In this document: piece by piece, positions 1 through 64,000 of the stretch
How positions within the stretch are numbered: the stretch's first letter is position 1
Layout of the letters: the number at the start of each line of letters is the position of its first letter
From: a virus
Taxonomy: Duplodnaviria > Caudoviricetes
Reading direction: 5' to 3' (one strand)
Length of the DNA: 64,000 nt
IMG/VR virus record: IMGVR_UViG_3300012018_000002
Span: 48,766 to 112,765 of that record
Position numbers and translations under genes: made by a program
The notes under the pieces: generated by a model
Databases searched by the model: none
Told to the model about the DNA's origin: nothing
Seen by the model: the letters and a program-made list of their open reading frames with translations, nothing else

Positions 1-474
1 TTCATCATTTGTTAATATACCAACAACTTCAGGTTTAAATAAATCTTGTTGTGTATTAGATAGGAATAAGTAAAGTAAACTTTTTTCATAATTTTCAGGA
101 TGTATCATATTTTTACCTGCAACACACATTTTTCCATCTTCTGTAAGATAACTACATTGAGTGCCATCATATCCACAAAGTTCAGAGTTATGATAATAAG
201 GTGCTATTTGTGCTAAAGCAAATTCTTTCTTGTTCATTTGAATTATAAATCCTGGTTGCATTTCTCTTATATCAGAGTGCATTTCAATAGGATATGCTGA
301 TTCACCACAAGAAAATAAATCTTGTTGATAGAAATATGTAGTAGCTTTATCACAAGTATTTTCAATTCCTTCAGGAAGAATAAACTTCCTAAAAGATATT
401 TTACTATAATCTTCTGTATATACTTGAACTACATATGTTCTAGTTGGAGAAGGTTGTAATGGAGTTTTTGTCAT
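1..474 (-). CDS. Hypothetical protein, 3'-truncated by the window edge (MTKTPLQPSPTRTYVVQ...)
   Basis: Manual translation: ATG at 474, open for 158 codons to position 1, A-rich leader; absent from the ORF track because it has no stop in the window. Confidence 0.75.
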   Translation of the reverse strand, partial: MTKTPLQPSPTRTYVVQVYTEDYSKISFRKFILPEGIENTCDKATTYFYQQDLFSCGESAYPIEMHSDIREMQPGFIIQMNKKEFALAQIAPYYHNSELCGYDGTQCSYLTEDGKMCVAGKNMIHPENYEKSLLYLFLSNTQQDLFKPEVVGILTNDE

Positions 475-488
475 AATAATAAGTTTTT

Positions 489-536
489 GAGTTAGACATT
501 TATATGTTTCATCTATTTAAGGCTCATCAGTAACTC
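489..536 (-). ncRNA. Type I hammerhead ribozyme
   Basis: Minus strand reads GAGUUA-CUGAUGA-GCCU UAAAU AGAU-GAA-ACAU AUAA AUGU-C-UAACUC: full core (CUGAUGA, GAAA, GUC), perfect stems I and III, stem II with one C-A mismatch. Confidence 0.8.
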
Positions 537-1472
537 TTGTAATAAAAAACTTTGATACTACTCCCATTTAATAGTAGTTCTCACCTCATTGGGATTATTA
601 CAGGTCACAGACGGATTTACCGTCTCACTGCATAACATCAAAGTTTTTATAATTGTAATAAAAAGGTCTATTGTAATACTAAAAGGAGTTGATGAAAATC
701 CTCTACCACATTTTACAGCATAACATGATATGTTGTGTATTGGTATTACAACTGCTCACCCTTGGGAGACTGATTAAATCTAAACATGTAGTTACTCAGG
801 ACAGTTTTTCCAATTAGAGGTTGCAATCTCTACAGGAAGTTTGAGGGCAAACTGACAAACCTTATTCACTCTTTCATCCGAGTTTAGGCATCTATTGTAA
901 TAATTATCCAATGACTACATGGACTGTCTGTTTACTATTTCTAGTTACAATTATTACAATAGACCTAAACCTGATAATACTCTTAGCTATTATACCCCTA
1001 TTTCAGGATAGCTTATCGGAGATATATCAGACCCAATAGAATAGCTAATCTTTAATAGCGTGTATTGTTACATCTACTGTATTAGCTATTTATTGTGCAC
1101 TCTTTAAAGAATAAATTAAAATAAGAACCTTCATTTTTCTCGACTAATAGCTATTCTTAATTCGCTAAGTCTCCCAACTATGAGTAAAGGATACTCTCAC
1201 GTCGTGGAATTTAAAAATACATATTACATATAAAAATGAATATTCATGTGGCATTCCTATAAGGAAGTGCAATACCACACCACTTAGGAGACAGCAGATT
1301 TTTTAATAATCCTGTTTTCGTGATTTATATTTATCCCTTTCGGGTCTCCACTTGTCTACACCATTGCAATGGCTGAATTAATAGTTCATAATAATAAAAG
1401 GTAAAAACGAATATAGCAAAACACCTATCTATCATCCTTTTAGCAAGGTTGAGTCATTGATAGGCGTTTATG

Positions 1473-1895
1473 TCAATATAATACGATGTTGTTTATTGTG
1501 TATAAATGAGTTGAAAATGTATCATCAGTTATAACCCAAAGAGCAATAGTCTCTTCATTTGTATCATCTTTTTGTCTAAATGATACTTCGTTATTAATTA
1601 TTTGATTATTAAATTTTCTTGTAAGTTCATGCCTAATGATACCTTTTATTAGATTACATTCTTCATCCAACACAACACATGGTTTATTATGAAAGTTATT
1701 AAATATGAAAGAGGTAAGTTTATATTCAATATCACATTGTTTATTAACAAATGTAAATCTATCTTTACTAGTTAACTTTTTAAATAACTTATTACAATCA
1801 GGATTATCATAAAGAAACCTGTTAAATTTCATGTTGGTATTAAACTCTTCTATGATATTATCAATAGACTGAGGTATTATTTCACTTATGAACAT
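1473..1895 (-). CDS. Hypothetical protein
   Basis: 140-aa ORF with ATG, on the same strand as its neighbours. Confidence 0.7.
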   Translation of the reverse strand: MFISEIIPQSIDNIIEEFNTNMKFNRFLYDNPDCNKLFKKLTSKDRFTFVNKQCDIEYKLTSFIFNNFHNKPCVVLDEECNLIKGIIRHELTRKFNNQIINNEVSFRQKDDTNEETIALWVITDDTFSTHLYTINNIVLY

Positions 1896-2484
1896 AATGC
1901 TATATTTATATGGTTAATTGAATTTGATGTTAAATGAAATATGAGTAAAAATGATAGTAGAGAAAACTGCTCTTCATTTCTACTCATAATCTCCTGACTA
2001 TCATTTACTTAAATAATAATCATACAAGTCATACTCTGACTTATAAAAGCTTAATTTATTCATGATAATATATTGAGGTGAATTAATTCAGATACAAAGT
2101 AAGCAGATATACTATAAAAGAGTAGTAATAATACAATGCTTTCTTTCTAGGACATTATACTTCTTACTACTCTACACATAGAATAACAACTTTAGCAATG
2201 TTACCAACTAAAGCAAGTTCAGAGTTAAACTCTTAATAATGTATTCGAGAATTTCTATACTAGTCTAATTTATATAGCATAAACTGGAATACATTATTAA
2301 AAGTAGAGCATGAATAACATACTCTACTAACCCTAACCATATAACAACCAATTAGTTAGCTGTAGCTCATGACCTGAAGGTGGGAAACTACAGCACACAA
2401 GGCACAACCCTTGTATTAATATCTTAAAAGCTAGTGTAGACTTGAGGAGTTAGTCTACATCTAGCAATATGCGCTTTCTGGTTG

Positions 2485-2736
2485 TTAAGCCAGAAGTCCT
2501 GTAAGGTTTTTAACCACGTTTGTTTCTCTGTGGTTGATGAGACAAGCATCTTCCATTTTGTCATCTTCCCAAAGAAAGTCAAGAGGTTTGTCATAGTCGA
2601 TGTTGTTTTCAACTTTGAACTTACCAACGTTGGTTGCGAGAAACAGTTTGCCATTTTGCGGGTTCTTAACAACTTCCATTGTGTTAATCCCAAGCTTAGC
2701 GGCGAAGCTTTTGTAGTTCATTGAATTTTTTGCCAT
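2485..2736 (-). CDS. Hypothetical protein, first gene of the minus-strand block (MAKNSMNYKSF...VVKNPQNGKLF)
   Basis: ATG at 2736 preferred over the upstream alternative start; followed by strong hairpins at 2359-2466. Confidence 0.75.
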   Translation of the reverse strand: MAKNSMNYKSFAAKLGINTMEVVKNPQNGKLFLATNVGKFKVENNIDYDKPLDFLWEDDKMEDACLINHRETNVVKNLTGLLA

Positions 2737-2743
2737 AAGATAA

Positions 2744-2761
2744 AGCGGGGTGTTCCCCGCT
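2744..2761. promoter_or_regulatory. GC-rich hairpin 7 nt upstream of the first minus-strand gene
   Basis: AGCGGGG-TGTT-CCCCGCT perfect 7-bp stem in AT-rich DNA. Confidence 0.45.
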
Positions 2762-3089
2762 AGTTTTTCAACGTAGTCCCCTTGATTGAGATGGTCTATA
2801 CCCTCACAAATTTTCAAAAAAATTTTTTAGTAGAAAATATTTATCATATTAACTATTTTTAACATTTATAATGGAAAATATTTTTACCAGGATTTACTAC
2901 TTTGTTCATGATATTTACCAAATGCTATATTGTATACAAAAGCTAACATTCTATACATTTATACTTGTAAAGGTATAACCTTACTTTAATAAAGAATTGT
3001 CAGGTCATAACCTTATTCTGTATACTCTATTAGACACTTTGAATTACAAAGGTTAAAAAGTGTTAAAGTTTTCCTAATAAGACCAAAAC

Positions 3090-3122
3090 ATGCAAAAGTG
3101 TCAAAAACTTTTTGTATGTTTG
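3090..3122 (+). promoter_or_regulatory. Bacteroidota-type promoter at the start of the + strand block
   Basis: TATGTTTG (3115-3122) matches the -7 element TAnnTTTG; imperfect -33 (ATGC) 21 nt upstream. Confidence 0.55.
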
Positions 3123-3447
3123 CAATCGAAAGACATGAACCCATGTATCCCCTCCGAGGGCGTAAGTAATTAGGAGGGCAGACAGAGGATTGGGTGGTTT
3201 AAGAATTTAAGAATGAAAAAGTGTCAACATTGTAAAGCTTTAAAAGCTGCTATTTTATACTTAAATGCTCATATTGACTGAGACATACTTACCATTGTTT
3301 TCTCCTCTACTTTCAAAAGTGAGAATATAGGGATTTGGGGTGGAATAAAGCTTAAAGGGTGATAGGCTCCACAGAGGGTGTAATCGAACAGCAAGTCCTG
3401 AAAGTTCAAATGAAAAAGTAAACTGTAAAAACGGTAGGGGATTTTCT

Positions 3448-3834
3448 ATGGTAAAAAGAAACATAATTCAAATCCCTCTTTTCCAAGGGGAAGTTGAAGT
3501 TTATACTAACAAGAAGAAAATGTTAGATAGACTATTGGAAATAGGTTTGGTTAGAAAACTGAAAAAAGAAAAGACTGAAAAGTTCTTAGAATTGTTAGAG
3601 GGGGTAGTTTATTATGAGACAAAAACAGACCTTATAATAATAGTATATTTACCTTCAAAATATAATGATATAACAACTTCTCATGAGGTTATTCATATCA
3701 TTACTACTTTTTATAAGTATTATGATTTACCTGCTCCAAAGGAAGGTAAAGATGAAATATTTGCAAGATACCATGATTACTTCATGAGTGAAATAAAAAG
3801 TAAGATATATCGTATTCAGGATAAAACTGAATAA
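3448..3834 (+). CDS. Small HExxH (zincin-like) protein
   Basis: TTSHEVIHI motif followed by a downstream E (DEIFA). Confidence 0.6.
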   Translation: MVKRNIIQIPLFQGEVEVYTNKKKMLDRLLEIGLVRKLKKEKTEKFLELLEGVVYYETKTDLIIIVYLPSKYNDITTSHEVIHIITTFYKYYDLPAPKEGKDEIFARYHDYFMSEIKSKIYRIQDKTE

Positions 3835-3859
3835 ATCATTCATTAAATAAATTAATTAA

Positions 3860-3867
3860 TATCTTTA
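3860..3867 (+). promoter_or_regulatory. Putative -7 promoter element, near-leaderless transcript
   Basis: TATCTTTA 5 nt before ATG 3873; the same octamer occurs at 14495. Confidence 0.45.
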
Positions 3868-3872
3868 CATCA

Positions 3873-4280
3873 ATGATTCCAGTAATAAAAGATGAATATA
3901 AAGTAGAGGAAAAAGAGTTCTATAGAATTTACTTTAACATCTTCAATATAAAATTAGATAAAAAGTTAACCCCACAAGAGATAGAGGTTTTAGCAATATT
4001 ATGTAGTAAACCAATGAATTTCTATTTAGACAGTAAAAGGGCAGCAAATCACAAAAGTAGAAAATATGAGATAGCTGAAGAATTAGGAGTTAACAAAACA
4101 GTAATTTATGGGTTCTTAAATGGACTAGTTTCAAAAGGATTACTGATAAAAAAATCAGACGACTTTATGGAGTTACCACAAGGTATACAAACATTAAGGT
4201 CAGCAATAAAAAGTAATATAAAACAAAATCCTAAAAAAGAGTTTGTTTTTGATTATACATTTAATTTCACAGTAAAATGA
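3873..4280 (+). CDS. Winged-helix DNA-binding protein
   Basis: LTPQEIEVLAIL...KYEIAEELGVNKTVIYGFLNGLVSKGLL helix-turn-helix/wing pattern. Confidence 0.7.
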   Translation: MIPVIKDEYKVEEKEFYRIYFNIFNIKLDKKLTPQEIEVLAILCSKPMNFYLDSKRAANHKSRKYEIAEELGVNKTVIYGFLNGLVSKGLLIKKSDDFMELPQGIQTLRSAIKSNIKQNPKKEFVFDYTFNFTVK

Positions 4281-4492
4281 TAATTGATAAAATAGATGAA
4301 GCTATAAAAGGATGGAGAAAAAAAGTTAATGCAGACACTACTGATTTAACACCATCTTTTTTAATCCTTGACAGAGTATCTTACGCAGCCTTGCTTGATG
4401 CAAGAGGAATGGAAGAAGAAGACATTACTGAATATGCAGGAATGATAATTCATATAGAACCTAAAGATGAAGGAAAAGTCGAGTGCATTTAA
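4277..4492 (+). CDS. Hypothetical protein
   Basis: 71-aa ORF, ATGA-coupled to the upstream gene. Confidence 0.7.
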   Translation: MIIDKIDEAIKGWRKKVNADTTDLTPSFLILDRVSYAALLDARGMEEEDITEYAGMIIHIEPKDEGKVECI

Positions 4493-4970
4493 AGTAGAAC
4501 ATATGAATCCCTGGATGATGGGTGCAGTAGATACAAATAGGTGTGGAGAGTTAAAGTTTTTTGAAGGAAGTAAAGAACTAGACCCTGATGATGTTAACTT
4601 GTGGGATAAGGTAGATTCTAGTGTTTGGATTGAAGCTTATGATAAATCTGGTGAAAATATGCCTAATTATATGAAAGATTTATATCAAGCAGGTCTACCT
4701 AAAATAGCAATGACAGGAAAAAAAGCAGGTAAAGTTATCGTTTATGGAACTAGTGGAGACATGGACAAACATTCAAACTTTAAAGACCTATTTTACAATC
4801 CAGGACTAAGACAACAATTAAATAACAATGGCTATTTTATTTCAGGAGCTAGTAGAAAAGGTAAGCAAGAAAACAGGTTATTCAGAACAATTAGTAAAGC
4901 TTTGTATAAGGCACAAGTTTTCCTGGTTAAGACAACAAATGACATCTTCAGAAGAAGTCGCAATCTTTGA
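4467..4970 (+). CDS. Small protein resembling a terminase ATPase fragment (degenerate Walker B to motif III)
   Basis: KVIVYGTSGDMDKHSNFKDLFYNP aligns with TerL IAIIYGTGGDMEKGAKEFSEMFYNP in this window; its 3' end overlaps the next gene by 143 nt. Confidence 0.65.
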   Translation: MKEKSSAFKVEHMNPWMMGAVDTNRCGELKFFEGSKELDPDDVNLWDKVDSSVWIEAYDKSGENMPNYMKDLYQAGLPKIAMTGKKAGKVIVYGTSGDMDKHSNFKDLFYNPGLRQQLNNNGYFISGASRKGKQENRLFRTISKALYKAQVFLVKTTNDIFRRSRNL

Positions 4971-5100
4971 CCAGTTTTGGGGAACTTATCAACTATCTGA
5001 AAAAAGAATTTACAACTATCTTAAAAGACATCCAGAGGATGAATATTTTAAAGAATTATTCCAGAAAATAAAACAACACAATAAATCACGAAAAAAATGA
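4828..5100 (+). CDS. HU/IHF-like DNA-binding protein
   Basis: ELVEKVSKKTGYS...LVKLCI...FWGTY pattern of the HU/IHF N-terminal helices and FGTF-like strand. Confidence 0.6.
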   Translation: MAILFQELVEKVSKKTGYSEQLVKLCIRHKFSWLRQQMTSSEEVAIFDQFWGTYQLSEKRIYNYLKRHPEDEYFKELFQKIKQHNKSRKK

Positions 5101-5666
5101 GTGAAATAATGAATGAAGATATTTCTTCAAAAAACTATGATGAATTCGACTTTCCAGAAGGGTCAGAAAAAGAGCAAGAATATTTAAGAAAAAAACAAGA
5201 AGAAGTAGATACTTACAATCGAGAAATTACTAATTTCCATCCTTTTCTGAAAGAAAGAAAGTTTGTAGAAGGGAATATAATCGTAAGGTTATTTAAAATG
5301 GACATGGTAAAAGAGATAGAAGTAATGGGACAAACATCTCTTATTAGAGCTTACTCTAAAATGAAAGTTCCTAATGGTCATGATGAACATGGTAAAGAAA
5401 AATTCAAACATGTAGAAAATTTATTACCATATAAATTTGAAGGTGTAATTGCAGGATTTGATACTAGTTTAGACAAACCATTCTTAAAAAAAGATTTAAA
5501 GGTTCAGTTATCTCCTTTTAACATTTTGGATTATATTTATTATCCTGATAGAGAAAAAGAAGATGAACCTTGGACTGCTGAAGATGTAAAAAGAGGAAAA
5601 AATGTTTTACCTAATTTTGAAGGTTATGTTAAGATTAGAGCAAACATGATAGAGAGTTATGAATAA
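5097..5666 (+). CDS. Putative divergent, enlarged GroES-like co-chaperonin
   Basis: Overlaps the groEL start; strand pattern GNIIVR...EGVIAG...LKVQL...YVKIRANMI resembles GroES with long insertions. Confidence 0.45.
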   Translation: MSEIMNEDISSKNYDEFDFPEGSEKEQEYLRKKQEEVDTYNREITNFHPFLKERKFVEGNIIVRLFKMDMVKEIEVMGQTSLIRAYSKMKVPNGHDEHGKEKFKHVENLLPYKFEGVIAGFDTSLDKPFLKKDLKVQLSPFNILDYIYYPDREKEDEPWTAEDVKRGKNVLPNFEGYVKIRANMIESYE

Positions 5667-7188
5667 AATAATCGTATTCAATCAAGAAGCAAAACAAGCT
5701 TTAAAAAGAGGAATAGACAGTCTTGCTAATGCAGTAAGAGTTACTCTTGGACCAGAAGGTAAGACTGTCATTCTTGCTTCTTATAAAGATAATAAAGCCA
5801 CTATTACTAAAGATGGTGTGTCAGTAGCAAGACAAGTGTTCTTAAAAGACCCAGTAGAAAATGCAGCAGCTCAAATAGTTAAAGAGGTAGCTAATAAAAC
5901 AGCAGAAGATGCTGGAGATGGAACTACCACAGCTACTGTTTTAGCACAAGCTTTAATAACTAATTGTATTGATAAGAATTTAACAAGTAAGTTTTTTAAG
6001 CAGCTTTTAGAAGATAAAGATGCAGTAATTGAAAATATTAAATCTCAATCTAAAAAAATATCTTCTGAAGATACTGTTTCACTGATTAATGTTGCTTCTA
6101 TATCTGCTAACAATGATAAAGAGATTGGTAAGCTAGTAGCAGAAGCAATACAAAAAACAGGTAAACATGGAATAGTAACTGCAGAAGAAGGAGATTCTTT
6201 TGAGACAAAAATAGTTCTTAAAAAAGGTTTGAATTTTGAATCTGGTTTTATATCTCCATTATTTATTAATGATACAGATAAGTTAGAATGTGAACTAAGT
6301 AACTGTTGTATCTTTATGTATGATGAAGAGTTAACTAGAATTGAAGATGTATTACCTCAAATTAGATTTGCAAATGCAAGAAAAAAATCACTGCTGGTAG
6401 TTGCACCAGATATACACGGTGATGCATTAAGTGTTCTTTTAAGTCAGAAAAACCAAGGTTTTAAATGTGCTGCAGTTAAATCACCTAGTTTTGGTGAATA
6501 TAGAAAATCATTAATGGTAGACATAGCAACATTAACTGGTGGTGTAGTTGTTGAATCTCAAAAAAGAGTTAACTTTACTGAACTTTTAGAATCTCATTAT
6601 GGTTTTGCTGAAAGAGTAATAATCACTAAAGATGAAACTACAATAGTTGAAGGTAAAGGAAAAACAGAAAAAATAGAGCAAAGAGTAAATCAACTAGAAA
6701 AGCAAATTGAGAATACTGGTAATGAATATGAAGTAAGAATAATGAAAGAAAGAATAGCTAAACTTCAAGGTGGTATTGCTGTAATTAAAGTTGGTGGTTA
6801 TTCTGAAATTGAGATAAAAGAAAAGAAAGATAGAATAGAAGATGCTATCTTTGCAGTTAAAGCAGCTTTATTAGAAGGTATTGTAGAAGGTGGTGGTATT
6901 GCTTATTTAAGAGCAAAAGACCTTTGTAAGACAAAAGAATTACAAGAAGCTCTTTCTACACCATTTGTTCAAATAATGACAAATGCTGGTACATTAGATA
7001 TTCCTGCTTTACAAAACAATATAGTTCAAAAATATATTCCTGGTATTAATGCTAAAACAGGAAAGATAGTAAACATGTATGATGAAGGAATCATAGACCC
7101 ATTAAAAGTAACAAGAGTAGCCTTAGAGAATGCAGTAAGTATTGCTGTAACTTTCTTAACTACTGAATGTATAATTGTAGATGAATAA
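5659..7188 (+). CDS. groEL: Phage-encoded chaperonin GroEL (Cpn60)
   Basis: VTLGPEG, ITKDGVSVA, AGDGTTTATVLA, ERIAKLQGGIAVIKVG, GIIDPLKVTRVALENA; lacks the GGM tail. Confidence 0.97.
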   Translation: MNKIIVFNQEAKQALKRGIDSLANAVRVTLGPEGKTVILASYKDNKATITKDGVSVARQVFLKDPVENAAAQIVKEVANKTAEDAGDGTTTATVLAQALITNCIDKNLTSKFFKQLLEDKDAVIENIKSQSKKISSEDTVSLINVASISANNDKEIGKLVAEAIQKTGKHGIVTAEEGDSFETKIVLKKGLNFESGFISPLFINDTDKLECELSNCCIFMYDEELTRIEDVLPQIRFANARKKSLLVVAPDIHGDALSVLLSQKNQGFKCAAVKSPSFGEYRKSLMVDIATLTGGVVVESQKRVNFTELLESHYGFAERVIITKDETTIVEGKGKTEKIEQRVNQLEKQIENTGNEYEVRIMKERIAKLQGGIAVIKVGGYSEIEIKEKKDRIEDAIFAVKAALLEGIVEGGGIAYLRAKDLCKTKELQEALSTPFVQIMTNAGTLDIPALQNNIVQKYIPGINAKTGKIVNMYDEGIIDPLKVTRVALENAVSIAVTFLTTECIIVDE

Positions 7189-7204
7189 AGAAGAATTTTA
7201 ATAT

Positions 7205-7280
7205 TGCGAGTGGGTGAAATGGATTAATCATTCTAGGCTCATAACCTACGAGATAATGGGTTCGATTCCCATACTCGCTA
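7205..7280 (+). tRNA. tRNA-Met (CAT), initiator-like
   Basis: GCGAGT/ACTCGC acceptor with 1:72 mismatch, loop CTCATAA, T-arm ATGGG-TTCGATT-CCCAT. Confidence 0.85.
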
Positions 7281-7354
7281 CATTGCAAAGAGATAGCTAA
7301 CAAATAGACATTGGAGGTTTCCAGTTATTGATAAAATTTGGAATCTGCTATCTC

Positions 7355-7428
7355 ACATACATTGACTCATTGGCGTGATAAGTGGTCTCCAAAACCATGA
7401 TTTGCAGGTTCGACTCCTGCTCTCTGTG
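7355..7428 (+). tRNA. tRNA-Trp (CCA), degenerate 5' half
   Basis: GTGGT-CTCCAAA-ACCAT anticodon arm and GCAGG-TTCGACT-CCTGC T-arm intact; acceptor ACATACA/TCTCTGT has 2 mismatches; weak D-stem. Confidence 0.6.
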
Positions 7429-7443
7429 CTAAATTAAAAAACT

Positions 7444-7599
7444 ATGGATGAAATAAAAACAAAACTATTGCAACAATTACATCGTGCAATAGAAAGTCTT
7501 GAAGGTCAAGATATTAACAATATTGAAGATGTAAAAAATTTTATGTTTATTATACAACAATCTAGTCAAATTATTAGTGTAATAAATAATTTAAACTAA
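7444..7599 (+). CDS. Small hypothetical protein (51 aa, MDEIKTKLLQQLHRAIE...)
   Basis: Manual translation; AAAAACTATG start context typical of this genome. Confidence 0.6.
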   Translation: MDEIKTKLLQQLHRAIESLEGQDINNIEDVKNFMFIIQQSSQIISVINNLN

Positions 7600-7673
7600 G
7601 TGGTGTTTGAAAGAGTTACTTCAACTTTTCTGAACAGAGTTACCAAATAAACTCTTTCTATTTTTCCCTTAGT
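7595..7673 (+). ncRNA. Flavo-1-like RNA motif
   Basis: ACTAAG.GG/CCCTTAGT outer stem, GGTGT, GAAAGAGTT/AACTCTTTC inner stem with the GTTACTTC hallmark and a TATTTTT internal loop; matches my recollection of the Flavo-1 consensus. Confidence 0.6.
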
Positions 7674-7677
7674 ATTT

Positions 7678-7750
7678 AGTTCTGTAGCCCAACGGAAGAG
7701 GCACATGCCTTAGGAGCATGATAGTAAGAGTTCGAGTCTCTTTAGAACTA
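7678..7750 (+). tRNA. tRNA-Leu (TAG), short variable region
   Basis: AGTTCTG/TAGAACT, CATGC-CTTAGGA-GCATG, AAGAG-TTCGAGT-CTCTT. Confidence 0.85.
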
Positions 7751-7755
7751 CAATT

Positions 7756-7826
7756 ATCCTTTTAGTTCAATGGAAGAACGCCATCTTTACATGGTGGTTA
7801 AAGAGGTTCGATTCCTTTAAAGGATA
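7756..7826 (+). tRNA. tRNA-Val (TAC)
   Basis: ATCCTTT/AAAGGAT, GTTC/GAAC D-stem, CCATC-TTTACAT-GGTGG, AGAGG-TTCGATT-CCTTT. Confidence 0.85.
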
Positions 7827-7832
7827 CTAAAT

Positions 7833-7914
7833 TGAGTGGTAGACAAGCTGGAAAAATCAAGTGTCTGTAAAACATGCGTCTTTGACTATGGGGGTTCGAG
7901 TCCCTCTCACTCAA
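7833..7914 (+). tRNA. tRNA-Tyr (GTA)
   Basis: TGAGTGG/TCACTCA, loop CTGTAAA, long variable arm, GGGGG-TTCGAGT-CCCTC. Confidence 0.85.
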
Positions 7915-7999
7915 CAAATAAAACTCACGCTACTGAAGCCTCCTATATGGTGCTCTTAAGTGAAAGTAAATAGCTGTAGAATAGCGGAGTTTTTTATCA

Positions 8000-8072
8000 G
8001 CCAATTAAGCTTTGCTCGGTGAAGTCCTCACTTGTAATGAGGAGGAAGTGGGTTCAAATCCTACAATTGGCA
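8000..8072 (+). tRNA. tRNA-Thr (TGT)
   Basis: GCCAATT/AATTGGC, CCTCA-CTTGTAA-TGAGG, GTGGG-TTCAAAT-CCTAC. Confidence 0.9.
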
Positions 8073-8077
8073 CAATT

Positions 8078-8467
8078 ATGATAAAACAATGTAAAATATG
8101 TGGAAAAGAATATGGTAAACTTAAATCTTATGAAAGAAAAAGAAATAAGTGTTCATCTTGTCATACAAAAATTAGAAGGTTTATAAATAAAGAAAGAGCG
8201 GTAGCTTATTTAGGAGGAAAATGTAATAGATGTGGATATACTAATCAAGAAGCTCTTGAATTTCACCATATAGACAAGACTACAAAAGATTTTAATATAG
8301 GATGTGTTGCAAATAAATCATGGGACTCTATATTAAAAGAAATAAAAAAGTGTGAATTATTATGTTCAAACTGTCATAGAATTGAACATACAAATAGAAA
8401 CTCTAAAGAATTTATAGAAGCAGTAATTGAATATAAGAAAAATATGGAAACAGGGCAGGTCTGGTGA
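8078..8467 (+). CDS. Free-standing HNH homing endonuclease with Zn-finger CxxC motifs
   Basis: LGGKCNRCGY...LEFHHID...KCELLCSNCHRIEH; true start is the ATG at 8078, after tRNA-Thr. Confidence 0.88.
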   Translation: MIKQCKICGKEYGKLKSYERKRNKCSSCHTKIRRFINKERAVAYLGGKCNRCGYTNQEALEFHHIDKTTKDFNIGCVANKSWDSILKEIKKCELLCSNCHRIEHTNRNSKEFIEAVIEYKKNMETGQVW

Positions 8468-8520
8468 TATTGCGCTTGTTTGAAGAACAAGATAACTCTG
8501 TTCAATTCAGAGTGTTTCCA
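8446..8520 (+). tRNA. tRNA-Phe (GAA)
   Basis: GGAAACA/TGTTTCC, CTTGT-TTGAAGA-ACAAG, CTCTG-TTCAATT-CAGAG. Confidence 0.85.
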
Positions 8521-8587
8521 CAAAAGGGTTCATCATTGCGATAGCAAATGGACAAGAGTTCTGACCTTCCTCTGATAAGGTCAACTA

Positions 8588-8658
8588 GCAAGTGTCGTAT
8601 AATGGTAATACACTAGCCTTCCAAGCCTGTGATATAGGTTCGATTCCTATTATTTGCT
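8588..8658 (+). tRNA. tRNA-Gly (TCC)
   Basis: GCAAGTG/TATTTGC, GTAT/ATAC D-stem, loop CTTCCAA (anticodon stem has 2 mismatches), ATAGG-TTCGATT-CCTAT. Confidence 0.8.
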
Positions 8659-8659
8659 C

Positions 8660-8869
8660 ATGATTAAAATAGTTCCAATAGAAGAAGAATTAGAAAACAA
8701 TATTTCTCGACCATACACTAAAAAACAATGGCAGAAATTTGAAGAAGAAGCTAAAAGTTATATAGATAATATATTTTCGGGTAACTCAGTGGTAGAGTGC
8801 ATTCCTGATAAGAATGTGGTCGTAGGTTCAACTCCTACCCTGAAAACAAACATAAACTATGAAAATTAA
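8660..8869 (+). CDS. Small hypothetical ORF reading through tRNA-Ile
   Basis: ATG at 8660; the first ~38 codons look protein-like and the rest overlaps the tRNA. Confidence 0.4.
   Translation: MIKIVPIEEELENNISRPYTKKQWQKFEEEAKSYIDNIFSGNSVVECIPDKNVVVGSTPTLKTNINYEN
8775..8846 (+). tRNA. tRNA-Ile (GAT)
   Basis: TTTCGGG/CCTGAAA, ACTC/GAGT, CATTC-CTGATAA-GAATG, GTAGG-TTCAACT-CCTAC. Confidence 0.9.
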
Positions 8870-9047
8870 AATTATTATTGAAGGAGAAGAGCTTTCAGAA
8901 GTAATAGAATTTACTCATAAAGCATTAATGAATTACATTAATCATCCTCCAAATCCACCAATTTTATCAAGTATGGTAAATATGGTATTGTTAGATAAAT
9001 TTGAAAAACTAACAGAGGACGAGAAAAAAATATTCAATTTATTATAA
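8859..9047 (+). CDS. Hypothetical protein
   Basis: 62-aa ORF with AAACTATG start. Confidence 0.65.
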   Translation: MKIKIIIEGEELSEVIEFTHKALMNYINHPPNPPILSSMVNMVLLDKFEKLTEDEKKIFNLL

Positions 9048-9050
9048 ACT

Positions 9051-9587
9051 ATGGAAATTTTTAATATTATAAACGATGCTCCAGTCGTAACTCCAGAAGG
9101 ACTATATATTCCAGAATTAAGAAATATCTGGAATAGAGATAAAAGTCCACACAAAATAAAAGCACAAGGAGAACTTGCTGCTATTTATCATTTAATTGAC
9201 CCAAGAAGTTCTTATGCAAAACAACCTGAAGAAGAAAGACAGAAGTTAGTTGCAATAGATTATATTGGTGATGAAAATTGGATTCCTGACGAAGATATAA
9301 CACTAGCAATGGAAAAATACAGGATACTTATTATAGGTCCTGCTATGAGATTTTATTTATCATTAAAAAAGTTACTTGATTCTATATCTGATTATGCTAA
9401 CAACACAACAGTAAGAGGAGGAAAAGATGGTAACTTAACACAAGCTTTAGCTGCTATTGAAAAAGGAGAAAAAATTATGTCATCTCTTGAAAAAGCTGAA
9501 AAGATTGCCAACAGAGAAATACAAGCTACTGTTGCAAAACTTAAAGGTAATGCTAAGTTTGGATTTATTCAAGGAGAAAAATTATGA
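9051..9587 (+). CDS. Conserved crAss-like protein upstream of TerL (terminase small subunit candidate)
   Basis: ATGA-coupled to TerL; helical C-terminus; position typical of crAss-like genomes. Confidence 0.55.
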   Translation: MEIFNIINDAPVVTPEGLYIPELRNIWNRDKSPHKIKAQGELAAIYHLIDPRSSYAKQPEEERQKLVAIDYIGDENWIPDEDITLAMEKYRILIIGPAMRFYLSLKKLLDSISDYANNTTVRGGKDGNLTQALAAIEKGEKIMSSLEKAEKIANREIQATVAKLKGNAKFGFIQGEKL

Positions 9588-11824
9588 GGTCAGTAATAGA
9601 AGGTATAAGTCCAAAAGTAGCACTAAGATGGAATAGTATATTAGACGAAATTCCTGACAGTGTAAGACCTAGAGTTTCTGACTTAACAACTAGAAATTCT
9701 GTTAGTAATACAGGAATTCCTTATTTTTATTTTACAGATAGTTCAGTTTTTACTCCTGCTGCTAATGCATTTAGAGAAAGTGAGAAAAATGCACCTAAAG
9801 GAACTACTCCTACATACACACATTATTTAGAAGGAACCATTGCCTGGAAACAGTTTTGGAGACAAGAATATGAAAGATGTATTAATGGATATGAACCTGA
9901 AATAGATGGTGTTCCTTGTGGTGTTAGAATTACAGGAGAACACTATTTTTATTTGAATTATTGTAGGATAGTTCAAAAATACGAGGATGAAAAATCAGGT
10001 AAGGTAACTAAAAGAGAGGATTTTCCTGAGTTTTTATCTATGGACTTTTACTGGTTTCACATGCTTGAAAGAGCAGAAAACCCAGAAAGATTTGGTAGAA
10101 GCACATTTGAAAAAAGACATTTAATTATGGCTAAGGCTCGTAGAAAGGGTTGGTCATATAAAAATGCTGCAGGTGCTGTTTATGTATATTCATTTGTTCC
10201 TAATGGTAAGGTAGTAATAGGTTCTCAGTTTGGAGATAAAGGTAAGATTACATTTAACATGGCTATGACCATGATTGACTTTATCAACAAACATACAGAA
10301 TTTGCTCAACCTTGGGTTCAAAGAAGACAAACTAAAAACGATTGTTTTATTTTATCTGGTGCTGAAGAAGATATAGATGGTGTTAAAACTTATAAAGGTA
10401 TTAGAACATCTATAGAAACTGTATCCTTTAAAGATAGACCAGATGCTGCTGCAGGTCTTTATGCAACTAGATTCTTATTTGAAGAAGCTGGTCAAATTGA
10501 ACAATTAAAAGCTGCATTTGAGTTTTCTGAACCTACACTTAGAGATGGTGATTATCTTACTGGTATAGCTATTATCTATGGAACTGGTGGTGATATGGAG
10601 AAGGGTGCTAAAGAATTTAGTGAAATGTTCTACAATCCAAAAGACTATGGTTTAATGGAATTTGACAATATCTATGAAGATATAGAGTTATCAGGTAAGT
10701 GTGGATGGTTTGTAGATGATATGTGGTTTAGACCTGGTGAAATTACTATTGAAGATAAATTATACAAAGCTGTAGATGAGAATGGTAATGCACATAGATG
10801 GGTAGCTGAATTAACACTAGAAGCAGAAAGAGAAGTAAAAAGAAAATCATCAAGAGAAACTTACTCTACTTTTGTTACTCAGCGTTGTAAAACTCCTGCA
10901 GAAGCTTTCTTAGTAGTTCAAGGTAACGTATTTCCAGTTGCTGAATTACAGAGTATTTATGCTAGAAAAAGAGCATTAAATGAATTTACATTGTTAGGAA
11001 GAAATGGAAAACTAGTAGATACATTAGGTATTCCAAGATTTGTTCCAGATTTAAGGAATGAATTATATCCTATGGATACTTATCCTTTAAGGTCTCAAGA
11101 ACATAGTAAAGAAGGATGTGTTGTGCAATATGAAGCACCAAGAGAAATAGAGGGTTATGTGCAACCAGGTGCTTATGTAGTTTGTATGGACCCTATTGAT
11201 ATTGATAATGAAGGTGCAGAATCTTTGTGTGCTATCTATGTTATTAAAACTATGAAGTTTGCTCCTATTATTGGTGGAGATGAAATAGTAATGGAATACG
11301 TAGGAAGACCAAAAGAAGATACAATTGATACATGTAGTAGAATAGCATATTTAATGTGTAAATATTATAATGCTAAATTATCACATGAAAATGATAGAGG
11401 TGGTAAATCTGTAGCAGATTACTTTACTAAAAATAAAGCATATCATATGTTACTTAAACCACCAGCAAGAATGGTTTCTGGACATATTCAAAACTCCAGA
11501 ACACTGTTAAGAAAAGTAGGTCACTCAATGTCTTCTCCTCAAATGAAAGAATTAGGAGAAATATATTTAAAGAGATGGTTACTTGCAATTAGAGCAAAAG
11601 ATAGAGAAGGAAAAGAAATTCGTAACATGGATTTAATACCTTCTAAAGGTTTGTTTGAAGAATTAATTATGTATAACAGAGATGGTAATTTTGACCGAGT
11701 ATCTGCTTTAATGGGAGGAGTTTTACAATTACAAGAGTTGTTTAACGAGTTCAAAGAAGAGAACGAAGATGAAGAATCAGTAGGTTCTTGGTTTTCAAAA
11801 AGAACATCTTATTTTAGAAATTAA
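9584..11824 (+). CDS. terL: Terminase large subunit
   Basis: ITGEHYFYLNY, Walker A KARRKGWSY, Walker B FLFEEAG, YGTGG, nuclease CMDPID and GNFDRVSA: crAss-type TerL. Confidence 0.95.
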   Translation: MRSVIEGISPKVALRWNSILDEIPDSVRPRVSDLTTRNSVSNTGIPYFYFTDSSVFTPAANAFRESEKNAPKGTTPTYTHYLEGTIAWKQFWRQEYERCINGYEPEIDGVPCGVRITGEHYFYLNYCRIVQKYEDEKSGKVTKREDFPEFLSMDFYWFHMLERAENPERFGRSTFEKRHLIMAKARRKGWSYKNAAGAVYVYSFVPNGKVVIGSQFGDKGKITFNMAMTMIDFINKHTEFAQPWVQRRQTKNDCFILSGAEEDIDGVKTYKGIRTSIETVSFKDRPDAAAGLYATRFLFEEAGQIEQLKAAFEFSEPTLRDGDYLTGIAIIYGTGGDMEKGAKEFSEMFYNPKDYGLMEFDNIYEDIELSGKCGWFVDDMWFRPGEITIEDKLYKAVDENGNAHRWVAELTLEAEREVKRKSSRETYSTFVTQRCKTPAEAFLVVQGNVFPVAELQSIYARKRALNEFTLLGRNGKLVDTLGIPRFVPDLRNELYPMDTYPLRSQEHSKEGCVVQYEAPREIEGYVQPGAYVVCMDPIDIDNEGAESLCAIYVIKTMKFAPIIGGDEIVMEYVGRPKEDTIDTCSRIAYLMCKYYNAKLSHENDRGGKSVADYFTKNKAYHMLLKPPARMVSGHIQNSRTLLRKVGHSMSSPQMKELGEIYLKRWLLAIRAKDREGKEIRNMDLIPSKGLFEELIMYNRDGNFDRVSALMGGVLQLQELFNEFKEENEDEESVGSWFSKRTSYFRN

Positions 11825-11834
11825 AAAAAATTAA

Positions 11835-14417
11835 ATGATATTTAACTCATTACCACCGCAGAGAATATCTTTCGCTGCAAAAAATAAACAATGGAGAATT
11901 AATTGCATGGATTTTTTATGCACCCAGGCAAATCACCATTATCTGCATGATTTTAAAAGAATGTTAGATAATTACAATCTCCATAATAATATTATAAACC
12001 AAGAAGAATTCCAAAAGTATTGTGACCCTTTAGGTTTAGATGCAGGACAAGGTAAAGACTTTGTTCAAGCATTTAATAAAACACACAATAAAATTCAAGT
12101 ATTAAGAGGTGAAGAATTAAGAAGACCTTGGAATTTTCATGTAAAAGATTTTTCTCACAATGCAACTAACGAAGTAATAAGAGAAAAACAAAGAGAATAT
12201 AAGAATTATTTCAAAACTCATATTGAGTTAGAGATACAAAAGCAACAAGCTATTATTGATATTGAAGCTAAATTACAAGCTGGAAAAGTAAATAAAACAG
12301 AAGCACAAAGAGCTTATGAGCAAATTTCCCAGTCTTTAATGGCTAAAGAAAAAGAAGTATTAAATCCTGAAGAAATAGAAAGGAAGTTTAAAAGTTACAA
12401 AACATCAAAAGAAAAATTGATGAGTAAACTTCTTAGAAGTAAAACAGGTGAACTTGCTGTAAAACATAAGAAAAATGAAGCTTTCTTTGATTTAAATGTA
12501 GCAGGTATTGAAGCTGTTATGACTACAATTATCAATGGTGAACCACAAATAGAAATATTAAATCCATTAGGTGTAGCTTATCATAAATCACCAGAAATAC
12601 AGTTTTTCCAAGATGGTGATTATGTAGTTTATAAGAGAGAAATGTCATTAGGACAAATATTAGATTTATATGGTGATGATTTAAGTGATAGAGATTTAAG
12701 AGATATTAATGAGAGACTAACTAATATATTTGGAACTAATGCTAAAATGATGTCTGCAGATGGAGAATCTCCTTCTCACTGGGACCAATTAAACAGAAGA
12801 AGAGGACATGATTATTACTCTATTCAAAGTGTTCCTTTTACTGGTGGTTATGGACAAGGTAATACAAAAAATAGCTTTTTAGTTGTATATACAGGATTTT
12901 GGAAGAGTTATACTCAAGTAGGGTTTTTATCCTATACAGATGATAGAGGTGAAAAACAATCAACTATTGTTCCTGAAGAATTTCCTGTTCCAAAAGAAGC
13001 AAGAAAGATAACTTTAAAAGGTGATTTCTATAATAAGAAAACCAAATATGTATGGGTAGATGAAATAACAGGTTCTACAATGGAACTTATATGGGAATTT
13101 ATTCCTCAAGTTTGGGAAGGAACTAGAATTGGTCAAGATAAGTATTTGAATATCAGACCTTATCCTTATTCTAAAATGTCATTAGAAAATCCTTTTAGAT
13201 GTAAACTTCCTATTTTTGGAACTGCTTTAAATAATAGAAACTCTGTTATTACTTCTACAATGGATAGAATGAAACCTTGGCAAAGACTTTACTTATTAGT
13301 AATGACTAAGTGGTTAAAGTTAATTGCACAAGATAAAGGTATCATTCAACTATTAAACTTGTTAATGTTAGATAAGGATATAGGACCAGAGAAAACAATG
13401 CAATATGCAATGGACTTAGGTTATTTACCTTATAATCCATTAAGTAATACTGAAGCATCAGGTATAGTTCAAAATATGAAAGTATCTGAATCTGTAAATC
13501 TTTCTAACATTGCTAACATTAGATATTATACAGAAATACTTTCTTTCCTGGAAGCACAGATTGGAGAAGCTGCTGGTATATCTAAACCAAGAGAAGGACA
13601 AACAGGCAGTAATACAAACGTAGGTGATAACAGACAAGATTTACTACAAAGTGCTGTTATTACAGAACCTCAGTTTGCTGTGCATGACCTTATTTGGGAA
13701 GACATATTAAATGAATTAGTATATCTTACTCAAAGAAATATTGCAGAAAAAGGAGGACAATACTCAAGAGAAATACTTTCAGATGAAGAAATTGCCATAA
13801 TTGAAATGGATGGTATTGATTTTGTAAATTCTGATTTAGGAGTTAGAGTAGCTAATAACGGTGCTGCTAATACAGTGTTAGACCAAATAAAAGCTAATGC
13901 ACAAGCTCTTATTCAAAATGATAAGATTAATCTTTCTACATTAATGGAACTATTATCTACTGAAGACTTAGCAGAATGTAAGATGATTGTAAAAGACATA
14001 GAAGCAAATATAGCAGCTAGAGAAGAAGCTATGAACAATTCTAATCTTGAAAATCAAAGAGCAATTGAAAAAATGAGAGTTGAAGCAAGAGAAGATGAGC
14101 AATTACATGAAAAAGAATTACAAGAAATGAAAGATGCTGCTGCTCTTGAAAGAGAGTATGTTAAGGCTATAGGAACTGCAACTGCTGCTACTGGTGATAT
14201 TGATACTGATGATAACACTGTTCCTGATGTGCTTGAAATAGAAAGATTTAAACAAGAAGCAGAAATATCAAGAAAAGAACATGATTTGAATGAAAGAAAA
14301 CAAAGACATCAAGAAAAAATAGACACAGAAAAACTAAGATTAGAAAAAGAAAAAATAGCTTCTCAAGAGAGAATAGCTAAAACTAAAGCAGCTCAAGCAA
14401 AAAAGAAAACTACATAA
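11835..14417 (+). CDS. Portal protein
   Basis: Follows TerL; PPQRIS N-terminus, WEGTRIG, AGISKPREGQ, long charged coiled-coil C-terminus. Confidence 0.92.
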   Translation: MIFNSLPPQRISFAAKNKQWRINCMDFLCTQANHHYLHDFKRMLDNYNLHNNIINQEEFQKYCDPLGLDAGQGKDFVQAFNKTHNKIQVLRGEELRRPWNFHVKDFSHNATNEVIREKQREYKNYFKTHIELEIQKQQAIIDIEAKLQAGKVNKTEAQRAYEQISQSLMAKEKEVLNPEEIERKFKSYKTSKEKLMSKLLRSKTGELAVKHKKNEAFFDLNVAGIEAVMTTIINGEPQIEILNPLGVAYHKSPEIQFFQDGDYVVYKREMSLGQILDLYGDDLSDRDLRDINERLTNIFGTNAKMMSADGESPSHWDQLNRRRGHDYYSIQSVPFTGGYGQGNTKNSFLVVYTGFWKSYTQVGFLSYTDDRGEKQSTIVPEEFPVPKEARKITLKGDFYNKKTKYVWVDEITGSTMELIWEFIPQVWEGTRIGQDKYLNIRPYPYSKMSLENPFRCKLPIFGTALNNRNSVITSTMDRMKPWQRLYLLVMTKWLKLIAQDKGIIQLLNLLMLDKDIGPEKTMQYAMDLGYLPYNPLSNTEASGIVQNMKVSESVNLSNIANIRYYTEILSFLEAQIGEAAGISKPREGQTGSNTNVGDNRQDLLQSAVITEPQFAVHDLIWEDILNELVYLTQRNIAEKGGQYSREILSDEEIAIIEMDGIDFVNSDLGVRVANNGAANTVLDQIKANAQALIQNDKINLSTLMELLSTEDLAECKMIVKDIEANIAAREEAMNNSNLENQRAIEKMRVEAREDEQLHEKELQEMKDAAALEREYVKAIGTATAATGDIDTDDNTVPDVLEIERFKQEAEISRKEHDLNERKQRHQEKIDTEKLRLEKEKIASQERIAKTKAAQAKKKTT

Positions 14418-14469
14418 TGCTATAATAAGTTAATGTGTATTATGAAAACTAGTCGTTTTTGTATAAAAG

Positions 14470-14502
14470 TTGCAAAAATATCAAAATAATTACATATCTT
14501 TA
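14470..14502 (+). promoter_or_regulatory. Bacteroidota-type promoter for the capsid operon
   Basis: TTGC (14470), then 21 nt, then TATCTTTA (14495-14502), 12 nt before the ATG at 14515. Confidence 0.65.
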
Positions 14503-14514
14503 CAATTCCAAACT

Positions 14515-15648
14515 ATGAGTGAAATAATGAAACTTCCAGAAATTCCTACATTTAAGGAAACTGAGAACATGAAACTAACAGGCATAATTACTCCAGAGCC
14601 TATTGAAGAAACTGCAGAAGAAGTTGCAGCTAGAGAACAAGAAGAACAAGAAGCAGCTAGATTAGCCGAGGAAGCTGAAAAGCAAAAAACTCCTGGTTAT
14701 TTAGATGACAATCAAGAGGATAATCAAGATGAACCAAAAGCTGAAGCTAATTCTATTATTAGTTATGTAAAAGGGTTAATTGATTTAGGTGTTCTAAATA
14801 CTCCTGAGAATTTTGAAATCAAAAAAGACTTTACAGAAGCACAACTTCAGGAGTTACTTGATTATGATGCTAAAGCAAGAGATGAAGAATCACAATCTTC
14901 TTTTTTATCCAAAATTAAAGACCCAAGAGTTCTCGAACTTGCAGAGTTTAGTATTAAAGGTGGAGAGTTTGCAGATGCAGAAAGCTTCTTTAAACTACAA
15001 AAACAAGAAGAATCATTTGAAAAAATTGATTTGACAGTTAGAGAAAATCAAGAACTAATTGTATTAGAAGCATTAAAAAGAAAAGGTATTAACCCTAAAA
15101 GGGCTAAAGACATGCTTGATTTAATTGTTGTTAATGATGAACTTGAAAGTGAAGCTACTGCCTTAAAAAATGAATTTATAGAAGCTACAAAGCTAGAAAA
15201 ACAAAAACTTGCTGAAATTGCAGAAAGGTCTAATAAACTAGAACAACAAAGACAAGAAGCTTGGAGAAATGATTTTTATAAATCATTAGAAGCTACTAAA
15301 TTTAAACAAGAAAAAAAGAGTGAAATACTTTCTTCATTTAATAATGTAAGATTTGAGAATGGAGAAACAATGCCAAAATGGAGATATAAAATGATGCAGA
15401 TTCAAAACAATCCTGGTCATTTTATGGAGTTCTTGGACTTATTATCTCTTTATAATCCTGAAAAAGGATTTAACCCAGTTAAAGAAAAAGCAGCAGAGAT
15501 TAAACAAACAGAAGCTGCAAATAGTTTATTTAGTAAACTAAAAACACATGCAACAGGAATGAAAGTTGGTAAAGGTGGTCAATCAGACGAAGTAGAAGAA
15601 AGATTTATCCCAACAAACCCTGCTGATAGAAACGTAAGAATAAAATAA
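14515..15648 (+). CDS. Acidic scaffold-like protein between portal and MCP
   Basis: Acidic coiled-coil protein in the conserved crAss position; ATG 14515 (AAACTATG) preferred over TTG 14470, which is the promoter. Confidence 0.7.
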   Translation: MSEIMKLPEIPTFKETENMKLTGIITPEPIEETAEEVAAREQEEQEAARLAEEAEKQKTPGYLDDNQEDNQDEPKAEANSIISYVKGLIDLGVLNTPENFEIKKDFTEAQLQELLDYDAKARDEESQSSFLSKIKDPRVLELAEFSIKGGEFADAESFFKLQKQEESFEKIDLTVRENQELIVLEALKRKGINPKRAKDMLDLIVVNDELESEATALKNEFIEATKLEKQKLAEIAERSNKLEQQRQEAWRNDFYKSLEATKFKQEKKSEILSSFNNVRFENGETMPKWRYKMMQIQNNPGHFMEFLDLLSLYNPEKGFNPVKEKAAEIKQTEAANSLFSKLKTHATGMKVGKGGQSDEVEERFIPTNPADRNVRIK

Positions 15649-15655
15649 ATAATAT

Positions 15656-17173
15656 ATGCAATTTACAATGTCGGGGCTAAAGCCCACCCTTATCACAGAA
15701 GGTTTTGGAGGTAACTCAGTTAACTCTACTCACCTTATTAGAACTTATGGTCTTGATAAAAAAGATGACTTGTCAGTAAACGCTACTGGTATTGCTCAAT
15801 TATTTTCTGCTACCGATAGATATGGTGATAAACCTATGATTGGTATGACTGAAGCTAAAGGTAAAAAAATCTATCTTAGCTCTAATCAATATAGCTGGAA
15901 GTTGAGAGGATACATGAAACAAGTAGCTACAGTTACTGAAGTTATCGAAACATCTAGTAGACCAGGTGAAAACCAATCAGAATTTCAAGTTGTTTTAAAC
16001 AGAGGATGGTATAAAGAACCAGACGTTCTTATCTCTGAATCTAACGCTTATCCTCTTGAAATTGTAGGTAGTCCTTATCAAAAAGGATTAGGTTGGGTTT
16101 ATACTTTAAGAATCCAAACTGATGATAACTCTTACTACATTCCTACTGAATTTATTCAAGTTGGTAGAGAATTTAGAAAAGTGTCTACTTCAGTTGTAGA
16201 TGAAGAAAACAACAAATATGGTACAATTCAGTTTAACTCAATCTTTGAATTGAGAAGCCAAACTGGAAACGTAGCTGAGAAATTTGAGTTTTCTGATAAA
16301 GCTCTTAGGGTAGATAAAAACTCTGCTAATTCAAAAGCATTACACTGGAATGTTCCTTTCTTCGATAACAAAGGTAAAGAATATAGAAACTTTATGCCTT
16401 TGGCAGAAGCAGAAATGATGAACCAGGTATATGAAGATATTGAATGGGGATTAGTTTTTGGTAGAAAATCACTAAGAAATGTTGGTCCTTCAGGTTATGT
16501 TAAAAGAACTGGTCCTGGTTTAAGACAACAATTAGAGTATGGTCACACTCTATACCATAACAACAACTTAACACTTGCCAAACTTGACCAATGGCTAAAT
16601 GCTATCTATAGAGGTAGAAAAGATGCTACTCCTGATAAAAGAAGAATTATCTTAATGACAGGAGAGATGGGTGCTACAATGTTCCATAACATGGTTGCTT
16701 CTCAAGCTTCTGCTTTCTTAACTGTAGATACACACTATATTGAGAAAGAAAGTGATGTAAGACACTTAGCATTTGGTGCTCAGTTTACTCACTACAAAGG
16801 TATCAATGGTCTTGATGTTACTGTAATGCTGAACCCAGCTTACGATAACCCTGATTATTGTCCTCAAACTCACCCTATTTACACTGACACAGTATTAGAC
16901 TCTTGGAGAATGGATATTCTTGACTTCGGAGTAGCAATGCAATCAGGAACTGATGCAATGGGAGATAACATCTCTATGGTTTGTGAACAGTATGCTGATT
17001 ACTTCTTTACTACTGCAGGTAAATGGAATCCTAAAACTGGTATGCCAATTAACGATGGTAGCCCTGGTTTAGCAGGTGGTATCTCAGGTTATGCAACATT
17101 CATGGAAAAATCTTTCGGTCTGTTGATTAGAGATATTTCAAGATGTGGTTCTATTCAATTGAGAATTACCTAA
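15656..17173 (+). CDS. Major capsid protein
   Basis: 505 aa, crAss MCP-like motifs (YSWKL, RTGPGLRQQLE, ILMTGEMG, FGAQFTHY, NPAYDN); codon bias suggests high expression. Confidence 0.92.
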   Translation: MQFTMSGLKPTLITEGFGGNSVNSTHLIRTYGLDKKDDLSVNATGIAQLFSATDRYGDKPMIGMTEAKGKKIYLSSNQYSWKLRGYMKQVATVTEVIETSSRPGENQSEFQVVLNRGWYKEPDVLISESNAYPLEIVGSPYQKGLGWVYTLRIQTDDNSYYIPTEFIQVGREFRKVSTSVVDEENNKYGTIQFNSIFELRSQTGNVAEKFEFSDKALRVDKNSANSKALHWNVPFFDNKGKEYRNFMPLAEAEMMNQVYEDIEWGLVFGRKSLRNVGPSGYVKRTGPGLRQQLEYGHTLYHNNNLTLAKLDQWLNAIYRGRKDATPDKRRIILMTGEMGATMFHNMVASQASAFLTVDTHYIEKESDVRHLAFGAQFTHYKGINGLDVTVMLNPAYDNPDYCPQTHPIYTDTVLDSWRMDILDFGVAMQSGTDAMGDNISMVCEQYADYFFTTAGKWNPKTGMPINDGSPGLAGGISGYATFMEKSFGLLIRDISRCGSIQLRIT

Positions 17174-17215
17174 TTTTATAGTTTCCTATAAAATATAGAA
17201 GGGGGAAACCCCTTC
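17174..17215 (+). promoter_or_regulatory. Tandem hairpins after MCP (mRNA stabiliser or attenuator)
   Basis: TTTTATAG-TTTC-CTATAAAA and GAAGGGG-GAAA-CCCCTTC (GNRA loop), no U-tract. Confidence 0.55.
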
Positions 17216-17245
17216 ACATCAAAAACTCCAAAAAAATAAAAAACT

Positions 17246-18316
17246 ATGTCATTAAAATTAGAAACTGGGAGAAAGGTTATAGTAAGACCTAACCCAAACA
17301 TTAGACCTGTTGTTAAGTATGAAAGAGTAACAGAAAGAGATTCCCAAGGGAATGATATTACAGAACCAGATAGAGAACTTACCAGAGCACCTGGAACTAA
17401 ATTTACTTTTATGGCAAGTCCTTCAGCTTTACTAAATGGTTATCTTGCTACAGGAATGCACCACATGGTTGCTAATCCTTACAAAGACCAAAAGAATTAT
17501 AAATCAGCAGCTTGGAAAGATATTTTACATGAGAATGATGAAGTATTACTAAGCAATGTTATTGAGTATAAATTTAATAAACCAATTGGTTATTACTCTA
17601 ATGAAGTTGATTTACAAAGAGTAACACCAGTAATTCTTGCAAAAGATTTACCAAAAGAATTCAATTTCTGGCAAAGTGATTTAGCCATGTTTGATTTAGA
17701 AGATGGTGGTATGGTGCTTAACTTAGACAAAGAAAGAGATTTAATTCTTTACTATTTGTTAAAAGAAGACCCAATGTGTGCTAATAGTTATGAAGAACTA
17801 AGTCCAATGACAAGATTCTTTATTGCTGCAGAACACGAAGAAGAACAAAGAAAAGTAACAAAAGATAAGTCTATTGACATTGCATTGTCAAAACTTGTTG
17901 AAATTGACTCAGAAAGTGATTCTGATAAATTAATAAAATCATTTGGTAATGTGCTTGGTGTAAGAACTAAAGGTATTAGCAAAGAAAGAACTTATCAAGA
18001 ATTAAGTAATAGATTAAAACAAAACAAAGCTGACTTCATTACTAACTTTAATTATTATTACAAGTTATGGAAAGAACCAGCAACTAGACAAGAATTCGCT
18101 GTAAGAGCTAGATTAGTAGATTATACAGATTTTGGTGTAATTACAATGAGAGGTTCTGAATACAGTTGGTTGCCACCAAGAGATGTTGATGGAAAACAAG
18201 AACCTGAGATTACTTGGTTTAGAAGAGAAGATGTAATCAATTACTTATTAGATAAAAAATATCAAAAAGAAAGAAGCCTAATGGAGGCTCAACTAGAAGC
18301 TAAAGCTAAATATTAA
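17246..18316 (+). CDS. Conserved crAss-like protein downstream of MCP
   Basis: Synteny; FW...LEDGGMVLNL...DLILY motif. Confidence 0.7.
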   Translation: MSLKLETGRKVIVRPNPNIRPVVKYERVTERDSQGNDITEPDRELTRAPGTKFTFMASPSALLNGYLATGMHHMVANPYKDQKNYKSAAWKDILHENDEVLLSNVIEYKFNKPIGYYSNEVDLQRVTPVILAKDLPKEFNFWQSDLAMFDLEDGGMVLNLDKERDLILYYLLKEDPMCANSYEELSPMTRFFIAAEHEEEQRKVTKDKSIDIALSKLVEIDSESDSDKLIKSFGNVLGVRTKGISKERTYQELSNRLKQNKADFITNFNYYYKLWKEPATRQEFAVRARLVDYTDFGVITMRGSEYSWLPPRDVDGKQEPEITWFRREDVINYLLDKKYQKERSLMEAQLEAKAKY

Positions 18317-19059
18317 TGTTAATAGATAGAATGCATTATGAATTTGGAATCAGGTTTGACCAAGTGGATAACCAAAGCAAACCTGATTTCACACCTTTAG
18401 AAAGAGATACTTTCCTTAATAACGCTATTAGAGAGTTTATAAAAAAGAGATTTGGACTAGACCCTCAATCAAAAGTAGGATTTGAAAGTGACTCTGATAC
18501 AATTAGTGCTCTATCAACATTACACGTAGAATCTCCACAGACACAAGTAGAATTAACACCAAATAATTTAACAGATGGTATATATTCTATAAACTTGGAT
18601 GATTTAACTACTGAACCTTGGTTTATAACTAAAGTTCAAATTAGAGCAACTAAAGACAATTGTCCATCTAAAAAAATAGATTGTCGATATAAACCTATTG
18701 ATTTATTAAATGATAGGTTTTCAACACCTTCTTATAAATGGAAAAGATGTCCTTTTAGAATATCTTCAACATCTACAACAGGAAAATCAGCAATCTATAT
18801 GTTTACAGAAGATGATTTTGAAATTACATCATCTTTAGTATCCTACATAAAAAAACCAAATGTTGTTTTTATTGGTGGATATAATCAAATAGATGGACTA
18901 TATGATGCTGCTGACCCAAAAGTAAATTGTGACCTAGATGAAAATTATCATGATGAAATTGTAGATATTGCTGTTAGTTTAGCACTACGTTCTTTAGGTG
19001 ACAATAGAACACCATTATTTAAAACAGATATAATAAATAACAAACAAAAAATCAATTAA
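18316..19059 (+). CDS. Tail ring / head-tail adaptor protein
   Basis: MHYEF...D.FLN.A N-terminus and YIKKP...HDEIVDIAV C-terminus typical of crAss ring proteins. Confidence 0.75.
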   Translation: MLIDRMHYEFGIRFDQVDNQSKPDFTPLERDTFLNNAIREFIKKRFGLDPQSKVGFESDSDTISALSTLHVESPQTQVELTPNNLTDGIYSINLDDLTTEPWFITKVQIRATKDNCPSKKIDCRYKPIDLLNDRFSTPSYKWKRCPFRISSTSTTGKSAIYMFTEDDFEITSSLVSYIKKPNVVFIGGYNQIDGLYDAADPKVNCDLDENYHDEIVDIAVSLALRSLGDNRTPLFKTDIINNKQKIN

Positions 19060-19061
19060 TT

Positions 19062-20384
19062 ATGCATTCAAGTGTAAAAGTAGAAAAAATTCTTGTTGCT
19101 TCTGGAAACCAAGCTCTTGTAGCTCCAGGAACCTCATTAATTAATTCTTCTACTGGCGTATTTAACATTGCCAGTGGACAAATAGGTATCTTTGCAGATG
19201 GCAATGGAAACCTTACAAAAGATACAGCATTAGGTCCTGGAGATGACACAAATGATGCTCCTGGTATCTATATTGTTCAAGGAACAAGTGATTCTGCTGC
19301 TCCAAAAGCATCAATAGGAATTACTCCTCTTCCTATGAGAGCTGTAGAAAAATCTCAGTTTATCTTAAAAAATGGAGTATATCAATACAGAGGTGCTTCT
19401 TATGCTGCTCCTACTCATTCAACTTGGGTTATTGGTAGAAAAGATGGAACTTCTGGACAGATTAACGTAAGCTCAGAAAAAAGATATTCTTTTAGTATCG
19501 CTTTTGATGGTAGGAGAGTAGACGTATTAAATGGTAGAAATCAACCAGCTTTCTATCCTGACTTTACAACTCCTGATTTTACAGAAGAAGGAATTACAAC
19601 TACTGTAACAAAAAGAGATTACTTGCTAACTTATTTAGCTTTTGCAGCTAATCAGGAATCAAGACTTTATCCTGGTAATCCTGGTGGTGGAGACTTTATT
19701 TGTCTTGCTATTAGTGAAACAGGAACAGGTTCAGGAACTGCAATTTCTGGTATGTCAGCAGGAAATTATAACATTGGATATGATGGTAATGGTAATGTTA
19801 TTACTGTAGCTTTTACTGCAGATATGGTTACTTCATTAAAAGAAGCTATCGTAGCTAATGGTGGTCCTTTGGATAACACTTCAGAGCTTGTAACTTATAA
19901 CAAAGCTACTGCAGGTGGAGGAACTACTCAAGTAGATGTATTAGCTTTCATGGCTTTAGATTCTCCTACTGCTTATTTTGATAGAATTCCTCAAGTTAAG
20001 TCAAGACTTAAAGTTGGACCAGTTGAAGGATTTAACTCATTAGTTTATAAATCAGAAGTATGTAAAGCATACGAAGGTGAAGGAATTGGTAGAGCTTGGA
20101 AAATCTTCTATGAATCTACTGATGAATTAAGAAAATTTGCTTCTGAGCAATCTCCTTCTGCATATGCAATTCAATATAGTTCACCAATTGCGGGAACAGA
20201 AACTTTTGATGCATATACAATTTATCATGCTCAACCTGATTTTGCAACTAATGGTGCAAAAACTGAACATCCTTGTATGACTATTATTCTAAATCCTGTA
20301 GGAGATACAACTACTACAGCAGCTTTGGAAGCAGTTCTTAATCCTTGGATGATTTCTGCAGGTCAATTAGCCGTTAACCTTTAA
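19062..20384 (+). CDS. Auxiliary capsid-like structural protein
   Basis: Synteny after the ring protein, beta/Gly/Thr-rich, YEGEGIG motif. Confidence 0.65.
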   Translation: MHSSVKVEKILVASGNQALVAPGTSLINSSTGVFNIASGQIGIFADGNGNLTKDTALGPGDDTNDAPGIYIVQGTSDSAAPKASIGITPLPMRAVEKSQFILKNGVYQYRGASYAAPTHSTWVIGRKDGTSGQINVSSEKRYSFSIAFDGRRVDVLNGRNQPAFYPDFTTPDFTEEGITTTVTKRDYLLTYLAFAANQESRLYPGNPGGGDFICLAISETGTGSGTAISGMSAGNYNIGYDGNGNVITVAFTADMVTSLKEAIVANGGPLDNTSELVTYNKATAGGGTTQVDVLAFMALDSPTAYFDRIPQVKSRLKVGPVEGFNSLVYKSEVCKAYEGEGIGRAWKIFYESTDELRKFASEQSPSAYAIQYSSPIAGTETFDAYTIYHAQPDFATNGAKTEHPCMTIILNPVGDTTTTAALEAVLNPWMISAGQLAVNL

Positions 20385-20395
20385 TCTTTTTTAAT

Positions 20396-20761
20396 ATGAA
20401 TGTAAGAACAATTTCTGTAATTTACGATGGTTCTATTGATGGCTATGCCCAAGGAACTATTACACCTAGACATACAAAGACTCTTCCTAAGAATGCAAGA
20501 GTTACTGCAGTAAGAACAATCTCTGATGTTGATATGACATCTGGTGGTTCTGCTACTTTAGAACTTTTATGTGGTGCAATTAGCTTAGTTTCTGCTTTAG
20601 CTTATAACAACGCTGACTGGACAACTACTACAAGGTCTCTAGCATTAGCAGGTTCTGCAGAAGCTATTGATATTACTACAGCAGGTCAAATTAAAGTAGC
20701 TGTTGCTACTGCTGATTTAACTGCAGGTAAAGTAAGATTCTTTATTGACTACGTAGTTTAA
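20396..20761 (+). CDS. Putative capsid decoration / small jelly-roll structural protein
   Basis: LPKNARVT...TADLTAGKVRFFIDY pattern. Confidence 0.55.
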   Translation: MNVRTISVIYDGSIDGYAQGTITPRHTKTLPKNARVTAVRTISDVDMTSGGSATLELLCGAISLVSALAYNNADWTTTTRSLALAGSAEAIDITTAGQIKVAVATADLTAGKVRFFIDYVV

Positions 20762-20782
20762 TAATAAACAAATTTGCTAACT

Positions 20783-20828
20783 AAAAGGCAGACAGGCTCT
20801 CTTATTGAGGTGTGTGTCTGCCTTTTTT
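20783..20828 (+). terminator. Rho-independent terminator (bidirectional-type)
   Basis: AAAAGGCAGACA...TGTCTGCCTTTTTT. Confidence 0.8.
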
Positions 20829-20840
20829 AATAACTAAAAA

Positions 20841-21395
20841 ATGGATAAACTTTATATTGGTAAAAACATTGATGTAAGTGGTGCAACTTCTCGCTTATTC
20901 AAAAACAGTGAAACAAAAATTGAATTGGTTTCTACTGTTCAAACAATCTTAGAAGAAAATGGGGTATCTACTCCTAAATTTGATGTAATCTCAGAACTTA
21001 ATGCCGCAGAAGGTGTTACTGCAGATGGTGTTCTTTTTAAAGACGGTGGAGTTAGTGCAAACTCAATGTATGCAGCTTTCTTTCCTACAGCAGCAGCTCA
21101 AGCTTTAACAGGAGCAGGTGCATGTAACGTAACTTCTTATTTAACTAAGTTTACATCTTCAGGAGCAGCACAAGCTTTGACTCTTGCTTCTGGAACTCAA
21201 ATTGGTCAAAGAAAAAAAGTAGTTCACGTATCAGATGGTGGTTCAGGTGTTTTGACAGCAGTATTTACTGGTGGAACAACTATTACCTTCACTACTGTAG
21301 GTGAATTTGCAGATTTAATGTGGACAGGTTCTGAATGGTCAGTTCTTGAATTGGGTAATACCGCAACTCCTGGAACTCCTCCTGTATTAGCATAA
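20841..21395 (+). CDS. Putative head/tail fibre protein
   Basis: Ala/Gly/Thr-rich, C-terminal beta domain (LTLASGTQIGQ...LMWTGSEW). Confidence 0.55.
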   Translation: MDKLYIGKNIDVSGATSRLFKNSETKIELVSTVQTILEENGVSTPKFDVISELNAAEGVTADGVLFKDGGVSANSMYAAFFPTAAAQALTGAGACNVTSYLTKFTSSGAAQALTLASGTQIGQRKKVVHVSDGGSGVLTAVFTGGTTITFTTVGEFADLMWTGSEWSVLELGNTATPGTPPVLA

Positions 21396-21420
21396 TTCAT
21401 TAAGGTTAATAATTAACATA

Positions 21421-21678
21421 ATGAACTTAATAAAAAAAATTGACTATTTTTGTATGAATAACCTAGATGTAAAATTTGCATTTTTATCACTTGTAAGTTA
21501 TACAGTAAGTAAAGTAACAGGTTTTGTATCAGCTACAGCTAGTATTAATTTGAAAGATACTTGGCATTTTCAAGCATTGCAAGAACTAGCTTTTTTAGCT
21601 GCTATAGTTTCAACTATTATTGCTGCATTATCTTTTCATAAAAATGTGATAAAGAAATCTAAGAAAAAAAATGAGTAA
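21421..21678 (+). CDS. Small membrane protein (holin-like)
   Basis: Two hydrophobic segments and a very basic C-terminus. Confidence 0.5.
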   Translation: MNLIKKIDYFCMNNLDVKFAFLSLVSYTVSKVTGFVSATASINLKDTWHFQALQELAFLAAIVSTIIAALSFHKNVIKKSKKKNE

Positions 21679-22870
21679 ATACTTTAGAAATATTAGTGGA
21701 GATGAAGAAGATTCTCTTTGGATACCAACTAATGTTGGTAGATATGCTTCAACTCTTGATGAGAATAAGTGGATTGACCTTGATGCAAGATTTGCAAGGG
21801 TAGGCACTGAATACACAGGAGTTGAAGGTTCTGTTATTTTTGTAGGTGAAGATACTTACCTTGATGAAGATAATCCATATTTTTTCTACGATAAAACAAA
21901 TAACAGAGTAGGTCTTGGAGTTAATTCAGGACTTACTGCAAGATTAAATTTTCTTTCAGGAACTACAGCAGCAGCAGGGATTGCATTTGGTTCAGACGTA
22001 ACTTTATACAGATTTGCTGCTGATATCCTGAAGACAGATGATACTTTTGAAGTAGGGGCAAATTTTAGATTTCCTAATACAACTACCCTTGGTGCTAATG
22101 GAGTATTCTATAAAGCAGGAACAAGATTTTTACATGCCTATGGAACAAACAATATATTCCTGGGTCAAGGTTCAGGTAATTTTACATTATCTGGAGGTTC
22201 AGGAAGTAATATAGGTATTGGAACTAATACTTTAATTGCATTAACTTCTGGACAATTTAATATTGTAATAGGGACAAATAATGGTCAATCATTAACTACA
22301 GGTAGTTCAAATACATTAATTGGATTACAGTGTGGAAGATATATAACTGGTAGTTATAATACTGCATTAGGAGATGGTGCACTGTATGGAGTAATTGGTT
22401 CTAATACAGCAGCTTCCAATGTTGCTATTGGTAGAAATATTGGAAACTTAGTAACTACAGCAGCTAATAATACTGTTGTAGGAACATCTGCAGCAGAAGG
22501 ATTAACTACTGGAAGTAATAATGTTTTTATAGGATTTCAAGTAGCTAATGAAACAGGTGTTACAGGAAGTAATAATATTGTAATTGGTTATGATATAGAT
22601 TTACCAACAGTATCTACATCAAACTATTTATCAATTGGTAATATTATTTATGGAACAGTAAACACAGGACAAGTATCGGTTGGGGTTAGTTCTCAAGTTG
22701 CTTCTGCTATTTTACAAGTAGATTCTACTGTAAGAGGATTCCTTCCTCCAAGAATGACAACTGCTCAAAGAAATGCTATATCTGCACCAGAAGAAGGATT
22801 AGAAGTATATGACTTAACATTACATAAAAAATTTGTATATGATGGAACAACCTGGCAAGGATGCTGGTAA
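21671..22870 (+). CDS. Tail fibre with YadA/Hep-Hag-like beta-roll repeats
   Basis: About ten 14-aa repeats of the NxxIG type; C-terminal RGFLPPRMTTAQRNAI...YDGTTW module. Confidence 0.75.
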   Translation: MSKYFRNISGDEEDSLWIPTNVGRYASTLDENKWIDLDARFARVGTEYTGVEGSVIFVGEDTYLDEDNPYFFYDKTNNRVGLGVNSGLTARLNFLSGTTAAAGIAFGSDVTLYRFAADILKTDDTFEVGANFRFPNTTTLGANGVFYKAGTRFLHAYGTNNIFLGQGSGNFTLSGGSGSNIGIGTNTLIALTSGQFNIVIGTNNGQSLTTGSSNTLIGLQCGRYITGSYNTALGDGALYGVIGSNTAASNVAIGRNIGNLVTTAANNTVVGTSAAEGLTTGSNNVFIGFQVANETGVTGSNNIVIGYDIDLPTVSTSNYLSIGNIIYGTVNTGQVSVGVSSQVASAILQVDSTVRGFLPPRMTTAQRNAISAPEEGLEVYDLTLHKKFVYDGTTWQGCW

Positions 22871-23048
22871 TATAACAGTAGAACAAGCCAAATTATTTCT
22901 TGAAGAAGAAAGAAAGATTAGATTAAACGAAGCTATAAAAGCTTTAGATGAATTAAAAAGAAAATATAGTGTAGATATTGATGTAGTAATATCATACAAT
23001 CCAGAAGATGGATTTAAGAAAAATTTAATTTTAATTGACAAACTATGA
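22839..23048 (+). CDS. Hypothetical protein
   Basis: ATG at 22839 or 22842; ATGA-coupled to the next gene. Confidence 0.55.
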   Translation: MMEQPGKDAGNITVEQAKLFLEEERKIRLNEAIKALDELKRKYSVDIDVVISYNPEDGFKKNLILIDKL

Positions 23049-24637
23049 TGACAGGATTTAATGGAGAAAACTGGTTTGATGCACAAGATGAATTATCTAA
23101 ACAATGGGTAATTGATGCAATACCAGAAGGTAAAACTTTTACTTTAAGATTTAGAGCTGACAAGCCAGATGTTAAAGCAGAAGATGTATATAAACTTATT
23201 GATTTAAGTGATTCATTTAAAAGAGCTAATAAATTCTTAAAAGTAATTTATTGTGCTAATATTGGTTATCCTACAAGTTCTGTAGAGACAGAGATGACTA
23301 ATTTAAGTTTTTTAAAAGAAGCAGGTGTAGATGTAGTAGCTGTTGAATTTGGTAATGAGGTATATGCAGGTAGTAGAGCAAACTTTGATTTTAATTTATA
23401 TAAAATCTGGTTTGAACCACTAAGAGTAGAAATTGAAAATGAATATCCTGGTTTACCTTGTTTAGTATTCTTAGCACCTAGAGCTAAAGATTCTGGTGTA
23501 TTAGGAGGAAGAACAGACCACAAAGATTTTAACGATGCTGCTATTACCTATATAAATAGTAAATCTAATTTACATCCAACAGTGCACATCTATCTTAATG
23601 ATAGAGAGTGTCCAGTTAGTGTAACTTCTCCAGAGAAGATTACATATGAACCTGGTGTAGAATATCCTGCTTTGACAGAATATTATACAACATTGCTAAA
23701 TCAAGCAATTGAAAATTTAGATAATTTATGGGAAAGCACATTAAATTATATAACAACAAAATGTCCTGGTAAACAACTTTACATTACAGAATGGGGATTT
23801 GATAATTATGGTGATATTAAAAACACTATGTCCACTGGAATTGTTGCTTGGATAATCTGGAATAAATATGGTAGAGATAGTAGAATAACTGCTTTACTAC
23901 AACATAATGGTATATCAAAAGCTGGTCCAGGAATGATATTTCCTGTTCATCCTAAGAATGATACACCAGAACCTAATGGAGGATTAAATAAAAGAAGAAT
24001 TGATTATTTTGTTTATCAGTTATATAGAGAGTTAGATGATTACACACAGTCTAATGTTTCTATTCTTTATCCTGGTAAATACTATTCAATAATGGAAAAT
24101 ACCCCTTCATTAATAGATGACAAACTAGTAATTACTTCATCTAAAACACGAATAATAGGTGGACAATTTATTTACTCTTCTGCTGGTGCTACTGAATGGA
24201 TGGCAAAAAACTCAACTCCTAGCTATGAAGTTAGTGGTATATCTGATACATTAAACTTTGTTATTATATCATATACTACTTATGAAGTTAGTCAGGTGTT
24301 ACCTGTAAATGTTCCACCAGTAGCAATTGTTAGTGGAATTACTAAATGTTATGAAGGAGATAAAATAAGCTTTTCAGGACAAAATTCATTTGATGATGAT
24401 GGTAGTATAGTTGATTATACTTGGTATGATTACAAAGGTGCTGTTGTTTCTAATAGTGTAACTTGTAATGTAACTGCTCCTTCTGCTGGAACTTACTCTT
24501 ATTTATTAGTAGTTACTGATAATCAAGGAGCTAAAGGTAATGCAAATATAGAAGTAGTAGTAACTAAAAAACCAATTGTTAAACCTAGACCTTGGTATTG
24601 TTCAGTGTTTCCTTGGTTAAAATCTTGTAAAGTATGA
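23045..24637 (+). CDS. Clan GH-A glycoside hydrolase with C-terminal PKD domain
   Basis: Acid/base VEFGNEVY, nucleophile LYITEWG; PKD-type PPVA...SFDDDGSIVDYTW...GTYSYLLVVTDNQGA. Confidence 0.75.
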   Translation: MMTGFNGENWFDAQDELSKQWVIDAIPEGKTFTLRFRADKPDVKAEDVYKLIDLSDSFKRANKFLKVIYCANIGYPTSSVETEMTNLSFLKEAGVDVVAVEFGNEVYAGSRANFDFNLYKIWFEPLRVEIENEYPGLPCLVFLAPRAKDSGVLGGRTDHKDFNDAAITYINSKSNLHPTVHIYLNDRECPVSVTSPEKITYEPGVEYPALTEYYTTLLNQAIENLDNLWESTLNYITTKCPGKQLYITEWGFDNYGDIKNTMSTGIVAWIIWNKYGRDSRITALLQHNGISKAGPGMIFPVHPKNDTPEPNGGLNKRRIDYFVYQLYRELDDYTQSNVSILYPGKYYSIMENTPSLIDDKLVITSSKTRIIGGQFIYSSAGATEWMAKNSTPSYEVSGISDTLNFVIISYTTYEVSQVLPVNVPPVAIVSGITKCYEGDKISFSGQNSFDDDGSIVDYTWYDYKGAVVSNSVTCNVTAPSAGTYSYLLVVTDNQGAKGNANIEVVVTKKPIVKPRPWYCSVFPWLKSCKV

Positions 24638-24819
24638 CTTTAAAATTATCACGTAGAGAAAGAATGACTTATATAGGATTAGTATTAATCCTTGCATTTG
24701 GTGTAGTTGCTATGTTTAAAGATTGTTCTTTGATAGAAGCAACTGCATTTACTTCTCCTTTAATTGGTATGTTAGGTTGGTATCTAAAATTAGAGACTGA
24801 CCGTAAATCTGATATATAA
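24634..24819 (+). CDS. Small two-TM membrane protein (holin-like)
   Basis: Two hydrophobic helices in 61 aa; coupled at both ends. Confidence 0.55.
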   Translation: MTLKLSRRERMTYIGLVLILAFGVVAMFKDCSLIEATAFTSPLIGMLGWYLKLETDRKSDI

Positions 24820-25394
24820 TGGCATTAATAGCAAAATCAACAGTATCTTTATCTTGTGATGGTGAATCTTTTTTATTCACTGAAACTACAGGTGCATATA
24901 ATGTAAGCACTAATCCTGGGGGATATGGTGCACCAAATGCTGCATTAGCAGATTGCACAGCTACTTTAGTAATAACTAATGATAGCACTGATGTAGAATA
25001 TGATAGTATTACAATGACACCTTCAAGCTCAAATGGAGCTACTTTAATTGAGCTTGAAGATATTTTATTAGATGGTGTAGAGTTAACTGCTATTGAAGAT
25101 GGCGTATGGAAGTTTCTTTATACTGTGACAAGTGCTTCAGTTAATTATACATCTGAAGTAAAAGTATTGGTTATTAAATCAATAAACTGTAGTTTAGTAG
25201 AACTTGCTCATAAATATTCTGATGATTCTTGTGGTTGTTGTAATAATAAAGATTTTAGAGATTATTTACTAACTGCTTATGCTAAATGGTTAGCTTTAAC
25301 TATGTCACCTATTTGTGGTGATGTAGCAAAAATAGATACACAAAGAGAATCCTTAGAAGATTATCTTAAAGAAATAAATTGTAAAAATTGTTAA
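24819..25394 (+). CDS. Conserved tail/hub-like structural protein, Cys-rich C-terminus
   Basis: TGAYNVSTNPGGYG motif; CGCC and CKNC. Confidence 0.55.
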   Translation: MALIAKSTVSLSCDGESFLFTETTGAYNVSTNPGGYGAPNAALADCTATLVITNDSTDVEYDSITMTPSSSNGATLIELEDILLDGVELTAIEDGVWKFLYTVTSASVNYTSEVKVLVIKSINCSLVELAHKYSDDSCGCCNNKDFRDYLLTAYAKWLALTMSPICGDVAKIDTQRESLEDYLKEINCKNC

Positions 25395-25395
25395 T

Positions 25396-25983
25396 ATGTG
25401 CTTAGATTGCGGATGTAATTCAATAACTATAAACTCAGGAGCTACTGGAGCTGCTGGTCCTGCAGGAGCTGATGGTGCTCCTGGTGTAGTAATTTTAACT
25501 AGAGATACTACTGCTTATACAACAGCTAGTTCAGCTTCATTTGAAGCATTATGGTCATATACTATTGCTGCTGATACATTAGAAGCTAATGGTGATGAAG
25601 TATGGTATAAGATTAGTGCTAAAGCAGGTGACTCTTCTGTAGGTGTATTTGATGAGTTTAAAATCAAATTCAATGGAACAGCTTTAACTAACCCTACTAC
25701 TTCTTATATTGGAGCATTAACTTCTACTTATAAAGCACCTTATGTGTCAAGTGAGTTATTAACTATTACAGTAAGAATAGTTAGATTAAGTGCTACTACA
25801 GTTAGAATATTTCTTTATCTTGAAGCTAATTATGGTAACTCAAGACAAGACTTATATGCTACTTCAACAGCAGCAAATAACTTAGATAGTTCTACTAATA
25901 GTATAGCATTGGAAGTTTCTAGTGCTGATACTGCAGGAAGTATAGTAGTATATGACCAAGTAATTTATAAATTAATACAATAA
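25396..25983 (+). CDS. Fibre protein with a short collagen-like segment
   Basis: N-terminal CLDCGC, then GATGAAGPAGADGAPG. Confidence 0.6.
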   Translation: MCLDCGCNSITINSGATGAAGPAGADGAPGVVILTRDTTAYTTASSASFEALWSYTIAADTLEANGDEVWYKISAKAGDSSVGVFDEFKIKFNGTALTNPTTSYIGALTSTYKAPYVSSELLTITVRIVRLSATTVRIFLYLEANYGNSRQDLYATSTAANNLDSSTNSIALEVSSADTAGSIVVYDQVIYKLIQ

Positions 25984-27047
25984 TGCTTAACTCAAAAACT
26001 TTAGCTTTAACTACTTCAACTGCATTACTTGCACATGAAGTAAATATAACATATTATACTACTTGTTCATTGAATTTAAATGGACAAGGACATATTGCTA
26101 TTACAGCATCTGGAACTCCTAAAGAGGGAACAGTAAATACTTTTATATGTAATTTCTCTACAACTAACTATTCAGAAGGTGTAGATGACATTACTTTTTA
26201 TGGATTTACTTTACCTGCAGAATTAGCAGCTAAAACTTTTTATGTTGTAGCTTCTTATAATGCTGCTGCTTGGAGAGTAATGTTTTTACCTTCCCTTCAG
26301 AACACAGGATTAATAGATACAGGATTATTAGCTAGTGATGCAGTAACCACTGTTAAAATAGATGATGATGCAGTAACTACAGCTAAGATATTAGATGCAA
26401 ATGTAACTACAGCTAAGATTGCTGATGATAATGTTACACTTGCAAAAATACAAGATATTGCTGATGATACTATTTTAGGTAATGTTTCAGGTGGTTCATC
26501 TTCTCCTGCTGCTTTAGATGCAGAAGATGTTAGAACTTTATTAGACCAAGATGTTACTCTAACAGGACATGTTACTGGTACAGCTACACAGACTTTTGCA
26601 ACAGGAGATACTTCTATATCTACTACTATTAGTAATAATACTATTACAGTAGCTATGTGTACTAATACAGTTAATACTGATTTAGTAACTATTCCAATAT
26701 CTTTAGAATCTAACGCTTTAACTGCTGGAGATGCTTACATAGCCGTTAAAGTTCCGTATGCTTGTACAGTAGAAGAATGGGGTTTCTCAGTAACTTCTTT
26801 AATAGAAGCTACAGATAATGCTACTATATCTTTATATAATACAGCCGGTACTTTAATGGGAAGTTCATCAGTAACAGTAACTAAAAATACTAAACCTTCA
26901 ACTTCTGCTGCTGGTGGTTCCTTTTTTAACTCTTCTAGTATAACCTCTAATAACAGTGTTTCTACTGGTAATATATTTTATATAAGAGTGCAGAAGACTA
27001 CTGCTGGAGGTCAAGGATTTGCTAATATTAAAATTAAACGAGCTTAA
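25983..27047 (+). CDS. Tail fibre protein with 10-aa VTTAKI repeats
   Basis: DAVTTVKI/DAVTTAKI/ANVTTAKI/DNVTLAKI shaft repeats and a C-terminal beta head. Confidence 0.7.
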   Translation: MLNSKTLALTTSTALLAHEVNITYYTTCSLNLNGQGHIAITASGTPKEGTVNTFICNFSTTNYSEGVDDITFYGFTLPAELAAKTFYVVASYNAAAWRVMFLPSLQNTGLIDTGLLASDAVTTVKIDDDAVTTAKILDANVTTAKIADDNVTLAKIQDIADDTILGNVSGGSSSPAALDAEDVRTLLDQDVTLTGHVTGTATQTFATGDTSISTTISNNTITVAMCTNTVNTDLVTIPISLESNALTAGDAYIAVKVPYACTVEEWGFSVTSLIEATDNATISLYNTAGTLMGSSSVTVTKNTKPSTSAAGGSFFNSSSITSNNSVSTGNIFYIRVQKTTAGGQGFANIKIKRA

Positions 27048-27310
27048 TGGCGCAGATAATCTGGTATTTAAAAATTCAAGATAATTTAGTTAAGTATAAA
27101 GATAGATTCTTTAAACCTACTAAATACTTAAATTTAAAGGAATACATTGAAGATATTGCAGGTAGCGCATTAGGAACTAATGTAAATGTGACTAGTGGAA
27201 CTATTACTTCTAATTATTCATTATCTGCAGGACATACAATGAGAATTACTACAGCTAAAACAACTGCTGGTGGTAAAGGGTTATTGTCAATTAAAGTTCA
27301 AAGAACATAA
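27047..27310 (+). CDS. Chimeric remnant ORF; C-terminus paralogous to that of the upstream fibre
   Basis: ITSNYSLSAGHTMRITTAKTTAGGKGLLSIKVQRT versus upstream ITSNNSVSTGNIFYIRVQKTTAGGQGFANIKIKRA. Confidence 0.6.
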   Translation: MAQIIWYLKIQDNLVKYKDRFFKPTKYLNLKEYIEDIAGSALGTNVNVTSGTITSNYSLSAGHTMRITTAKTTAGGKGLLSIKVQRT

Positions 27311-27585
27311 TGGAACAACAGGGAATAATTGATTTTGATTTTAATAATGAAGAAAGTAGTGTTGAGTTTGTATTAAGAGCAATTAATGTTACTCCTTTAA
27401 ATTTTAATTATATTAATTTTCTTTCTGTAAGTAATGATGACCATGATACAGAAGATAGTATCGTAGAACAAATAAAAATAGAAATAAAACAAATAAGAAA
27501 TAATACTATAACATTAATAGCTTTTGCACCAAATCAAGCTTCTAATGTTTATAGTTTTAAATATACTTTAAACTATGGCGATTAA
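27310..27585 (+). CDS. Hypothetical small beta protein
   Basis: TAATG-coupled ORF. Confidence 0.6.
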   Translation: MEQQGIIDFDFNNEESSVEFVLRAINVTPLNFNYINFLSVSNDDHDTEDSIVEQIKIEIKQIRNNTITLIAFAPNQASNVYSFKYTLNYGD

Positions 27586-29008
27586 AATTACAGGTAATAC
27601 AGGAGGAGTAGTAGAAACTAGTAATAACTATTTACATGTTAAAACACCTAGTAACTTAGATGACTCAGGTTATGTAAGTTTAGTTGCTGAAGCTGACCCT
27701 GGTGAAATAATAGATAAAACTGTAAGACCTTTAGACCCTTCTCTTGATTATCGTTTAAGAGTAGGTGTTGATAATCTTTTATGGGATGATACTTTTAATT
27801 ACACTGCATTAAATACATCGGTATATCAAGGAGTAACTTCTACTATGACAATTACTTTGTCAGGAGGAGCTTTAAACTTAAATGCTGGTAATGCTGTAGC
27901 TGCTTCTAACGTAGCTAGAGTTCAGTCATATAAAACATTTCCTTGTTTAGGTTCATTTCCTACTTATATAGATTATTGGTTTAAAATTTCAGCAGCAGCT
28001 CCTGCTAATGGTATTGCAGAATTTGGAGTAGGATATGCAGCTACTACCGCTACTCCTTTAGACGGAGTTTATTTTAAAATAGATAATGGAATTCTAAAAG
28101 GTGTTACTAATTATAATGGTGTAGAAACCTCAGTTACTTTATTAAATTCTATTGAAATTAATACTGTTTATCACGGACTTATCTGTATAACAAATGATTT
28201 AGTAGAATTTTGGATAGATGTGGATTCAATTCCAATTAAATTTGGAGAATTATCCAGACAAACTGCAAACAGTGGTCATAGTATGAACACTCATTTGCCT
28301 TTATTAATGAGGCAATATAATGGATTAGGAGGAGCCTCATCTGCTTTCCAAGTTCAAATACATAAAGTAACAGTTACTTTAGGAGATGCTAATAATATAA
28401 GACTTTGGCAGAATGTAGTTTCAGGTATGGGGTTAGGAACTTTAGGTTCTCCTCATGGTGCAGCAGCAGGACAATTAGCTAACTATGCTAACTCTGCAGC
28501 TCCAGCATCAGCATCTCTTTCAAATACAGCAGCAGGTTATACTACTCTTGGAGGACAATTTCAATTTGCAGCAGTAGCAGGTGCAGAAACAGATTATGCT
28601 TTATTTGCATATTTAGTTCCTGCAGGTTCCACAACTCAACCAGCAAGAAATTTAATGATTACTGGTGTAACTATTTACTCATATAATATGGGTGCTGCAG
28701 TAGCTACAACTCCTACTCTATTACAATGGGGATTAGGATTAGGTTCTACTGGTGTATCTCTTGCAGTAGCAGATTCTGCAACAGCAGGAACTAGAGCACC
28801 TAAAAGAATTATGTTAGGAGTTCAAAATATGATTGTAGCAACTCCTGTAGGAGGAACAGCAGATAGAGAAATTAATATACAATTTGGAACACCTCTACCA
28901 GTAGAAGCAGGAACTTATTGTCATGTAATATTAAAAATGCCAGTAGGCACAGCGACAGCTTCTCAAATAATTAGAGGAACAGTAATGATAAACGGATACT
29001 TTGAATAA
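27575..29008 (+). CDS. Putative receptor-binding / spike protein
   Basis: Ala/Gly/Thr-rich beta protein in the fibre block; lectin-like middle (DGVYFKI...VEFWID). Confidence 0.6.
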   Translation: MAIKITGNTGGVVETSNNYLHVKTPSNLDDSGYVSLVAEADPGEIIDKTVRPLDPSLDYRLRVGVDNLLWDDTFNYTALNTSVYQGVTSTMTITLSGGALNLNAGNAVAASNVARVQSYKTFPCLGSFPTYIDYWFKISAAAPANGIAEFGVGYAATTATPLDGVYFKIDNGILKGVTNYNGVETSVTLLNSIEINTVYHGLICITNDLVEFWIDVDSIPIKFGELSRQTANSGHSMNTHLPLLMRQYNGLGGASSAFQVQIHKVTVTLGDANNIRLWQNVVSGMGLGTLGSPHGAAAGQLANYANSAAPASASLSNTAAGYTTLGGQFQFAAVAGAETDYALFAYLVPAGSTTQPARNLMITGVTIYSYNMGAAVATTPTLLQWGLGLGSTGVSLAVADSATAGTRAPKRIMLGVQNMIVATPVGGTADREINIQFGTPLPVEAGTYCHVILKMPVGTATASQIIRGTVMINGYFE

Positions 29009-29009
29009 T

Positions 29010-29873
29010 ATGAAAAAATTATATACACTCTTATCTTTAGTATTATTAATGTCATGCACATTAATACCTACTCCTATGGCAAAATTAATCCCTTCTACTT
29101 TTGATGCTACTCCATTAGGGGAGACAGGAACTTATGAAGGTTATGAAACTTCTTTAGGAACTACTGAAGCACACTTATTAAATGCACCAAGAATAAAACC
29201 TATTAATGGTAAAATAGTAATGGTAAGTATTGGAGCTTCTGTTCAAAATCAAATATCAGAAAGATTTGAACAAAGAGTTCCTGAACTTACTAGCACTAAA
29301 TTTAAATTTGTTAACTTAGCACAACCTGCTAAAGATATTAATGATTGGTTAACTGACCCTAATGTTTGGACAATTGCTAATAATAGATTAGAAGACGCAA
29401 ATGTTTTAAATACAGAAGTTCAGGTAATTTGGTTACAAGATGATATTCTTAATGATGATATACCTTCTTTTCCAGCAACTTCTTTAATGGTAAAAGATTC
29501 TTTAATATCACTTATTAATAAAATTAAACTAGAATTTCCAAAAGTTAAACATATATTTATATCAGGAAGACCTTATACAGGTTTTTCAGAAGATATTAAA
29601 CACGATGAACCTAAAGGTTATTATAATGGATTTGCTGCTAAGTGGTTAGTAGAAGACCAAATTGCAGGATTACTTCCACCTAAACCTTGGATATGTGATG
29701 CTATATATATGTGGACTAATGGAGTAGAACCTAGATTAGATGGATTTTTTATTTTACCTGGTGATTATAATACTGATGGTGTTCACTTATCTGGTCAAGG
29801 TAAAACTAAATTTGGAGATTATTTATTTGAACAACTTACTACAAATCAAGTAAGTTCTAAATATGTTTACTAA
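29010..29873 (+). CDS. SGNH/GDSL-like hydrolase lipoprotein
   Basis: Signal peptide with lipobox MKKLYTLLSLVLLMS-C; block I-like VSIGAS; block V DGVHLS. Confidence 0.7.
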   Translation: MKKLYTLLSLVLLMSCTLIPTPMAKLIPSTFDATPLGETGTYEGYETSLGTTEAHLLNAPRIKPINGKIVMVSIGASVQNQISERFEQRVPELTSTKFKFVNLAQPAKDINDWLTDPNVWTIANNRLEDANVLNTEVQVIWLQDDILNDDIPSFPATSLMVKDSLISLINKIKLEFPKVKHIFISGRPYTGFSEDIKHDEPKGYYNGFAAKWLVEDQIAGLLPPKPWICDAIYMWTNGVEPRLDGFFILPGDYNTDGVHLSGQGKTKFGDYLFEQLTTNQVSSKYVY

Positions 29874-30286
29874 TGATGAGCTTTGGAATAAAAAAAGAAA
29901 CAACTCACTTTAAAGAGTTTACTGGTGGTGCTGCTCAAGTAACAGCATCTACTACAGCATATGCTCCAATTAATGGAACTACTAACTATAATGCTACAGA
30001 GAATAACAGACAAAGTTTAATATCAAGAAACTGTCTAATTTCTAATCTTGTAGTGGTAACAGGAAGTTCACAACCAGCTTCTGGTTCTCTGACATTAACT
30101 GTTAGAAAAAATGGAGTAGATACAACTTTAACAATAACTATACCAGCAAACCAAGCAGCAGGAACTTTTACAGATACTACTCACACAGTATCTTTTGCAG
30201 CAGGAGATTTAATATCTTTAAAAGGTGTTAATGCAGCTACAGGTAACTCTGCAGCTTTAGTAGCATGGTCTATAAAAACTAAATAA
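29873..30286 (+). CDS. Small beta-sandwich structural protein
   Basis: LTVRKNGVDT...SFAAGDLIS; similar style to the fibre C-terminal head. Confidence 0.55.
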   Translation: MMSFGIKKETTHFKEFTGGAAQVTASTTAYAPINGTTNYNATENNRQSLISRNCLISNLVVVTGSSQPASGSLTLTVRKNGVDTTLTITIPANQAAGTFTDTTHTVSFAAGDLISLKGVNAATGNSAALVAWSIKTK

Positions 30287-30287
30287 T

Positions 30288-30581
30288 ATGGTAAACGAAA
30301 AAACAGAACAACTACTTACTGAAATATTAAGTCTATTAAAACCAAGCAGAACCTCTGTTATATTTGGTAGTTCAACTACAACAGGTTCTTTTCTTTCAGG
30401 TGCTTCTAAAATTTCTATTAGAAATAGTGGTGGTGCAAATGCAACTATCACATCTAATGGAACTAGTTATACTTTAGAACCAGATGAAATTATAAGTCTT
30501 GAAGGTGGTATTACAAGAATTAATAACTTAATTACTTTTGATGCTACAGGAACTACAATTAAATATATAATCTACTATTAA
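30288..30581 (+). CDS. Hypothetical protein
   Basis: 97-aa ORF coupled to the next gene. Confidence 0.6.
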   Translation: MVNEKTEQLLTEILSLLKPSRTSVIFGSSTTTGSFLSGASKISIRNSGGANATITSNGTSYTLEPDEIISLEGGITRINNLITFDATGTTIKYIIYY

Positions 30582-31135
30582 TGACTCAAGATATTTCTTT
30601 AGATTTATTAAATAAAAATGGTGTATATAAAATAACTAATACATCTAAAAATAGATTTTATATTGGTTCTACTTCTCAAGGATTTTTAAAAAGATTTAAA
30701 CAACATCTTTATATTTTAAAAAAAGGAAAATCTATTCAAAGATATAATCAATGGATGGTAAGAGATTATCGTTTAAATAATAGCTTCATTTTTGAAGTTA
30801 TAGAAACCATAGAAGAAAAAAATAAAATTCAAGAAAGAGAACAATATTATCTTGATTTATATTTTAACAAAGATAACTGTTATAATATGTGTCCTAAAGC
30901 AGATGGTGTTAAAGGACATAAGATGCCAGAAGAAAGTAAAAAAAGAATATCTGAAGCAGTAAAAAAGAGAGGTAATCCTCAATCAATGAAAATTGTATTG
31001 GATACTCAAACAGGAATATTTTATGACAGTGTTAAAGAAGTCTCAAATATACTTGGTTATAATAGAAGAGTTTTAGCTAATATGCTAAATCCAAAACAAA
31101 CAAATATTAATCGAACTAATTTAAAATACGTATAA
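30581..31135 (+). CDS. Free-standing GIY-YIG homing endonuclease (NUMOD3/NUMOD1-like C-terminus)
   Basis: GVYKITN...FYIGS...R..QH, EREQYYLD, YN, GHKMPEESKKRISEA, TGIFYDSVKEVS. Confidence 0.9.
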   Translation: MTQDISLDLLNKNGVYKITNTSKNRFYIGSTSQGFLKRFKQHLYILKKGKSIQRYNQWMVRDYRLNNSFIFEVIETIEEKNKIQEREQYYLDLYFNKDNCYNMCPKADGVKGHKMPEESKKRISEAVKKRGNPQSMKIVLDTQTGIFYDSVKEVSNILGYNRRVLANMLNPKQTNINRTNLKYV

Positions 31136-31136
31136 A

Positions 31137-31436
31137 TTGACTACTGAATGTTTTGACATATGGAAAGGTTACTTTGCTTATAAACTAAATGATTTAGGTA
31201 ATAATTTATCTATTGCACAAAGTTATGCAACAAAGAAAGAACTTTGCTATCGTCAAGATTTGATTATAGCTACTTTCTTATTTAGAGCTATTTGTCAATT
31301 ATGCTTTTATACAGAAGCAGAGCAGGAAGCAGATGATACTTTAACAACTGGTGATAAACTTGGTTGTGCTACTCATGATGAGATTATGACTATTATAAAT
31401 AAATTAAAATCAATACTAGACGAATGTGGTTGCTAA
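31137..31436 (+). CDS. Small Cys-containing conserved virion protein (hub-like)
   Basis: TTG start directly after the GIY-YIG stop; ends in DECGC. Confidence 0.5.
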   Translation: MTTECFDIWKGYFAYKLNDLGNNLSIAQSYATKKELCYRQDLIIATFLFRAICQLCFYTEAEQEADDTLTTGDKLGCATHDEIMTIINKLKSILDECGC

Positions 31437-31948
31437 GACTAATTGTTATAATGTTTTTACTTTCTTCTTGCTCTGCTGAAAAGTTATTACAAAGAGCATA
31501 TAAGAAAGACCCATCTTTACTAAAACAAGATACAATACTTATTCCTGAAATAAAGATAGATACGTTTTATAAATTTGACACAGTAGAAATAAAATCAGAC
31601 CTTGATTCCATACTTGATTCTATTGACATGCTTGATAGCTGCCCTGATGCAAAAACTGAAATCATTAAGGAAATAACTAAATACATTACTACAAATCTTA
31701 TAACAGATACATTGTATTATGAAAGTTATTTAAATAATGATAGTGTAGATTTACATCTAGCATTAAAAGTATGGCAGGAAAAAGGAGAGATAAAATTTAA
31801 CTCAGTATTACTAGATAGTAAAATATTAACCAAAGCACCTATTACTGTTATAAAAGAAGATTCATTGTTTAATAAAAAACAAGAAATCATATTCTTAATT
31901 ATATCAGGAATAATAATAATTTTAATAATATGGCGAACTTTAAAATAG
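31424..31948 (+). CDS. Spanin, unimolecular-type architecture
   Basis: N-terminal lipobox (FLLSS-C) and C-terminal TM helix (IIFLIISGIIIILIIW-RTLK); overlaps the endolysin start. Confidence 0.65.
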   Translation: MWLLRLIVIMFLLSSCSAEKLLQRAYKKDPSLLKQDTILIPEIKIDTFYKFDTVEIKSDLDSILDSIDMLDSCPDAKTEIIKEITKYITTNLITDTLYYESYLNNDSVDLHLALKVWQEKGEIKFNSVLLDSKILTKAPITVIKEDSLFNKKQEIIFLIISGIIIILIIWRTLK

Positions 31949-32499
31949 CATTTGAAAAAACACTCGTAGCTGAAGGAGGATACTCTAATCATCAAGCAGA
32001 TGGTGGTGGTGAAACTTATTGTGGTGTAGCTAGAAAGTTTCATCCTAATTGGTCTGGTTGGGTATTAATAGACGAGTATAAAAAACAACCTGGGTTTCCT
32101 AAGAATATAGAAAAATCAAAACTCATCAGTCATATAGAAACATTTTATAAAGTTAATTTCTGGGATGATATGAGGTTAGATGAAATAATCAATCAAGATA
32201 TTGCTGAAGAAATCTATGATACAGGGGTTAATATGGGACCTTCAGTTTCTATTAAATTGGCACAGGAAGCATGTAACCTTTTAAACAGACAAGGTAAAGA
32301 TTATCCAGATATTGAACAAGATGGTATTATAGGTAAAAATACTATAAAGACCATTAACAATCATCCTCACCCAACAACACTATTTAACTTATTAAACTTT
32401 TTACAAGCAGAAAGATATATTAACATATGTCGTAAAAATCGTTCACAAGAAGTTTTTATGAGAGGATGGCTTAATCAAAGAGTTATCTCTAAAAAGTAA
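31930..32499 (+). CDS. Endolysin, glycoside hydrolase family 108 with PG-binding domain
   Basis: EGGYSNHQADGGGETYCG, FYKVNFWD, YDTGVNMG, DGIIGKNT, FMRGWL. Confidence 0.93.
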   Translation: MANFKIAFEKTLVAEGGYSNHQADGGGETYCGVARKFHPNWSGWVLIDEYKKQPGFPKNIEKSKLISHIETFYKVNFWDDMRLDEIINQDIAEEIYDTGVNMGPSVSIKLAQEACNLLNRQGKDYPDIEQDGIIGKNTIKTINNHPHPTTLFNLLNFLQAERYINICRKNRSQEVFMRGWLNQRVISKK

Positions 32500-32546
32500 C
32501 TGGAGTTTCTCATGACAGAATGTTTATTGTCATAAATATTTTCCGT

Positions 32547-32598
32547 AAAAAAAGGGGTTTATGTAGTTTTTCATAGTTACTACATAGACCCTATTTTC
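32547..32598 (+). terminator. Terminator hairpin after the lysis genes
   Basis: GGGTTTATGTAGT...ACTACATAGACCC followed by TATTTT, preceded by an A-tract. Confidence 0.7.
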
Positions 32599-32644
32599 AT
32601 TTTGTAACCTAACAAACAATCTTTCTTTTTTTAACTAATTTACT

Positions 32645-32652
32645 TAAATTTG
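32645..32652 (+). promoter_or_regulatory. -7 promoter element for the tail/cargo operon (leaderless)
   Basis: TAAATTTG matches TAnnTTTG, 4 nt before the ATG at 32657. Confidence 0.55.
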
Positions 32653-32656
32653 TATT

Positions 32657-33358
32657 ATGTCTGAATTACGCACTATTGATGCACATATAGGAGAACTAAG
32701 AAAACTAATAAAACAGTTTTCAGATGATTCTGTATATGATGATGAATTTCTATATAAAGTATTTATAGAAGCAAGGTCTACAATATTAGGTAGACAATTA
32801 GAGTCTTTAAAATATAAGAGCCAGTGGAACTGGATGACTATTATTGTTCCACTAGAAAAAGCAGATTACTTTGAAGATAATTCTTTTCCTGAAGGTATTA
32901 CTTGTAAGGTTAGAAAATCTATGTATAAGATACCAAGACCTTTTGCAACTAAGTTAAAAGAGGTTATGCAAGTTCTAACTTTATCTGGAGACACTATTAG
33001 TCCTGGTAATCTAAAAGATGCTCAAAACTTAAAGCATACAAAGACAATGCAAAATCAAATGTTGTGGGAAATTAAAGATGAATATCTTATAATCCATAAC
33101 AATCTTCAAATTAAAGCCTTACCTATAAGAGCAATATTTGAAAATCCATTAGAGGTTGCTGAGTTTCCAAAATATAATACATCAGGAGAGTATGTAGATG
33201 AAACTTGTTTTAATCCACATATTCAACATGTTCCAATGGACATGGATTTAAATGATGCTTGTTATACTCAAGTATTAAAAAAACTAGGACTAGTTGCACC
33301 TTTGGTAGAAGATAGAAGTAATAATCATGCAAGTCCTACTACACAAAATACAATATGA
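32657..33358 (+). CDS. Tail ring protein
   Basis: SDDS, RAIFENP and crAss synteny (ring, IHF-like, ring, muzzle). Confidence 0.75.
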   Translation: MSELRTIDAHIGELRKLIKQFSDDSVYDDEFLYKVFIEARSTILGRQLESLKYKSQWNWMTIIVPLEKADYFEDNSFPEGITCKVRKSMYKIPRPFATKLKEVMQVLTLSGDTISPGNLKDAQNLKHTKTMQNQMLWEIKDEYLIIHNNLQIKALPIRAIFENPLEVAEFPKYNTSGEYVDETCFNPHIQHVPMDMDLNDACYTQVLKKLGLVAPLVEDRSNNHASPTTQNTI

Positions 33359-33813
33359 AAAGACTTTCAATAACTAAAAGTTATAATAGCCTACCTAATA
33401 AAAAGAATAAAACACACCCTGATTTTATTACAAAACAAGTATATAAAAATATTAATGATTGTTTTAATAAAAGTTTATTTGAAGCATTATTGATTACAGG
33501 AGATGAATTCAATTTACCAGAAAGATTAGGAACTCTTAGATTTATAAAGTTCAAACCTAAAAATCCTTCAATTGATTTTGCAGCTAGTAAAAAACATGGA
33601 ATGAGAATAGTTCATGATAACTATCATTCTGATGGATATGCTGTAAAATTAAGATGGGATAAATCAAAAGCCAATTTTAAAAATAAAAGAATTTGGGATT
33701 TACATTTAGTAAGACATCATTTAAGATTAAATGAACTAAGTGTAAAAAACTATATCATGAAACATGGTGTTTCACAATTCTTAGAAAATACAATTTATTA
33801 TGCTAATAACTAA
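33355..33813 (+). CDS. IHF/HU-like basic protein of the tail operon
   Basis: FNLPERLGTL...IDFAASKK...NYHSDGY...W, the crAss IHF-like family pattern. Confidence 0.7.
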   Translation: MKRLSITKSYNSLPNKKNKTHPDFITKQVYKNINDCFNKSLFEALLITGDEFNLPERLGTLRFIKFKPKNPSIDFAASKKHGMRIVHDNYHSDGYAVKLRWDKSKANFKNKRIWDLHLVRHHLRLNELSVKNYIMKHGVSQFLENTIYYANN

Positions 33814-34621
33814 CTACGTTCCTTTAAGTGCTGCAGTTCAAGAAGTATATAGATTACTTCCTAAAGACCAAGTAGATTATAATGAAATCTATGAGATGGC
33901 ATACTCTGCATATGAAGCTATCATGGTAAGACAATTATATGATGAAGTTATATATCTAGTAGATGTAGAAAATCATACTTTTCAATTACCTAAAGGTTTA
34001 AGATATATTGAACAAATGTTTTTTAAGGATACTACAACTAGTCCTTCTACAACTAATGTTCCTATTTACCAGGGAGATGCAAACACTACTACAGTAATTA
34101 CTACTGATTGGGCATTCCTTTTAGCTGATGAAACAGCTAGATGGCAACCACTAAGATTATCTCCTAGTATATGGAGTAATACTTTTGTATGTTCTAACTC
34201 ACCAACAATTAGTGCTATATCTGAACATACTTATACTATTACTAAAAATAGATGTGGTATAACTTCTTTTGAGTCTGGTCAAATTGCTATAGGTGGATTA
34301 AGATACCCTGTTGATGAAACAGGTGAATTATTAATTCCTGACCATAGAGATGTAAGAGAAGCTATTAAATATAATATATTAATGAATTATTTCTTAGTTA
34401 GAGATATTCTTCAAATACAAGGAACTGATAATATGGAAAGAAAATATAGAGGTTATTGGGAAGTATATGCTGCTAAGTGTAGGGGTAATTTAATGTTGAT
34501 GGGTATTGACCAATTAGAAAACTTTAGAACTCAAATGCAAAGAATTGGACAGCATAATGAAACTTATAATAATGCATTTTCTAATTTATCAACTCAAGAA
34601 AATTTAAATTTAAATGGATAA
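33800..34621 (+). CDS. Tail ring / tubular protein (P22 gp4-like)
   Basis: PVDETGELLIPD...EAIKY motif; precedes the muzzle gene. Confidence 0.75.
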   Translation: MLITNYVPLSAAVQEVYRLLPKDQVDYNEIYEMAYSAYEAIMVRQLYDEVIYLVDVENHTFQLPKGLRYIEQMFFKDTTTSPSTTNVPIYQGDANTTTVITTDWAFLLADETARWQPLRLSPSIWSNTFVCSNSPTISAISEHTYTITKNRCGITSFESGQIAIGGLRYPVDETGELLIPDHRDVREAIKYNILMNYFLVRDILQIQGTDNMERKYRGYWEVYAAKCRGNLMLMGIDQLENFRTQMQRIGQHNETYNNAFSNLSTQENLNLNG

Positions 34622-37600
34622 TTTAAGAGGTATAAACACTGATTTAAGTCATAAAAATCAGCCACCAGGAACTTATAGGTTTGCTTTAAATGCTATTAAC
34701 AATAGCAAAGAAGGAGATATGAAAAGCATTTCTAATGAACAAGGAAATGAATTTGATGTTTCTTTCACTACTAACTTTTTGCCTATAGGTAGTTGTTTTA
34801 TTAATCCTGATTATACTATAGTTTTATCAGCAGGAATAGAAGGATTAGAAGACTATGTAAGAATAGATAAAAGAGTAAATGGTTTACTACAAAACATTAT
34901 GTATATAAAAGATAGTGGTTGGACAACTAGTAAACAAGTAAAAATAAAACATAAAGTTTTAAATGGCTGTGATGATATTATTATTATAACTGATGGACAA
35001 AATCCAATTAGATATATTAACATATCTCAGCTTCAGAACTATTTACTTGATGGAGAAACAACAACATCTGCTAACTTAGATGGAGAAGGTTGGGATTTAG
35101 GATTGATGAATATATCACCTGATTTTCAATCACCTACTCTTTCTTCTATTGATGTATCAGACTCTTCTGGTAATTTGGAAATTGGTTCATATATTATTGT
35201 TCCTCAATATCTTACAAGTTCATTAGACCCTTCTTCTTGGTTATCACATATTGGTGTTATACCTATTTATGATGAACCTTTTTATGGAGAATATACTAAC
35301 ATTGATGGTGGAACTACAACTCTTGTAGAAACAACAAACAAAGCTATAAGATTACAATTTACAAATCTTGATACTTCTTTTTCTTATTTAAGACTTGCTC
35401 TTATATCTAATATTGATGGTGCTATAAGTTCAAATATAATAGCAACTATTCCTATTACTAGCACTGGTGTAAATTATATTATTACAGGTAATGAAGTTAA
35501 GACAGCTATTGCTTTAGAGGAAATAGTTATTGATAATAATATATATGACAGTGCAGAAGATATAGAATTATATGATGACAGGCTATGGTTATTAAATGTA
35601 AAAGAAAGACAAATAGACCATGCTATTTTACAACAAGCAGCTTTCAATGTAAAAGCTCACTGGTTTACTACCAATATAAATGCTGAAATTTCAGGAGGAT
35701 TAGATACTAAGAGTGCTACCTATTATCTTAATTATAGAAGTTATATGAGAGATGAAGCGTATGCTTTTGGTATCCAATATAGATTTAAAAATGGTTGGTT
35801 ATCAAGAGTTTATGCTTTAGCTAGTAGAGAAAAAGATACTGGTTTTTATACATCATTACCTACAAATACAGAACCTAATCCTTGGCATAATAGACTAGCT
35901 CCAACTACTGGTTGGGATTCTACTTTATATAGAGTAGGTGTTGATATACCATTAGTAGATGTAGAGCATCTAGGATTTACAACTGGCTCTGAAGACATAG
36001 GAGATGGTCCAGGATATGTTCAAAGATGGAAAGTATTTAATACAGCTACTGTAGATTCTTCTGTTGGAAGTGGATTATATTTTAGTAGTGGAGAATTTGC
36101 TTATACTGAATCAACTGATAGGTATCCAAGTAACTCAGTATATGGAAGTAACTCAGGACAACCTATAAGAGACTTTAAATTTCCAGATGCTATACTTAAT
36201 CAAATAGGATATGGAGAGGCAGGAACAAATGCAGGTGCTAGTTTTGAAACTGATTACATTGCTAAAAACTATAGAATATTTCCTATAGGAATTGCTTTTA
36301 CTGATATTAATATTCCTGCAGAATATGCAGATGAAATAGTTGGATATGAAATAGTAAGAATAGAAAGAAATGAATTTAACTCTACTGTTCTTGATAAAGG
36401 TATTTTAACCAAGGTTGTAGAAACTCAATTCTCAGGAACTGTAGATGAAGATTATATTCAACAATTATTTGGAACAACTTTTACTAATGTTGTAGAACCT
36501 GATTATACTAAATTTATAAATGATAAATACCAGGTATTACATAATCCATTAAGTAAGTTTACAAATTCAATTTCTGGTTCTTATATTAAAGTAGAAGGAG
36601 AACATCATGGAAGAAGTGAACTTTATCCAGGAACTGGTAACTTAGGAAGAGTAATGATTGTTCCTGGTGATGACCTAGGTGGTATTAATACATTTAGTGA
36701 AACTTTATATAATAGAAAAATAGTAGCGAAAGATTTTATAGCTTCTGATTCTTTATCTACTAGTTCACTAAGTATTAACGTAGATAATACAGAACAACAA
36801 GAAGGTTTATTTATAGAATTAAATAACACATTACCTTTTAATAAACTTCCAATTGCTACAGATAATTTCTTTTTATATGCAGCAATAAAACAATTAATTA
36901 GTAATCAATATGGAACAGTCGAAGGTAGAGTTTATATACCTACAGATTCTATATTACATACAGAAACTTCTTGTGAAATATATGGTGGTGATATATTTAT
37001 TTCTCCTTTAACTTACAGAAGATGTGAGAGAATGGATAGAAAATACAATCCTTTAAATCATGAAGAAGAAGATTCTGGTGGTTCTGCATTTACTTTACAC
37101 TCAAGATATTTGTATAAACATTATGTTGAAAGCACTATCAATTGTAATTTAAGACATGAAGGAACTGATGATACAGAAATATATTATCCTAAAAGTGCAT
37201 ATGAAGATATTCAAAGTTTCCTAAACATAGAAGGTGATTGGTCTACAGATTTAATTCCTAACTACTATGCTTATAATAGTGCATTTTCTCAAGAGAATAA
37301 TATCAAGACTTATTTTGGTTTACCTTTTAATTTTGACTATGATAACAATTGTATTGGTGAATTTAATACAAGAATAGCATGTTCACAGAAAGATAATATA
37401 GAATCAAGTGCTGATTCAAACAAAATATTTTTACCTAACAATTATAGAGACCTTCCTAAAAATAAAGGCGTAGGTCTATCTTTGTTTACTAGAGCTGATA
37501 AGTTATATGCACACTTTGAAAGAACATTATATTTAATTCCTGTAAAAGACCAGGCAGTAAAAGTTGGTGATATAAATGCTTATTTTGGAACAGGTGAAGT

Positions 37601-38897
37601 ATTATCAATTCCACCTAATGAGTTAATCACTATAGAAAAAGGATATGCTGGACTATCTTCTAAATCATCATTTATAGATACTCCTTATGGTTCTTTGTTT
37701 GTAAGTCATGAAGATAGAAAAGTATTTTTATTATCTGACTCATTAGAACCTATTAGTAATTTAGGTTTAGCTACATGGAGTTTTGATAATATGAAATTTA
37801 AATTCATAGATTCTTTTAATGATTTAATGAGACAAGCTAATTTACCTATTGCATTTGATAGGTTTAGAAATAACTGTTCTCCTTATGGTATAGGCTTCCA
37901 CTCAACTTATGACCCAAGGTATGATAGAGTAATTATTACAAAGAGAGATTATAAAATAAAATTTGGTATAGGTATAGGAAGTGGATTGTTTTCTGGAATA
38001 TATAACTCTTTAATTGTGTATCCAGAAGGTTCTATTGTTTGGAATACTACTGACCAGGTATTTGAAGTAGTAACAGGAGTTGGTCTAGGAAATCAAATTA
38101 GAACACCTATTAATTACTATGATACAGATTACTTTGAAAATCATAGCTTTACACTTTCTTATTCATTTCTTTCTAAGTCATGGGTAAGTTTCCACTCTTA
38201 TATTCCTTTGTTTTATATGTATGATAAAGAACAATTTTATTCTTTAAACTATACACAATCAAAAGTGGTAAATGGTTCAACTATAAACTATACTCCTTCT
38301 GCATCTAGTTTTGATTTATACAAACATGCAGCAACTTCTAGTTTTCAAAGATATTACGGTTTTAGAAAAAATCATATAATAGATTTAGTTATGACAACTA
38401 ATTCTCCATCTAACTTTTCAAACATATTCTTAGACACCAGAGCAAGTATATTAGATACTACATACAATGAATGGTATGATGTAGAAGATATAACTTATAG
38501 TAACTTTATTGCTTATAATACAAGACAATGCACAGGTCAACATAATATAGTAATCTTAGATGATTACAATGAAGCTACAAACTGGTCATCTAATATATCT
38601 TATGCTAGAAGATTAAATACTGTTTGGAGAATTAATAATTTAAGAGATTTGGTTTCTAGTAGAACTATGTCTTATTTTACATCACAATACAGTGATATAT
38701 CTTCAAACTATTTTATTGATAAAGTATTAAATGAAAATGCTATTAATTATGATACTTCACAATATGAGTTAAAAAGAATGAATGATACTTGGTTAGGAAT
38801 TAGATTAACTTTTAATGCTATTCCTCAACAATTAGATTCAAACAAAATTAAACTAACAACTAACATTATCGAAACTTTAAATTATCAATCAAGATGA
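34614..38897 (+). CDS. Muzzle / tail stabilisation protein (P22 gp10-like)
   Basis: GINTD...YRFALNA, SYMRDEAYAFGI, IYGGDIFI, FTLSYS...WVSFHSYIP; 1427 aa. Confidence 0.88.
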   Translation: MDNLRGINTDLSHKNQPPGTYRFALNAINNSKEGDMKSISNEQGNEFDVSFTTNFLPIGSCFINPDYTIVLSAGIEGLEDYVRIDKRVNGLLQNIMYIKDSGWTTSKQVKIKHKVLNGCDDIIIITDGQNPIRYINISQLQNYLLDGETTTSANLDGEGWDLGLMNISPDFQSPTLSSIDVSDSSGNLEIGSYIIVPQYLTSSLDPSSWLSHIGVIPIYDEPFYGEYTNIDGGTTTLVETTNKAIRLQFTNLDTSFSYLRLALISNIDGAISSNIIATIPITSTGVNYIITGNEVKTAIALEEIVIDNNIYDSAEDIELYDDRLWLLNVKERQIDHAILQQAAFNVKAHWFTTNINAEISGGLDTKSATYYLNYRSYMRDEAYAFGIQYRFKNGWLSRVYALASREKDTGFYTSLPTNTEPNPWHNRLAPTTGWDSTLYRVGVDIPLVDVEHLGFTTGSEDIGDGPGYVQRWKVFNTATVDSSVGSGLYFSSGEFAYTESTDRYPSNSVYGSNSGQPIRDFKFPDAILNQIGYGEAGTNAGASFETDYIAKNYRIFPIGIAFTDINIPAEYADEIVGYEIVRIERNEFNSTVLDKGILTKVVETQFSGTVDEDYIQQLFGTTFTNVVEPDYTKFINDKYQVLHNPLSKFTNSISGSYIKVEGEHHGRSELYPGTGNLGRVMIVPGDDLGGINTFSETLYNRKIVAKDFIASDSLSTSSLSINVDNTEQQEGLFIELNNTLPFNKLPIATDNFFLYAAIKQLISNQYGTVEGRVYIPTDSILHTETSCEIYGGDIFISPLTYRRCERMDRKYNPLNHEEEDSGGSAFTLHSRYLYKHYVESTINCNLRHEGTDDTEIYYPKSAYEDIQSFLNIEGDWSTDLIPNYYAYNSAFSQENNIKTYFGLPFNFDYDNNCIGEFNTRIACSQKDNIESSADSNKIFLPNNYRDLPKNKGVGLSLFTRADKLYAHFERTLYLIPVKDQAVKVGDINAYFGTGEVLSIPPNELITIEKGYAGLSSKSSFIDTPYGSLFVSHEDRKVFLLSDSLEPISNLGLATWSFDNMKFKFIDSFNDLMRQANLPIAFDRFRNNCSPYGIGFHSTYDPRYDRVIITKRDYKIKFGIGIGSGLFSGIYNSLIVYPEGSIVWNTTDQVFEVVTGVGLGNQIRTPINYYDTDYFENHSFTLSYSFLSKSWVSFHSYIPLFYMYDKEQFYSLNYTQSKVVNGSTINYTPSASSFDLYKHAATSSFQRYYGFRKNHIIDLVMTTNSPSNFSNIFLDTRASILDTTYNEWYDVEDITYSNFIAYNTRQCTGQHNIVILDDYNEATNWSSNISYARRLNTVWRINNLRDLVSSRTMSYFTSQYSDISSNYFIDKVLNENAINYDTSQYELKRMNDTWLGIRLTFNAIPQQLDSNKIKLTTNIIETLNYQSR

Positions 38898-40963
38898 AAA
38901 GAAAAATAAAATATCCAGAAGGAGGTAAAGTAATTAGTTCTGGAACTGCTCTTCCTAATTCTATTAATCAAACACAAGGAAATCTAGGAACTGTTTTACA
39001 AGACCCATATGCTTTTTCTAAGGCAATGGGAGTAACTACCTTAACTCCTGAACAATGGAAGAAATTAGATGCTGGACAACAACAAGCTATTTGGAGACAA
39101 GGATTTGATGTTGCAGGATTTACCCAAACAGGAGAAAACTCTTTTAATGCAAATGGACAAACTAATAATTTTGCAATGGGGGGTCCTACAGGAGATGAGA
39201 AACCAAAACCTAATTATAATTTTAGTGAAGCAATTCCTAGATACAAGCTTGATAAAACAGACAGTATGTATTATGAAGCAGGATTTAATAATATGATAAA
39301 GCTTGACCCAGCTATTGTTAATCAATATGGCAAGATGCAAAAATATGGGATTCCTGTTAATGATTCATATCCTATGAATAAAACAATACTTAATTCTTAT
39401 GAAGATGCATTAAATCAAATGCCTCTTGGTAAAAAGTTAGGTGTTAAAGCAGGGGCAAAGGCAAAAGCTTTTGCAATGGGAGGTAATCCTCAATTTGATG
39501 CAGTTACTGGTGCACTATCTCCTTTAATAGGTTTAATACCCGGTGGTCAATTTATAAACGCAGGATTAGATTTAGTTGGTAATTTCTTACCAGCTAAGAA
39601 AGAAGAAAAAGTTCCTAGTTCAGGAGTATATGCATTAGGAGGTAGAGCTAAATATTTTAATAACAAAAAACCTGTATATGAAGTAGAAGGTGATGAAGTT
39701 GTTTTAGGTGGTGATGTATCATTAGAAGGTTCTTCAGATTCTTCTAAATATGGTAAGATAGCTAAAGGTCCTACTCATGATAAAGGTGGTGTTGATGCAA
39801 CTGGTGGTAAATATGTATTGTCAAATAGAATAGGTATTGATGGAAGTATTAAGAAAGAAAATGAAAACTCAATAGCTAGTCATGCTATACCTATTATGAA
39901 AGCATTAGCTAGTATTGCTAAACGTCCTAGCAGCAGGGTTGATAGAGAAGGAGAGAATATTTTAACCAACAAACTGAATACACTAAAGGACTTTAATGAA
40001 AAAATGTTATCTTTACAGGATAACAATAAAAAGAAATTTTATTATGGTGGAGATACTCCTGACTGGGAACTACCTGATAATTATGGACAAGGTAGTGCTT
40101 TAAATTTACAAACAGGAACACCAGGTATTACCGAAAGAATTCCTGAAACAACAATGGGTATAAATACTAATTATAATACACCTTATCCAAATATAAGTCA
40201 ATCATCATTAAAAACTAAAGATGGTGGTGCTGCAAGAATTGCTAAACCTTCAGTAGGAGTTAATTTAGTTCCTGAAAGTTATTTTGCTAATGCACCTAAA
40301 GAAATGGCAGGTGAAACTACACAAAGTAAAATAGGTGGTGTTAATGCATTAACAGGAGTAGGTATGGGATTATCTGCTTTAGGTAGTCTTGGTCAATTAG
40401 GTATTACAATGGCTGAACATAGAAGAAATGAAAGAGAAAACCCTGAACAGAATTTCTTTAGTGAAATAAGCCAAAGAGCAGAATCAACTTATAATGATTC
40501 TCTTGAAGGTTTAAATGCACAAAAGATAAAAACTAAAAGAGATATTAATGATGCTTATGGTTCTATCTTTTCTAATAGTCAAGCTAACTCAGTGAATGTA
40601 GATAGAGCTATGAAAAATATGGCTCAAGTTCAAAAGGTAAAAGGAATTGCAGATTCTAATCTTAATTATGATAGTGCTATTGCAGATAGAAAAGTAGGAT
40701 TAGCTGGATTACAAATGCAAGGAGATACTTTACAAGCACAAGGAGCTGAAAGAAATTTAATTAATAGACAACAAAACTTAGCCAACTACTTTACTAACCT
40801 TGGCTCTAATGTATCTGATGCTACAGGTCAAGCTTTAAATGCAATTAAGATTGCACAAAATGCTAGAACTCAAACACAAGCACTTAGTATGTTATCACAA
40901 GCATATCCTAATTTTACTTTAGAACAGTTAAATGGAATGTTACAAATAGTATTCAAACAATGA
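38894..40963 (+). CDS. Ejected cargo protein 1 with repeated (F/Y)xxGG motifs
   Basis: EVEGDEV...GPTHDKGGV motif; position after the muzzle gene. Confidence 0.7.
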   Translation: MKRKIKYPEGGKVISSGTALPNSINQTQGNLGTVLQDPYAFSKAMGVTTLTPEQWKKLDAGQQQAIWRQGFDVAGFTQTGENSFNANGQTNNFAMGGPTGDEKPKPNYNFSEAIPRYKLDKTDSMYYEAGFNNMIKLDPAIVNQYGKMQKYGIPVNDSYPMNKTILNSYEDALNQMPLGKKLGVKAGAKAKAFAMGGNPQFDAVTGALSPLIGLIPGGQFINAGLDLVGNFLPAKKEEKVPSSGVYALGGRAKYFNNKKPVYEVEGDEVVLGGDVSLEGSSDSSKYGKIAKGPTHDKGGVDATGGKYVLSNRIGIDGSIKKENENSIASHAIPIMKALASIAKRPSSRVDREGENILTNKLNTLKDFNEKMLSLQDNNKKKFYYGGDTPDWELPDNYGQGSALNLQTGTPGITERIPETTMGINTNYNTPYPNISQSSLKTKDGGAARIAKPSVGVNLVPESYFANAPKEMAGETTQSKIGGVNALTGVGMGLSALGSLGQLGITMAEHRRNERENPEQNFFSEISQRAESTYNDSLEGLNAQKIKTKRDINDAYGSIFSNSQANSVNVDRAMKNMAQVQKVKGIADSNLNYDSAIADRKVGLAGLQMQGDTLQAQGAERNLINRQQNLANYFTNLGSNVSDATGQALNAIKIAQNARTQTQALSMLSQAYPNFTLEQLNGMLQIVFKQ

Positions 40964-41079
40964 ACACAGGGATATACACAATAACTAATATAGTTAATAA
41001 TAAAATATATGTAGGGAGTTCTGCGTATAATCTAAAATTAAGAAAAATTTCAGAAACTAAAAGGAGGAAATTACAATGA
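40960..41079 (+). pseudogene. Internally deleted GIY-YIG endonuclease remnant (39 aa)
   Basis: MNTGIYTITNIVNNKIYVGSSAYNLKLRKISETKRRKLQ*; ATGA overlaps at both ends. Confidence 0.8.
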
Positions 41080-43550
41080 GTCGTTTTTTTAGAACATCTT
41101 CTACTCCTATTACGGATTATGGAGAGCAATATCCTATAGAGGCTATAGCTATGGGTTTAGCTGGAAGACAGCAATCTTACAATATTAACAAAGCAGAATG
41201 GGAAGCAAAACTTCAAGCTATTGAAGATACTCCATATTTGAAATTAGGTTTAGGTGATGAACAGGCTCATGAAGAGCTGATGAATAAGTATCAAAAGTTA
41301 ATAGATGAATCTTCTAGTAATCCTGACTTTAGTCAAATGGGTTCTCAACTTGAATTTATTAAAAGAGAAATTAAAAAAGACTTTGGTATTAATGGACCAG
41401 CTTCTGCATTAACAGGAAGATATAATGAATATGCTAAATGGTCAGATGAATATAAAAAAGGTATACAAGAGGGTAAATACTATGAAGGAGATGAAAGAAG
41501 ATTCATTGAAGGATTTAATCAATTCAAAGGTGAAAAAGGAATGAATTCTCTTGGTGTAGATAGTTTAGTTGCAAGACCAGACATAGATACTAAAGTTACA
41601 AACTATATTGATAAAATATTAAAAGATGAAAAGAATGTAAGAATAGAGAAGTCTGAAGATGGTAGATATATTATTAAAACTACAGAAGGTGGTATTAGAG
41701 AACAAAGACTTAACAATGGTTTAAATAATTATATTAATACTATACCTGGTTATAAAGAATGGATGTCTTGGGATAATAAATCTAAGTTTCAATCTCTTCA
41801 AACTCCTGATGGTGGTGTTAATGTAGATTCTCCTTATTATCAAAAAGCTGAAGAATATTTAGCTAGTAGGTTATTAAATTTAAAATCTGACAATGAAAAG
41901 ATTGATGAGTTATTAAAAGGTAAAAAATTATCTGCAGAAGAAAGAGAAAATTACATGCTAAATAAAGAGGCTAATATTGCTGAGATAAATGATATTGCAG
42001 GATATGATGAGAAGACAAAACAAAACATTGCTGCTAACTTAATTAATCAATCTTATACTAATGAAAAGATTGCTCCTTATATGGCAAGAGCTAACTGGAG
42101 TATATTAGACAAAGATATAAAAGCAGATGATTATGTTCTTGCAGATTATAAACACTCATTAGCTTTAAAAGAAATTGATTATCAAAACAGACAAGCACTA
42201 ACTAATATTATTGCTTTACCTGGACAAATTGTTCCTTTTGATGAAAAGTCAACAAAAGAAAACTTTGCTAAACTACAAGAGAATTATAAAACTGTATCTG
42301 GTGATTATAACAAAGCTACCCTTGATATATTTAAACAACTTACTTTTGTTGATAAAAACTTACAGTCTTTATACTCTGATTATCAAAATGCCACTGGTGC
42401 TGATAAAATAAAATTAGAAAGAGAAATATCTAATAAAGTTAAGAACTGGTATAATGATATGAACAATGGTAAAGATGTAGGTTCTTATAAAACTGTTCTT
42501 CAAAATAATAGATTGAACTATGATTATATAAATGATGCAGCTAATAAATCTATTGAGTCATTAGACAAAGCAGAAAATGCATCTAGGTTTCAAGCTCAGT
42601 TTGTTATGACTCCTGAATTAGAAACTTCTATCAATGATTTAAAAACATGGTTTAAAACTAACAATGCAGTATTACCACCAGAGATACAAAAAGCTGTAAA
42701 TAGCAATGATGTTTCTGACTTTATGGTATTGCTTGAAAGAGGAAAGATTAGTCCTGAAGCAGTTAGAAAATTTTCTAAACTTAGTATTGGACATAGTAAG
42801 TATGATGCAGAAGACTTTTCTAAATTGTTAAACAACATAGATAATTCTTATAAAAATGCATTAAAAAATGTAGCATCACTTCAAAGTCAAAATACTTGGG
42901 ATATTACTTTCCCTGAAGAAGTTAGCACTAAAGTTCAAAGTATCAATGAAGATTTAAGTTATGCTGTAGCTGATGGTTATGGTAGTTTATCTTCATTCAA
43001 TGGTAACACAGTAGGTGCTAATGAAAAAGATAATATTGGTGATGCTAAAATAAAATCAAGAAAAGCTAATCTTTCTTCTATGGTTCATAATGGTAAGCTT
43101 TATTTTAAAGTTACTACTGAATATGAAAAAGAAGGTAAGACACAATATTTCACAGATTATGCAGAAGTTCCTGATACAGAGTTAAGTAATATGCAACAAG
43201 AACTTTTATCTGTTGCTACTATACCTGGTCCAAAAGGAGCTGTAGGAAGAATAGCAATTGGTAGAATGGATGTAGGAGATACTTTTGTTGAAGGTGATTT
43301 CTTACAGTCTATAAAAAATGGTCAAACTATATTTATAGGAAATAACAATGAATATAAGATAGTTCCTGTATCTACTATTGATGGACAAAAGATTTTAAAC
43401 TTATATTATTCTAAGGACCAAAGCACAGAAAAAGAAAATAGAGAATATTATCCAGTGGATAATTATCACAATACAAATCCAACTGATAGGTCAATCCCTG
43501 ATATAAATACAGTGTTTGAGATTATTGGAAATTCATATATACAAAAATAA
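41076..43550 (+). CDS. Ejected cargo protein 2
   Basis: Large helical protein between cargo 1 and the vRNAP. Confidence 0.7.
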   Translation: MSRFFRTSSTPITDYGEQYPIEAIAMGLAGRQQSYNINKAEWEAKLQAIEDTPYLKLGLGDEQAHEELMNKYQKLIDESSSNPDFSQMGSQLEFIKREIKKDFGINGPASALTGRYNEYAKWSDEYKKGIQEGKYYEGDERRFIEGFNQFKGEKGMNSLGVDSLVARPDIDTKVTNYIDKILKDEKNVRIEKSEDGRYIIKTTEGGIREQRLNNGLNNYINTIPGYKEWMSWDNKSKFQSLQTPDGGVNVDSPYYQKAEEYLASRLLNLKSDNEKIDELLKGKKLSAEERENYMLNKEANIAEINDIAGYDEKTKQNIAANLINQSYTNEKIAPYMARANWSILDKDIKADDYVLADYKHSLALKEIDYQNRQALTNIIALPGQIVPFDEKSTKENFAKLQENYKTVSGDYNKATLDIFKQLTFVDKNLQSLYSDYQNATGADKIKLEREISNKVKNWYNDMNNGKDVGSYKTVLQNNRLNYDYINDAANKSIESLDKAENASRFQAQFVMTPELETSINDLKTWFKTNNAVLPPEIQKAVNSNDVSDFMVLLERGKISPEAVRKFSKLSIGHSKYDAEDFSKLLNNIDNSYKNALKNVASLQSQNTWDITFPEEVSTKVQSINEDLSYAVADGYGSLSSFNGNTVGANEKDNIGDAKIKSRKANLSSMVHNGKLYFKVTTEYEKEGKTQYFTDYAEVPDTELSNMQQELLSVATIPGPKGAVGRIAIGRMDVGDTFVEGDFLQSIKNGQTIFIGNNNEYKIVPVSTIDGQKILNLYYSKDQSTEKENREYYPVDNYHNTNPTDRSIPDINTVFEIIGNSYIQK

Positions 43551-46500
43551 TGGCTTCATTAAACGAATTAAGAAAAGATACTATTACTCCTGCTGTAACT
43601 AGAGGAAGTAGTGGTTTAAATGTATTCTCTACATTAGACCCTGCTGATTACTCAGGACAGTTAGGAGATACTTTATATGGTAATAAAACCTCTTTAGATA
43701 TTCAAAGAGCTAATGCTCAGAGTAATTGGGAGAGTGCAGGTAACTTCTTAGCTAGAGGTGTAGGTAAAGCTTTGCTTTCTGTTCCTGAGACAGCAGGTTA
43801 TATCCTTGATATACCTGGTTGGGTAGGAGCTAATAAAGATTATGATAATGTTTTATCTACTTGGGCTAGAGAAGGTAAAGAATTCTTAGATGAAGAATTA
43901 CCAGAATATTCAAGAGATACCATTGGACATGATTCATTTAATCCAGCTTCTTTTGGTTGGTGGATGAGAAATGGAGATTCAGTTATTGAATCTTTAGGAT
44001 ATTTTGTTCCTGGTATGGCTTTAGGTAAAGGTGTTACTGCAGCTTTGAAGTTAGGTAAAGAAGCCAGTGTTGCTGCTAACATTGCTAGAGGTATGAATAG
44101 ATTTAGTAAGCTATCTACTACAGCAGAAAGAATTGCTGAAGCAGGTGGAACACTTACTGCAGCTATTGCATCTAATCATGCAGAGGGTATGCAGATTGCT
44201 GCTCAGACTTATAAAGATGTATATACTAGTGTAGTAAATAATGTAGGTGATGCCAAGGCTAAAGAATTAGCTAGTGAAGCTGCAGGTAAAGTAGTAAGAG
44301 GTAATCTTGTTATGGCTGTTCCTGAGTTCTTTGAAATGAGATTAATGTTTAAAAACTTTGACTCATTAAGAAGAGGTGCTAACTTTAGTAAAAACTGGAT
44401 AGGTAGAAATGCTCCTGAATTATTAAAACAAGCAGGTCTTGAAGGTGGTGAAGAATGGTATCAAGGTTTTATTGAAAGAGAATCTAAGAGAACCGCAAAC
44501 ATTGAAGCAGGTGTTATTGAAGATGATAAGTCTAATGTATATTCAAGAATTATAGATTACATTACTTCTGATGAAGGTATGACAGAAGGTTTTTTAGGTG
44601 CTATTGGTGGTCTTGGATTTGGGGCTATTGGTGGTGCTATGAATATGAATAAGAGTGCAAGAGATAGAAAAAGAGGTATTGATATTATTAGTCAAAACCA
44701 AAGTGCATTAAAAAAAATAATGCAATCTCAAGGACAGCTTATTGATATGATGGGTAAAGAAGTAGATAAAAATAATCCTACTGCTGTTGAAAATGCAATT
44801 AAAGGTATCTTTTTAAATAGAGCTTGGTTAGCTGCAGAAGCTGGAACATTTTCTCAATTAGAAGAATATGTAGAGTCTATGCAAAATGCTAGTCAAGAGG
44901 AAATTGAAAAAAATGGTTGGGATAGAAAAACTATTGCAGAAAGAGTTCCTCAGTTTAAAAAGTTATTATCTCAAGTAGAAGATGTTTACAATAAAGTAAA
45001 TTCTTTAGGTGGTAGTATGTCAAATGAGTTTGTTGGTAAAATGGCAAACCATTTACTAAAACAAATGGCAGCACAAGAAGGATTAGCTCAAGTAGAAAAT
45101 GATTTACAATTAGCTTATGCTGATTTGTTAAAAACAATTCCTAATAAATCTACTGACTTCTTGTCTTTACATCCTTTACTTTTAGAAAGAGTTATACTAG
45201 AACAATTTGCTAAAGCTTATAAAGATGAAAAATGGAGAAAAGATAATAACTTAAATTATAGTCCTGATGTAGAAAAAACACTCATTGATAGATTACTTTC
45301 TTTAGAAGTTGATTTAGATGAAAAATCAAAGGGTGTTGATACTGGTAAAGTGTTAGATAATGAAGTTGCTAATACAACAATATCTAAAATTATTACTGAG
45401 AAAGTAAGAAATCTTATTCTATACGAACAAGAAAAATCTGATTATAATTTCTATTCTAATCCTAGAAACAGAGAAGAATGGGAATTAAAAAATGAACAAA
45501 CATCTACAGAAACTCAAGAAGTAGCTGAAGAAAAACCTGTTGATAAAAAAGAAACTAAAAAAGAAGTTCCTACTGAAACAGTTGATTCTATTATCAAACA
45601 AAGAGAACAAGAAATTGAAGATATAGAAACTTTAATCGAAGCTCAACAAGTTAAATTTGAAAATACTCCAGGTGCTGATATTGATGCTCATAATAAAAAG
45701 ATAACAGAGCTTAGAGATAAAATAGCAAAGGTTAGAAAAAATGCAGAGGACAGAATAAGTAAACTTAAAAAAGTTGAAGACGATGGTGATTTAAAAGGTA
45801 ATAAAACATCAATTAAAAACAAAAACCAAGAAGAAACTCAAGAGTTTTTAAACCTTGCTGAATTAGCCAAAGAAGATATACTTAATGTATTTGATAGCTT
45901 TGAAAGAAAAGAAGATGTAGGTGAAAGTAAACATAAGGGAAATGCTGTTACTATTAAAATTAAGAATTCTGTAATTGATGAAATTGTAATTTGGAAATCT
46001 TCTAAAGATATTGGGTTTAATCTGAAATCAGGAAAATCATCTGTGCAAATAACAGATGAGAAAAAACTATTACAGTTAATTGCTGAAAAGCTTACTGAAG
46101 ATAAAAGAAAAGCAGAAAGAAAACCTAAACCTGTAATTACTAATGAACCAGTAACTTCTATTACTGTAACTCCAGAGATATTACAAACTCTGGAAGAAGG
46201 TTCTGTATTGCAAGTAGAAACTGCTAATGATTCTATTATTACTTTAATTAAAACTAAAGAAGGCTTTAAACTTGAAAGAGTTTTATATCAAAATGGTATT
46301 AGTGTTCCTGAAGTTCCATCTAATCCTGAAATTAAACTAGATAAATATTTAATTGCAGCATCATCAATATCCCAAAAGGATTATGATATTCTTATTGCTA
46401 CTTTAAATGCAGGTGCTATTGCTGAACAATTTGTAGGAAAGATTACCAAAATTAAAAATGGTAAAGTTGAAAAAACTCAAGATGCTGAAGGTAATGTAGT

Positions 46501-49500
46501 TGAAGATGAAACACCTGATGGTAAAGAAGAAGATAGAGGTGAAGATGTTATTTTATCAGGTGACTTTGGAAGTGAATGGTTAGCACATACTAAAACTACA
46601 ATTAAAGAAGTTCAACCTATTGAATCTAAGGTTACAACTAATAGTAGTAATCCTCAATACAATCAAGGTGTTGCAACTACTAGTTTAACTGTTGACTACA
46701 ATAGTCAAATTGTATGGAATGATGAATCTAAAGGAAGAAATCCTGAAAACAATTATGACTTAGAATATTTATATAGTGGTGAAGCTAATAATGATACTAC
46801 ATTACAACTAGAAGTAGATACTACTTATGGTGGTGATAATGTATTTCCATATACTGAAGTTCCTGTTATCTTGGTTTCTAAAACAAGAAAAGAAACTTCT
46901 GACTCTCCTGTTGCTGGTAGATTAGGACATTTACCTACATTAGTATTTAAAAAATCTATTAATGAATATGATATTGCTAGAACTACATCAAGTTCTACAG
47001 CTTATGTATATTGGAGTTTAGAGGATTTATTGAAAGAGAAATCTTCTATATCTAAATTACCTGATAGTGATATAAATAAAATGACCTTATTAGAAGAGGT
47101 TAATAAAGCTATTGATGTCAGAAGAGGTCAAATCAAGTCTTATCTTGATATGAGAAAAGCTTTACTTGGTAGAGATGGTGACTTTACTTTAGAAGAAAGA
47201 AAAAACGCAACTCCTGTTAAAGTAATTAATCATGGTCAAACTTCTGGTATAGTTCAAAGTAAAAAAGAATTTGAACCTGCAGCTAATGTATTTGAAGGTA
47301 ATAATGCTTTTGGCTTTGGTCAATATACTCTTGCTATTTCTCATACTCCTACTGTATTAGGTTGGGGTGGTTTAACTGAGGATGGATTACCTGTTAATAA
47401 AATTAGTTCTTTAGGTGTATCGGCAGCAATCAGTGGTGATATAGGTTCTGTTTACCTGGTTTCTCAAGTAGATGCTAAAGGTGGTTATATTCCTTTAAAA
47501 CTTGTTAAAGCTACTTTAACTGATTTATCAGAAGATAATCAGAACAAGGTAGTTGATAAGATAATTTCGTTAATTCAAGAGTATAGAGATACTGCTACTT
47601 TATCTCCTAAAGAAGCTACAGCTAAAGCTAAAGACATTGAAGCTCAAATAGCTCAATTGTATATGATTACTAGAAGTGGTTCTGAAAGAGGACATGGTAA
47701 CATTGTTCTTGACAGTCGTTTATACTATGATGCTAAGAACCCTAAGAAGGGAGCTAATGGTTCTTATTTTGCTATTAGAACTACTGATGGTGGTAATATT
47801 ATAGAACATAGATTTTACTATCGTTCTAAGTATAAAGATGGTTATGCTAATATAAAAGCTGATAGACAAGGTAATGCTCAATTCACTTATCAGAAGTTTG
47901 TTAATGGTTCATTAAAGGATACTAGATATAATGTAGGTAAAAAAACAGTTGCTGGTGCATTAAAGATGATACCTTTCAATGTATCTACTAATCTTGTTAA
48001 TACTAAAGACTATGTTCCACTAGTTAAGTTTGATGATGAATTAACTGACTATAATACTTTTGCAATGAAATACTTGCTTAAAAGTAATAACAGATATATT
48101 AAAAAATCTGATGGAACTAACTTTCAGATTAATGGTAAATCTATGATGTTTGGTAATCCAAACTTTAGAATATCATTAGTTGCTAGAGATTCACATAAAG
48201 CTGCTCCACAAGTTTCTACAGATAAAAAAGCAGATATAGAAAAATTAGTTCTTGGAAAATTTGCAATTGAAACTAAAAAAGTTGTAAGTAGTAAAGGTCC
48301 TTCAAATGGTAGAACTATTGTTAGAAGTACAAAAAGAAAAGTAAGCTCCGACGGAGAAGTTTTAATAATAACTCCACATAATACTTTTGAAGACACTGGA
48401 GAAACTCTAGCTACTAGAGCAATAGACATTTCTTTTGTGGAATTTAAAGAACATTACTATCCTTTAATGGCAGAAGAACAAATAGAACTATTTGAAGCAG
48501 CACTAGGAGAAAATGTAACAAGTATTCAGTTAAAGGAAATAAGAATTGGATTAAAAGATAGTCATCTTAAAGGACAAATTAATATAGATGTTTTAGTCGT
48601 AGATGATTTAGGTGTACATGAAAATGGAGCAGTCTTAAATAGAAAATTAACTGATGCAGAATTAGCTGCTTTAGAAGGTAAGAAAGAAACTACTAAAGAA
48701 ACATTAATAACAGAATCTACTGTTACTGATGATGTTAATCCTATGTCAGAAGGTTTGACTCAAAGTGAACTTACTAGTATAGATAGATATTTATCACAAG
48801 AAAACCTTGGTAATGAAGAAGTATTGTTTAAAGGTATTATAGATAAGTCTCAATATCTTAAAGAACAATATGTAGCTTTTAAAAACAAACAAGAATATAA
48901 TAAAGCTTTAAGAGGTTTACTTACAAGATTAAAAAGAACTTCTGATTTAAGTTTAAAAAATATATCTCAACGTATAGTTGCTGACCCTAAAATACAAAAG
49001 GAAATAGATTATGAAATATTTAGAGGAGAAGATTTGTTAGATAATACTATTATTATTGATAGATTATTAGAGTTTGATTATGTTCCAACTGAACTAATTC
49101 CTTTAATTAAACTATTAAGGAATAAAGTAGGACAGACAAGAAAAATGGAAAGATTTGATGAAGATTATATTTATCAATTCTATGATGTTGCTACTAATAC
49201 TATATTTGTATCTTATGAGAACTTTGATGATAGAGAATCTTTTGCTAGAAGTTATGTTCATGAGTTACTACACCATTATACTTTTATGTCTTTACATGCA
49301 CCTGAGACAGAACAAGAGATTGAATTCTCAAATAATATAAGACAATTATATATAGAATCAGTAAATAAAACAAAATTCATTTCAGAACATTATGGTTTTT
49401 CTAATATATATGAATTTGTTTCAGAAGCTCGTACTAATAAAGCATTTCAAAAAGAATTAAATAAAAAAGGATTATGGGAAAGTGTTATAGATTTTATTGT

Positions 49501-52500
49501 TGAGTTATTAACTGGTGAGAAAAGAGAATCAAAAAGATTTAGAGAAACTAAAAAACTTGTTGATAACTTTGTTAAATATGTAAACGATAACAATATCAAT
49601 AGAATTTATACTGGAAATGAAACTCTTAATTCTATTAAAAGACCATTAAACCCTAGCTTTACTGTAACTCAAGAAGCTGATATTATTAATAGTCTTACAG
49701 GGATGCTTATGAATATAAGTGTTGATAATCCTGATGTTCCTATATATGATTATCAAGATATAGATGAGAACTCTTTAGAAACTTTATTAAGACAAGAAAT
49801 AGAACAAAGAATTAGTTTACTTGAAAGATATAAAGAGTTAGATAATATAAAAATCTTTGGTGATGGTATGAGTAGTTATAGAGATAACTGGAAAAAAGTG
49901 TTAGATACATTTGAACCAGAAGGAGATAACTATGATGATTATCCAGGTTTATTTAGAAAAGTAATTGCTAATCTTGCTTCTAACTATGGATATAAAATTA
50001 AAAAAGGTAAAGTAACTTACAGTGATGCTCAAGACATTACTAAAGAGTGGGATGCTTCTTTCTTAAAATATAACCCTAAAGATAAAGTGGATACCCTGAT
50101 AAAAGCAGAGTTTCTTACAATGCTTGACAATGAACAAAATGAATTGTTAGGTATTCCTCTTTATATTAACTTTAATAAAATATTCCCTGCAGTATTAAGA
50201 AGATTGAATAACAAACCTACTATTGCAGAGAAAATACATGAGTTAAGAAGAATGGCTATTCTTTATGAGAATGAATTAAACGTTGGTCAAGCATTTAGTA
50301 AAATAATTGCTAAGTTAGAAAATACTTCTGATGTTCAATTAAGAAGTAAGTTTTATCAATCGTTTAATAGTTATTCTCATAACCAAATGAGAACAGTAGT
50401 AGAAAGAACTGAAGATGGTTTTATTACAAGAAATATAGTAGTAACTTCTAAAGACTTTAGAAAAGAGTTAGTAGATATGTGGAAAACTAATTATCATACT
50501 AAACTTGAACAGATATTACTTTCTACTAATAACTCTATTGAAAGCGTAAGTAATTACAATAAATCAAAAAGAGCTGAATATACAAGAAAAGTAAATACTA
50601 CTTTTGCTGCTATTGAAAGAGCAACTACAGAGCAAGAAATTTCTAATGCTCTTAATCCTTTATTAGAAGTATTCCAGGATATGGGTATTACTTTAAACAG
50701 ACCTGAGCTTGTAAGAAGTGCTATTATGCATTATATTACAGACCCAGAGAATTTACAACTTGCTATGGAAATTGCTAATACTGAAAGTAAAGTAGTAGCG
50801 ATGAAAACCATTATGACTAGTTCTAAATTTGGTTTAACTGAAAATACATTTACTTCTAAGAAAGGTATATTTGCTATAATGGAAAAAGGTCAAAGTCCTT
50901 TTGCTGGTGATACTGCTGGTTGGTTTAATAATATAGCTGATATTATATCTCCTTTCTTTTTAGAAGAGTATGATAATATTACACTTACTATTGATAATGA
51001 AAAACAATGGGTTATCAATACACCTAATCAGTTAGCTATTTTAATGTCTAAGTTGAATAGTAAGACAGAAGCTAGTGAAATACTTTCTAACTTTGGTTAC
51101 TTAGGTAATAGCAACTGGATTTCTTTAATGATGAAAAATGGTGAACCAAACTTTGCTGAGATAGTTAAGTTTGATTATGCTATGCATCAAGGAGTTATGT
51201 TGGGTGATGAAGGTGTTGCTTATGAAAGATTAAATGATATACATAGAACATTATCTTCTATTTCACTATTCTTAGATAGTTATCAAAGAGGTATCAAAGA
51301 CCATTCAAGATTTTGGGTTAATATGCCATATGAAGCTGATAAAACTAGACATTATATTATGAATGTTCCTAAGTTTGCTTCATCTGTTAATGAGCTTGGT
51401 AAATATGAATTTGTATCTGGCAATCCTTCTTTTGATGCATTACTTAAAACAGTAAAACAAGAAAGAGATAACATATTAAATCTAAGAGCTAAACTACAAG
51501 AGGTAATTGATTTACCTAGAAATGCTAATGGAACTTTAAACTTTAGTAAAGAGATTGATGTGTCTGGTTTAACTCCAGAACAAAGAACAACTTATTTAGT
51601 TGAACCTTTACTTGTAAATAGAAAAGGTGATAAATATACTCTAGGTAATGGTCTTAAATTTAACTTTATTAAATCACTGAATGAGTTTGCAGAAAATGAA
51701 TTATTCAATGATAGTATATTAAAACAACACTTAACTGATTATATTAAACAATCCTATACTGAGTTTAGAGATAAACTTATTGAGGAAGGTTTAATATACA
51801 TAGAAGAAGGTATTGTAAAAAGTGATTATATAAGTGAACAAGTATTGATTGATGGATATGATAGAAGTTTAAATCATATGTTAATTGATTACTTTGTAAA
51901 CTACACTATTGCTCAAAGAGAAATAAAAGGTTTACTAACTGGATTTGACGGAGAATATAAAAATATATTCGATGAAGGTAAACGTATGGCTCAATATGGT
52001 GCACCTTATCAATCTTTATATACAGAATATATTAATAAACAATATGCAAATCTTGTAATAAGAGATGTTACATTAAGTATCCCTGATGAAGATTGGAATG
52101 CATTAGCTGAGAGAACTGGATTAACTCTTGCTCAAACTAAAAAACAATTTAGTTTCTTAGATAGTATAGATACTAATGATGCTCAAGGTTTCTGCACAGT
52201 TAAAAGATATAGAGAAATTTTAATGGGTGCTGGTAGGTATCCTTGGTCAAAAGAGAAATTAGATATTTTAGATAGAATAGAAAATGGAGTTGCTACACAG
52301 CTAGACTTTAAATCTATTATGACTCAACCATTAAAAGGATTTTATTACAAAAGAATATTCGATGAAAAATTAAATACACATAGGTCTATTCAAGTTAAGT
52401 ATGCTTTATTCCCTCTAACTAAACAGTTTACTGAAGGTTTACAATTAGATGCATTAAGAGAGAAAGCAGAACAGCTAGAACAAGACTCTAAATTATCTCT

Positions 52501-55500
52501 GGAGATTATACCAGAATCTGCTTTTAAAGTAGGTAGAGTAAACGTAAACAAATTACATGATGACCAAGGTAATATCTTAGATGACTTGTCTAGTATTACT
52601 AAGGATAGTCTTGTATTGTTAGATAATGATGGTTGGGGTATTCAACAAGATGTTCCTGCTCACGAACTTGACCATGACCAAAAATTAGGTGTTCAGATTG
52701 CTAAGTTAGCTTTGTCTAACATTAATATGTCTAATATTTATATGTTTAATGGTAAAGAAATAACAGGTAGAGAATTAGTTGATATATTTTCTGAAGCTAC
52801 TGTTAAGAATTTAAATGAAGACTTAACAAAAGTAATTAATAGTATTATAAACGATGAAGATATTAGAAGAAGACTAGAAGAAGAAATAGATGAATCAGGT
52901 AAACCATATAACTTAAAAGGTTTATTAGAAACACAAAACGGTAAGTTTATTCTTCCTTTAGCATTTAATATATCTTCTAAAGAATTCCAACCTTTACTAA
53001 AAAGTATATTCAATAAAGTAAGAGACCTTACTATGCCAGGTGGTCCAATGATTCAAGTTTCTGATGTATTTATGAGACCTAAAATGAAAGCTCAATCTAC
53101 AACAGAAGGTATTCAGTGGATAGATGGACATGATAAGAAACTTAAAATGCATATAGAGAATAATACTATATATGCAGAATGTGTAATTCCTCCTGGGACA
53201 GAGAAATTTTTTATAAACGGTGTCCTAGATATTAATAAGATACAAAAAGAATGTCCTGAAGCATTAGAGATGATAGGCTATCGTATTCCTACTTCTTCTA
53301 AATCTTATTCTATGGTTCTTAAAGTTGTTGGTTTTAGCAATAAAACAGTAGCTGGAGAAAGTATTATAGTTCCATATCAACTTATGAAACACATGGGATT
53401 TGACTTTGACGTAGATAAGATGTTTACTATTCATAGAAGAATAGGTATTAGTGATGGAACTAATATATCAAAAGGTAATATAGTTCCAAAAGGTAACTTT
53501 TTTATATTTGATTCTCCTGACCCTAAAACAGGTAATGAAAGATATATGAGAGATAATCAAATCTTTGATGTATTAAAAACTATTATTCAATCACCACATC
53601 ACTTCAATGAAGTAGTAGCTTCTGGTGAATTTAAAAGATTAGAAGATGCTGCAGAAGAATATGCACTTTCAAAAGTAGTTCCTGATGGTAATACAATTAC
53701 TGGTCAAAGAATTATGAATGAGAGAAATATGATGGCTGTAGTTATGAAAGGTGTATTTGCTAATAACAATGGTTTTATACCTATTGCTCAGATTATCAAT
53801 TTAAAAAGTCTTCAAAGCTTAAATGTTAAGATTGATGGTAAATCATATAACTTAGACCAGTTTGGTAAAATAGGAGATAGTTTTAAAAACTTAGATGGTG
53901 AAGATATAACTGCTCTTTGTGGTGAGTTTGTAAATGCTATCATGGATGCTGCTAAAACTCCTACTACTGCTTTGATTAACATTAACATGTATACAGCTAA
54001 CGTAGCTTTTACTATGATTGCTATGGGTCTTAATTTTAAACAAGTAGCTGCTTTCATGCAACAACCTATTATTAGAAAAGCTACTCAATTAGATACTAAT
54101 GCTGATGGATACTTTGTTCGTAGACCTTCAGGTTTTTCACCTAACTTAGAGGCTAGAAAATTACTATTTGAATTCTTTGAATTAGACTCTTATGGTATAG
54201 ATAAGTTTAATAAATACTTACATGATGCTGCTATAGTTAAAGGTAAAAAACAAAATAAATATATTGAACCATTTAAGTATGATGAGAAACAAGTATATGA
54301 AATAGATATAAATGAGTTAAATGAATATTACAGAAATGAATTTTTACCTAAAGACATAACTAGTAAAAAGGATAAGTTAGAATGGTTAGTTGATAACTAT
54401 GACTATGTTGTAGCTCAATTAAAAGTATCTAATGTATATGGAGCAATGAATAGAGTAGCTACAGCTTATGGACAAGCTAATAGTGCTTTAAGTTCTGACA
54501 GGAATAATGATTCTAATCTTAACACTATACATAGAATGGATGAGACTAGAGAAAAGTTATCTAACCCACTAACTGCCATATTGTCTTCTCAGGATTTAGA
54601 TGGTGTTTATCATGAAGGTATAGAAGCTATATTTCAATCTAATACTCCTTATCCTATTGCTAAAGCTTATTGGGATATTGATGATGCTGCAATTAAATAT
54701 TTAACTACATCTAGTAGATTCTTTTTACATTCACCGAAATATAGAAATGCATTTAATAGATTATTAAAAAGTATTGGTATAACTAACCTGGATAAAGAAG
54801 GTGAAGAACAAATGTTCTTTAAATTTAGTAATGCTGTAATGGCTTATATAAATAGCCAGAATGGTATGTTATCTGGAGTAAATGTTAATTATTATTTATC
54901 TCCTGAGTATATTAATAAGTTTATTAAACAAAGAAAGATAGCTATTAAAAATGGATTTACTGTATTTGAGAAGTTTGTTATTAACCAAGAACCTATAGAT
55001 AGAGCTAGGTCTGGTGGTATCTCTATGATTACATTTGATACAGAAAGAATGACAGATTTCTTGAAAGATGAATACTCTGCTCAGTTATCTGATTTCTTCT
55101 TTAATAAATATCCTGAAGATATTAGCGATGAAGAGTATGACATGTTGTCTGAGTTTGCATTTGATTTACTATACTATCAGTTTGCTACTACAGGATTTAT
55201 TCCTACTAAGAGTTCTATTAATAGTATTATACCTTATGAAATGTGGTTAAGTCCTTCATTTGGTATTGCAGAAAACATTCAAAGTCATACTTTAATGGAT
55301 GCTACTCATGTAGTAAATAATGAATTTATTAAGATGTTTGTTCAACATAATGCATCTAATAAGAGAATAGCATTTGATGCTTCTTACTTCTTTAATGAGA
55401 AGTCTAGTAGAAAGAGAATGTCTACCTCATTAGTTAATAATAAAAACTTACCTGAGAACCATGTAATCATGAGTTCTAATAAACAACTTATTAAGTTTAA

Positions 55501-57463
55501 TAAGAAAACTAAGATACCTAAAATTAAAGAATACATTTCTCGTAGAATTACTACAGAAGTAAATGGTCAAAAGATAACTAATGTTCATTTGTTTGAATTT
55601 GTAGGTTTAGTAGGTAACTCAGGTATATGGGTTAGAATACCAACTAGGGGTATTCCTAACAAAGCTTTTGAATACTCTAACAAAGAAACTTCATTCCCTG
55701 ACAATATGACAGAGAAATCAGTAGATGATTTATTAGTTGGTATCAAAAAGACTTTTGATAACTTTGCTTTATATAATGGTGTTAATTTCACAAATTCTAT
55801 TGAGGAAGAGACTGAATATGAAGATGTTAGTGAAGAAAATGAAGTATCTTTAGAGATGGAAAATCAAAATATATATAGTCAGTTAGGACAAAAAACAAAG
55901 TCTAAAAATATAGTATTTGAAGATTGGAGTAAACTAAAAAATTATAAAAATCCTATTTCTCCAATAAGTATAGTTTCTACTAGAATAGTTGGAACAGATA
56001 AACATTTTGGTAATCCATTTAGTAGTGATGAATCTGTATTAGCTAAAAACCCAACTTTAATCAAAACAAATTCTACAAAAGAAAGTGTTGAAAAATATAT
56101 TGATTGGGTTATTAATTCAAAAGAACCAAGAGCTGAATGGATAAGAAAAGAGTTAAAATCAGGAGAACATAAAAATAAAGCAATACTTTATTATAAAGAA
56201 CTAAATGAACCTTCTCATGCTACTGCTTTAGATTATTTGATTAATAATTATAACTGGAATGAATCAAAAAGAGTATCTTGGAATTCAGTAAAAGAAAGAC
56301 TTCAATCTTCTCCTTTACATAAAGATATTACTGAAGAAAATGAAGTATCTTTAGAGATGGAAATAGATACCTCTAAAAAAATTAATATCTATGCAGGAAC
56401 TAATGAGAATGCTGAGTTAAGTAACTTTGCTGTTAGACCTTTTAGTTATAAGGGAATAACTTATAAGACTGTGGAAGGAGCTTTTCAAGCTGCAAAATTA
56501 GATTATGCTGAAAAATCACAATCTTATAATGATGAGGGAATAACTACTGAAGAATACAAACAAAATTTTTCTGATTTATCTGGAAATCTTGCTAAACAAC
56601 AAGGTAGAACAATAAAAGGTTTAAACACAAAAACTTGGGATGCAAACTCTTCAAGAATAATGAAAGATTTATTATTAGAATCTTTTAAGCAAAATCCACA
56701 AGCTTTACAAAAGTTATTAGCTACAGGAAATGCTGAACTTACTCATACACAAGATAAAGGTAAATGGGGTAAAGAGTTTCCTAAGTTATTAATGGAAGTA
56801 AGAGCTGAACTTGGAGGTTCAAAAAAAGTATCTTTAGATATGAAAATGAATAAATATAATCCTATTCCATTACAAGATAATTTTACAAGAGAATCAGTTA
56901 AAAAAGACTCTAATTATATTTATCTATTTACCGATAATGCAGGTAGAACTTCTGGTTCAAATAAAATTAAACCTAATTGGTATACTGATAAATATGGTAT
57001 AGAAGGCAACTATCCTACTATGACTCAAGCAGTAATAAGAGGATTAGAAAATGCTTTTCCTATTACTACTATGGTAGATGATAAAAGAACTCAATGGACA
57101 GATGATAGGTTTGAAGAATATAAAAAAATAATAGATAGTGAAATTGAAGAAATTAAAACTTCTATTTTAGATGGAGATTTTAAAGGAGTTAAGTTTTCAG
57201 CTAATAATCCATTTGGAGAAGGTAATATTTCAAAAATGAAATCATCTGCTCCTAAAATTTGGAACTACATGAATGAAAAACTTAAAGAAATAGGAATTGA
57301 TAATACAGGAATTAAACCTATCATAATAAGTAATAATATTAATCTATCTTGGAATTCAGTAAAAGAAAGACTTCAATCTTCTCCTTTACATAAAGATATT
57401 ACTGAAGAAGTATGGAATACACTTCCAGAAAATGAAAAACAAAAAATATTAGATTGTTTATGA
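43550..57463 (+). CDS. Giant virion RNA polymerase polyprotein (N-terminal membrane-like region, zincin HExxH, two-barrel RNAP, C-terminal effector cassettes)
   Basis: DAQG (~52178), YRIPT (~53279), catalytic DFDVD (53402-53416); HELLHH (49259-49276); NADAR-like domain 56357-56820. Confidence 0.93.
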   Translation: MASLNELRKDTITPAVTRGSSGLNVFSTLDPADYSGQLGDTLYGNKTSLDIQRANAQSNWESAGNFLARGVGKALLSVPETAGYILDIPGWVGANKDYDNVLSTWAREGKEFLDEELPEYSRDTIGHDSFNPASFGWWMRNGDSVIESLGYFVPGMALGKGVTAALKLGKEASVAANIARGMNRFSKLSTTAERIAEAGGTLTAAIASNHAEGMQIAAQTYKDVYTSVVNNVGDAKAKELASEAAGKVVRGNLVMAVPEFFEMRLMFKNFDSLRRGANFSKNWIGRNAPELLKQAGLEGGEEWYQGFIERESKRTANIEAGVIEDDKSNVYSRIIDYITSDEGMTEGFLGAIGGLGFGAIGGAMNMNKSARDRKRGIDIISQNQSALKKIMQSQGQLIDMMGKEVDKNNPTAVENAIKGIFLNRAWLAAEAGTFSQLEEYVESMQNASQEEIEKNGWDRKTIAERVPQFKKLLSQVEDVYNKVNSLGGSMSNEFVGKMANHLLKQMAAQEGLAQVENDLQLAYADLLKTIPNKSTDFLSLHPLLLERVILEQFAKAYKDEKWRKDNNLNYSPDVEKTLIDRLLSLEVDLDEKSKGVDTGKVLDNEVANTTISKIITEKVRNLILYEQEKSDYNFYSNPRNREEWELKNEQTSTETQEVAEEKPVDKKETKKEVPTETVDSIIKQREQEIEDIETLIEAQQVKFENTPGADIDAHNKKITELRDKIAKVRKNAEDRISKLKKVEDDGDLKGNKTSIKNKNQEETQEFLNLAELAKEDILNVFDSFERKEDVGESKHKGNAVTIKIKNSVIDEIVIWKSSKDIGFNLKSGKSSVQITDEKKLLQLIAEKLTEDKRKAERKPKPVITNEPVTSITVTPEILQTLEEGSVLQVETANDSIITLIKTKEGFKLERVLYQNGISVPEVPSNPEIKLDKYLIAASSISQKDYDILIATLNAGAIAEQFVGKITKIKNGKVEKTQDAEGNVVEDETPDGKEEDRGEDVILSGDFGSEWLAHTKTTIKEVQPIESKVTTNSSNPQYNQGVATTSLTVDYNSQIVWNDESKGRNPENNYDLEYLYSGEANNDTTLQLEVDTTYGGDNVFPYTEVPVILVSKTRKETSDSPVAGRLGHLPTLVFKKSINEYDIARTTSSSTAYVYWSLEDLLKEKSSISKLPDSDINKMTLLEEVNKAIDVRRGQIKSYLDMRKALLGRDGDFTLEERKNATPVKVINHGQTSGIVQSKKEFEPAANVFEGNNAFGFGQYTLAISHTPTVLGWGGLTEDGLPVNKISSLGVSAAISGDIGSVYLVSQVDAKGGYIPLKLVKATLTDLSEDNQNKVVDKIISLIQEYRDTATLSPKEATAKAKDIEAQIAQLYMITRSGSERGHGNIVLDSRLYYDAKNPKKGANGSYFAIRTTDGGNIIEHRFYYRSKYKDGYANIKADRQGNAQFTYQKFVNGSLKDTRYNVGKKTVAGALKMIPFNVSTNLVNTKDYVPLVKFDDELTDYNTFAMKYLLKSNNRYIKKSDGTNFQINGKSMMFGNPNFRISLVARDSHKAAPQVSTDKKADIEKLVLGKFAIETKKVVSSKGPSNGRTIVRSTKRKVSSDGEVLIITPHNTFEDTGETLATRAIDISFVEFKEHYYPLMAEEQIELFEAALGENVTSIQLKEIRIGLKDSHLKGQINIDVLVVDDLGVHENGAVLNRKLTDAELAALEGKKETTKETLITESTVTDDVNPMSEGLTQSELTSIDRYLSQENLGNEEVLFKGIIDKSQYLKEQYVAFKNKQEYNKALRGLLTRLKRTSDLSLKNISQRIVADPKIQKEIDYEIFRGEDLLDNTIIIDRLLEFDYVPTELIPLIKLLRNKVGQTRKMERFDEDYIYQFYDVATNTIFVSYENFDDRESFARSYVHELLHHYTFMSLHAPETEQEIEFSNNIRQLYIESVNKTKFISEHYGFSNIYEFVSEARTNKAFQKELNKKGLWESVIDFIVELLTGEKRESKRFRETKKLVDNFVKYVNDNNINRIYTGNETLNSIKRPLNPSFTVTQEADIINSLTGMLMNISVDNPDVPIYDYQDIDENSLETLLRQEIEQRISLLERYKELDNIKIFGDGMSSYRDNWKKVLDTFEPEGDNYDDYPGLFRKVIANLASNYGYKIKKGKVTYSDAQDITKEWDASFLKYNPKDKVDTLIKAEFLTMLDNEQNELLGIPLYINFNKIFPAVLRRLNNKPTIAEKIHELRRMAILYENELNVGQAFSKIIAKLENTSDVQLRSKFYQSFNSYSHNQMRTVVERTEDGFITRNIVVTSKDFRKELVDMWKTNYHTKLEQILLSTNNSIESVSNYNKSKRAEYTRKVNTTFAAIERATTEQEISNALNPLLEVFQDMGITLNRPELVRSAIMHYITDPENLQLAMEIANTESKVVAMKTIMTSSKFGLTENTFTSKKGIFAIMEKGQSPFAGDTAGWFNNIADIISPFFLEEYDNITLTIDNEKQWVINTPNQLAILMSKLNSKTEASEILSNFGYLGNSNWISLMMKNGEPNFAEIVKFDYAMHQGVMLGDEGVAYERLNDIHRTLSSISLFLDSYQRGIKDHSRFWVNMPYEADKTRHYIMNVPKFASSVNELGKYEFVSGNPSFDALLKTVKQERDNILNLRAKLQEVIDLPRNANGTLNFSKEIDVSGLTPEQRTTYLVEPLLVNRKGDKYTLGNGLKFNFIKSLNEFAENELFNDSILKQHLTDYIKQSYTEFRDKLIEEGLIYIEEGIVKSDYISEQVLIDGYDRSLNHMLIDYFVNYTIAQREIKGLLTGFDGEYKNIFDEGKRMAQYGAPYQSLYTEYINKQYANLVIRDVTLSIPDEDWNALAERTGLTLAQTKKQFSFLDSIDTNDAQGFCTVKRYREILMGAGRYPWSKEKLDILDRIENGVATQLDFKSIMTQPLKGFYYKRIFDEKLNTHRSIQVKYALFPLTKQFTEGLQLDALREKAEQLEQDSKLSLEIIPESAFKVGRVNVNKLHDDQGNILDDLSSITKDSLVLLDNDGWGIQQDVPAHELDHDQKLGVQIAKLALSNINMSNIYMFNGKEITGRELVDIFSEATVKNLNEDLTKVINSIINDEDIRRRLEEEIDESGKPYNLKGLLETQNGKFILPLAFNISSKEFQPLLKSIFNKVRDLTMPGGPMIQVSDVFMRPKMKAQSTTEGIQWIDGHDKKLKMHIENNTIYAECVIPPGTEKFFINGVLDINKIQKECPEALEMIGYRIPTSSKSYSMVLKVVGFSNKTVAGESIIVPYQLMKHMGFDFDVDKMFTIHRRIGISDGTNISKGNIVPKGNFFIFDSPDPKTGNERYMRDNQIFDVLKTIIQSPHHFNEVVASGEFKRLEDAAEEYALSKVVPDGNTITGQRIMNERNMMAVVMKGVFANNNGFIPIAQIINLKSLQSLNVKIDGKSYNLDQFGKIGDSFKNLDGEDITALCGEFVNAIMDAAKTPTTALININMYTANVAFTMIAMGLNFKQVAAFMQQPIIRKATQLDTNADGYFVRRPSGFSPNLEARKLLFEFFELDSYGIDKFNKYLHDAAIVKGKKQNKYIEPFKYDEKQVYEIDINELNEYYRNEFLPKDITSKKDKLEWLVDNYDYVVAQLKVSNVYGAMNRVATAYGQANSALSSDRNNDSNLNTIHRMDETREKLSNPLTAILSSQDLDGVYHEGIEAIFQSNTPYPIAKAYWDIDDAAIKYLTTSSRFFLHSPKYRNAFNRLLKSIGITNLDKEGEEQMFFKFSNAVMAYINSQNGMLSGVNVNYYLSPEYINKFIKQRKIAIKNGFTVFEKFVINQEPIDRARSGGISMITFDTERMTDFLKDEYSAQLSDFFFNKYPEDISDEEYDMLSEFAFDLLYYQFATTGFIPTKSSINSIIPYEMWLSPSFGIAENIQSHTLMDATHVVNNEFIKMFVQHNASNKRIAFDASYFFNEKSSRKRMSTSLVNNKNLPENHVIMSSNKQLIKFNKKTKIPKIKEYISRRITTEVNGQKITNVHLFEFVGLVGNSGIWVRIPTRGIPNKAFEYSNKETSFPDNMTEKSVDDLLVGIKKTFDNFALYNGVNFTNSIEEETEYEDVSEENEVSLEMENQNIYSQLGQKTKSKNIVFEDWSKLKNYKNPISPISIVSTRIVGTDKHFGNPFSSDESVLAKNPTLIKTNSTKESVEKYIDWVINSKEPRAEWIRKELKSGEHKNKAILYYKELNEPSHATALDYLINNYNWNESKRVSWNSVKERLQSSPLHKDITEENEVSLEMEIDTSKKINIYAGTNENAELSNFAVRPFSYKGITYKTVEGAFQAAKLDYAEKSQSYNDEGITTEEYKQNFSDLSGNLAKQQGRTIKGLNTKTWDANSSRIMKDLLLESFKQNPQALQKLLATGNAELTHTQDKGKWGKEFPKLLMEVRAELGGSKKVSLDMKMNKYNPIPLQDNFTRESVKKDSNYIYLFTDNAGRTSGSNKIKPNWYTDKYGIEGNYPTMTQAVIRGLENAFPITTMVDDKRTQWTDDRFEEYKKIIDSEIEEIKTSILDGDFKGVKFSANNPFGEGNISKMKSSAPKIWNYMNEKLKEIGIDNTGIKPIIISNNINLSWNSVKERLQSSPLHKDITEEVWNTLPENEKQKILDCL
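55831..56363 (+). repeat. 32-bp exact direct repeat A (55831-55862 and 56332-56363)
   Basis: TGAAGAAAATGAAGTATCTTTAGAGATGGAAA (EENEVSLEME); degenerate third copy at ~56826-56846. Confidence 0.95.
56274..57409 (+). repeat. 65-bp exact direct repeat B (56274-56338 and 57345-57409)
   Basis: TATCTTGGAATTCAGTAAAAGAAAGACTTCAATCTTCTCCTTTACATAAAGATATTACTGAAGAA (SWNSVKERLQSSPLHKDITEE). Confidence 0.95.
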
Positions 57464-57813
57464 CAATACAAGAATTTATAACATCTCTATTTGAGATTAG
57501 AATTACTGGTCATATAGCCCACTTCCAAACAAGAAGCTATGCACAACACATGGCTTTAGGTGAGCTATATACTGGTATAGAAGGTTTAACAGATTCATAC
57601 GTAGAAGCTTACCAGGGTATTAGTGGTATTATTACAAGTTATCCTCAAATCAAAATAGCAGAGGGTGTAGATATGACTAAATACTTACAACTTAAAGTTT
57701 CTATGTATAGAGATTATAGAAAGGTAGTTAAAGAAACAGAATTACAACAAAAGGTAGATGACATCATCGAGTTTCTTAACACAATAATTTACAAACTTAA
57801 ATATCTAGGATGA
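57454..57813 (+). CDS. Ferritin/Dps-like four-helix protein (DUF5856-like)
   Basis: HIAHFQTRSYAQHMALGELY...DSYVEAYQG...DDI...YKL. Confidence 0.75.
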   Translation: MFMTIQEFITSLFEIRITGHIAHFQTRSYAQHMALGELYTGIEGLTDSYVEAYQGISGIITSYPQIKIAEGVDMTKYLQLKVSMYRDYRKVVKETELQQKVDDIIEFLNTIIYKLKYLG

Positions 57814-60800
57814 CACATTGTGTAAATATAAATCATAATTCAGTAAAGGAATTCTCTGAAGAGCTTAATCTTCCTAAAGCTGTAATAGCTGCAAAGATTG
57901 CTCTTTGGCAGGAGAGTAATACTATGGATAGATTTCCTAGTAAAGAAGAACTTTTAGGTAATGTAAACTTAGAAGGTAATGTAGAAGAAGAACTTAAAAA
58001 AACAGGTTTCTTTTCTAAACACAATGGATTATTATTTATTAAAAAACATTTTTATGTAGATGCTATTAAGGCTATTGCTAAGTTTAATAAAGAAACTCCT
58101 GGTCTTGTAAAGGTTAATAGAGCTAATAACTTTGGTAAAGATGGTAATGACATATTTTATGTTAAAATAAATGAAAATTTATTAACTTTAAAATCTCCTA
58201 GCCAAGGTTCATTGTTTAGTTCAAAAATAGATTATTCTTTAAAGAGTATTGAAATAATTAATAATAACTTACAAAAAATTATTTCTTGGTATAAACTTTT
58301 AAAAAATACAGATACTTTTTTTAGTAAACTTAATAAAGATTTACAAATACCAAAAGAACAAGTTGAATTAATAAAACAAGAATTAGAAAAAACAAATTCT
58401 ATAGAAAAAACTTTAGTTAACCTACAAGCTAATTATAGTTACACTGTTGAGATTAATACTACTAAAGGAGCTGCTTATAGAGTTGAAAATACATTAGAAG
58501 GTGGATATGATGATATTGAAATAAACTCAAAAGAAAAATTTTATAATCAAGTTTGGGAAGAAGGTATATTAGAACCTCATAGTAAAGAGTTTAATGATGA
58601 AGTTGAGAAAAGATATATTAATGCTAACAGTAAAGCACCAAATTCTTCTTATTACTCTAACTTAACAGTTCCAGGTGGAACTAACTATACAGAGAATGAA
58701 ATAGCTACACCAGCTATTACTCCTTCTATTAAAGGTCATGCTCAATTTTCTACAGATAAAGGTATTGGATGGTTTAGAAGTGATGATAAAGCGGAAGGGG
58801 GTAATTATGATAAACCACAATCAATGCCAGATTATTTAGATGACACTGATTTTATTGTCGAAGGTACACCAACTAGAACTCGTAGAATACTAGAAGTCCA
58901 ATCTGATTTATTTCAGAAAGGTAGAGATAAAGAAGATTTAATTAGTAGAACTTTAGCCGAAAAAATCGAAAGTTTGTCTAAAGAAGAGGTAACTAAGAAA
59001 ATTAAAGCTTTAGAAGATGTTGAACCTTTTGGATTAATTGGAAATCAGGAAGAAGAATTAAACTTATTAAAAAGAAAACAATCTGGAGAAATCCTTGTTA
59101 GTATAAGCAAAACTGAAAACCAATTCCTTCAACTTCTAAATAAAGATAACAATTGGGTAACATTCTTTGTTAAATCTATTATACAAGATAGTGCTAAAAA
59201 AGGATATGAAAAAATATTATTTCCTTTAGGAGAAACTATTGCTAAAATAGAACAATATGGAGAAGCTGCTAAAATATATGCTAAATTATTAGCTAAAAAA
59301 CAGAGGGGTGAAAAATTAACTGTACAAGAAGAAAATGCAGCAAAAGAATATGAAGAACTAAATCAAAAAGCTGTAATTGATTTCTATGAGAATACTGTAG
59401 CTAATATTCTTAAAAAACAAGGATATAATCCAGTAGAAATTACTGATGAATATGGTAATACTTGGAATGAAGTTAGTATAGATGATAAGTCTCTTAAAAA
59501 AATATTATTCTCTACTTCTCAAAATACAGAAAAAAGTGTAGATAAAGAACTTAATAAAATACTTATTGATTTCTTATCTCAGTTTGGTATTAAGGCAGAA
59601 GCTGTAGATAATGTAATGAGAGAAGGTAATTACAATGTATATGCTGTAGCTGACTTTGTTAGAAAAACTATATCATGGGCTAAGGGCTTTGAAAGTGAAA
59701 TACCAGAAGAAGCTGCTCACATGATATTTGAAATGATAGATACTAGTATTAAAGATACTATTATTAATCTTGTAATGAAAACTGAAAGGTTTAAAGAGTA
59801 TAGAGAATCTCACAAAGAACTTTATGCTACTGACAGAGAGTATGCAAGAGAAGTTGCTGGACAAATGTTAGCAGAGGAAATCAAACAACAGAATTCAGGT
59901 CTTATAAGAGAAGCTAATACTTTAACTAATTGGTTTACTAAACTAATTAATTACATTAAGAACTTATTTAAAAAAGGAGATGTATCTAGTCTTGATAATA
60001 TAATAAAAGAAAAACTAGGTGATGTAGCTAAAGATGTATTAGAAGGTAATACTAAAAACTTAAATATAGCTAATTTAGAAAATGAAACTAAATTATTTTC
60101 TGCTGAAACAGACTTAGTAGATAAGCAAATTAAATCTTTAACTCAAAGAAAAGAGATGCTTAATAGAACTAAGAATGCTTCTAACAGAAGACAAAATGCT
60201 TTACAGGCATCTAGGATTAGTGAGTCTATTAAAAAGCTAGAAGCTGAAAAGAATTATCTTACTGTGTTTAAAGTAGCTTACAAAGATTATAAAGAAGCTA
60301 TGTTATTAATCAAAAAAGAAGATATAAATGCAGCTCAGTTAATGAATATCAAAAGAACAATTGATAGGATTATTAACTTAGATAGTTATATAGAAATGGA
60401 TGATGTTAGTGATGACTTAGCTCGTAATTATAAAGAATTAAGAAATAGAGCTACAGAACTTAATAAACTTTGGAATAAAAAACAACTTGAACAAATAGTT
60501 TCATTAAGTGATGAAGAAGGATTTGATTATACAGAAAAACAAATTGTTGCTCCAATAAAAGATATATCAGCAGCTAAACAAGAATTTATATCATTAGATT
60601 CTTCTAATATTCCATTATTAAATATAGCAGCTAGTATTTTTGAAAGTATAAAAAGAGATACAAGAAATAAGTTTATTGAATATAAAAAACAATCTGATGA
60701 AATTAGAGCTAAATATACTGAAGAAGATTTTAAACAAATCTTAGATAAAGAAGGTAGATTGATTGTTCAAACTAAATCAGAATATTTTACTCTTGAGAGA

Positions 60801-63209
60801 AAGATGTTAGCTAGATTTAAAGCATTAATGAGTAGTGCTACTGATGATGCACAAAAAGCTAAACTGTTCTCACAAAGAGCCAAATGGTATATTGACAATA
60901 ACACTTATACACTTACAGAAGAAGGTAAAGAGTTATATGAAGAACATTTACAAAGCATTACTGAAGACTATACTGAAGAAGATGGTTCTATAAGTGCAGA
61001 GTCTAAAAAATTAATTGATGCTTGGGTTACACAAAACTCTCCTTATCTTGGTATTAAATATGCTAATGGTGGTGCTTATACTAGAGGTAATACAGGTTGG
61101 TTTAGATATTTAAGTTCTACACCTGCAGATAAATGGATTAACCCTGAATATAATACAGTTAAAGACAAAGAGGTTTATAAGTTTGTTATTAATACTTTAT
61201 ATGAAGGATTAAAGAAACTTCCACATGCTATGACAGTAGATGTTGGTAACTTTGATAAAGCTATTAATGAAATTATATTTGACTTTAATAGAAGTCCTAT
61301 TGGTTTTAAAAGTGCGTATGAAGGATTAGGTGATTTCTTATCTGATACTTTTCAAACAGTATTAACTGAAGATGATATTAAGGGTATGGAATATGGTATT
61401 ACTGATGAAGAAGGTAATTTAAAACCTATTATTAAACATAAATCAGTAGCTGATATTCAAAAAGAAAGTAAGTTTAAAAATCCTTTAGATTTATTAGATA
61501 AGTTTTATAGTCTAGCTTTAGCTTATGAACATAAGACACAAGCAGAAGATAAAATATGGTTAATAGAAGATGCTTTGAAAAAACAAAAAGCTATTAGACT
61601 TACCAAGGCTAATGTAGAAACTTCAAATACTATAGAAGGAGGATTAAGAAGAGCACAAGAACAATTATTATATAACATTCAAGCTAACTTATATAACAAG
61701 GTAAGAATAGATGAAGACAATGTTACACCTACAGAAAAGGAGAAAAAAGAGTTTGAAGAAGAGTTAGAAAAATGGAGAGAAGCAGTTAAAGAAGCTGTAA
61801 AAAATAATCAACCTATTCCTGAAAAACCTGTATTGAAAAAAACTACTGCAGTAAAATCAATAGATGCTTTAGTTGACTTTACTCGTCTTAACTTATTAGG
61901 TTTAAAACCTTTCTCTGCTATAACTAACTTACTTGTAGGTCTTGAAAGTAATTACTTATATGCTGCTAGAAACAAAGACTTTAGTAATGCTGACCTTAAC
62001 TGGGCATTTAGAATGTTAATGGGTAACGTAGTTAAGTATATGACCTGGGGTAAAGCAGAAATAAGTCCTACAGTTAATAAAATAGCTAATTTAGCTTATA
62101 AGTTTGGTATTACTTCTGAAACATTGGTAGAGGATGCTGATAAGTATTCTGGTAAGTTTACTGCTTTCTTATTAGGTTGGCAATCAGGAGGAGAGTTTAT
62201 TATTGCAAACCAAATCCTATTAGCTAAAATGAGAAGAACTAAAGTTAAAGACTTAACTGGTAAAGAGAGAAGTTTGTTTGATGCATATGATGAAAATGGA
62301 GATTGGAATACTAAAGAGTTTGGTGAACAAAACGAGTGGACTAATGAGAAGTTTATTGTAGATGGTAAAAACACAAGTAAAATTAAAAAGTTCAATGATG
62401 AATTAAAAAAAGCAAGAAAAAGAACTCAAGGTGACTATATAGATGCTATGAAGTTTAAGAGCAAAGTATATGGTAGAGTTCTTATGGTATTTAGAACTTG
62501 GTTGCCTAGAGCTATCAATGAAAGATTTGGTGAGCAAGTTGGAGATGACTTTAAAGGAAGATATAGAACTTATGGAACTTTGATTAATAATAATGCTGAA
62601 CAGATGGGTTATTTAAAAGGAACTTTTTCTTTACTTACTAAGTTCTTGTTAGTAGTTACTTCACAAGCAGCTAATATACCTGGTCTAGGTCACTTAGGTT
62701 TTAAATCCTTAGCTGAATTAACCAGCAAGAAATACGAAGCCCATTTAAAAGAATTAGGTTTATCTGATTTAGATATTGAGAATATGAGAGTAAACGTTAG
62801 AGAAGTTCAGTTTATTTTATACTTATTCTTATTAGGTCTTGCATTAAAAGGATTAGCAGGAGATGACGATGATGAACAACTAACTTATAGTGCTAATATT
62901 ATACAAAGACTATTCCAGGATACTACATTCTTTTATTCATTTAACTCAGCTTTCTCTATTGTAAAAGACCCTATACCTTTATATAAAACAATCCAAGATT
63001 CGTATGATGTGTTAGATAGAACAAAAGCTATCTTATATAATCCTACTCATATAAGAGAGGTAGATACTTATCAATCAGGATTTAGAAAAGGTAAGTCTAA
63101 ATTAGGAAAAGAAGTTCAAGACTTAATACCAATAGTATCTGCTTTCCAATCTACTTTATCTACTATGGAGCAAGTATATGGAGAACAGTCTTATAAATAC
63201 AGCAAATAA
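57810..63209 (+). CDS. Giant ejected cargo protein (polyvalent-type)
   Basis: 1799 aa; GWFR...RRILEVQSDLFQKGR motif, zincin-like PEEAAH, hydrophobic C-terminal helices. Confidence 0.75.
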   Translation: MTHCVNINHNSVKEFSEELNLPKAVIAAKIALWQESNTMDRFPSKEELLGNVNLEGNVEEELKKTGFFSKHNGLLFIKKHFYVDAIKAIAKFNKETPGLVKVNRANNFGKDGNDIFYVKINENLLTLKSPSQGSLFSSKIDYSLKSIEIINNNLQKIISWYKLLKNTDTFFSKLNKDLQIPKEQVELIKQELEKTNSIEKTLVNLQANYSYTVEINTTKGAAYRVENTLEGGYDDIEINSKEKFYNQVWEEGILEPHSKEFNDEVEKRYINANSKAPNSSYYSNLTVPGGTNYTENEIATPAITPSIKGHAQFSTDKGIGWFRSDDKAEGGNYDKPQSMPDYLDDTDFIVEGTPTRTRRILEVQSDLFQKGRDKEDLISRTLAEKIESLSKEEVTKKIKALEDVEPFGLIGNQEEELNLLKRKQSGEILVSISKTENQFLQLLNKDNNWVTFFVKSIIQDSAKKGYEKILFPLGETIAKIEQYGEAAKIYAKLLAKKQRGEKLTVQEENAAKEYEELNQKAVIDFYENTVANILKKQGYNPVEITDEYGNTWNEVSIDDKSLKKILFSTSQNTEKSVDKELNKILIDFLSQFGIKAEAVDNVMREGNYNVYAVADFVRKTISWAKGFESEIPEEAAHMIFEMIDTSIKDTIINLVMKTERFKEYRESHKELYATDREYAREVAGQMLAEEIKQQNSGLIREANTLTNWFTKLINYIKNLFKKGDVSSLDNIIKEKLGDVAKDVLEGNTKNLNIANLENETKLFSAETDLVDKQIKSLTQRKEMLNRTKNASNRRQNALQASRISESIKKLEAEKNYLTVFKVAYKDYKEAMLLIKKEDINAAQLMNIKRTIDRIINLDSYIEMDDVSDDLARNYKELRNRATELNKLWNKKQLEQIVSLSDEEGFDYTEKQIVAPIKDISAAKQEFISLDSSNIPLLNIAASIFESIKRDTRNKFIEYKKQSDEIRAKYTEEDFKQILDKEGRLIVQTKSEYFTLERKMLARFKALMSSATDDAQKAKLFSQRAKWYIDNNTYTLTEEGKELYEEHLQSITEDYTEEDGSISAESKKLIDAWVTQNSPYLGIKYANGGAYTRGNTGWFRYLSSTPADKWINPEYNTVKDKEVYKFVINTLYEGLKKLPHAMTVDVGNFDKAINEIIFDFNRSPIGFKSAYEGLGDFLSDTFQTVLTEDDIKGMEYGITDEEGNLKPIIKHKSVADIQKESKFKNPLDLLDKFYSLALAYEHKTQAEDKIWLIEDALKKQKAIRLTKANVETSNTIEGGLRRAQEQLLYNIQANLYNKVRIDEDNVTPTEKEKKEFEEELEKWREAVKEAVKNNQPIPEKPVLKKTTAVKSIDALVDFTRLNLLGLKPFSAITNLLVGLESNYLYAARNKDFSNADLNWAFRMLMGNVVKYMTWGKAEISPTVNKIANLAYKFGITSETLVEDADKYSGKFTAFLLGWQSGGEFIIANQILLAKMRRTKVKDLTGKERSLFDAYDENGDWNTKEFGEQNEWTNEKFIVDGKNTSKIKKFNDELKKARKRTQGDYIDAMKFKSKVYGRVLMVFRTWLPRAINERFGEQVGDDFKGRYRTYGTLINNNAEQMGYLKGTFSLLTKFLLVVTSQAANIPGLGHLGFKSLAELTSKKYEAHLKELGLSDLDIENMRVNVREVQFILYLFLLGLALKGLAGDDDDEQLTYSANIIQRLFQDTTFFYSFNSAFSIVKDPIPLYKTIQDSYDVLDRTKAILYNPTHIREVDTYQSGFRKGKSKLGKEVQDLIPIVSAFQSTLSTMEQVYGEQSYKYSK

Positions 63210-63249
63210 AATACAGCTAAAAAATTTTTTAAAACAGTGCAAAAAGGAA

Positions 63250-63275
63250 AGGGGAAAATTAATTCCCCTTTTTTT
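63250..63275 (+). terminator. Bidirectional terminator at the convergence of the + and - blocks
   Basis: AGGGGAA-AATTAA-TTCCCCT followed by a T-run; A-rich upstream. Confidence 0.8.
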
Positions 63276-63360
63276 ATTTACCTCTTATATGTTCTACAAT
63301 TGCAACTATATAATCTATGAAAAATAGTTGAACTATGAAATTAATAAAACTTGTTGGCAT
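63274..63360 (-). CDS. Tiny hydrophobic peptide (28 aa, MPTSFINFIVQLFFIDYIVAIVEHIRGK)
   Basis: Manual translation; AAAAAATTATG start context. Confidence 0.45.
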   Translation of the reverse strand: MPTSFINFIVQLFFIDYIVAIVEHIRGK

Positions 63361-63374
63361 AATTTTTTTAATTT

Positions 63375-63470
63375 TTATTGTGTTAATAATACATAAGAAA
63401 AAGCAAAAGCTGTTCCCATTGCAAATCCAACCATCCAAATCACCATTTTAATAAAAATTTGTTGTTTCAT
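63375..63470 (-). CDS. Tiny single-TM peptide (31 aa, MKQQIFIKMVIWMVGFAMGTAFAFSYVLLTQ)
   Basis: Manual translation; ATGA-coupled to the upstream ORF. Confidence 0.55.
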   Translation of the reverse strand: MKQQIFIKMVIWMVGFAMGTAFAFSYVLLTQ

Positions 63471-63625
63471 TTTCTAAATAATTCTATAACATTAAAAAAT
63501 ACAGGAAAAATTATACAAGAAAGTAAAATAGCAGCTAGTAAACAAGGAAATATTTTAGTATATTTTTCTTGTTTAAAAACCGCTAAAAAATTAATTATAA
63601 ATGAAATTATCAAAAATATAACCAT
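63467..63625 (-). CDS. Small two-TM protein (52 aa, MVIFLIISFIINFLAVFK...)
   Basis: Manual translation; A-rich leader; stop overlaps the next ATG. Confidence 0.55.
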   Translation of the reverse strand: MVIFLIISFIINFLAVFKQEKYTKIFPCLLAAILLSCIIFPVFFNVIELFRK

Positions 63626-63654
63626 TATTTTTTCTTTGTTTAAATCGTTTTTAA

Positions 63655-64000
63655 AAAATTACCTGTCACTCCAAGAGTGTGAATACTGTTGTACCTTCGG
63701 TCTTTTTCAAAGTATCTCTCTACAAACAACTCCTTCTTGGTAAGGATTCTAACTTCTCACATATCAAGGCTTAGTTTTAAATAGGCTGCCAATCGTGCTC
63801 CTATACTGATAGTTATTTGTTTGCTTCAAGCAGGTAATAAATAATTTAAAAATAACTACTGTCCTTCTAAGCGGATATTATCCTGTATGATTATTGCCCT
63901 ACGCTAGATAAACTTTCTAGGACTAGTTCATATAAGGAGCTACCTTATTAAGCTATTGTTTTTATTTTCTCCCAGACTCGACTGAGATTACAGGCTGCGC
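63655..64000 (-). ncRNA. Putative large structured non-coding RNA, truncated by the window end
   Basis: GC-elevated, no credible ORF, many hairpins (ATAAGG/CCTTAT, CTAGA/TCTAG, TAGTTATT/AATAACTA, TCCTT/AAGGA, CACT/AGTG); strand inferred from the downstream ORFs. Confidence 0.4.

Follow-up and report, generated by a model that had tools for sequence, protein, structure and literature searches.

The stretch analysed here, called the window in the following, comprises 64,000 nucleotides from a crAss-like phage found in wastewater. As the first-pass annotation of this sequence had stated, its positions 4467–4970 hold a free-standing small open reading frame (the mini-gene). It runs from ATG to stop and encodes 167 amino acids. 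All full-length relatives of the mini-gene share the start MK[ED][KM]S in the alignments, and its start overlaps the 3' end of an upstream 71-aa gene. Downstream follow a gene for an HU-like protein, which has a syntenic homologue of 70% identity in the related locus L003, and a GroES-like/GroEL pair, all in one same-strand block, with the terS-like, terL, portal and capsid protein (MCP) genes located about 5 kb downstream of the mini-gene in a same-strand block. The position upstream of terL in the same block had thus been described correctly. No other fragment mini-genes were found elsewhere in the genome or at the corresponding loci of more distant relatives. The features are as follows:

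4467–4970, plus strand: mini-gene, 167 aa, ATG to stop (open reading frame list)
4503 and 4518, plus strand: alternative starts of the mini-gene, 4518 being that of the public 150-aa gene call P0001
4545–4685, plus strand: N-core, residues 27–73, conserved and present in six of the eight family members (alignments)
4659–4802, plus strand: TerL-derived piece, mini-gene residues 65–112, corresponding to TerL 304–352
4686–4839, plus strand: exchangeable cassette; near-identical phages have 220 other nt in its place, in frame (allele B, protein P0002)
4800–4838, plus strand: short MCP-like stretch, mini-gene residues 112–124, with PGLRQQL identical to MCP 287–293
4828–4970, plus strand: mini-gene tail, overlapping the HU-like gene in another frame and not under selection of its own
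4828–5100, plus strand: gene for an HU-like small DNA-binding protein, the downstream neighbour, with a weak Pfam Bac_DNA_binding match (E 0.011)
9584–11824, same strand as the mini-gene: terL, 5.1 kb downstream of it
10493–10639, plus strand: source-type segment in terL, TerL residues 304–352
15914–16030, plus strand: source-type segment in the MCP gene, MCP residues 87–125

The mini-gene matches the phage's own TerL in a BLASTP comparison with E 1e-6, and its residues 65–128 match positions 300–364 of the TerL family phrog_6681 (E 1.3e-4). As a single sequence it matches a profile of 95 clade TerLs with E 7e-7, and a four-member module profile matches the clade TerL profile with E 3e-9. The homology is confined to 48–53 residues, all alignments lying within TerL 303–356, and the similarity to TerL reported in the first-pass annotation is real but of smaller extent, with only residues 65–112 matching TerL 304–352. 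This piece consists of the helix that follows Walker B in TerL, then the strand and loop of motif III (YGTSGDM at 4743–4763, YGTGGDM in TerL), and a second helix with FYNP at its end, and the predicted secondary structure elements correspond (H67–74, E90–95 and H105–110 in the mini-gene; H308–319, E328–334 and H341–350 in TerL). As the annotation had said, Walker A and nuclease are absent, with no match to the TerL P-loop region (near TerL 185–195) or to the C-terminal nuclease region in any TerL alignment. The proposed degenerate Walker B (EE to DK) could not be upheld, as the profile alignments start at TerL 303/304, past the Walker B strand (TerL 296–301 in the model). Since the N-core, in which the DK would lie, shows no similarity to TerL profiles (E 0.18–0.24), the Walker B equivalence derives from a gapped BLAST extension alone.

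At the DNA level, the similar strings pointed out before are correctly placed (YGTSGDM at 4743, its TerL counterpart at 10577), but the overall identity of the piece to terL is about 50%; the genome is AT-rich, and the matching nucleotides lie only in codons for residues that both proteins share. Given that identity to the source genes is only 45–50% (about 50% for TerL, about 45% for MCP), the similarity is old and maintained at the protein level. With a nucleotide identity of about 50%, the piece can neither stem from a gene conversion of recent date nor serve as a decoy for a homing site at the DNA level. No donor TerL could be identified, the best identity being 42–46% and the phage's own TerL ranking only 9th. 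The four family members that carry the piece are about 50% identical to one another and 36–46% to any TerL. Each of them retains G-T-x-G-[DE], and the longer pattern G-K-h-I-h-x-G-T-x-G-[DE], kept by all four, consists of invariant positions of TerL itself. By these alignments the TerL-derived segment of the mini-gene is real.

Structure prediction gave no confident fold for the mini-gene product, neither with AlphaFold2 and the family alignment (pLDDT 36.9, pTM 0.27) nor in the ESM Atlas model (pLDDT 0.49), for which no usable feature hit was obtained and all structure hits showed TM<0.5. The TerL ATPase domain model reached pLDDT 90 and matches solved terminase ATPase domains. Judging from the models, the mini-gene product is probably largely unstructured. 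It had been described as a mimic of the terminase ATPase; what the gene holds is a single helix-strand-helix element, about 48 aa long, which lacks a P-loop, a demonstrable Walker B and a predicted fold. Its product is neither an ATPase nor a folded mimic of an ATPase domain.

The dN/dS check proposed in the first-pass annotation gave 0.21 for the N-core in comparison with L003 (dS 0.60), showing purifying selection on this part; the codon-level measurement covers the N-core. The other frames of the N-core are full of stops, and the neighbouring genes show dN/dS values of 0.08–0.37. The mini-gene is a genuine gene with a conserved core under purifying selection. Its tail, the last 143 nt, behaves differently from the core: between the window and L003, 13 of 24 substitutions fall on third positions of the HU frame, and all four population SNPs located there are non-synonymous in the mini-gene frame, with two of the four synonymous in the HU frame. 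Within 4828–4970 selection acts in the frame of the HU-like gene. The possibility that the mini-gene is no gene, its frame being open by chance across a stretch conserved for non-coding or regulatory reasons, would agree with this 3' third, which overlaps a real gene and is unselected in the mini-gene frame. It is nevertheless extremely improbable in view of the selected N-core with stops in its other frames, of a reading frame that many indels across eight divergent sequences have not closed, and of two population indels (+66 and +147 nt, described below) which are both multiples of three.

A search for conserved free-standing homologues among billions of proteins, also suggested beforehand, identified seven relatives, making a family of eight members, and one of them (L003) is syntenic with the mini-gene. 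This sole syntenic relative was also the sole result of a metagenome scan. Neither tblastn nor megablast yielded a match in 50,697 phage records. Scans of viral contigs were likewise empty, whether the query was the family alignment, P0009 or the wHTH protein encoded upstream, and a search with P0009 showed it to be a singleton. Regarding the origin of the N-core, no paralogue is present among the open reading frames of the 112.8-kb genome record, and its best MCP match, although collinear (MCP 174–199), is not significant (E 0.41). Against PDB profiles the N-core gave a weak match to the PEX5 TPR (E 6e-4), a relation that is unproven.

The first-pass annotation mentioned neither MCP pieces in the family nor the fact that the TerL piece is an exchangeable cassette missing in half of the relatives. 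The MCP was identified through crAss001 gp32 (7QOF) with E 7e-23. Pieces of it, corresponding to MCP residues 46–58, 60–76, 87–125 and 282–299, occur in six of the eight family members with E values of 1.7e-5 to 8e-3 per single comparison, which are individually modest but all fall on the same MCP stretches. The segment 87–125 of the 505 residues, where conservation with crAss001 gp32 begins, is present once or twice in P0002–P0007 and only in degenerate form in the mini-gene of the window. The MCP-like stretches of the latter are weak (E 0.03–0.06). For PGLRQQL, which is weak evidence on its own, BLASTP gave 7/7 identical residues with E 0.056 and hhalign E 0.028, with 18 of 21 nt identical to the MCP gene; the MCP stretch it matches recurs in an N-terminal insert of P0002 (E 0.003).

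The locus also varies among near-identical phages. In contigs from four other studies, the 154 nt of the TerL-piece cassette (4686–4839) are replaced in frame by 220 nt, and the carriers of the swap are at least 99% identical to the window in the 5' flank. The joint from 4685 to 4840 is present in contigs of the runs X4, X6 and X15, and in run X18 a loose contig end reads into the P0002 allele; the window allele was also found on a contig in run X4. Across the four runs the majority allele does not have the TerL piece. Allele B contains MCP-like pieces, including a capsid-like piece within the 220 nt, and its first approximately 48 residues gave no match to anything. A second population indel is an in-frame insert of 147 nt, and together with the +66 nt of the swap every indel seen keeps the frame. 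These data show that the locus varies strongly between phages in nature, which is what one would expect if the gene takes part in an arms race. Two compost runs labelled as 'transcriptomic' are probably DNA.

The explanation we favour, at a probability of roughly 0.4, is a hypervariable accessory protein that acts by mimicry, presenting conserved segments of capsid and terminase as linear copies. On this view the gene is accessory, diversifies fast and belongs to a single subclade of the crAss-like phages, and its product would be a small mosaic of the conserved N-core, an exchangeable middle cassette and a tail running into the next gene. The cassette of the window would represent an old protein-level copy of TerL 304–352, with MCP pieces taking its place in relatives and in co-circulating near-identical strains. 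As for function, the linear segments, the most conserved of both proteins, may displace MCP and TerL that are still nascent or unfolded from a segment-binding factor, which could be a host sensor or a chaperone or assembly partner. Against the mimicry reading stands the dispensability of the TerL piece, absent from four of the eight relatives and from the majority population allele.

The same pattern would be explained by an in-frame recombination scar, with the function residing in the N-core alone and the TerL and capsid pieces being tolerated passengers left behind by illegitimate recombination, driven by homing endonucleases or otherwise, and now being lost by deletion. We consider this rather unlikely, even though the patchy TerL piece (four of eight members, with clean deletions in P0003, P0004 and P0005), the majority allele without it, the missing predicted fold and the poor conservation of the sequence past the motif between the window's mini-gene and P0006 all agree with it. 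At the dS of 0.6–1.8 between the window and L003 neutral DNA would be unrecognisable, yet residues invariant in the source families are kept in several lineages; moreover, the capsid pieces on the N-side are about as conserved as the N-core, and all indels seen preserve the frame.

The immune decoy proposed in the first-pass annotation can be kept in a narrower form, in which linear TerL or MCP segments would occupy host sensors of terminase or capsid and block their activation, a version that seems improbable. TerL and MCP are the commonest known triggers of abortive infection (PMC13601566, PMC13581612, PMC9712102), and the recognised element can be a linear or unfolded segment. In T4 gp23, 29 residues within the first quarter of the protein are sufficient to act as the Gol trigger with EF-Tu (PMC3014915), Avs7 senses the MCP together with EF-Tu (PMC13581612), and models of Upx show it binding by beta-augmentation to core strands of the TerL ATPase that are unfolded (PMC13601566). 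Candidate targets would be systems of the Upx-like beta-augmentation, Lit/Gol-EF-Tu and Avs7-EF-Tu type rather than the pocket-type Avs1–3. Avs2 and Avs3 are described to recognise folded domains (PMC13601566), which is not obviously applicable to an element of about 48 aa without P-loop or predicted fold. The cassette polymorphism among near-identical strains in four studies would fit an arms race. The mini-gene offers only one core strand, whereas Upx is modelled to bind several, and the known small TerL-like proteins point in the opposite direction. T4 vs.8 and Ksap1/Ksap2 are, like the mini-gene, stand-alone, located apart from terL, related to or resembling the TerL ATPase and lineage-restricted (PMC13601566, PMC11564622), but all three are reported to activate and not to block Avs2 (PMC13601566, PMC11564622). 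In contrast to the mini-gene, vs.8 is domain-sized and retains Walker A and B (PMC13601566) and Ksap1/2 are folded sheet-plus-helix proteins, whereas in the mini-gene about 48 TerL-derived residues are fused to unrelated and capsid-like segments.

The Gol region of T4 gp23 is another parallel: it is short and linear, lies where the MCP is most conserved, and is active alone (PMC3014915), and the main capsid piece of the family (MCP 87–125 of 505) likewise stems from the first quarter of the MCP. Gol, however, triggers defence from within the capsid protein to which it belongs, whereas the family has its copy of the segment in a small gene of its own; the window allele, moreover, contains the TerL piece and only faint MCP-like stretches. 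A modular anti-sensor decoy, with a constant N-core and interchangeable cassettes swapped as local host defences change, is similarly doubtful, and with the same low likelihood its cassettes would be linear copies of segments that Upx-type or Gol/EF-Tu-type sensors bind in the unfolded or nascent state. If true, phage 'self-mimic' proteins of counter-defence would form a class that has not been described so far. TerL and the capsid protein are the phage proteins most often detected by bacterial immune sensors, and no phage countermeasure imitating them is described in the literature searched. With its selected core and its TerL and capsid cassettes alternating in near-identical wild genomes, this small protein makes the locus a compact natural experiment. 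A few constructs would allow tests of sub-domain self-mimicry, of the partners (sensors, EF-Tu or chaperones, own assembly proteins) and of a supply by homing endonucleases.

The partner could also be a protein of the phage itself, with the mini-gene product as a modulator of assembly or packaging. Much like a microProtein, it would pair with TerL and MCP while these are unfolded or assembling, and so act as a dominant negative or set the timing. Its targets may be the proteins of its own phage or those of co-infecting relatives, and the neighbouring GroES-like/GroEL may take part. Eukaryotic microProteins and dominant-negative fragments offer a parallel, in that a sub-domain piece of a larger protein from the same genome could compete for the partners of that protein; the mini-gene differs from them as a phage gene that is a mosaic of two parents with exchangeable cassettes. 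The same-strand block with GroES-like/GroEL, terS-like, terL, portal and MCP genes is consistent with such a role, and the pieces are predicted core strand and helix elements that might complement or cap partly folded parents. We regard it as quite improbable, as one would hardly expect the cassette to be dispensable and polymorphic if its role in assembly were essential, and the pieces are at most 46% identical to any particular TerL.

A last point concerns the origin of the pieces, which lie at or beside intein and intron sites, a location that also speaks for the recombination scar. The intein site of the TerL clade, G333|T334 (about 10582/10583), falls within the segment spanned by the TerL piece, and the inteins of the P0041 and L011 TerLs sit exactly before TGGDM. 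In L011 the MCP is interrupted after residue ~85 by an intron-like insert with a LAGLIDADG gene, and the MCP pieces 46–76 and 87–125 correspond to either side of this insertion point. The pieces resemble the extein or exon flanks of homing elements, the TerL piece being centred on the clade intein point as in TerL inteins and 'extein switching' (bioRxiv 10.1101/2025.01.02.630785) and the capsid pieces lying on both sides of the intron/LAGLIDADG insertion point of a relative, comparable to capsid-gene introns (PMC3706429). Unlike such flanks, the mini-gene has about 50% DNA identity to the source sites, and no remnant of an intein, intron or endonuclease was seen in it or its relatives; an exhaustive search found no long, intein-bearing form. 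The coincidence may reflect conserved motifs that are favoured by homing endonucleases and similarity searches alike. Under the mimicry explanation, we infer that the pieces could have arisen by illegitimate repair near homing-endonuclease sites, the TerL piece spanning the intein site and the capsid pieces flanking the intron site. If the pieces are neutral, the locus still documents homing sites seeding ectopic gene fragments in phage genomes.

The phage is a divergent crAss-like phage; its TerL is 34% identical to TerLs of Flavobacterium and Bacteroides crAss-like phages and its MCP matches crAss001 gp32 (7QOF, E 7e-23). The window represents the 3' 64 kb of the 112,765-bp IMG/VR virus record (64% complete according to CheckV). 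The start of the mini-gene shares 26 nt with the 3' end of a 71-aa gene, and its final 143 nt overlap the downstream HU-like gene in a different frame.

4467-4970, + strand: mini-gene, ATG-to-stop frame of 167 aa
4828-5100: HU-like gene, weak Pfam Bac_DNA_binding match
9584-11824: phage TerL, phrog_6681 at E 1e-112
15656-17173: MCP gene, 505-aa product

One gene (HU-like) separates the mini-gene from a downstream GroES-like/GroEL pair (5097-7188), in which the 189-aa GroES-like gene overlaps the start of the 509-aa GroEL gene; the former is also kept beside terL in distant relatives.

The similarity of the ORF to terminase was upheld in four tests, namely BLASTP against the phage's own TerL (E 1e-6), hmmscan against phrog_6681 (E 1.3e-4, ORF 65-128 on profile positions 300-364), the ORF sequence alone against a profile built from 95 TerLs of the clade (E 7e-7, ORF 65-112 on TerL 304-352) and a profile of the module from four members against that of TerL (E 3e-9, probability 96%). 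DNA strings that the first-pass annotation gave as shared with terL are indeed present, but overall identity across the aligned codons is just ~50% and clusters in codons of identical residues. Thus there is no sign of recent gene conversion from terL, which we rule out. TerL residues 150-460 were modelled with 41 homologues (pLDDT 90), and the model matches the solved TerL ATPase domains of P74-26 (E 1e-8), T4 gp17, D6E, Sf6 and HK97.

Elements of the TerL model (TerL residues)
296-300: Walker B strand
308-319: helix
328-334: motif III strand
341-350: helix

The TerL piece of the ORF therefore corresponds to the helix, the motif III strand with its loop and the next helix. A low-confidence model of the ORF (pLDDT 36.9, pTM 0.27) has the same order of elements (helix 67-74, strand 90-95, helix 105-110). 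As the annotation had stated, Walker A and the nuclease are absent, the P-loop and nuclease being matched by no part of the ORF. The degenerate Walker B it proposed would fall in the N-core (residues 27-73), which is without detectable TerL similarity (E 0.18-0.24). Thus the ORF is a sub-domain fragment and not the mimic of a terminase ATPase that had been proposed. It was also rejected as a member of the TerL family, since motif III was found but Walker A, Walker B, the fold and the nuclease were not.

Word-indexed searching of 5.8 billion proteins, combined with an exhaustive phmmer run over 1.84 billion representatives, yielded seven free-standing relatives, all of them rare (1-4 contigs apiece), and no long or fused forms. 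One of them is syntenic and lies on a 9-kb contig (L003) that shares with the window the order wHTH, small gene, mini-ORF, HU-like, 190-aa GroES-like, GroEL and terS-like. All full-length members have the same start overlapping the upstream gene, and the N-core is strongly conserved in six members. Between the window and L003 its dN is 0.129 and its dS 0.604, and the resulting dN/dS of 0.21, which covers the N-core alone, compares with 0.08-0.37 for the neighbouring genes. The N-core is under purifying selection, and the two other frames across it are full of stops. The mini-gene is a real gene, and that the frame is no gene at all is very improbable. A weak match of the N-core (4545-4685) to the TPR region of the PEX5 receptor (family profile against PDB, E 6e-4) rests on a ...DP.D..LW.K... 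pattern and may be compositional.

Conservation of the ORF tail is due solely to the overlapping HU-like gene: substitutions between the window and L003 land on third positions of the HU frame, and all four population SNPs in the tail alter the ORF frame, two of them being silent in the HU frame.

The relatives also carry pieces of the capsid protein. Their repeated motif leads to a single site in the genome, MCP residues 98-125 (tblastn, four queries, E 0.001-0.11), and the family profile matches the MCP profile with E 2e-4 across 85 columns; the individual matches are modest when taken singly.

MCP pieces in relatives of the ORF protein (MCP residues, E value)
P0003, two copies: 93-125, 2e-4 and 5e-4
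P0006: 103-125, 1e-4
P0005: 87-125, 1.7e-5
P0007: 60-118, 1e-4
P0002: 93-126, 8e-3
P0002: 282-300, 3e-3
P0003 / P0004: 46-58, 0.04

In the window ORF the MCP-like stretches are faint, with a degenerate one at the N-terminus and PGLRQQL corresponding exactly to MCP 287-293 (E 0.03-0.06). The capsid pieces show ~45% DNA identity to the MCP gene and are therefore old, protein-level copies. The family is a mosaic in which such copies, from both MCP and TerL, surround the core. Besides the mini-gene no further structural-gene fragments were found among the ORFs of the genome record, nor extra structural-gene copies at the loci of more distant relatives.

The TerL piece is present in four of the eight family members (window ORF, P0006, P0007, P0009); P0003, P0004 and P0005 cleanly lack it, and P0002 differs at this place. 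Its carriers share ~50% identity within the piece and 36-46% with any TerL, the phage's own TerL ranking ninth among them, and all four keep G-K-h-I-h-x-G-T-x-G-[DE], the invariant positions of TerL itself. The stretch occurs in public runs of 11 studies from wastewater, sludge, compost, soil and wetland, and Logan contigs from four of these were aligned to window 3800-5700. Across the 5' flank they match the window at 99% identity or more, but window 4686-4839 (154 nt, exactly the cassette) is swapped for 220 other nt, with the joint seen in three runs and, in the fourth, a loose end that leads into this allele. Together with an additional 147-nt insert at 4491-4493 this yields P0002, the 238-aa allele of near-identical phages (167 + 22 + 49), both length changes being multiples of three. 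A contig with the window allele is also found in one of the runs with the swapped allele, so both alleles co-circulate. The middle of the mini-gene is thus an exchangeable cassette, and the swap trades the TerL piece for a segment containing an MCP piece. The 3' flank has 10 differences in 403 nt, compared to one in 886 nt in the 5' flank, and looks like a recombination tract. One high-depth contig of run X6 has a 2-nt deletion at 4215 relative to the window; it matches just 4199-4230, is dissimilar on either side and probably stems from a repeat or from another organism.

Several clade TerLs bear inteins according to their Pfam annotations. An intein carrying a LAGLIDADG domain splits motif III precisely between its G and T in P0041 and in the TerL (1869 aa) of the related crAss-like contig L011; this point corresponds to G333|T334 of the window TerL and G94|T95 of the ORF, in the middle of the TerL piece. 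The L011 MCP gene (L011:17869-20447) is interrupted after residue ~85 by ~1 kb with a LAGLIDADG-type gene of 271 aa (18308-19123) and a weak Rfam match to group I introns (18118-18351, E 0.036), and the MCP pieces of the family (46-76, 87-125) flank this point. In P0007 the TerL motif III segment lies between the pieces of the two sides. From these positions we infer that the pieces may stem from cuts by homing endonucleases, through illegitimate repair or site-switching around them; for actinophages, 'extein switching' of inteins between genes that have similar sites has been put forward (bioRxiv 10.1101/2025.01.02.630785). The overlap is partly expected, because homing elements and similarity searches both favour the most conserved motifs, and no intein, intron or endonuclease remnant was found in any family member. 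The L011 TerL (L011:8366-13975) is a polyprotein with three inteins, one at the P-loop, one at motif III (Intein_splicing + LAGLIDADG_3) and the last close to the C-terminus (Hint_2); in other TerLs of the clade one or two occur at the same sites. The second part of the split L011 MCP gene begins with its own ATG.

The cassettes are old copies of conserved segments of MCP and TerL, and the residues invariant in the parents have been retained in them. These residues would be retained because the segment has to resemble its parent for some partner, and therefore the ORF protein would act as a linear mimic, probably disordered alone. General mimicry with the partner left open is our best explanation, at a probability of about 0.4. 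Less probable, though still a serious alternative, is a passenger scar, in which the borrowed pieces would serve no purpose; the residues kept in the TerL piece speak against it. Published precedents show cellular recognition of linear or unfolded segments of both parents: the Gol region of T4 gp23, 29 residues long, binds EF-Tu and licenses Lit (PMC3014915), MCP is sensed by Avs7 together with EF-Tu (PMC13581612), and Upx has been modelled threading unfolded strands of the TerL ATPase core by beta-augmentation (PMC13601566). With Gol the ORF family has in common the notion that a short capsid segment may be active, and with eukaryotic microProteins that of a sub-domain competitor. The narrower form in which the protein would be an immune decoy, as first proposed, is rather improbable; the small TerL-like phage proteins Ksap1/2 and T4 vs.8 are known as Avs2 activators (PMC11564622, PMC13601566), and the ORF is not a vs.8-type paralogue. 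Less probable again is a modulator of assembly with a putative role towards the phage's own assembly proteins or the adjacent GroES-like/GroEL pair. Phages are known to have small proteins that derive from the terminase ATPase, and the mini-gene is a variant of these, but literature searches found no description of chimeric mini-proteins of TerL and MCP fragments or of cassette swapping between them, and there is a real chance that it belongs to an undescribed class.

Elsewhere in the window, a cluster of eight tRNAs (7205-8847; Met, Leu, Val, Tyr, Thr, Phe, Gly, Ile) holds a 151-aa HNH-like ORF (8012-8467) that begins within tRNA-Thr and ends within tRNA-Phe and has a paralogue at 43998-44498 of the whole record (E 1e-14). 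Window 43520-57460 (92285-106225 of the record) is one open frame of 4647 aa, which in the all-against-all comparison draws several weak matches by chance and presumably encodes one of the giant crAss-type proteins.

Follow-up and report, generated by a model that had tools for sequence, protein, structure and literature searches.

A giant presumed cargo protein of a crAss-like phage with tandem effector modules that are probably gained and lost at conserved in-frame linkers

The 4637-aa ORF of a crAss-like phage from wastewater ends in three modules in tandem, with (A)GTATCTT bounding each of them. We consider it probable that the encoded product is a polyvalent protein carried as cargo in the virion, and that recombination at conserved in-frame linkers adds and removes its effector modules. 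All three putative enzyme modules are tied to ADP-ribose/NAD chemistry. The ORF and its features in the window, the whole stretch of 64,000 nucleotides analyzed here, are listed in the Table.

The 4637-aa protein is read as a crAss-like virion RNA polymerase. This reading is based on one DFDVD motif (aa 3285, nt 53402-53416) and on the context, because the protein could not be matched directly, at the sequence level, to the solved phi14:2 polymerase. As for the context, the neighbor upstream of the ORF matches phrog_15100 (virion structural protein), and the TerL encoded on the same contig shares 34% identity with Crassvirales terminases.

Table. Positions of the giant ORF, its modules and its repeats within the window
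Feature	Position	Strand	Remarks
crAss-like virion RNA polymerase protein (as read), 4637 aa	43550..57463	+	ORF with DFDVD
Repeat A copy 1 (YEDVSEENEVSLEME)	55818..55862	+	body end / module 1 start; core AGTATCTT at 55843-55850
Module 1, ~141 aa, DUF4326-like	55851..56273	+	motifs HFGNPFS and EPSHATALDYLI; end SKRVS
Repeat B copy 1	56274..56338	+	internal copy of the C-terminal tail start ((V)SWNSVKERLQSSPLHKDITEE)
Repeat A copy 2	56319..56363	+	module 2 start; overlaps the end of repeat B copy 1 (B1); core at 56344-56351
Module 2, ~160 aa, phage-type NADAR	56351..56833	+	end SKKVS
Hybrid junction of modules 2 and 3 (SKKVS-LDM)	56825..56846	+	third A-type copy
Module 3, ~171 aa, DUF7831, alpha/beta fold	56834..57344	+
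C-terminal tail	57345..57463	+	repeat B copy 2 (57345-57409), then VWNTLPENEKQKILDCL, stop
Second giant gene, 1799 aa	57810..63209	+	next after the 4637-aa ORF; sole Cys is residue 4

The initial annotation had assigned the modules by motif to a DUF4326-like family, to NADAR and, tentatively, to a DUF7831/macro-like family, and the second and third of these assignments pass the Pfam cut-offs. By sequence, module 2 belongs to the NADARs of the phage gp30.3/AdfN type, matching PF08719 at 8.4e-14 (52.6 bits, cut-off 35.1), Phage_30_3 with 34.9 bits and YbiA (2b3w) at E 2.5e-8. It retains VEGAFQAAK and AKQQGR, and the catalytic Glu/Asp position is occupied by His (LTHT). Module 3 matches PF25176 (DUF7831) at 8.7e-9 (35.7 bits, cut-off 27), as well as DUF7831 proteins from crAss-like phages, giant viruses and other phages. 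In a structural comparison with its AF2 model (pLDDT 86.9), macrodomains took 14 of the 20 top rows with Z scores of just 3.3-4.7, weakly suggesting a macro-like fold. For module 1, distant membership of DUF4326 is probable: its own match (15.2 bits, E 0.036) lies below the cut-off of 25, weak DUF4326 matches occur in 5 of the 14 members of its family, and 28 of its 30 nearest named ESM Atlas clusters belong to the DUF4326-bearing set. The representative library holds 314 relatives of module 1 at E <= 0.001, most of them within giant proteins. The tail that follows the array carries a penultimate Cys codon (57455-57457) and is kept in the closest relative (P0003, 46%; ...SWANVKDRL...KILECL), and 169 of 185 giant relatives have a Cys within the last 8 residues.

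At the DNA level, the core AGTATCTT lies at 55843, 56272, 56344 and 56827, and TATCTT at 57345, with all junctions in frame. The window as a whole contains 14 copies of AGTATCTT where 6.8 would be expected, and no shuffle attained 14; four of the six matches to AGTATCTTKRRA in the whole 112.7-kb record are these module junctions. The units have the form L(E/D)M...SK(K/R)VS and meet at the DNA core (A)AGTATCTT; their common opening TCTTTAGAKATG is found exactly three times, each at a module start. The two main copies of repeat A are 93% identical over 45 nt, with an exact stretch of 32 nt (55831-55862 and 56332-56363), and a weaker third copy spans 56802-56846. Repeat B is exact over 65 nt. At the hybrid junction, the right half matches repeat A, the end of module 1 (TCAAAAAGAGTATCTT) and that of module 2 (TCAAAAAAAGTATCTT) are alike at 15 of 16 positions, and 56826-56838 (AAGTATCTTTAGA) is identical to 55842-55854. 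The in-frame array with its common core, the shared module opening, the exact repeats (B duplicating the tail start within the array) and the hybrid nature of the module 2/3 junction had all been proposed in the initial annotation, and they hold. The overlap between A-type and B-type junctions, of 6-8 nt only, could be due to chance alone.

More than 1190 giant proteins share these modules, accompanied by varied extra domains (PIF1-like helicase, AlkB-like, ParB, cpYpsA). As the initial annotation anticipated, sets and orders differ among relatives, with at least 12 different orders, including M3-M2, M2-M3, M1-M2, M2-M1, M1-M3, M3-M1, M3-M1-M2 and M2-M3-M1. The modules are 60-82% identical to modules in phages with non-aligning bodies, and the closest body among the relatives is 44% identical. 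An exact peptide of at least 5 residues is common to distinct junctions in 7 of 61 non-redundant multi-module relatives, versus about 3 on average in controls. In L052, from another lineage, ACTCAATCATCTACTAGTGTT recurs in seven in-phase copies between different modules, as a 21-nt linker (TQSSTSV). The linker DNA of L059 and L061 is identical to that of L052, with unrelated modules and despite only 36.6% identity between the L052 and L059 bodies, and the three different Ser codons of TQSSTSV are retained in every copy across phages. The GTATCTT core is specific to the present lineage, and other lineages have their own linkers: the junction peptide is EVS-L(E/D)M in this phage and TQSSTSV in L052, L059, L061, P0004 and P0126.

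Near-identical phage DNA lacking modules 1 and 2, or all three, was present in three other studies, in short Logan contigs that are too short to phase the whole region. In wastewater from 2021 and sludge from 2024, from different studies, the contigs join 55841 to 56826, leading from the body directly to module 3 and omitting modules 1 and 2 (984 nt) in frame. This joint lies within the 13-nt core AAGTATCTTTAGA, whose 13 bases fit either side, and the flanks show 0-1 mismatches across 303 and 205 nt. In wastewater from 2017, an "empty" contig (depth 12.3) joins 55854 to 57350 with no modules, through an in-frame filler of 13 other bases that gives VSL-DSKTS-WNS. The same sample has a module-1 contig (depth 10.8), and the two depths together approximate the body depth of 22.5. 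The variant contigs are about 99% identical or more to the present phage, with 0-4 mismatches per contig, the shorter side of one joint being just 30 nt; no assembled genome of a close relative of this phage was found. These variants place breakpoints at the core, as had been predicted. The specific A-A (501 bp) and B-B (1071 bp) deletions that had been predicted with them were not seen, and different joints were found instead.

The tandem arrangement is real, and the depths match a single genome. Because the record comes from a metagenome assembly and contains exact repeats longer than common k-mer sizes, the repeats could in principle mark a chimera of two strains with different modules. We regard such an artefact as extremely improbable, as the depths in the source run fit a single array: module 1 (10.3) and modules 2-3 (11.6) each approximate the body (12.9) instead of adding up to it, and repeat B, at 23.2, has double the depth of the ~11-13 seen elsewhere. 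Moreover, the passage from B1 to the second copy of repeat A (A2) is spanned by a junction-specific unitig (56309-56361, depth 15.3), and the exact overlap there, ~7-9 nt, falls short of what a graph artefact at k=31 would need. Fusion of domains to virion proteins is frequent, and modules and body have the same base composition, which would suit a fixed fusion in which the repeats are relics of one old duplication and relatives differ through slow divergence or loss. This reading is contradicted in large part by the variant contigs, in which clean in-frame indels at the core separate highly similar DNAs and the depths of two variants from one sample add up to roughly that of the body; repeats still exact over 65 and 32 nt are also too intact for old age, and we find this reading improbable.

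The linkers might instead act chiefly at the protein level, as sites at which a protease of phage or host would free the small enzymes from the giant precursor, inside the capsid or once ejected; the linker DNA would then be identical only because units bearing linkers were recently duplicated or exchanged. S-x-E and T-Q|S resemble known viral cleavage motifs, which is a lead only. Each phage has one peptide at every junction and each lineage another, and peptidase processing of polyvalent proteins has been proposed by Iyer et al. (PMC5512222). However, outside the junctions the motif is absent from the six large virion/cargo proteins of the window, and Pfam and PHROGs show no protease domain in the giant protein. 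Synonymous sites are also identical, in 65 of 65 nt here and in the TQSSTSV Ser codons of phages with 37% identical bodies; a DNA-level cause is therefore favored, and the protease reading appears unlikely. Cleavage and recombination at the linkers are mutually compatible. A dedicated site-specific system, integron-like but acting in frame, could insert and excise cassettes at the core, which is short and common to five of five junctions; the "empty site" allele and the linker DNA of another lineage, conserved well beyond its surroundings, would suit it. Nevertheless, the junctions display no inverted repeats or attC-like structures, the core is not the same between lineages, the units are flanked by longer plain homologies (32-65 nt) as general recombination predicts, and no orphan or free cassettes were found elsewhere in the phage genome, making such a system very improbable.

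We favor recombination at the linkers, with the array lying between the polymerase body and the conserved Cys-bearing tail. The present array probably arose by recombination between forms sharing the flanks A (body end) and B (tail start); as a result, the tail start would now be present a second time inside the array (B1), joined to a repeated body end (A2). Natural populations probably still gain and lose modules through homologous or short-homology recombination at the linkers, whether relatives co-infect a cell or a single genome recombines with itself, and a dedicated recombinase would not be needed. GTATCTT itself may be part of ordinary short homology or a dedicated recombination site. 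By analogy with crAss001, the 4637-aa protein would be packed in the virion, and, as for crAss001 and phi14:2, we infer delivery with the DNA at infection. The modules could then serve in counter-defence, for example by removing the guanine ADP-ribosylation made by DarT1-like toxins.

In polymorphic toxins, a conserved in-frame motif that is also conserved as DNA (VENN in CdiA, PxxxxDPxGL in Rhs) marks C-terminal swaps by homologous recombination. A conserved in-frame DNA motif would likewise be the exchange point here, but several modules stand in tandem instead of one, a conserved tail follows them, no immunity genes or orphan cassettes lie nearby, and the modules are putative enzymes that reverse or process modifications and not toxins.

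The closest likeness in architecture is to the polyvalent proteins of phages and conjugative elements (Iyer, Burroughs, Anand, de Souza and Aravind 2017, PMC5512222), which are large, multidomain, virion-associated, seeded on a virion RNA polymerase and equipped with variable small effector domains predicted to act as infection starts. That work and a survey of the viral NAD/ADP-ribose network (PMC9503650) report that DNA viruses have fusions of DUF4326 with NADAR, Macro and SLOG domains. However, both deal with the N4-type polymerase ("crAss" occurs 0 times) and describe neither DNA-identical in-frame linkers nor population variants with linker breakpoints; "linker" and "shuffl" each occur 0 times in the text of PMC5512222. 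In crAss001 virions, RNA-polymerase-associated giant proteins were detected by mass spectrometry, and gp47, gp49 and gp50 are present and thought to be ejected (PMC10172136, Bayfield et al. 2023). The present protein resembles these, phi14:2 gp66 (Drobysheva et al. 2021) and the polymerase and cargo proteins of Yutin et al. 2021 (PMC7886860) in its giant size, its DxDxD motif and its gene block adjoining the structural genes of a Crassvirales genome, whereas the available portions of those papers do not describe C-terminal effector arrays, linkers or turnover. Our literature search found no paper describing such linker-joined cassettes on a crAss-like polymerase.

The statement in the initial annotation that NADAR enzymes reverse DarT1 modification agrees with the literature: phage NADARs are anti-DarTG1 factors (Schuller et al. 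2023, PMC11543638), and AdfN (T4 gp30.3) counters DarTG1 (Johannesman et al. 2025, PMC11825919), although in one study a phage NADAR that was active in vitro failed to relieve DarT1 toxicity in cells (PMC11125620). Module 2 has the conserved Glu/Lys and Lys/Arg and the His that distinguishes phage NADARs. AdfN is free-standing and expressed, whereas module 2, with a predicted function, forms part of a giant protein presumed to be cargo. The second giant gene probably encodes a further cargo protein.

The last 540 residues of the giant protein consist of three modules set among repeats (coordinates in the table below). Repeat A (45 nt at 93%, 32 nt exact) precedes modules 1 and 2, with a weaker third copy before module 3. 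Repeat B (65 nt, exact) follows modules 1 and 3, and its second copy opens the C-terminal tail of the protein itself. At four junctions AGTATCTT lies in frame, with TATCTT at the fifth, and TCTTTAGAKATG occurs three times in the 64 kb, each time at a module start. The modules share the formula L(E/D)M...SK(K/R)VS, and neighbouring modules overlap at GTATCT. Since the ends of modules 1 and 2 have TCAAAAARAGTATCTT in common, the module 2/3 junction is a hybrid, which bears out the initial annotation. Neither orphan modules nor further A/B copies were found elsewhere in the 112.7-kb record. GC content does not shift at the junctions, nor are promoter-like or terminator-like sites enriched there, the promoter scan being one that does not model Bacteroidota promoters. 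A 12-mer at G000:22634(-), encoding RVSLD in another gene, looks like a chance occurrence.

Coordinates of the effector array and neighbouring genes in the window
Feature	Coordinates	Strand	Remarks
Giant ORF	43550-57463	+	4637 residues
Repeat A, first copy	55818-55862
Module 1	55851-56273		DUF4326-like
Repeat B, first copy (B1)	56274-56338
Repeat A, second copy (A2)	56319-56363
Module 2	56351-56833		NADAR
Module 3	56834-57344		DUF7831
Repeat B, second copy	57345-57409
Tail	57345-57463
DUF5856 gene	57454-57813		119 aa, E 6.6e-21; lies between the giant genes and shares 10 nt with the end of the first
Cys 4636 of the giant protein	57455-57457		penultimate residue
Next gene	57810-63209		1799 aa
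Cys 4 of the next gene product	57819-57821

The tandem arrangement is genuine, and it varies between samples. If two single-array strains had been mixed, the module depths would add up to that of the body, the polymerase part before module 1, and no unitig would run from B1 to A2. Unitigs of the likely source run had depths of 12.9 for the body, 10.3 for module 1, 23.2 for repeat B, 15.3 for the B1-to-A2 junction and 11.6 for modules 2-3, which argues that the array exists as assembled. The same phage was present in three other studies, with 0-4 mismatches per contig. In wastewater from 2021 (X3) and sludge from 2024 (X4), body contigs enter module 3 directly through a joint at 55841>56826, where 984 nt are gone, the frame is kept and 13 bases (AAGTATCTTTAGA) fit both sides. 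In wastewater from 2017 (X2), a contig of depth 12.3 joins 55854 to 57350 via 13 other bases, in frame, to read VSL-DSKTS-WNS; this form is an empty site that keeps just the first and last codons of a unit. The X2 run also holds a module-1 contig of depth 10.8 and a body of depth 22.5, and therefore two alleles appear to coexist in that sample. These variants come from short, unphased contigs with partial cover in X2-X4, and in one joint the shorter side spans just 30 nt. As population evidence of module turnover at linkers they are unusually direct: sampled in different years and places, the same phage has none, one or all three of the ADP-ribose-related modules on a polymerase presumed to be injected, and the breakpoints are clean, in frame and at a short linker.

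No close relative was retrieved by megablast of 54800-57800 against phages, by a peptide-pattern scan of IMG/VR with the 687-aa C-terminus, or by exact linker patterns in IMG/VR, and a search for shorter versions of the protein gave no fragment more than 82% identical. By these searches, therefore, the variant strains are known from Logan contigs only. The X2 strain also lacks 9 nt (3+2+4) at window 55781-55792, in an acidic stretch just ahead of repeat A, and, over the final 1.35 kb of the body, has nine single-base differences from the window.

The simplest account, and in our judgment a likely one, is that general or short-homology recombination acts at linkers that travel with the modules, taken jointly with the functional reading discussed below. 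The initial annotation had proposed a cassette array recombining at a (G)TATCTT core, and the X2-X4 joints and source-run depths agree with it: the module set is not fixed, the breakpoints fall on the core and the repeats are genuine. Deletions between the A copies (501 bp) or the B copies (1071 bp), which it also predicted, did not appear in the contigs of the four runs; contigs, however, lose rare variants. That the array is an assembly artefact is extremely improbable, being contradicted by the source-run unitig depths and the B1-A2 unitig. A fixed old fusion is contradicted by the natural variants at the core, and we regard it as very improbable.

A dedicated site-specific system of the integron type would also move units bounded by a common core. 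Integron cassettes, however, carry structured sites with imperfect inverted repeats at their borders, whereas these junctions have no inverted repeats; moreover, the cores are lineage-specific and no free cassettes were found in the record, so that such a system is very improbable. The linkers might be protease sites, a reading that is compatible with recombination. The junction motif is absent from the other large proteins of the window, however, and no protease domain was found, which leaves this explanation rather unlikely. Beyond recombination at travelling linkers as such, it is conceivable, though somewhat short of an even chance, that selection at the DNA level keeps these short in-frame linkers as portable homology arms, by which enzyme modules from a shared pool could be added to, lost from or rearranged on the injected polymerase cargo. 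If this were true, the linkers would be a domain-level analogue of gene cassettes, and would provide each phage strain with a customisable counter-defence kit for the first minutes of infection.

Comparison with relatives revealed a similar organisation on a larger scale. More than 1190 giant proteins carry these modules, with varying partners that include PIF1-like helicase, AlkB-like oxygenase, ParB, cpYpsA and kinase-like domains, and at least 12 shuffled module orders occur among them. With counterparts in phages that have no alignable body, the modules share 60-82% identity. An exact peptide of 5 residues or more is common to separate junctions in 7 of the 61 non-redundant multi-module relatives, and essentially never in control windows. 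Of the 52 IMG/VR loci that encode a module 1 homologue, 18 contain in-phase exact repeats of at least 16 nt, about 9 of them at the module 1 borders. In one IMG/VR locus (L052, IMGVR_UViG_3300035182_001043, L052:3974-7380), seven in-phase copies of a 21-nt linker, ACTCAATCATCTACTAGTGTT (TQSSTSV), bound a module-1-like (DUF4326-like) and an AlkB-like domain, a NADAR, three domains without a name, and a final segment with a PIF1-like helicase. Two other loci (L059:4413-5930 and L061:59-910) have linker DNA identical to that of L052 around unrelated modules, and the bodies of L052 and L059 are only 36.6% identical. Three different Ser codons are preserved in every copy of the TQSSTSV linker, and the linker is therefore conserved at the DNA level or renewed by exchange. 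A search based on the linkers could bring together many effector domains of unknown nature, among them DUF7831 and several unnamed modules of L052 and L059. The module 1 domain is interrupted near residue 91 by an insert in two relatives (P0013 and P0351) and in L048:4001-4867, L051 and L055-L057, the segment inserted in P0351 being DUF7831-like; modules can therefore nest in a loop of another module, besides abutting.

As for the origin of the array, the closest relative (P0003), whose body is 44% identical, ends in ...SWANVKDRL...KILECL, and the tail, including its B part, is ancestral. The order B1 then A2 is the outcome expected of unequal crossover, by which the array probably arose. The parents would have been body-A-module 1-B-tail and body-A-module 2-module 3-B-tail, and the crossover point would lie inside the similar stretches ...KDITEE and ...EDVSEE (17/21 nt identical). 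The giant protein has 5 Cys in 4637 residues, one of them penultimate, and the product of the next gene has a single Cys, near its start; the 689- and 824-aa proteins encoded ahead of the giant one lack Cys altogether. A Cys in the last 8 residues is found in 169 of 185 giant relatives, in which Cys makes up only 0.2% of residues. Since the Cys-bearing tail is kept, modules have been inserted ahead of a tail that evidently must stay terminal.

The virus record, of wastewater origin, comprises 112,765 bases, of which the window is the right-hand 64 kb. The best matches of its large terminase (TerL), at ~34% identity, are Crassvirales terminases, from phages that infect Flavobacterium, Bacteroides and Cellulophaga, and the gene preceding the giant ORF matches a virion structural protein family. 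DxDxD is a signature for recognising the crAss-like virion RNA polymerase (PMC7886860). The giant protein contains GFDFDVDKM once, at residue 3285, and thus combines a DFDxD motif and giant size with a transcription block in a Crassvirales genome. The rest of the body matched nothing in Pfam, PHROGs or PDB sequences, and phmmer of the whole protein against PDB sequences gave YbiA as the sole match, with none to the solved phi14:2 gp66 polymerase. This absence fits the extreme divergence of crAss-like polymerases (PMC7886860), and the polymerase identification then rests on motif and context. In crAss001, polymerase-associated giant proteins occur in virions and are thought to be ejected (PMC10172136). 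By analogy with this homologous class of crAss001 proteins, and in the context of the upstream structural gene and the DFDVD motif, the giant protein may be carried in the virion and enter the host along with the DNA.

Module 2 is a NADAR, as the initial annotation had read it (PF08719, 52.6 bits against a cut-off of 35.1); its score with PF08010 is 34.9 bits, just under the cut-off of 36. It aligns with E. coli YbiA (2b3w, E 2.5e-8), and its VEGAFQAAK and AKQQGR lie opposite the equivalent positions of 8bau and 2b3w (Glu...Lys seven apart; Lys...Arg). These Glu/Lys and Lys/Arg pairs bind ribose and phosphate in NADAR (PMC11543638). On this alignment, numbering offset included, the E43, K50, K75, R79 and E125 of that study (PMC11543638) would have counterparts in module 2, and a His (LTHT) would take the position of the 8bau Glu in the last strand. 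A His replacing the catalytic Glu/Asp of other NADARs marks the phage gp30.3-type enzymes (PMC11543638, PMC11125620).

The other two assignments of the initial annotation stood in part. Module 1, read as DUF4326-like, falls below the PF14216 cut-off (15.2 bits against 25), and 5 of 14 relatives match DUF4326 weakly (best E 0.006); of the 30 named ESM Atlas clusters nearest to it, 28 belong to the DUF4326-bearing set, with scores of 0.88-0.91. Its family profile matched no solved structure among PDB sequences, and tblastn against phage genomes gave nothing. DUF4326 has been described as a rhodanese-phosphatase clade that in DNA viruses frequently occurs in fusions with NADAR, Macro and SLOG domains (PMC9503650), and the trio therefore forms a coherent ADP-ribose/NAD set. 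Module 3, read as DUF7831/macro-like, exceeds the DUF7831 (PF25176) cut-off (35.7 bits against 27). Its model, built with 26 sequences, has a pLDDT of 86.9 (only 40 without an alignment) and matches DUF7831 proteins of crAss-like phages, giant viruses and two other phages (E 5e-11 to 1e-5). Macrodomains take 14 of the top 20 VIA rows from an exhaustive aligner, with Z of only 3.3-4.7, Foldseek against the PDB returned nothing at E <= 0.001, and the Pfam search matched no Macro profile; the macro-like reading of module 3 therefore stays a lead. We found no published account of DUF7831.

Crassvirales are among the most abundant phages of guts and wastewater, and how they handle host defences is largely unknown. 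The initial annotation had the modules delivered at time zero as counter-defence; this activity and their travel with the DNA are a predicted function. Phage NADARs (AdfN, T4 gp30.3) strip ADP-ribose from DNA and overcome DarTG1 (PMC11825919), and in one study a phage NADAR failed to rescue DarT1 toxicity in cells (PMC11125620). Polyvalent virion proteins (PMC5512222) and phage NADAR counter-defence are already known; in keeping with the former, NADAR, DUF7831 and the DUF4326-like module all lie on one 4637-aa protein, and the domain set differs among related elements. We found no published description of effector arrays on crAss-like polymerases, or of DNA-identical in-frame linkers with natural presence/absence alleles. 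With these variants, two questions become directly testable: do phages bring in ready-made enzymes of counter-defence along with their DNA, and by what route are multidomain "polyvalent" proteins put together and turned over?

In three relatives (P0165, P0036 and P0003), a GGQTG(F/V)D motif, typical of SLOG/'molybdenum carrier' (PF12694), stands just before NADAR or DUF7831. DUF7831 is therefore not that SLOG domain, since the motif forms a neighbouring module of its own. Such a separate SLOG module accounts for the 'DprA-like' and 'molybdenum carrier' annotations seen in cr130_1 and in IAS virus.
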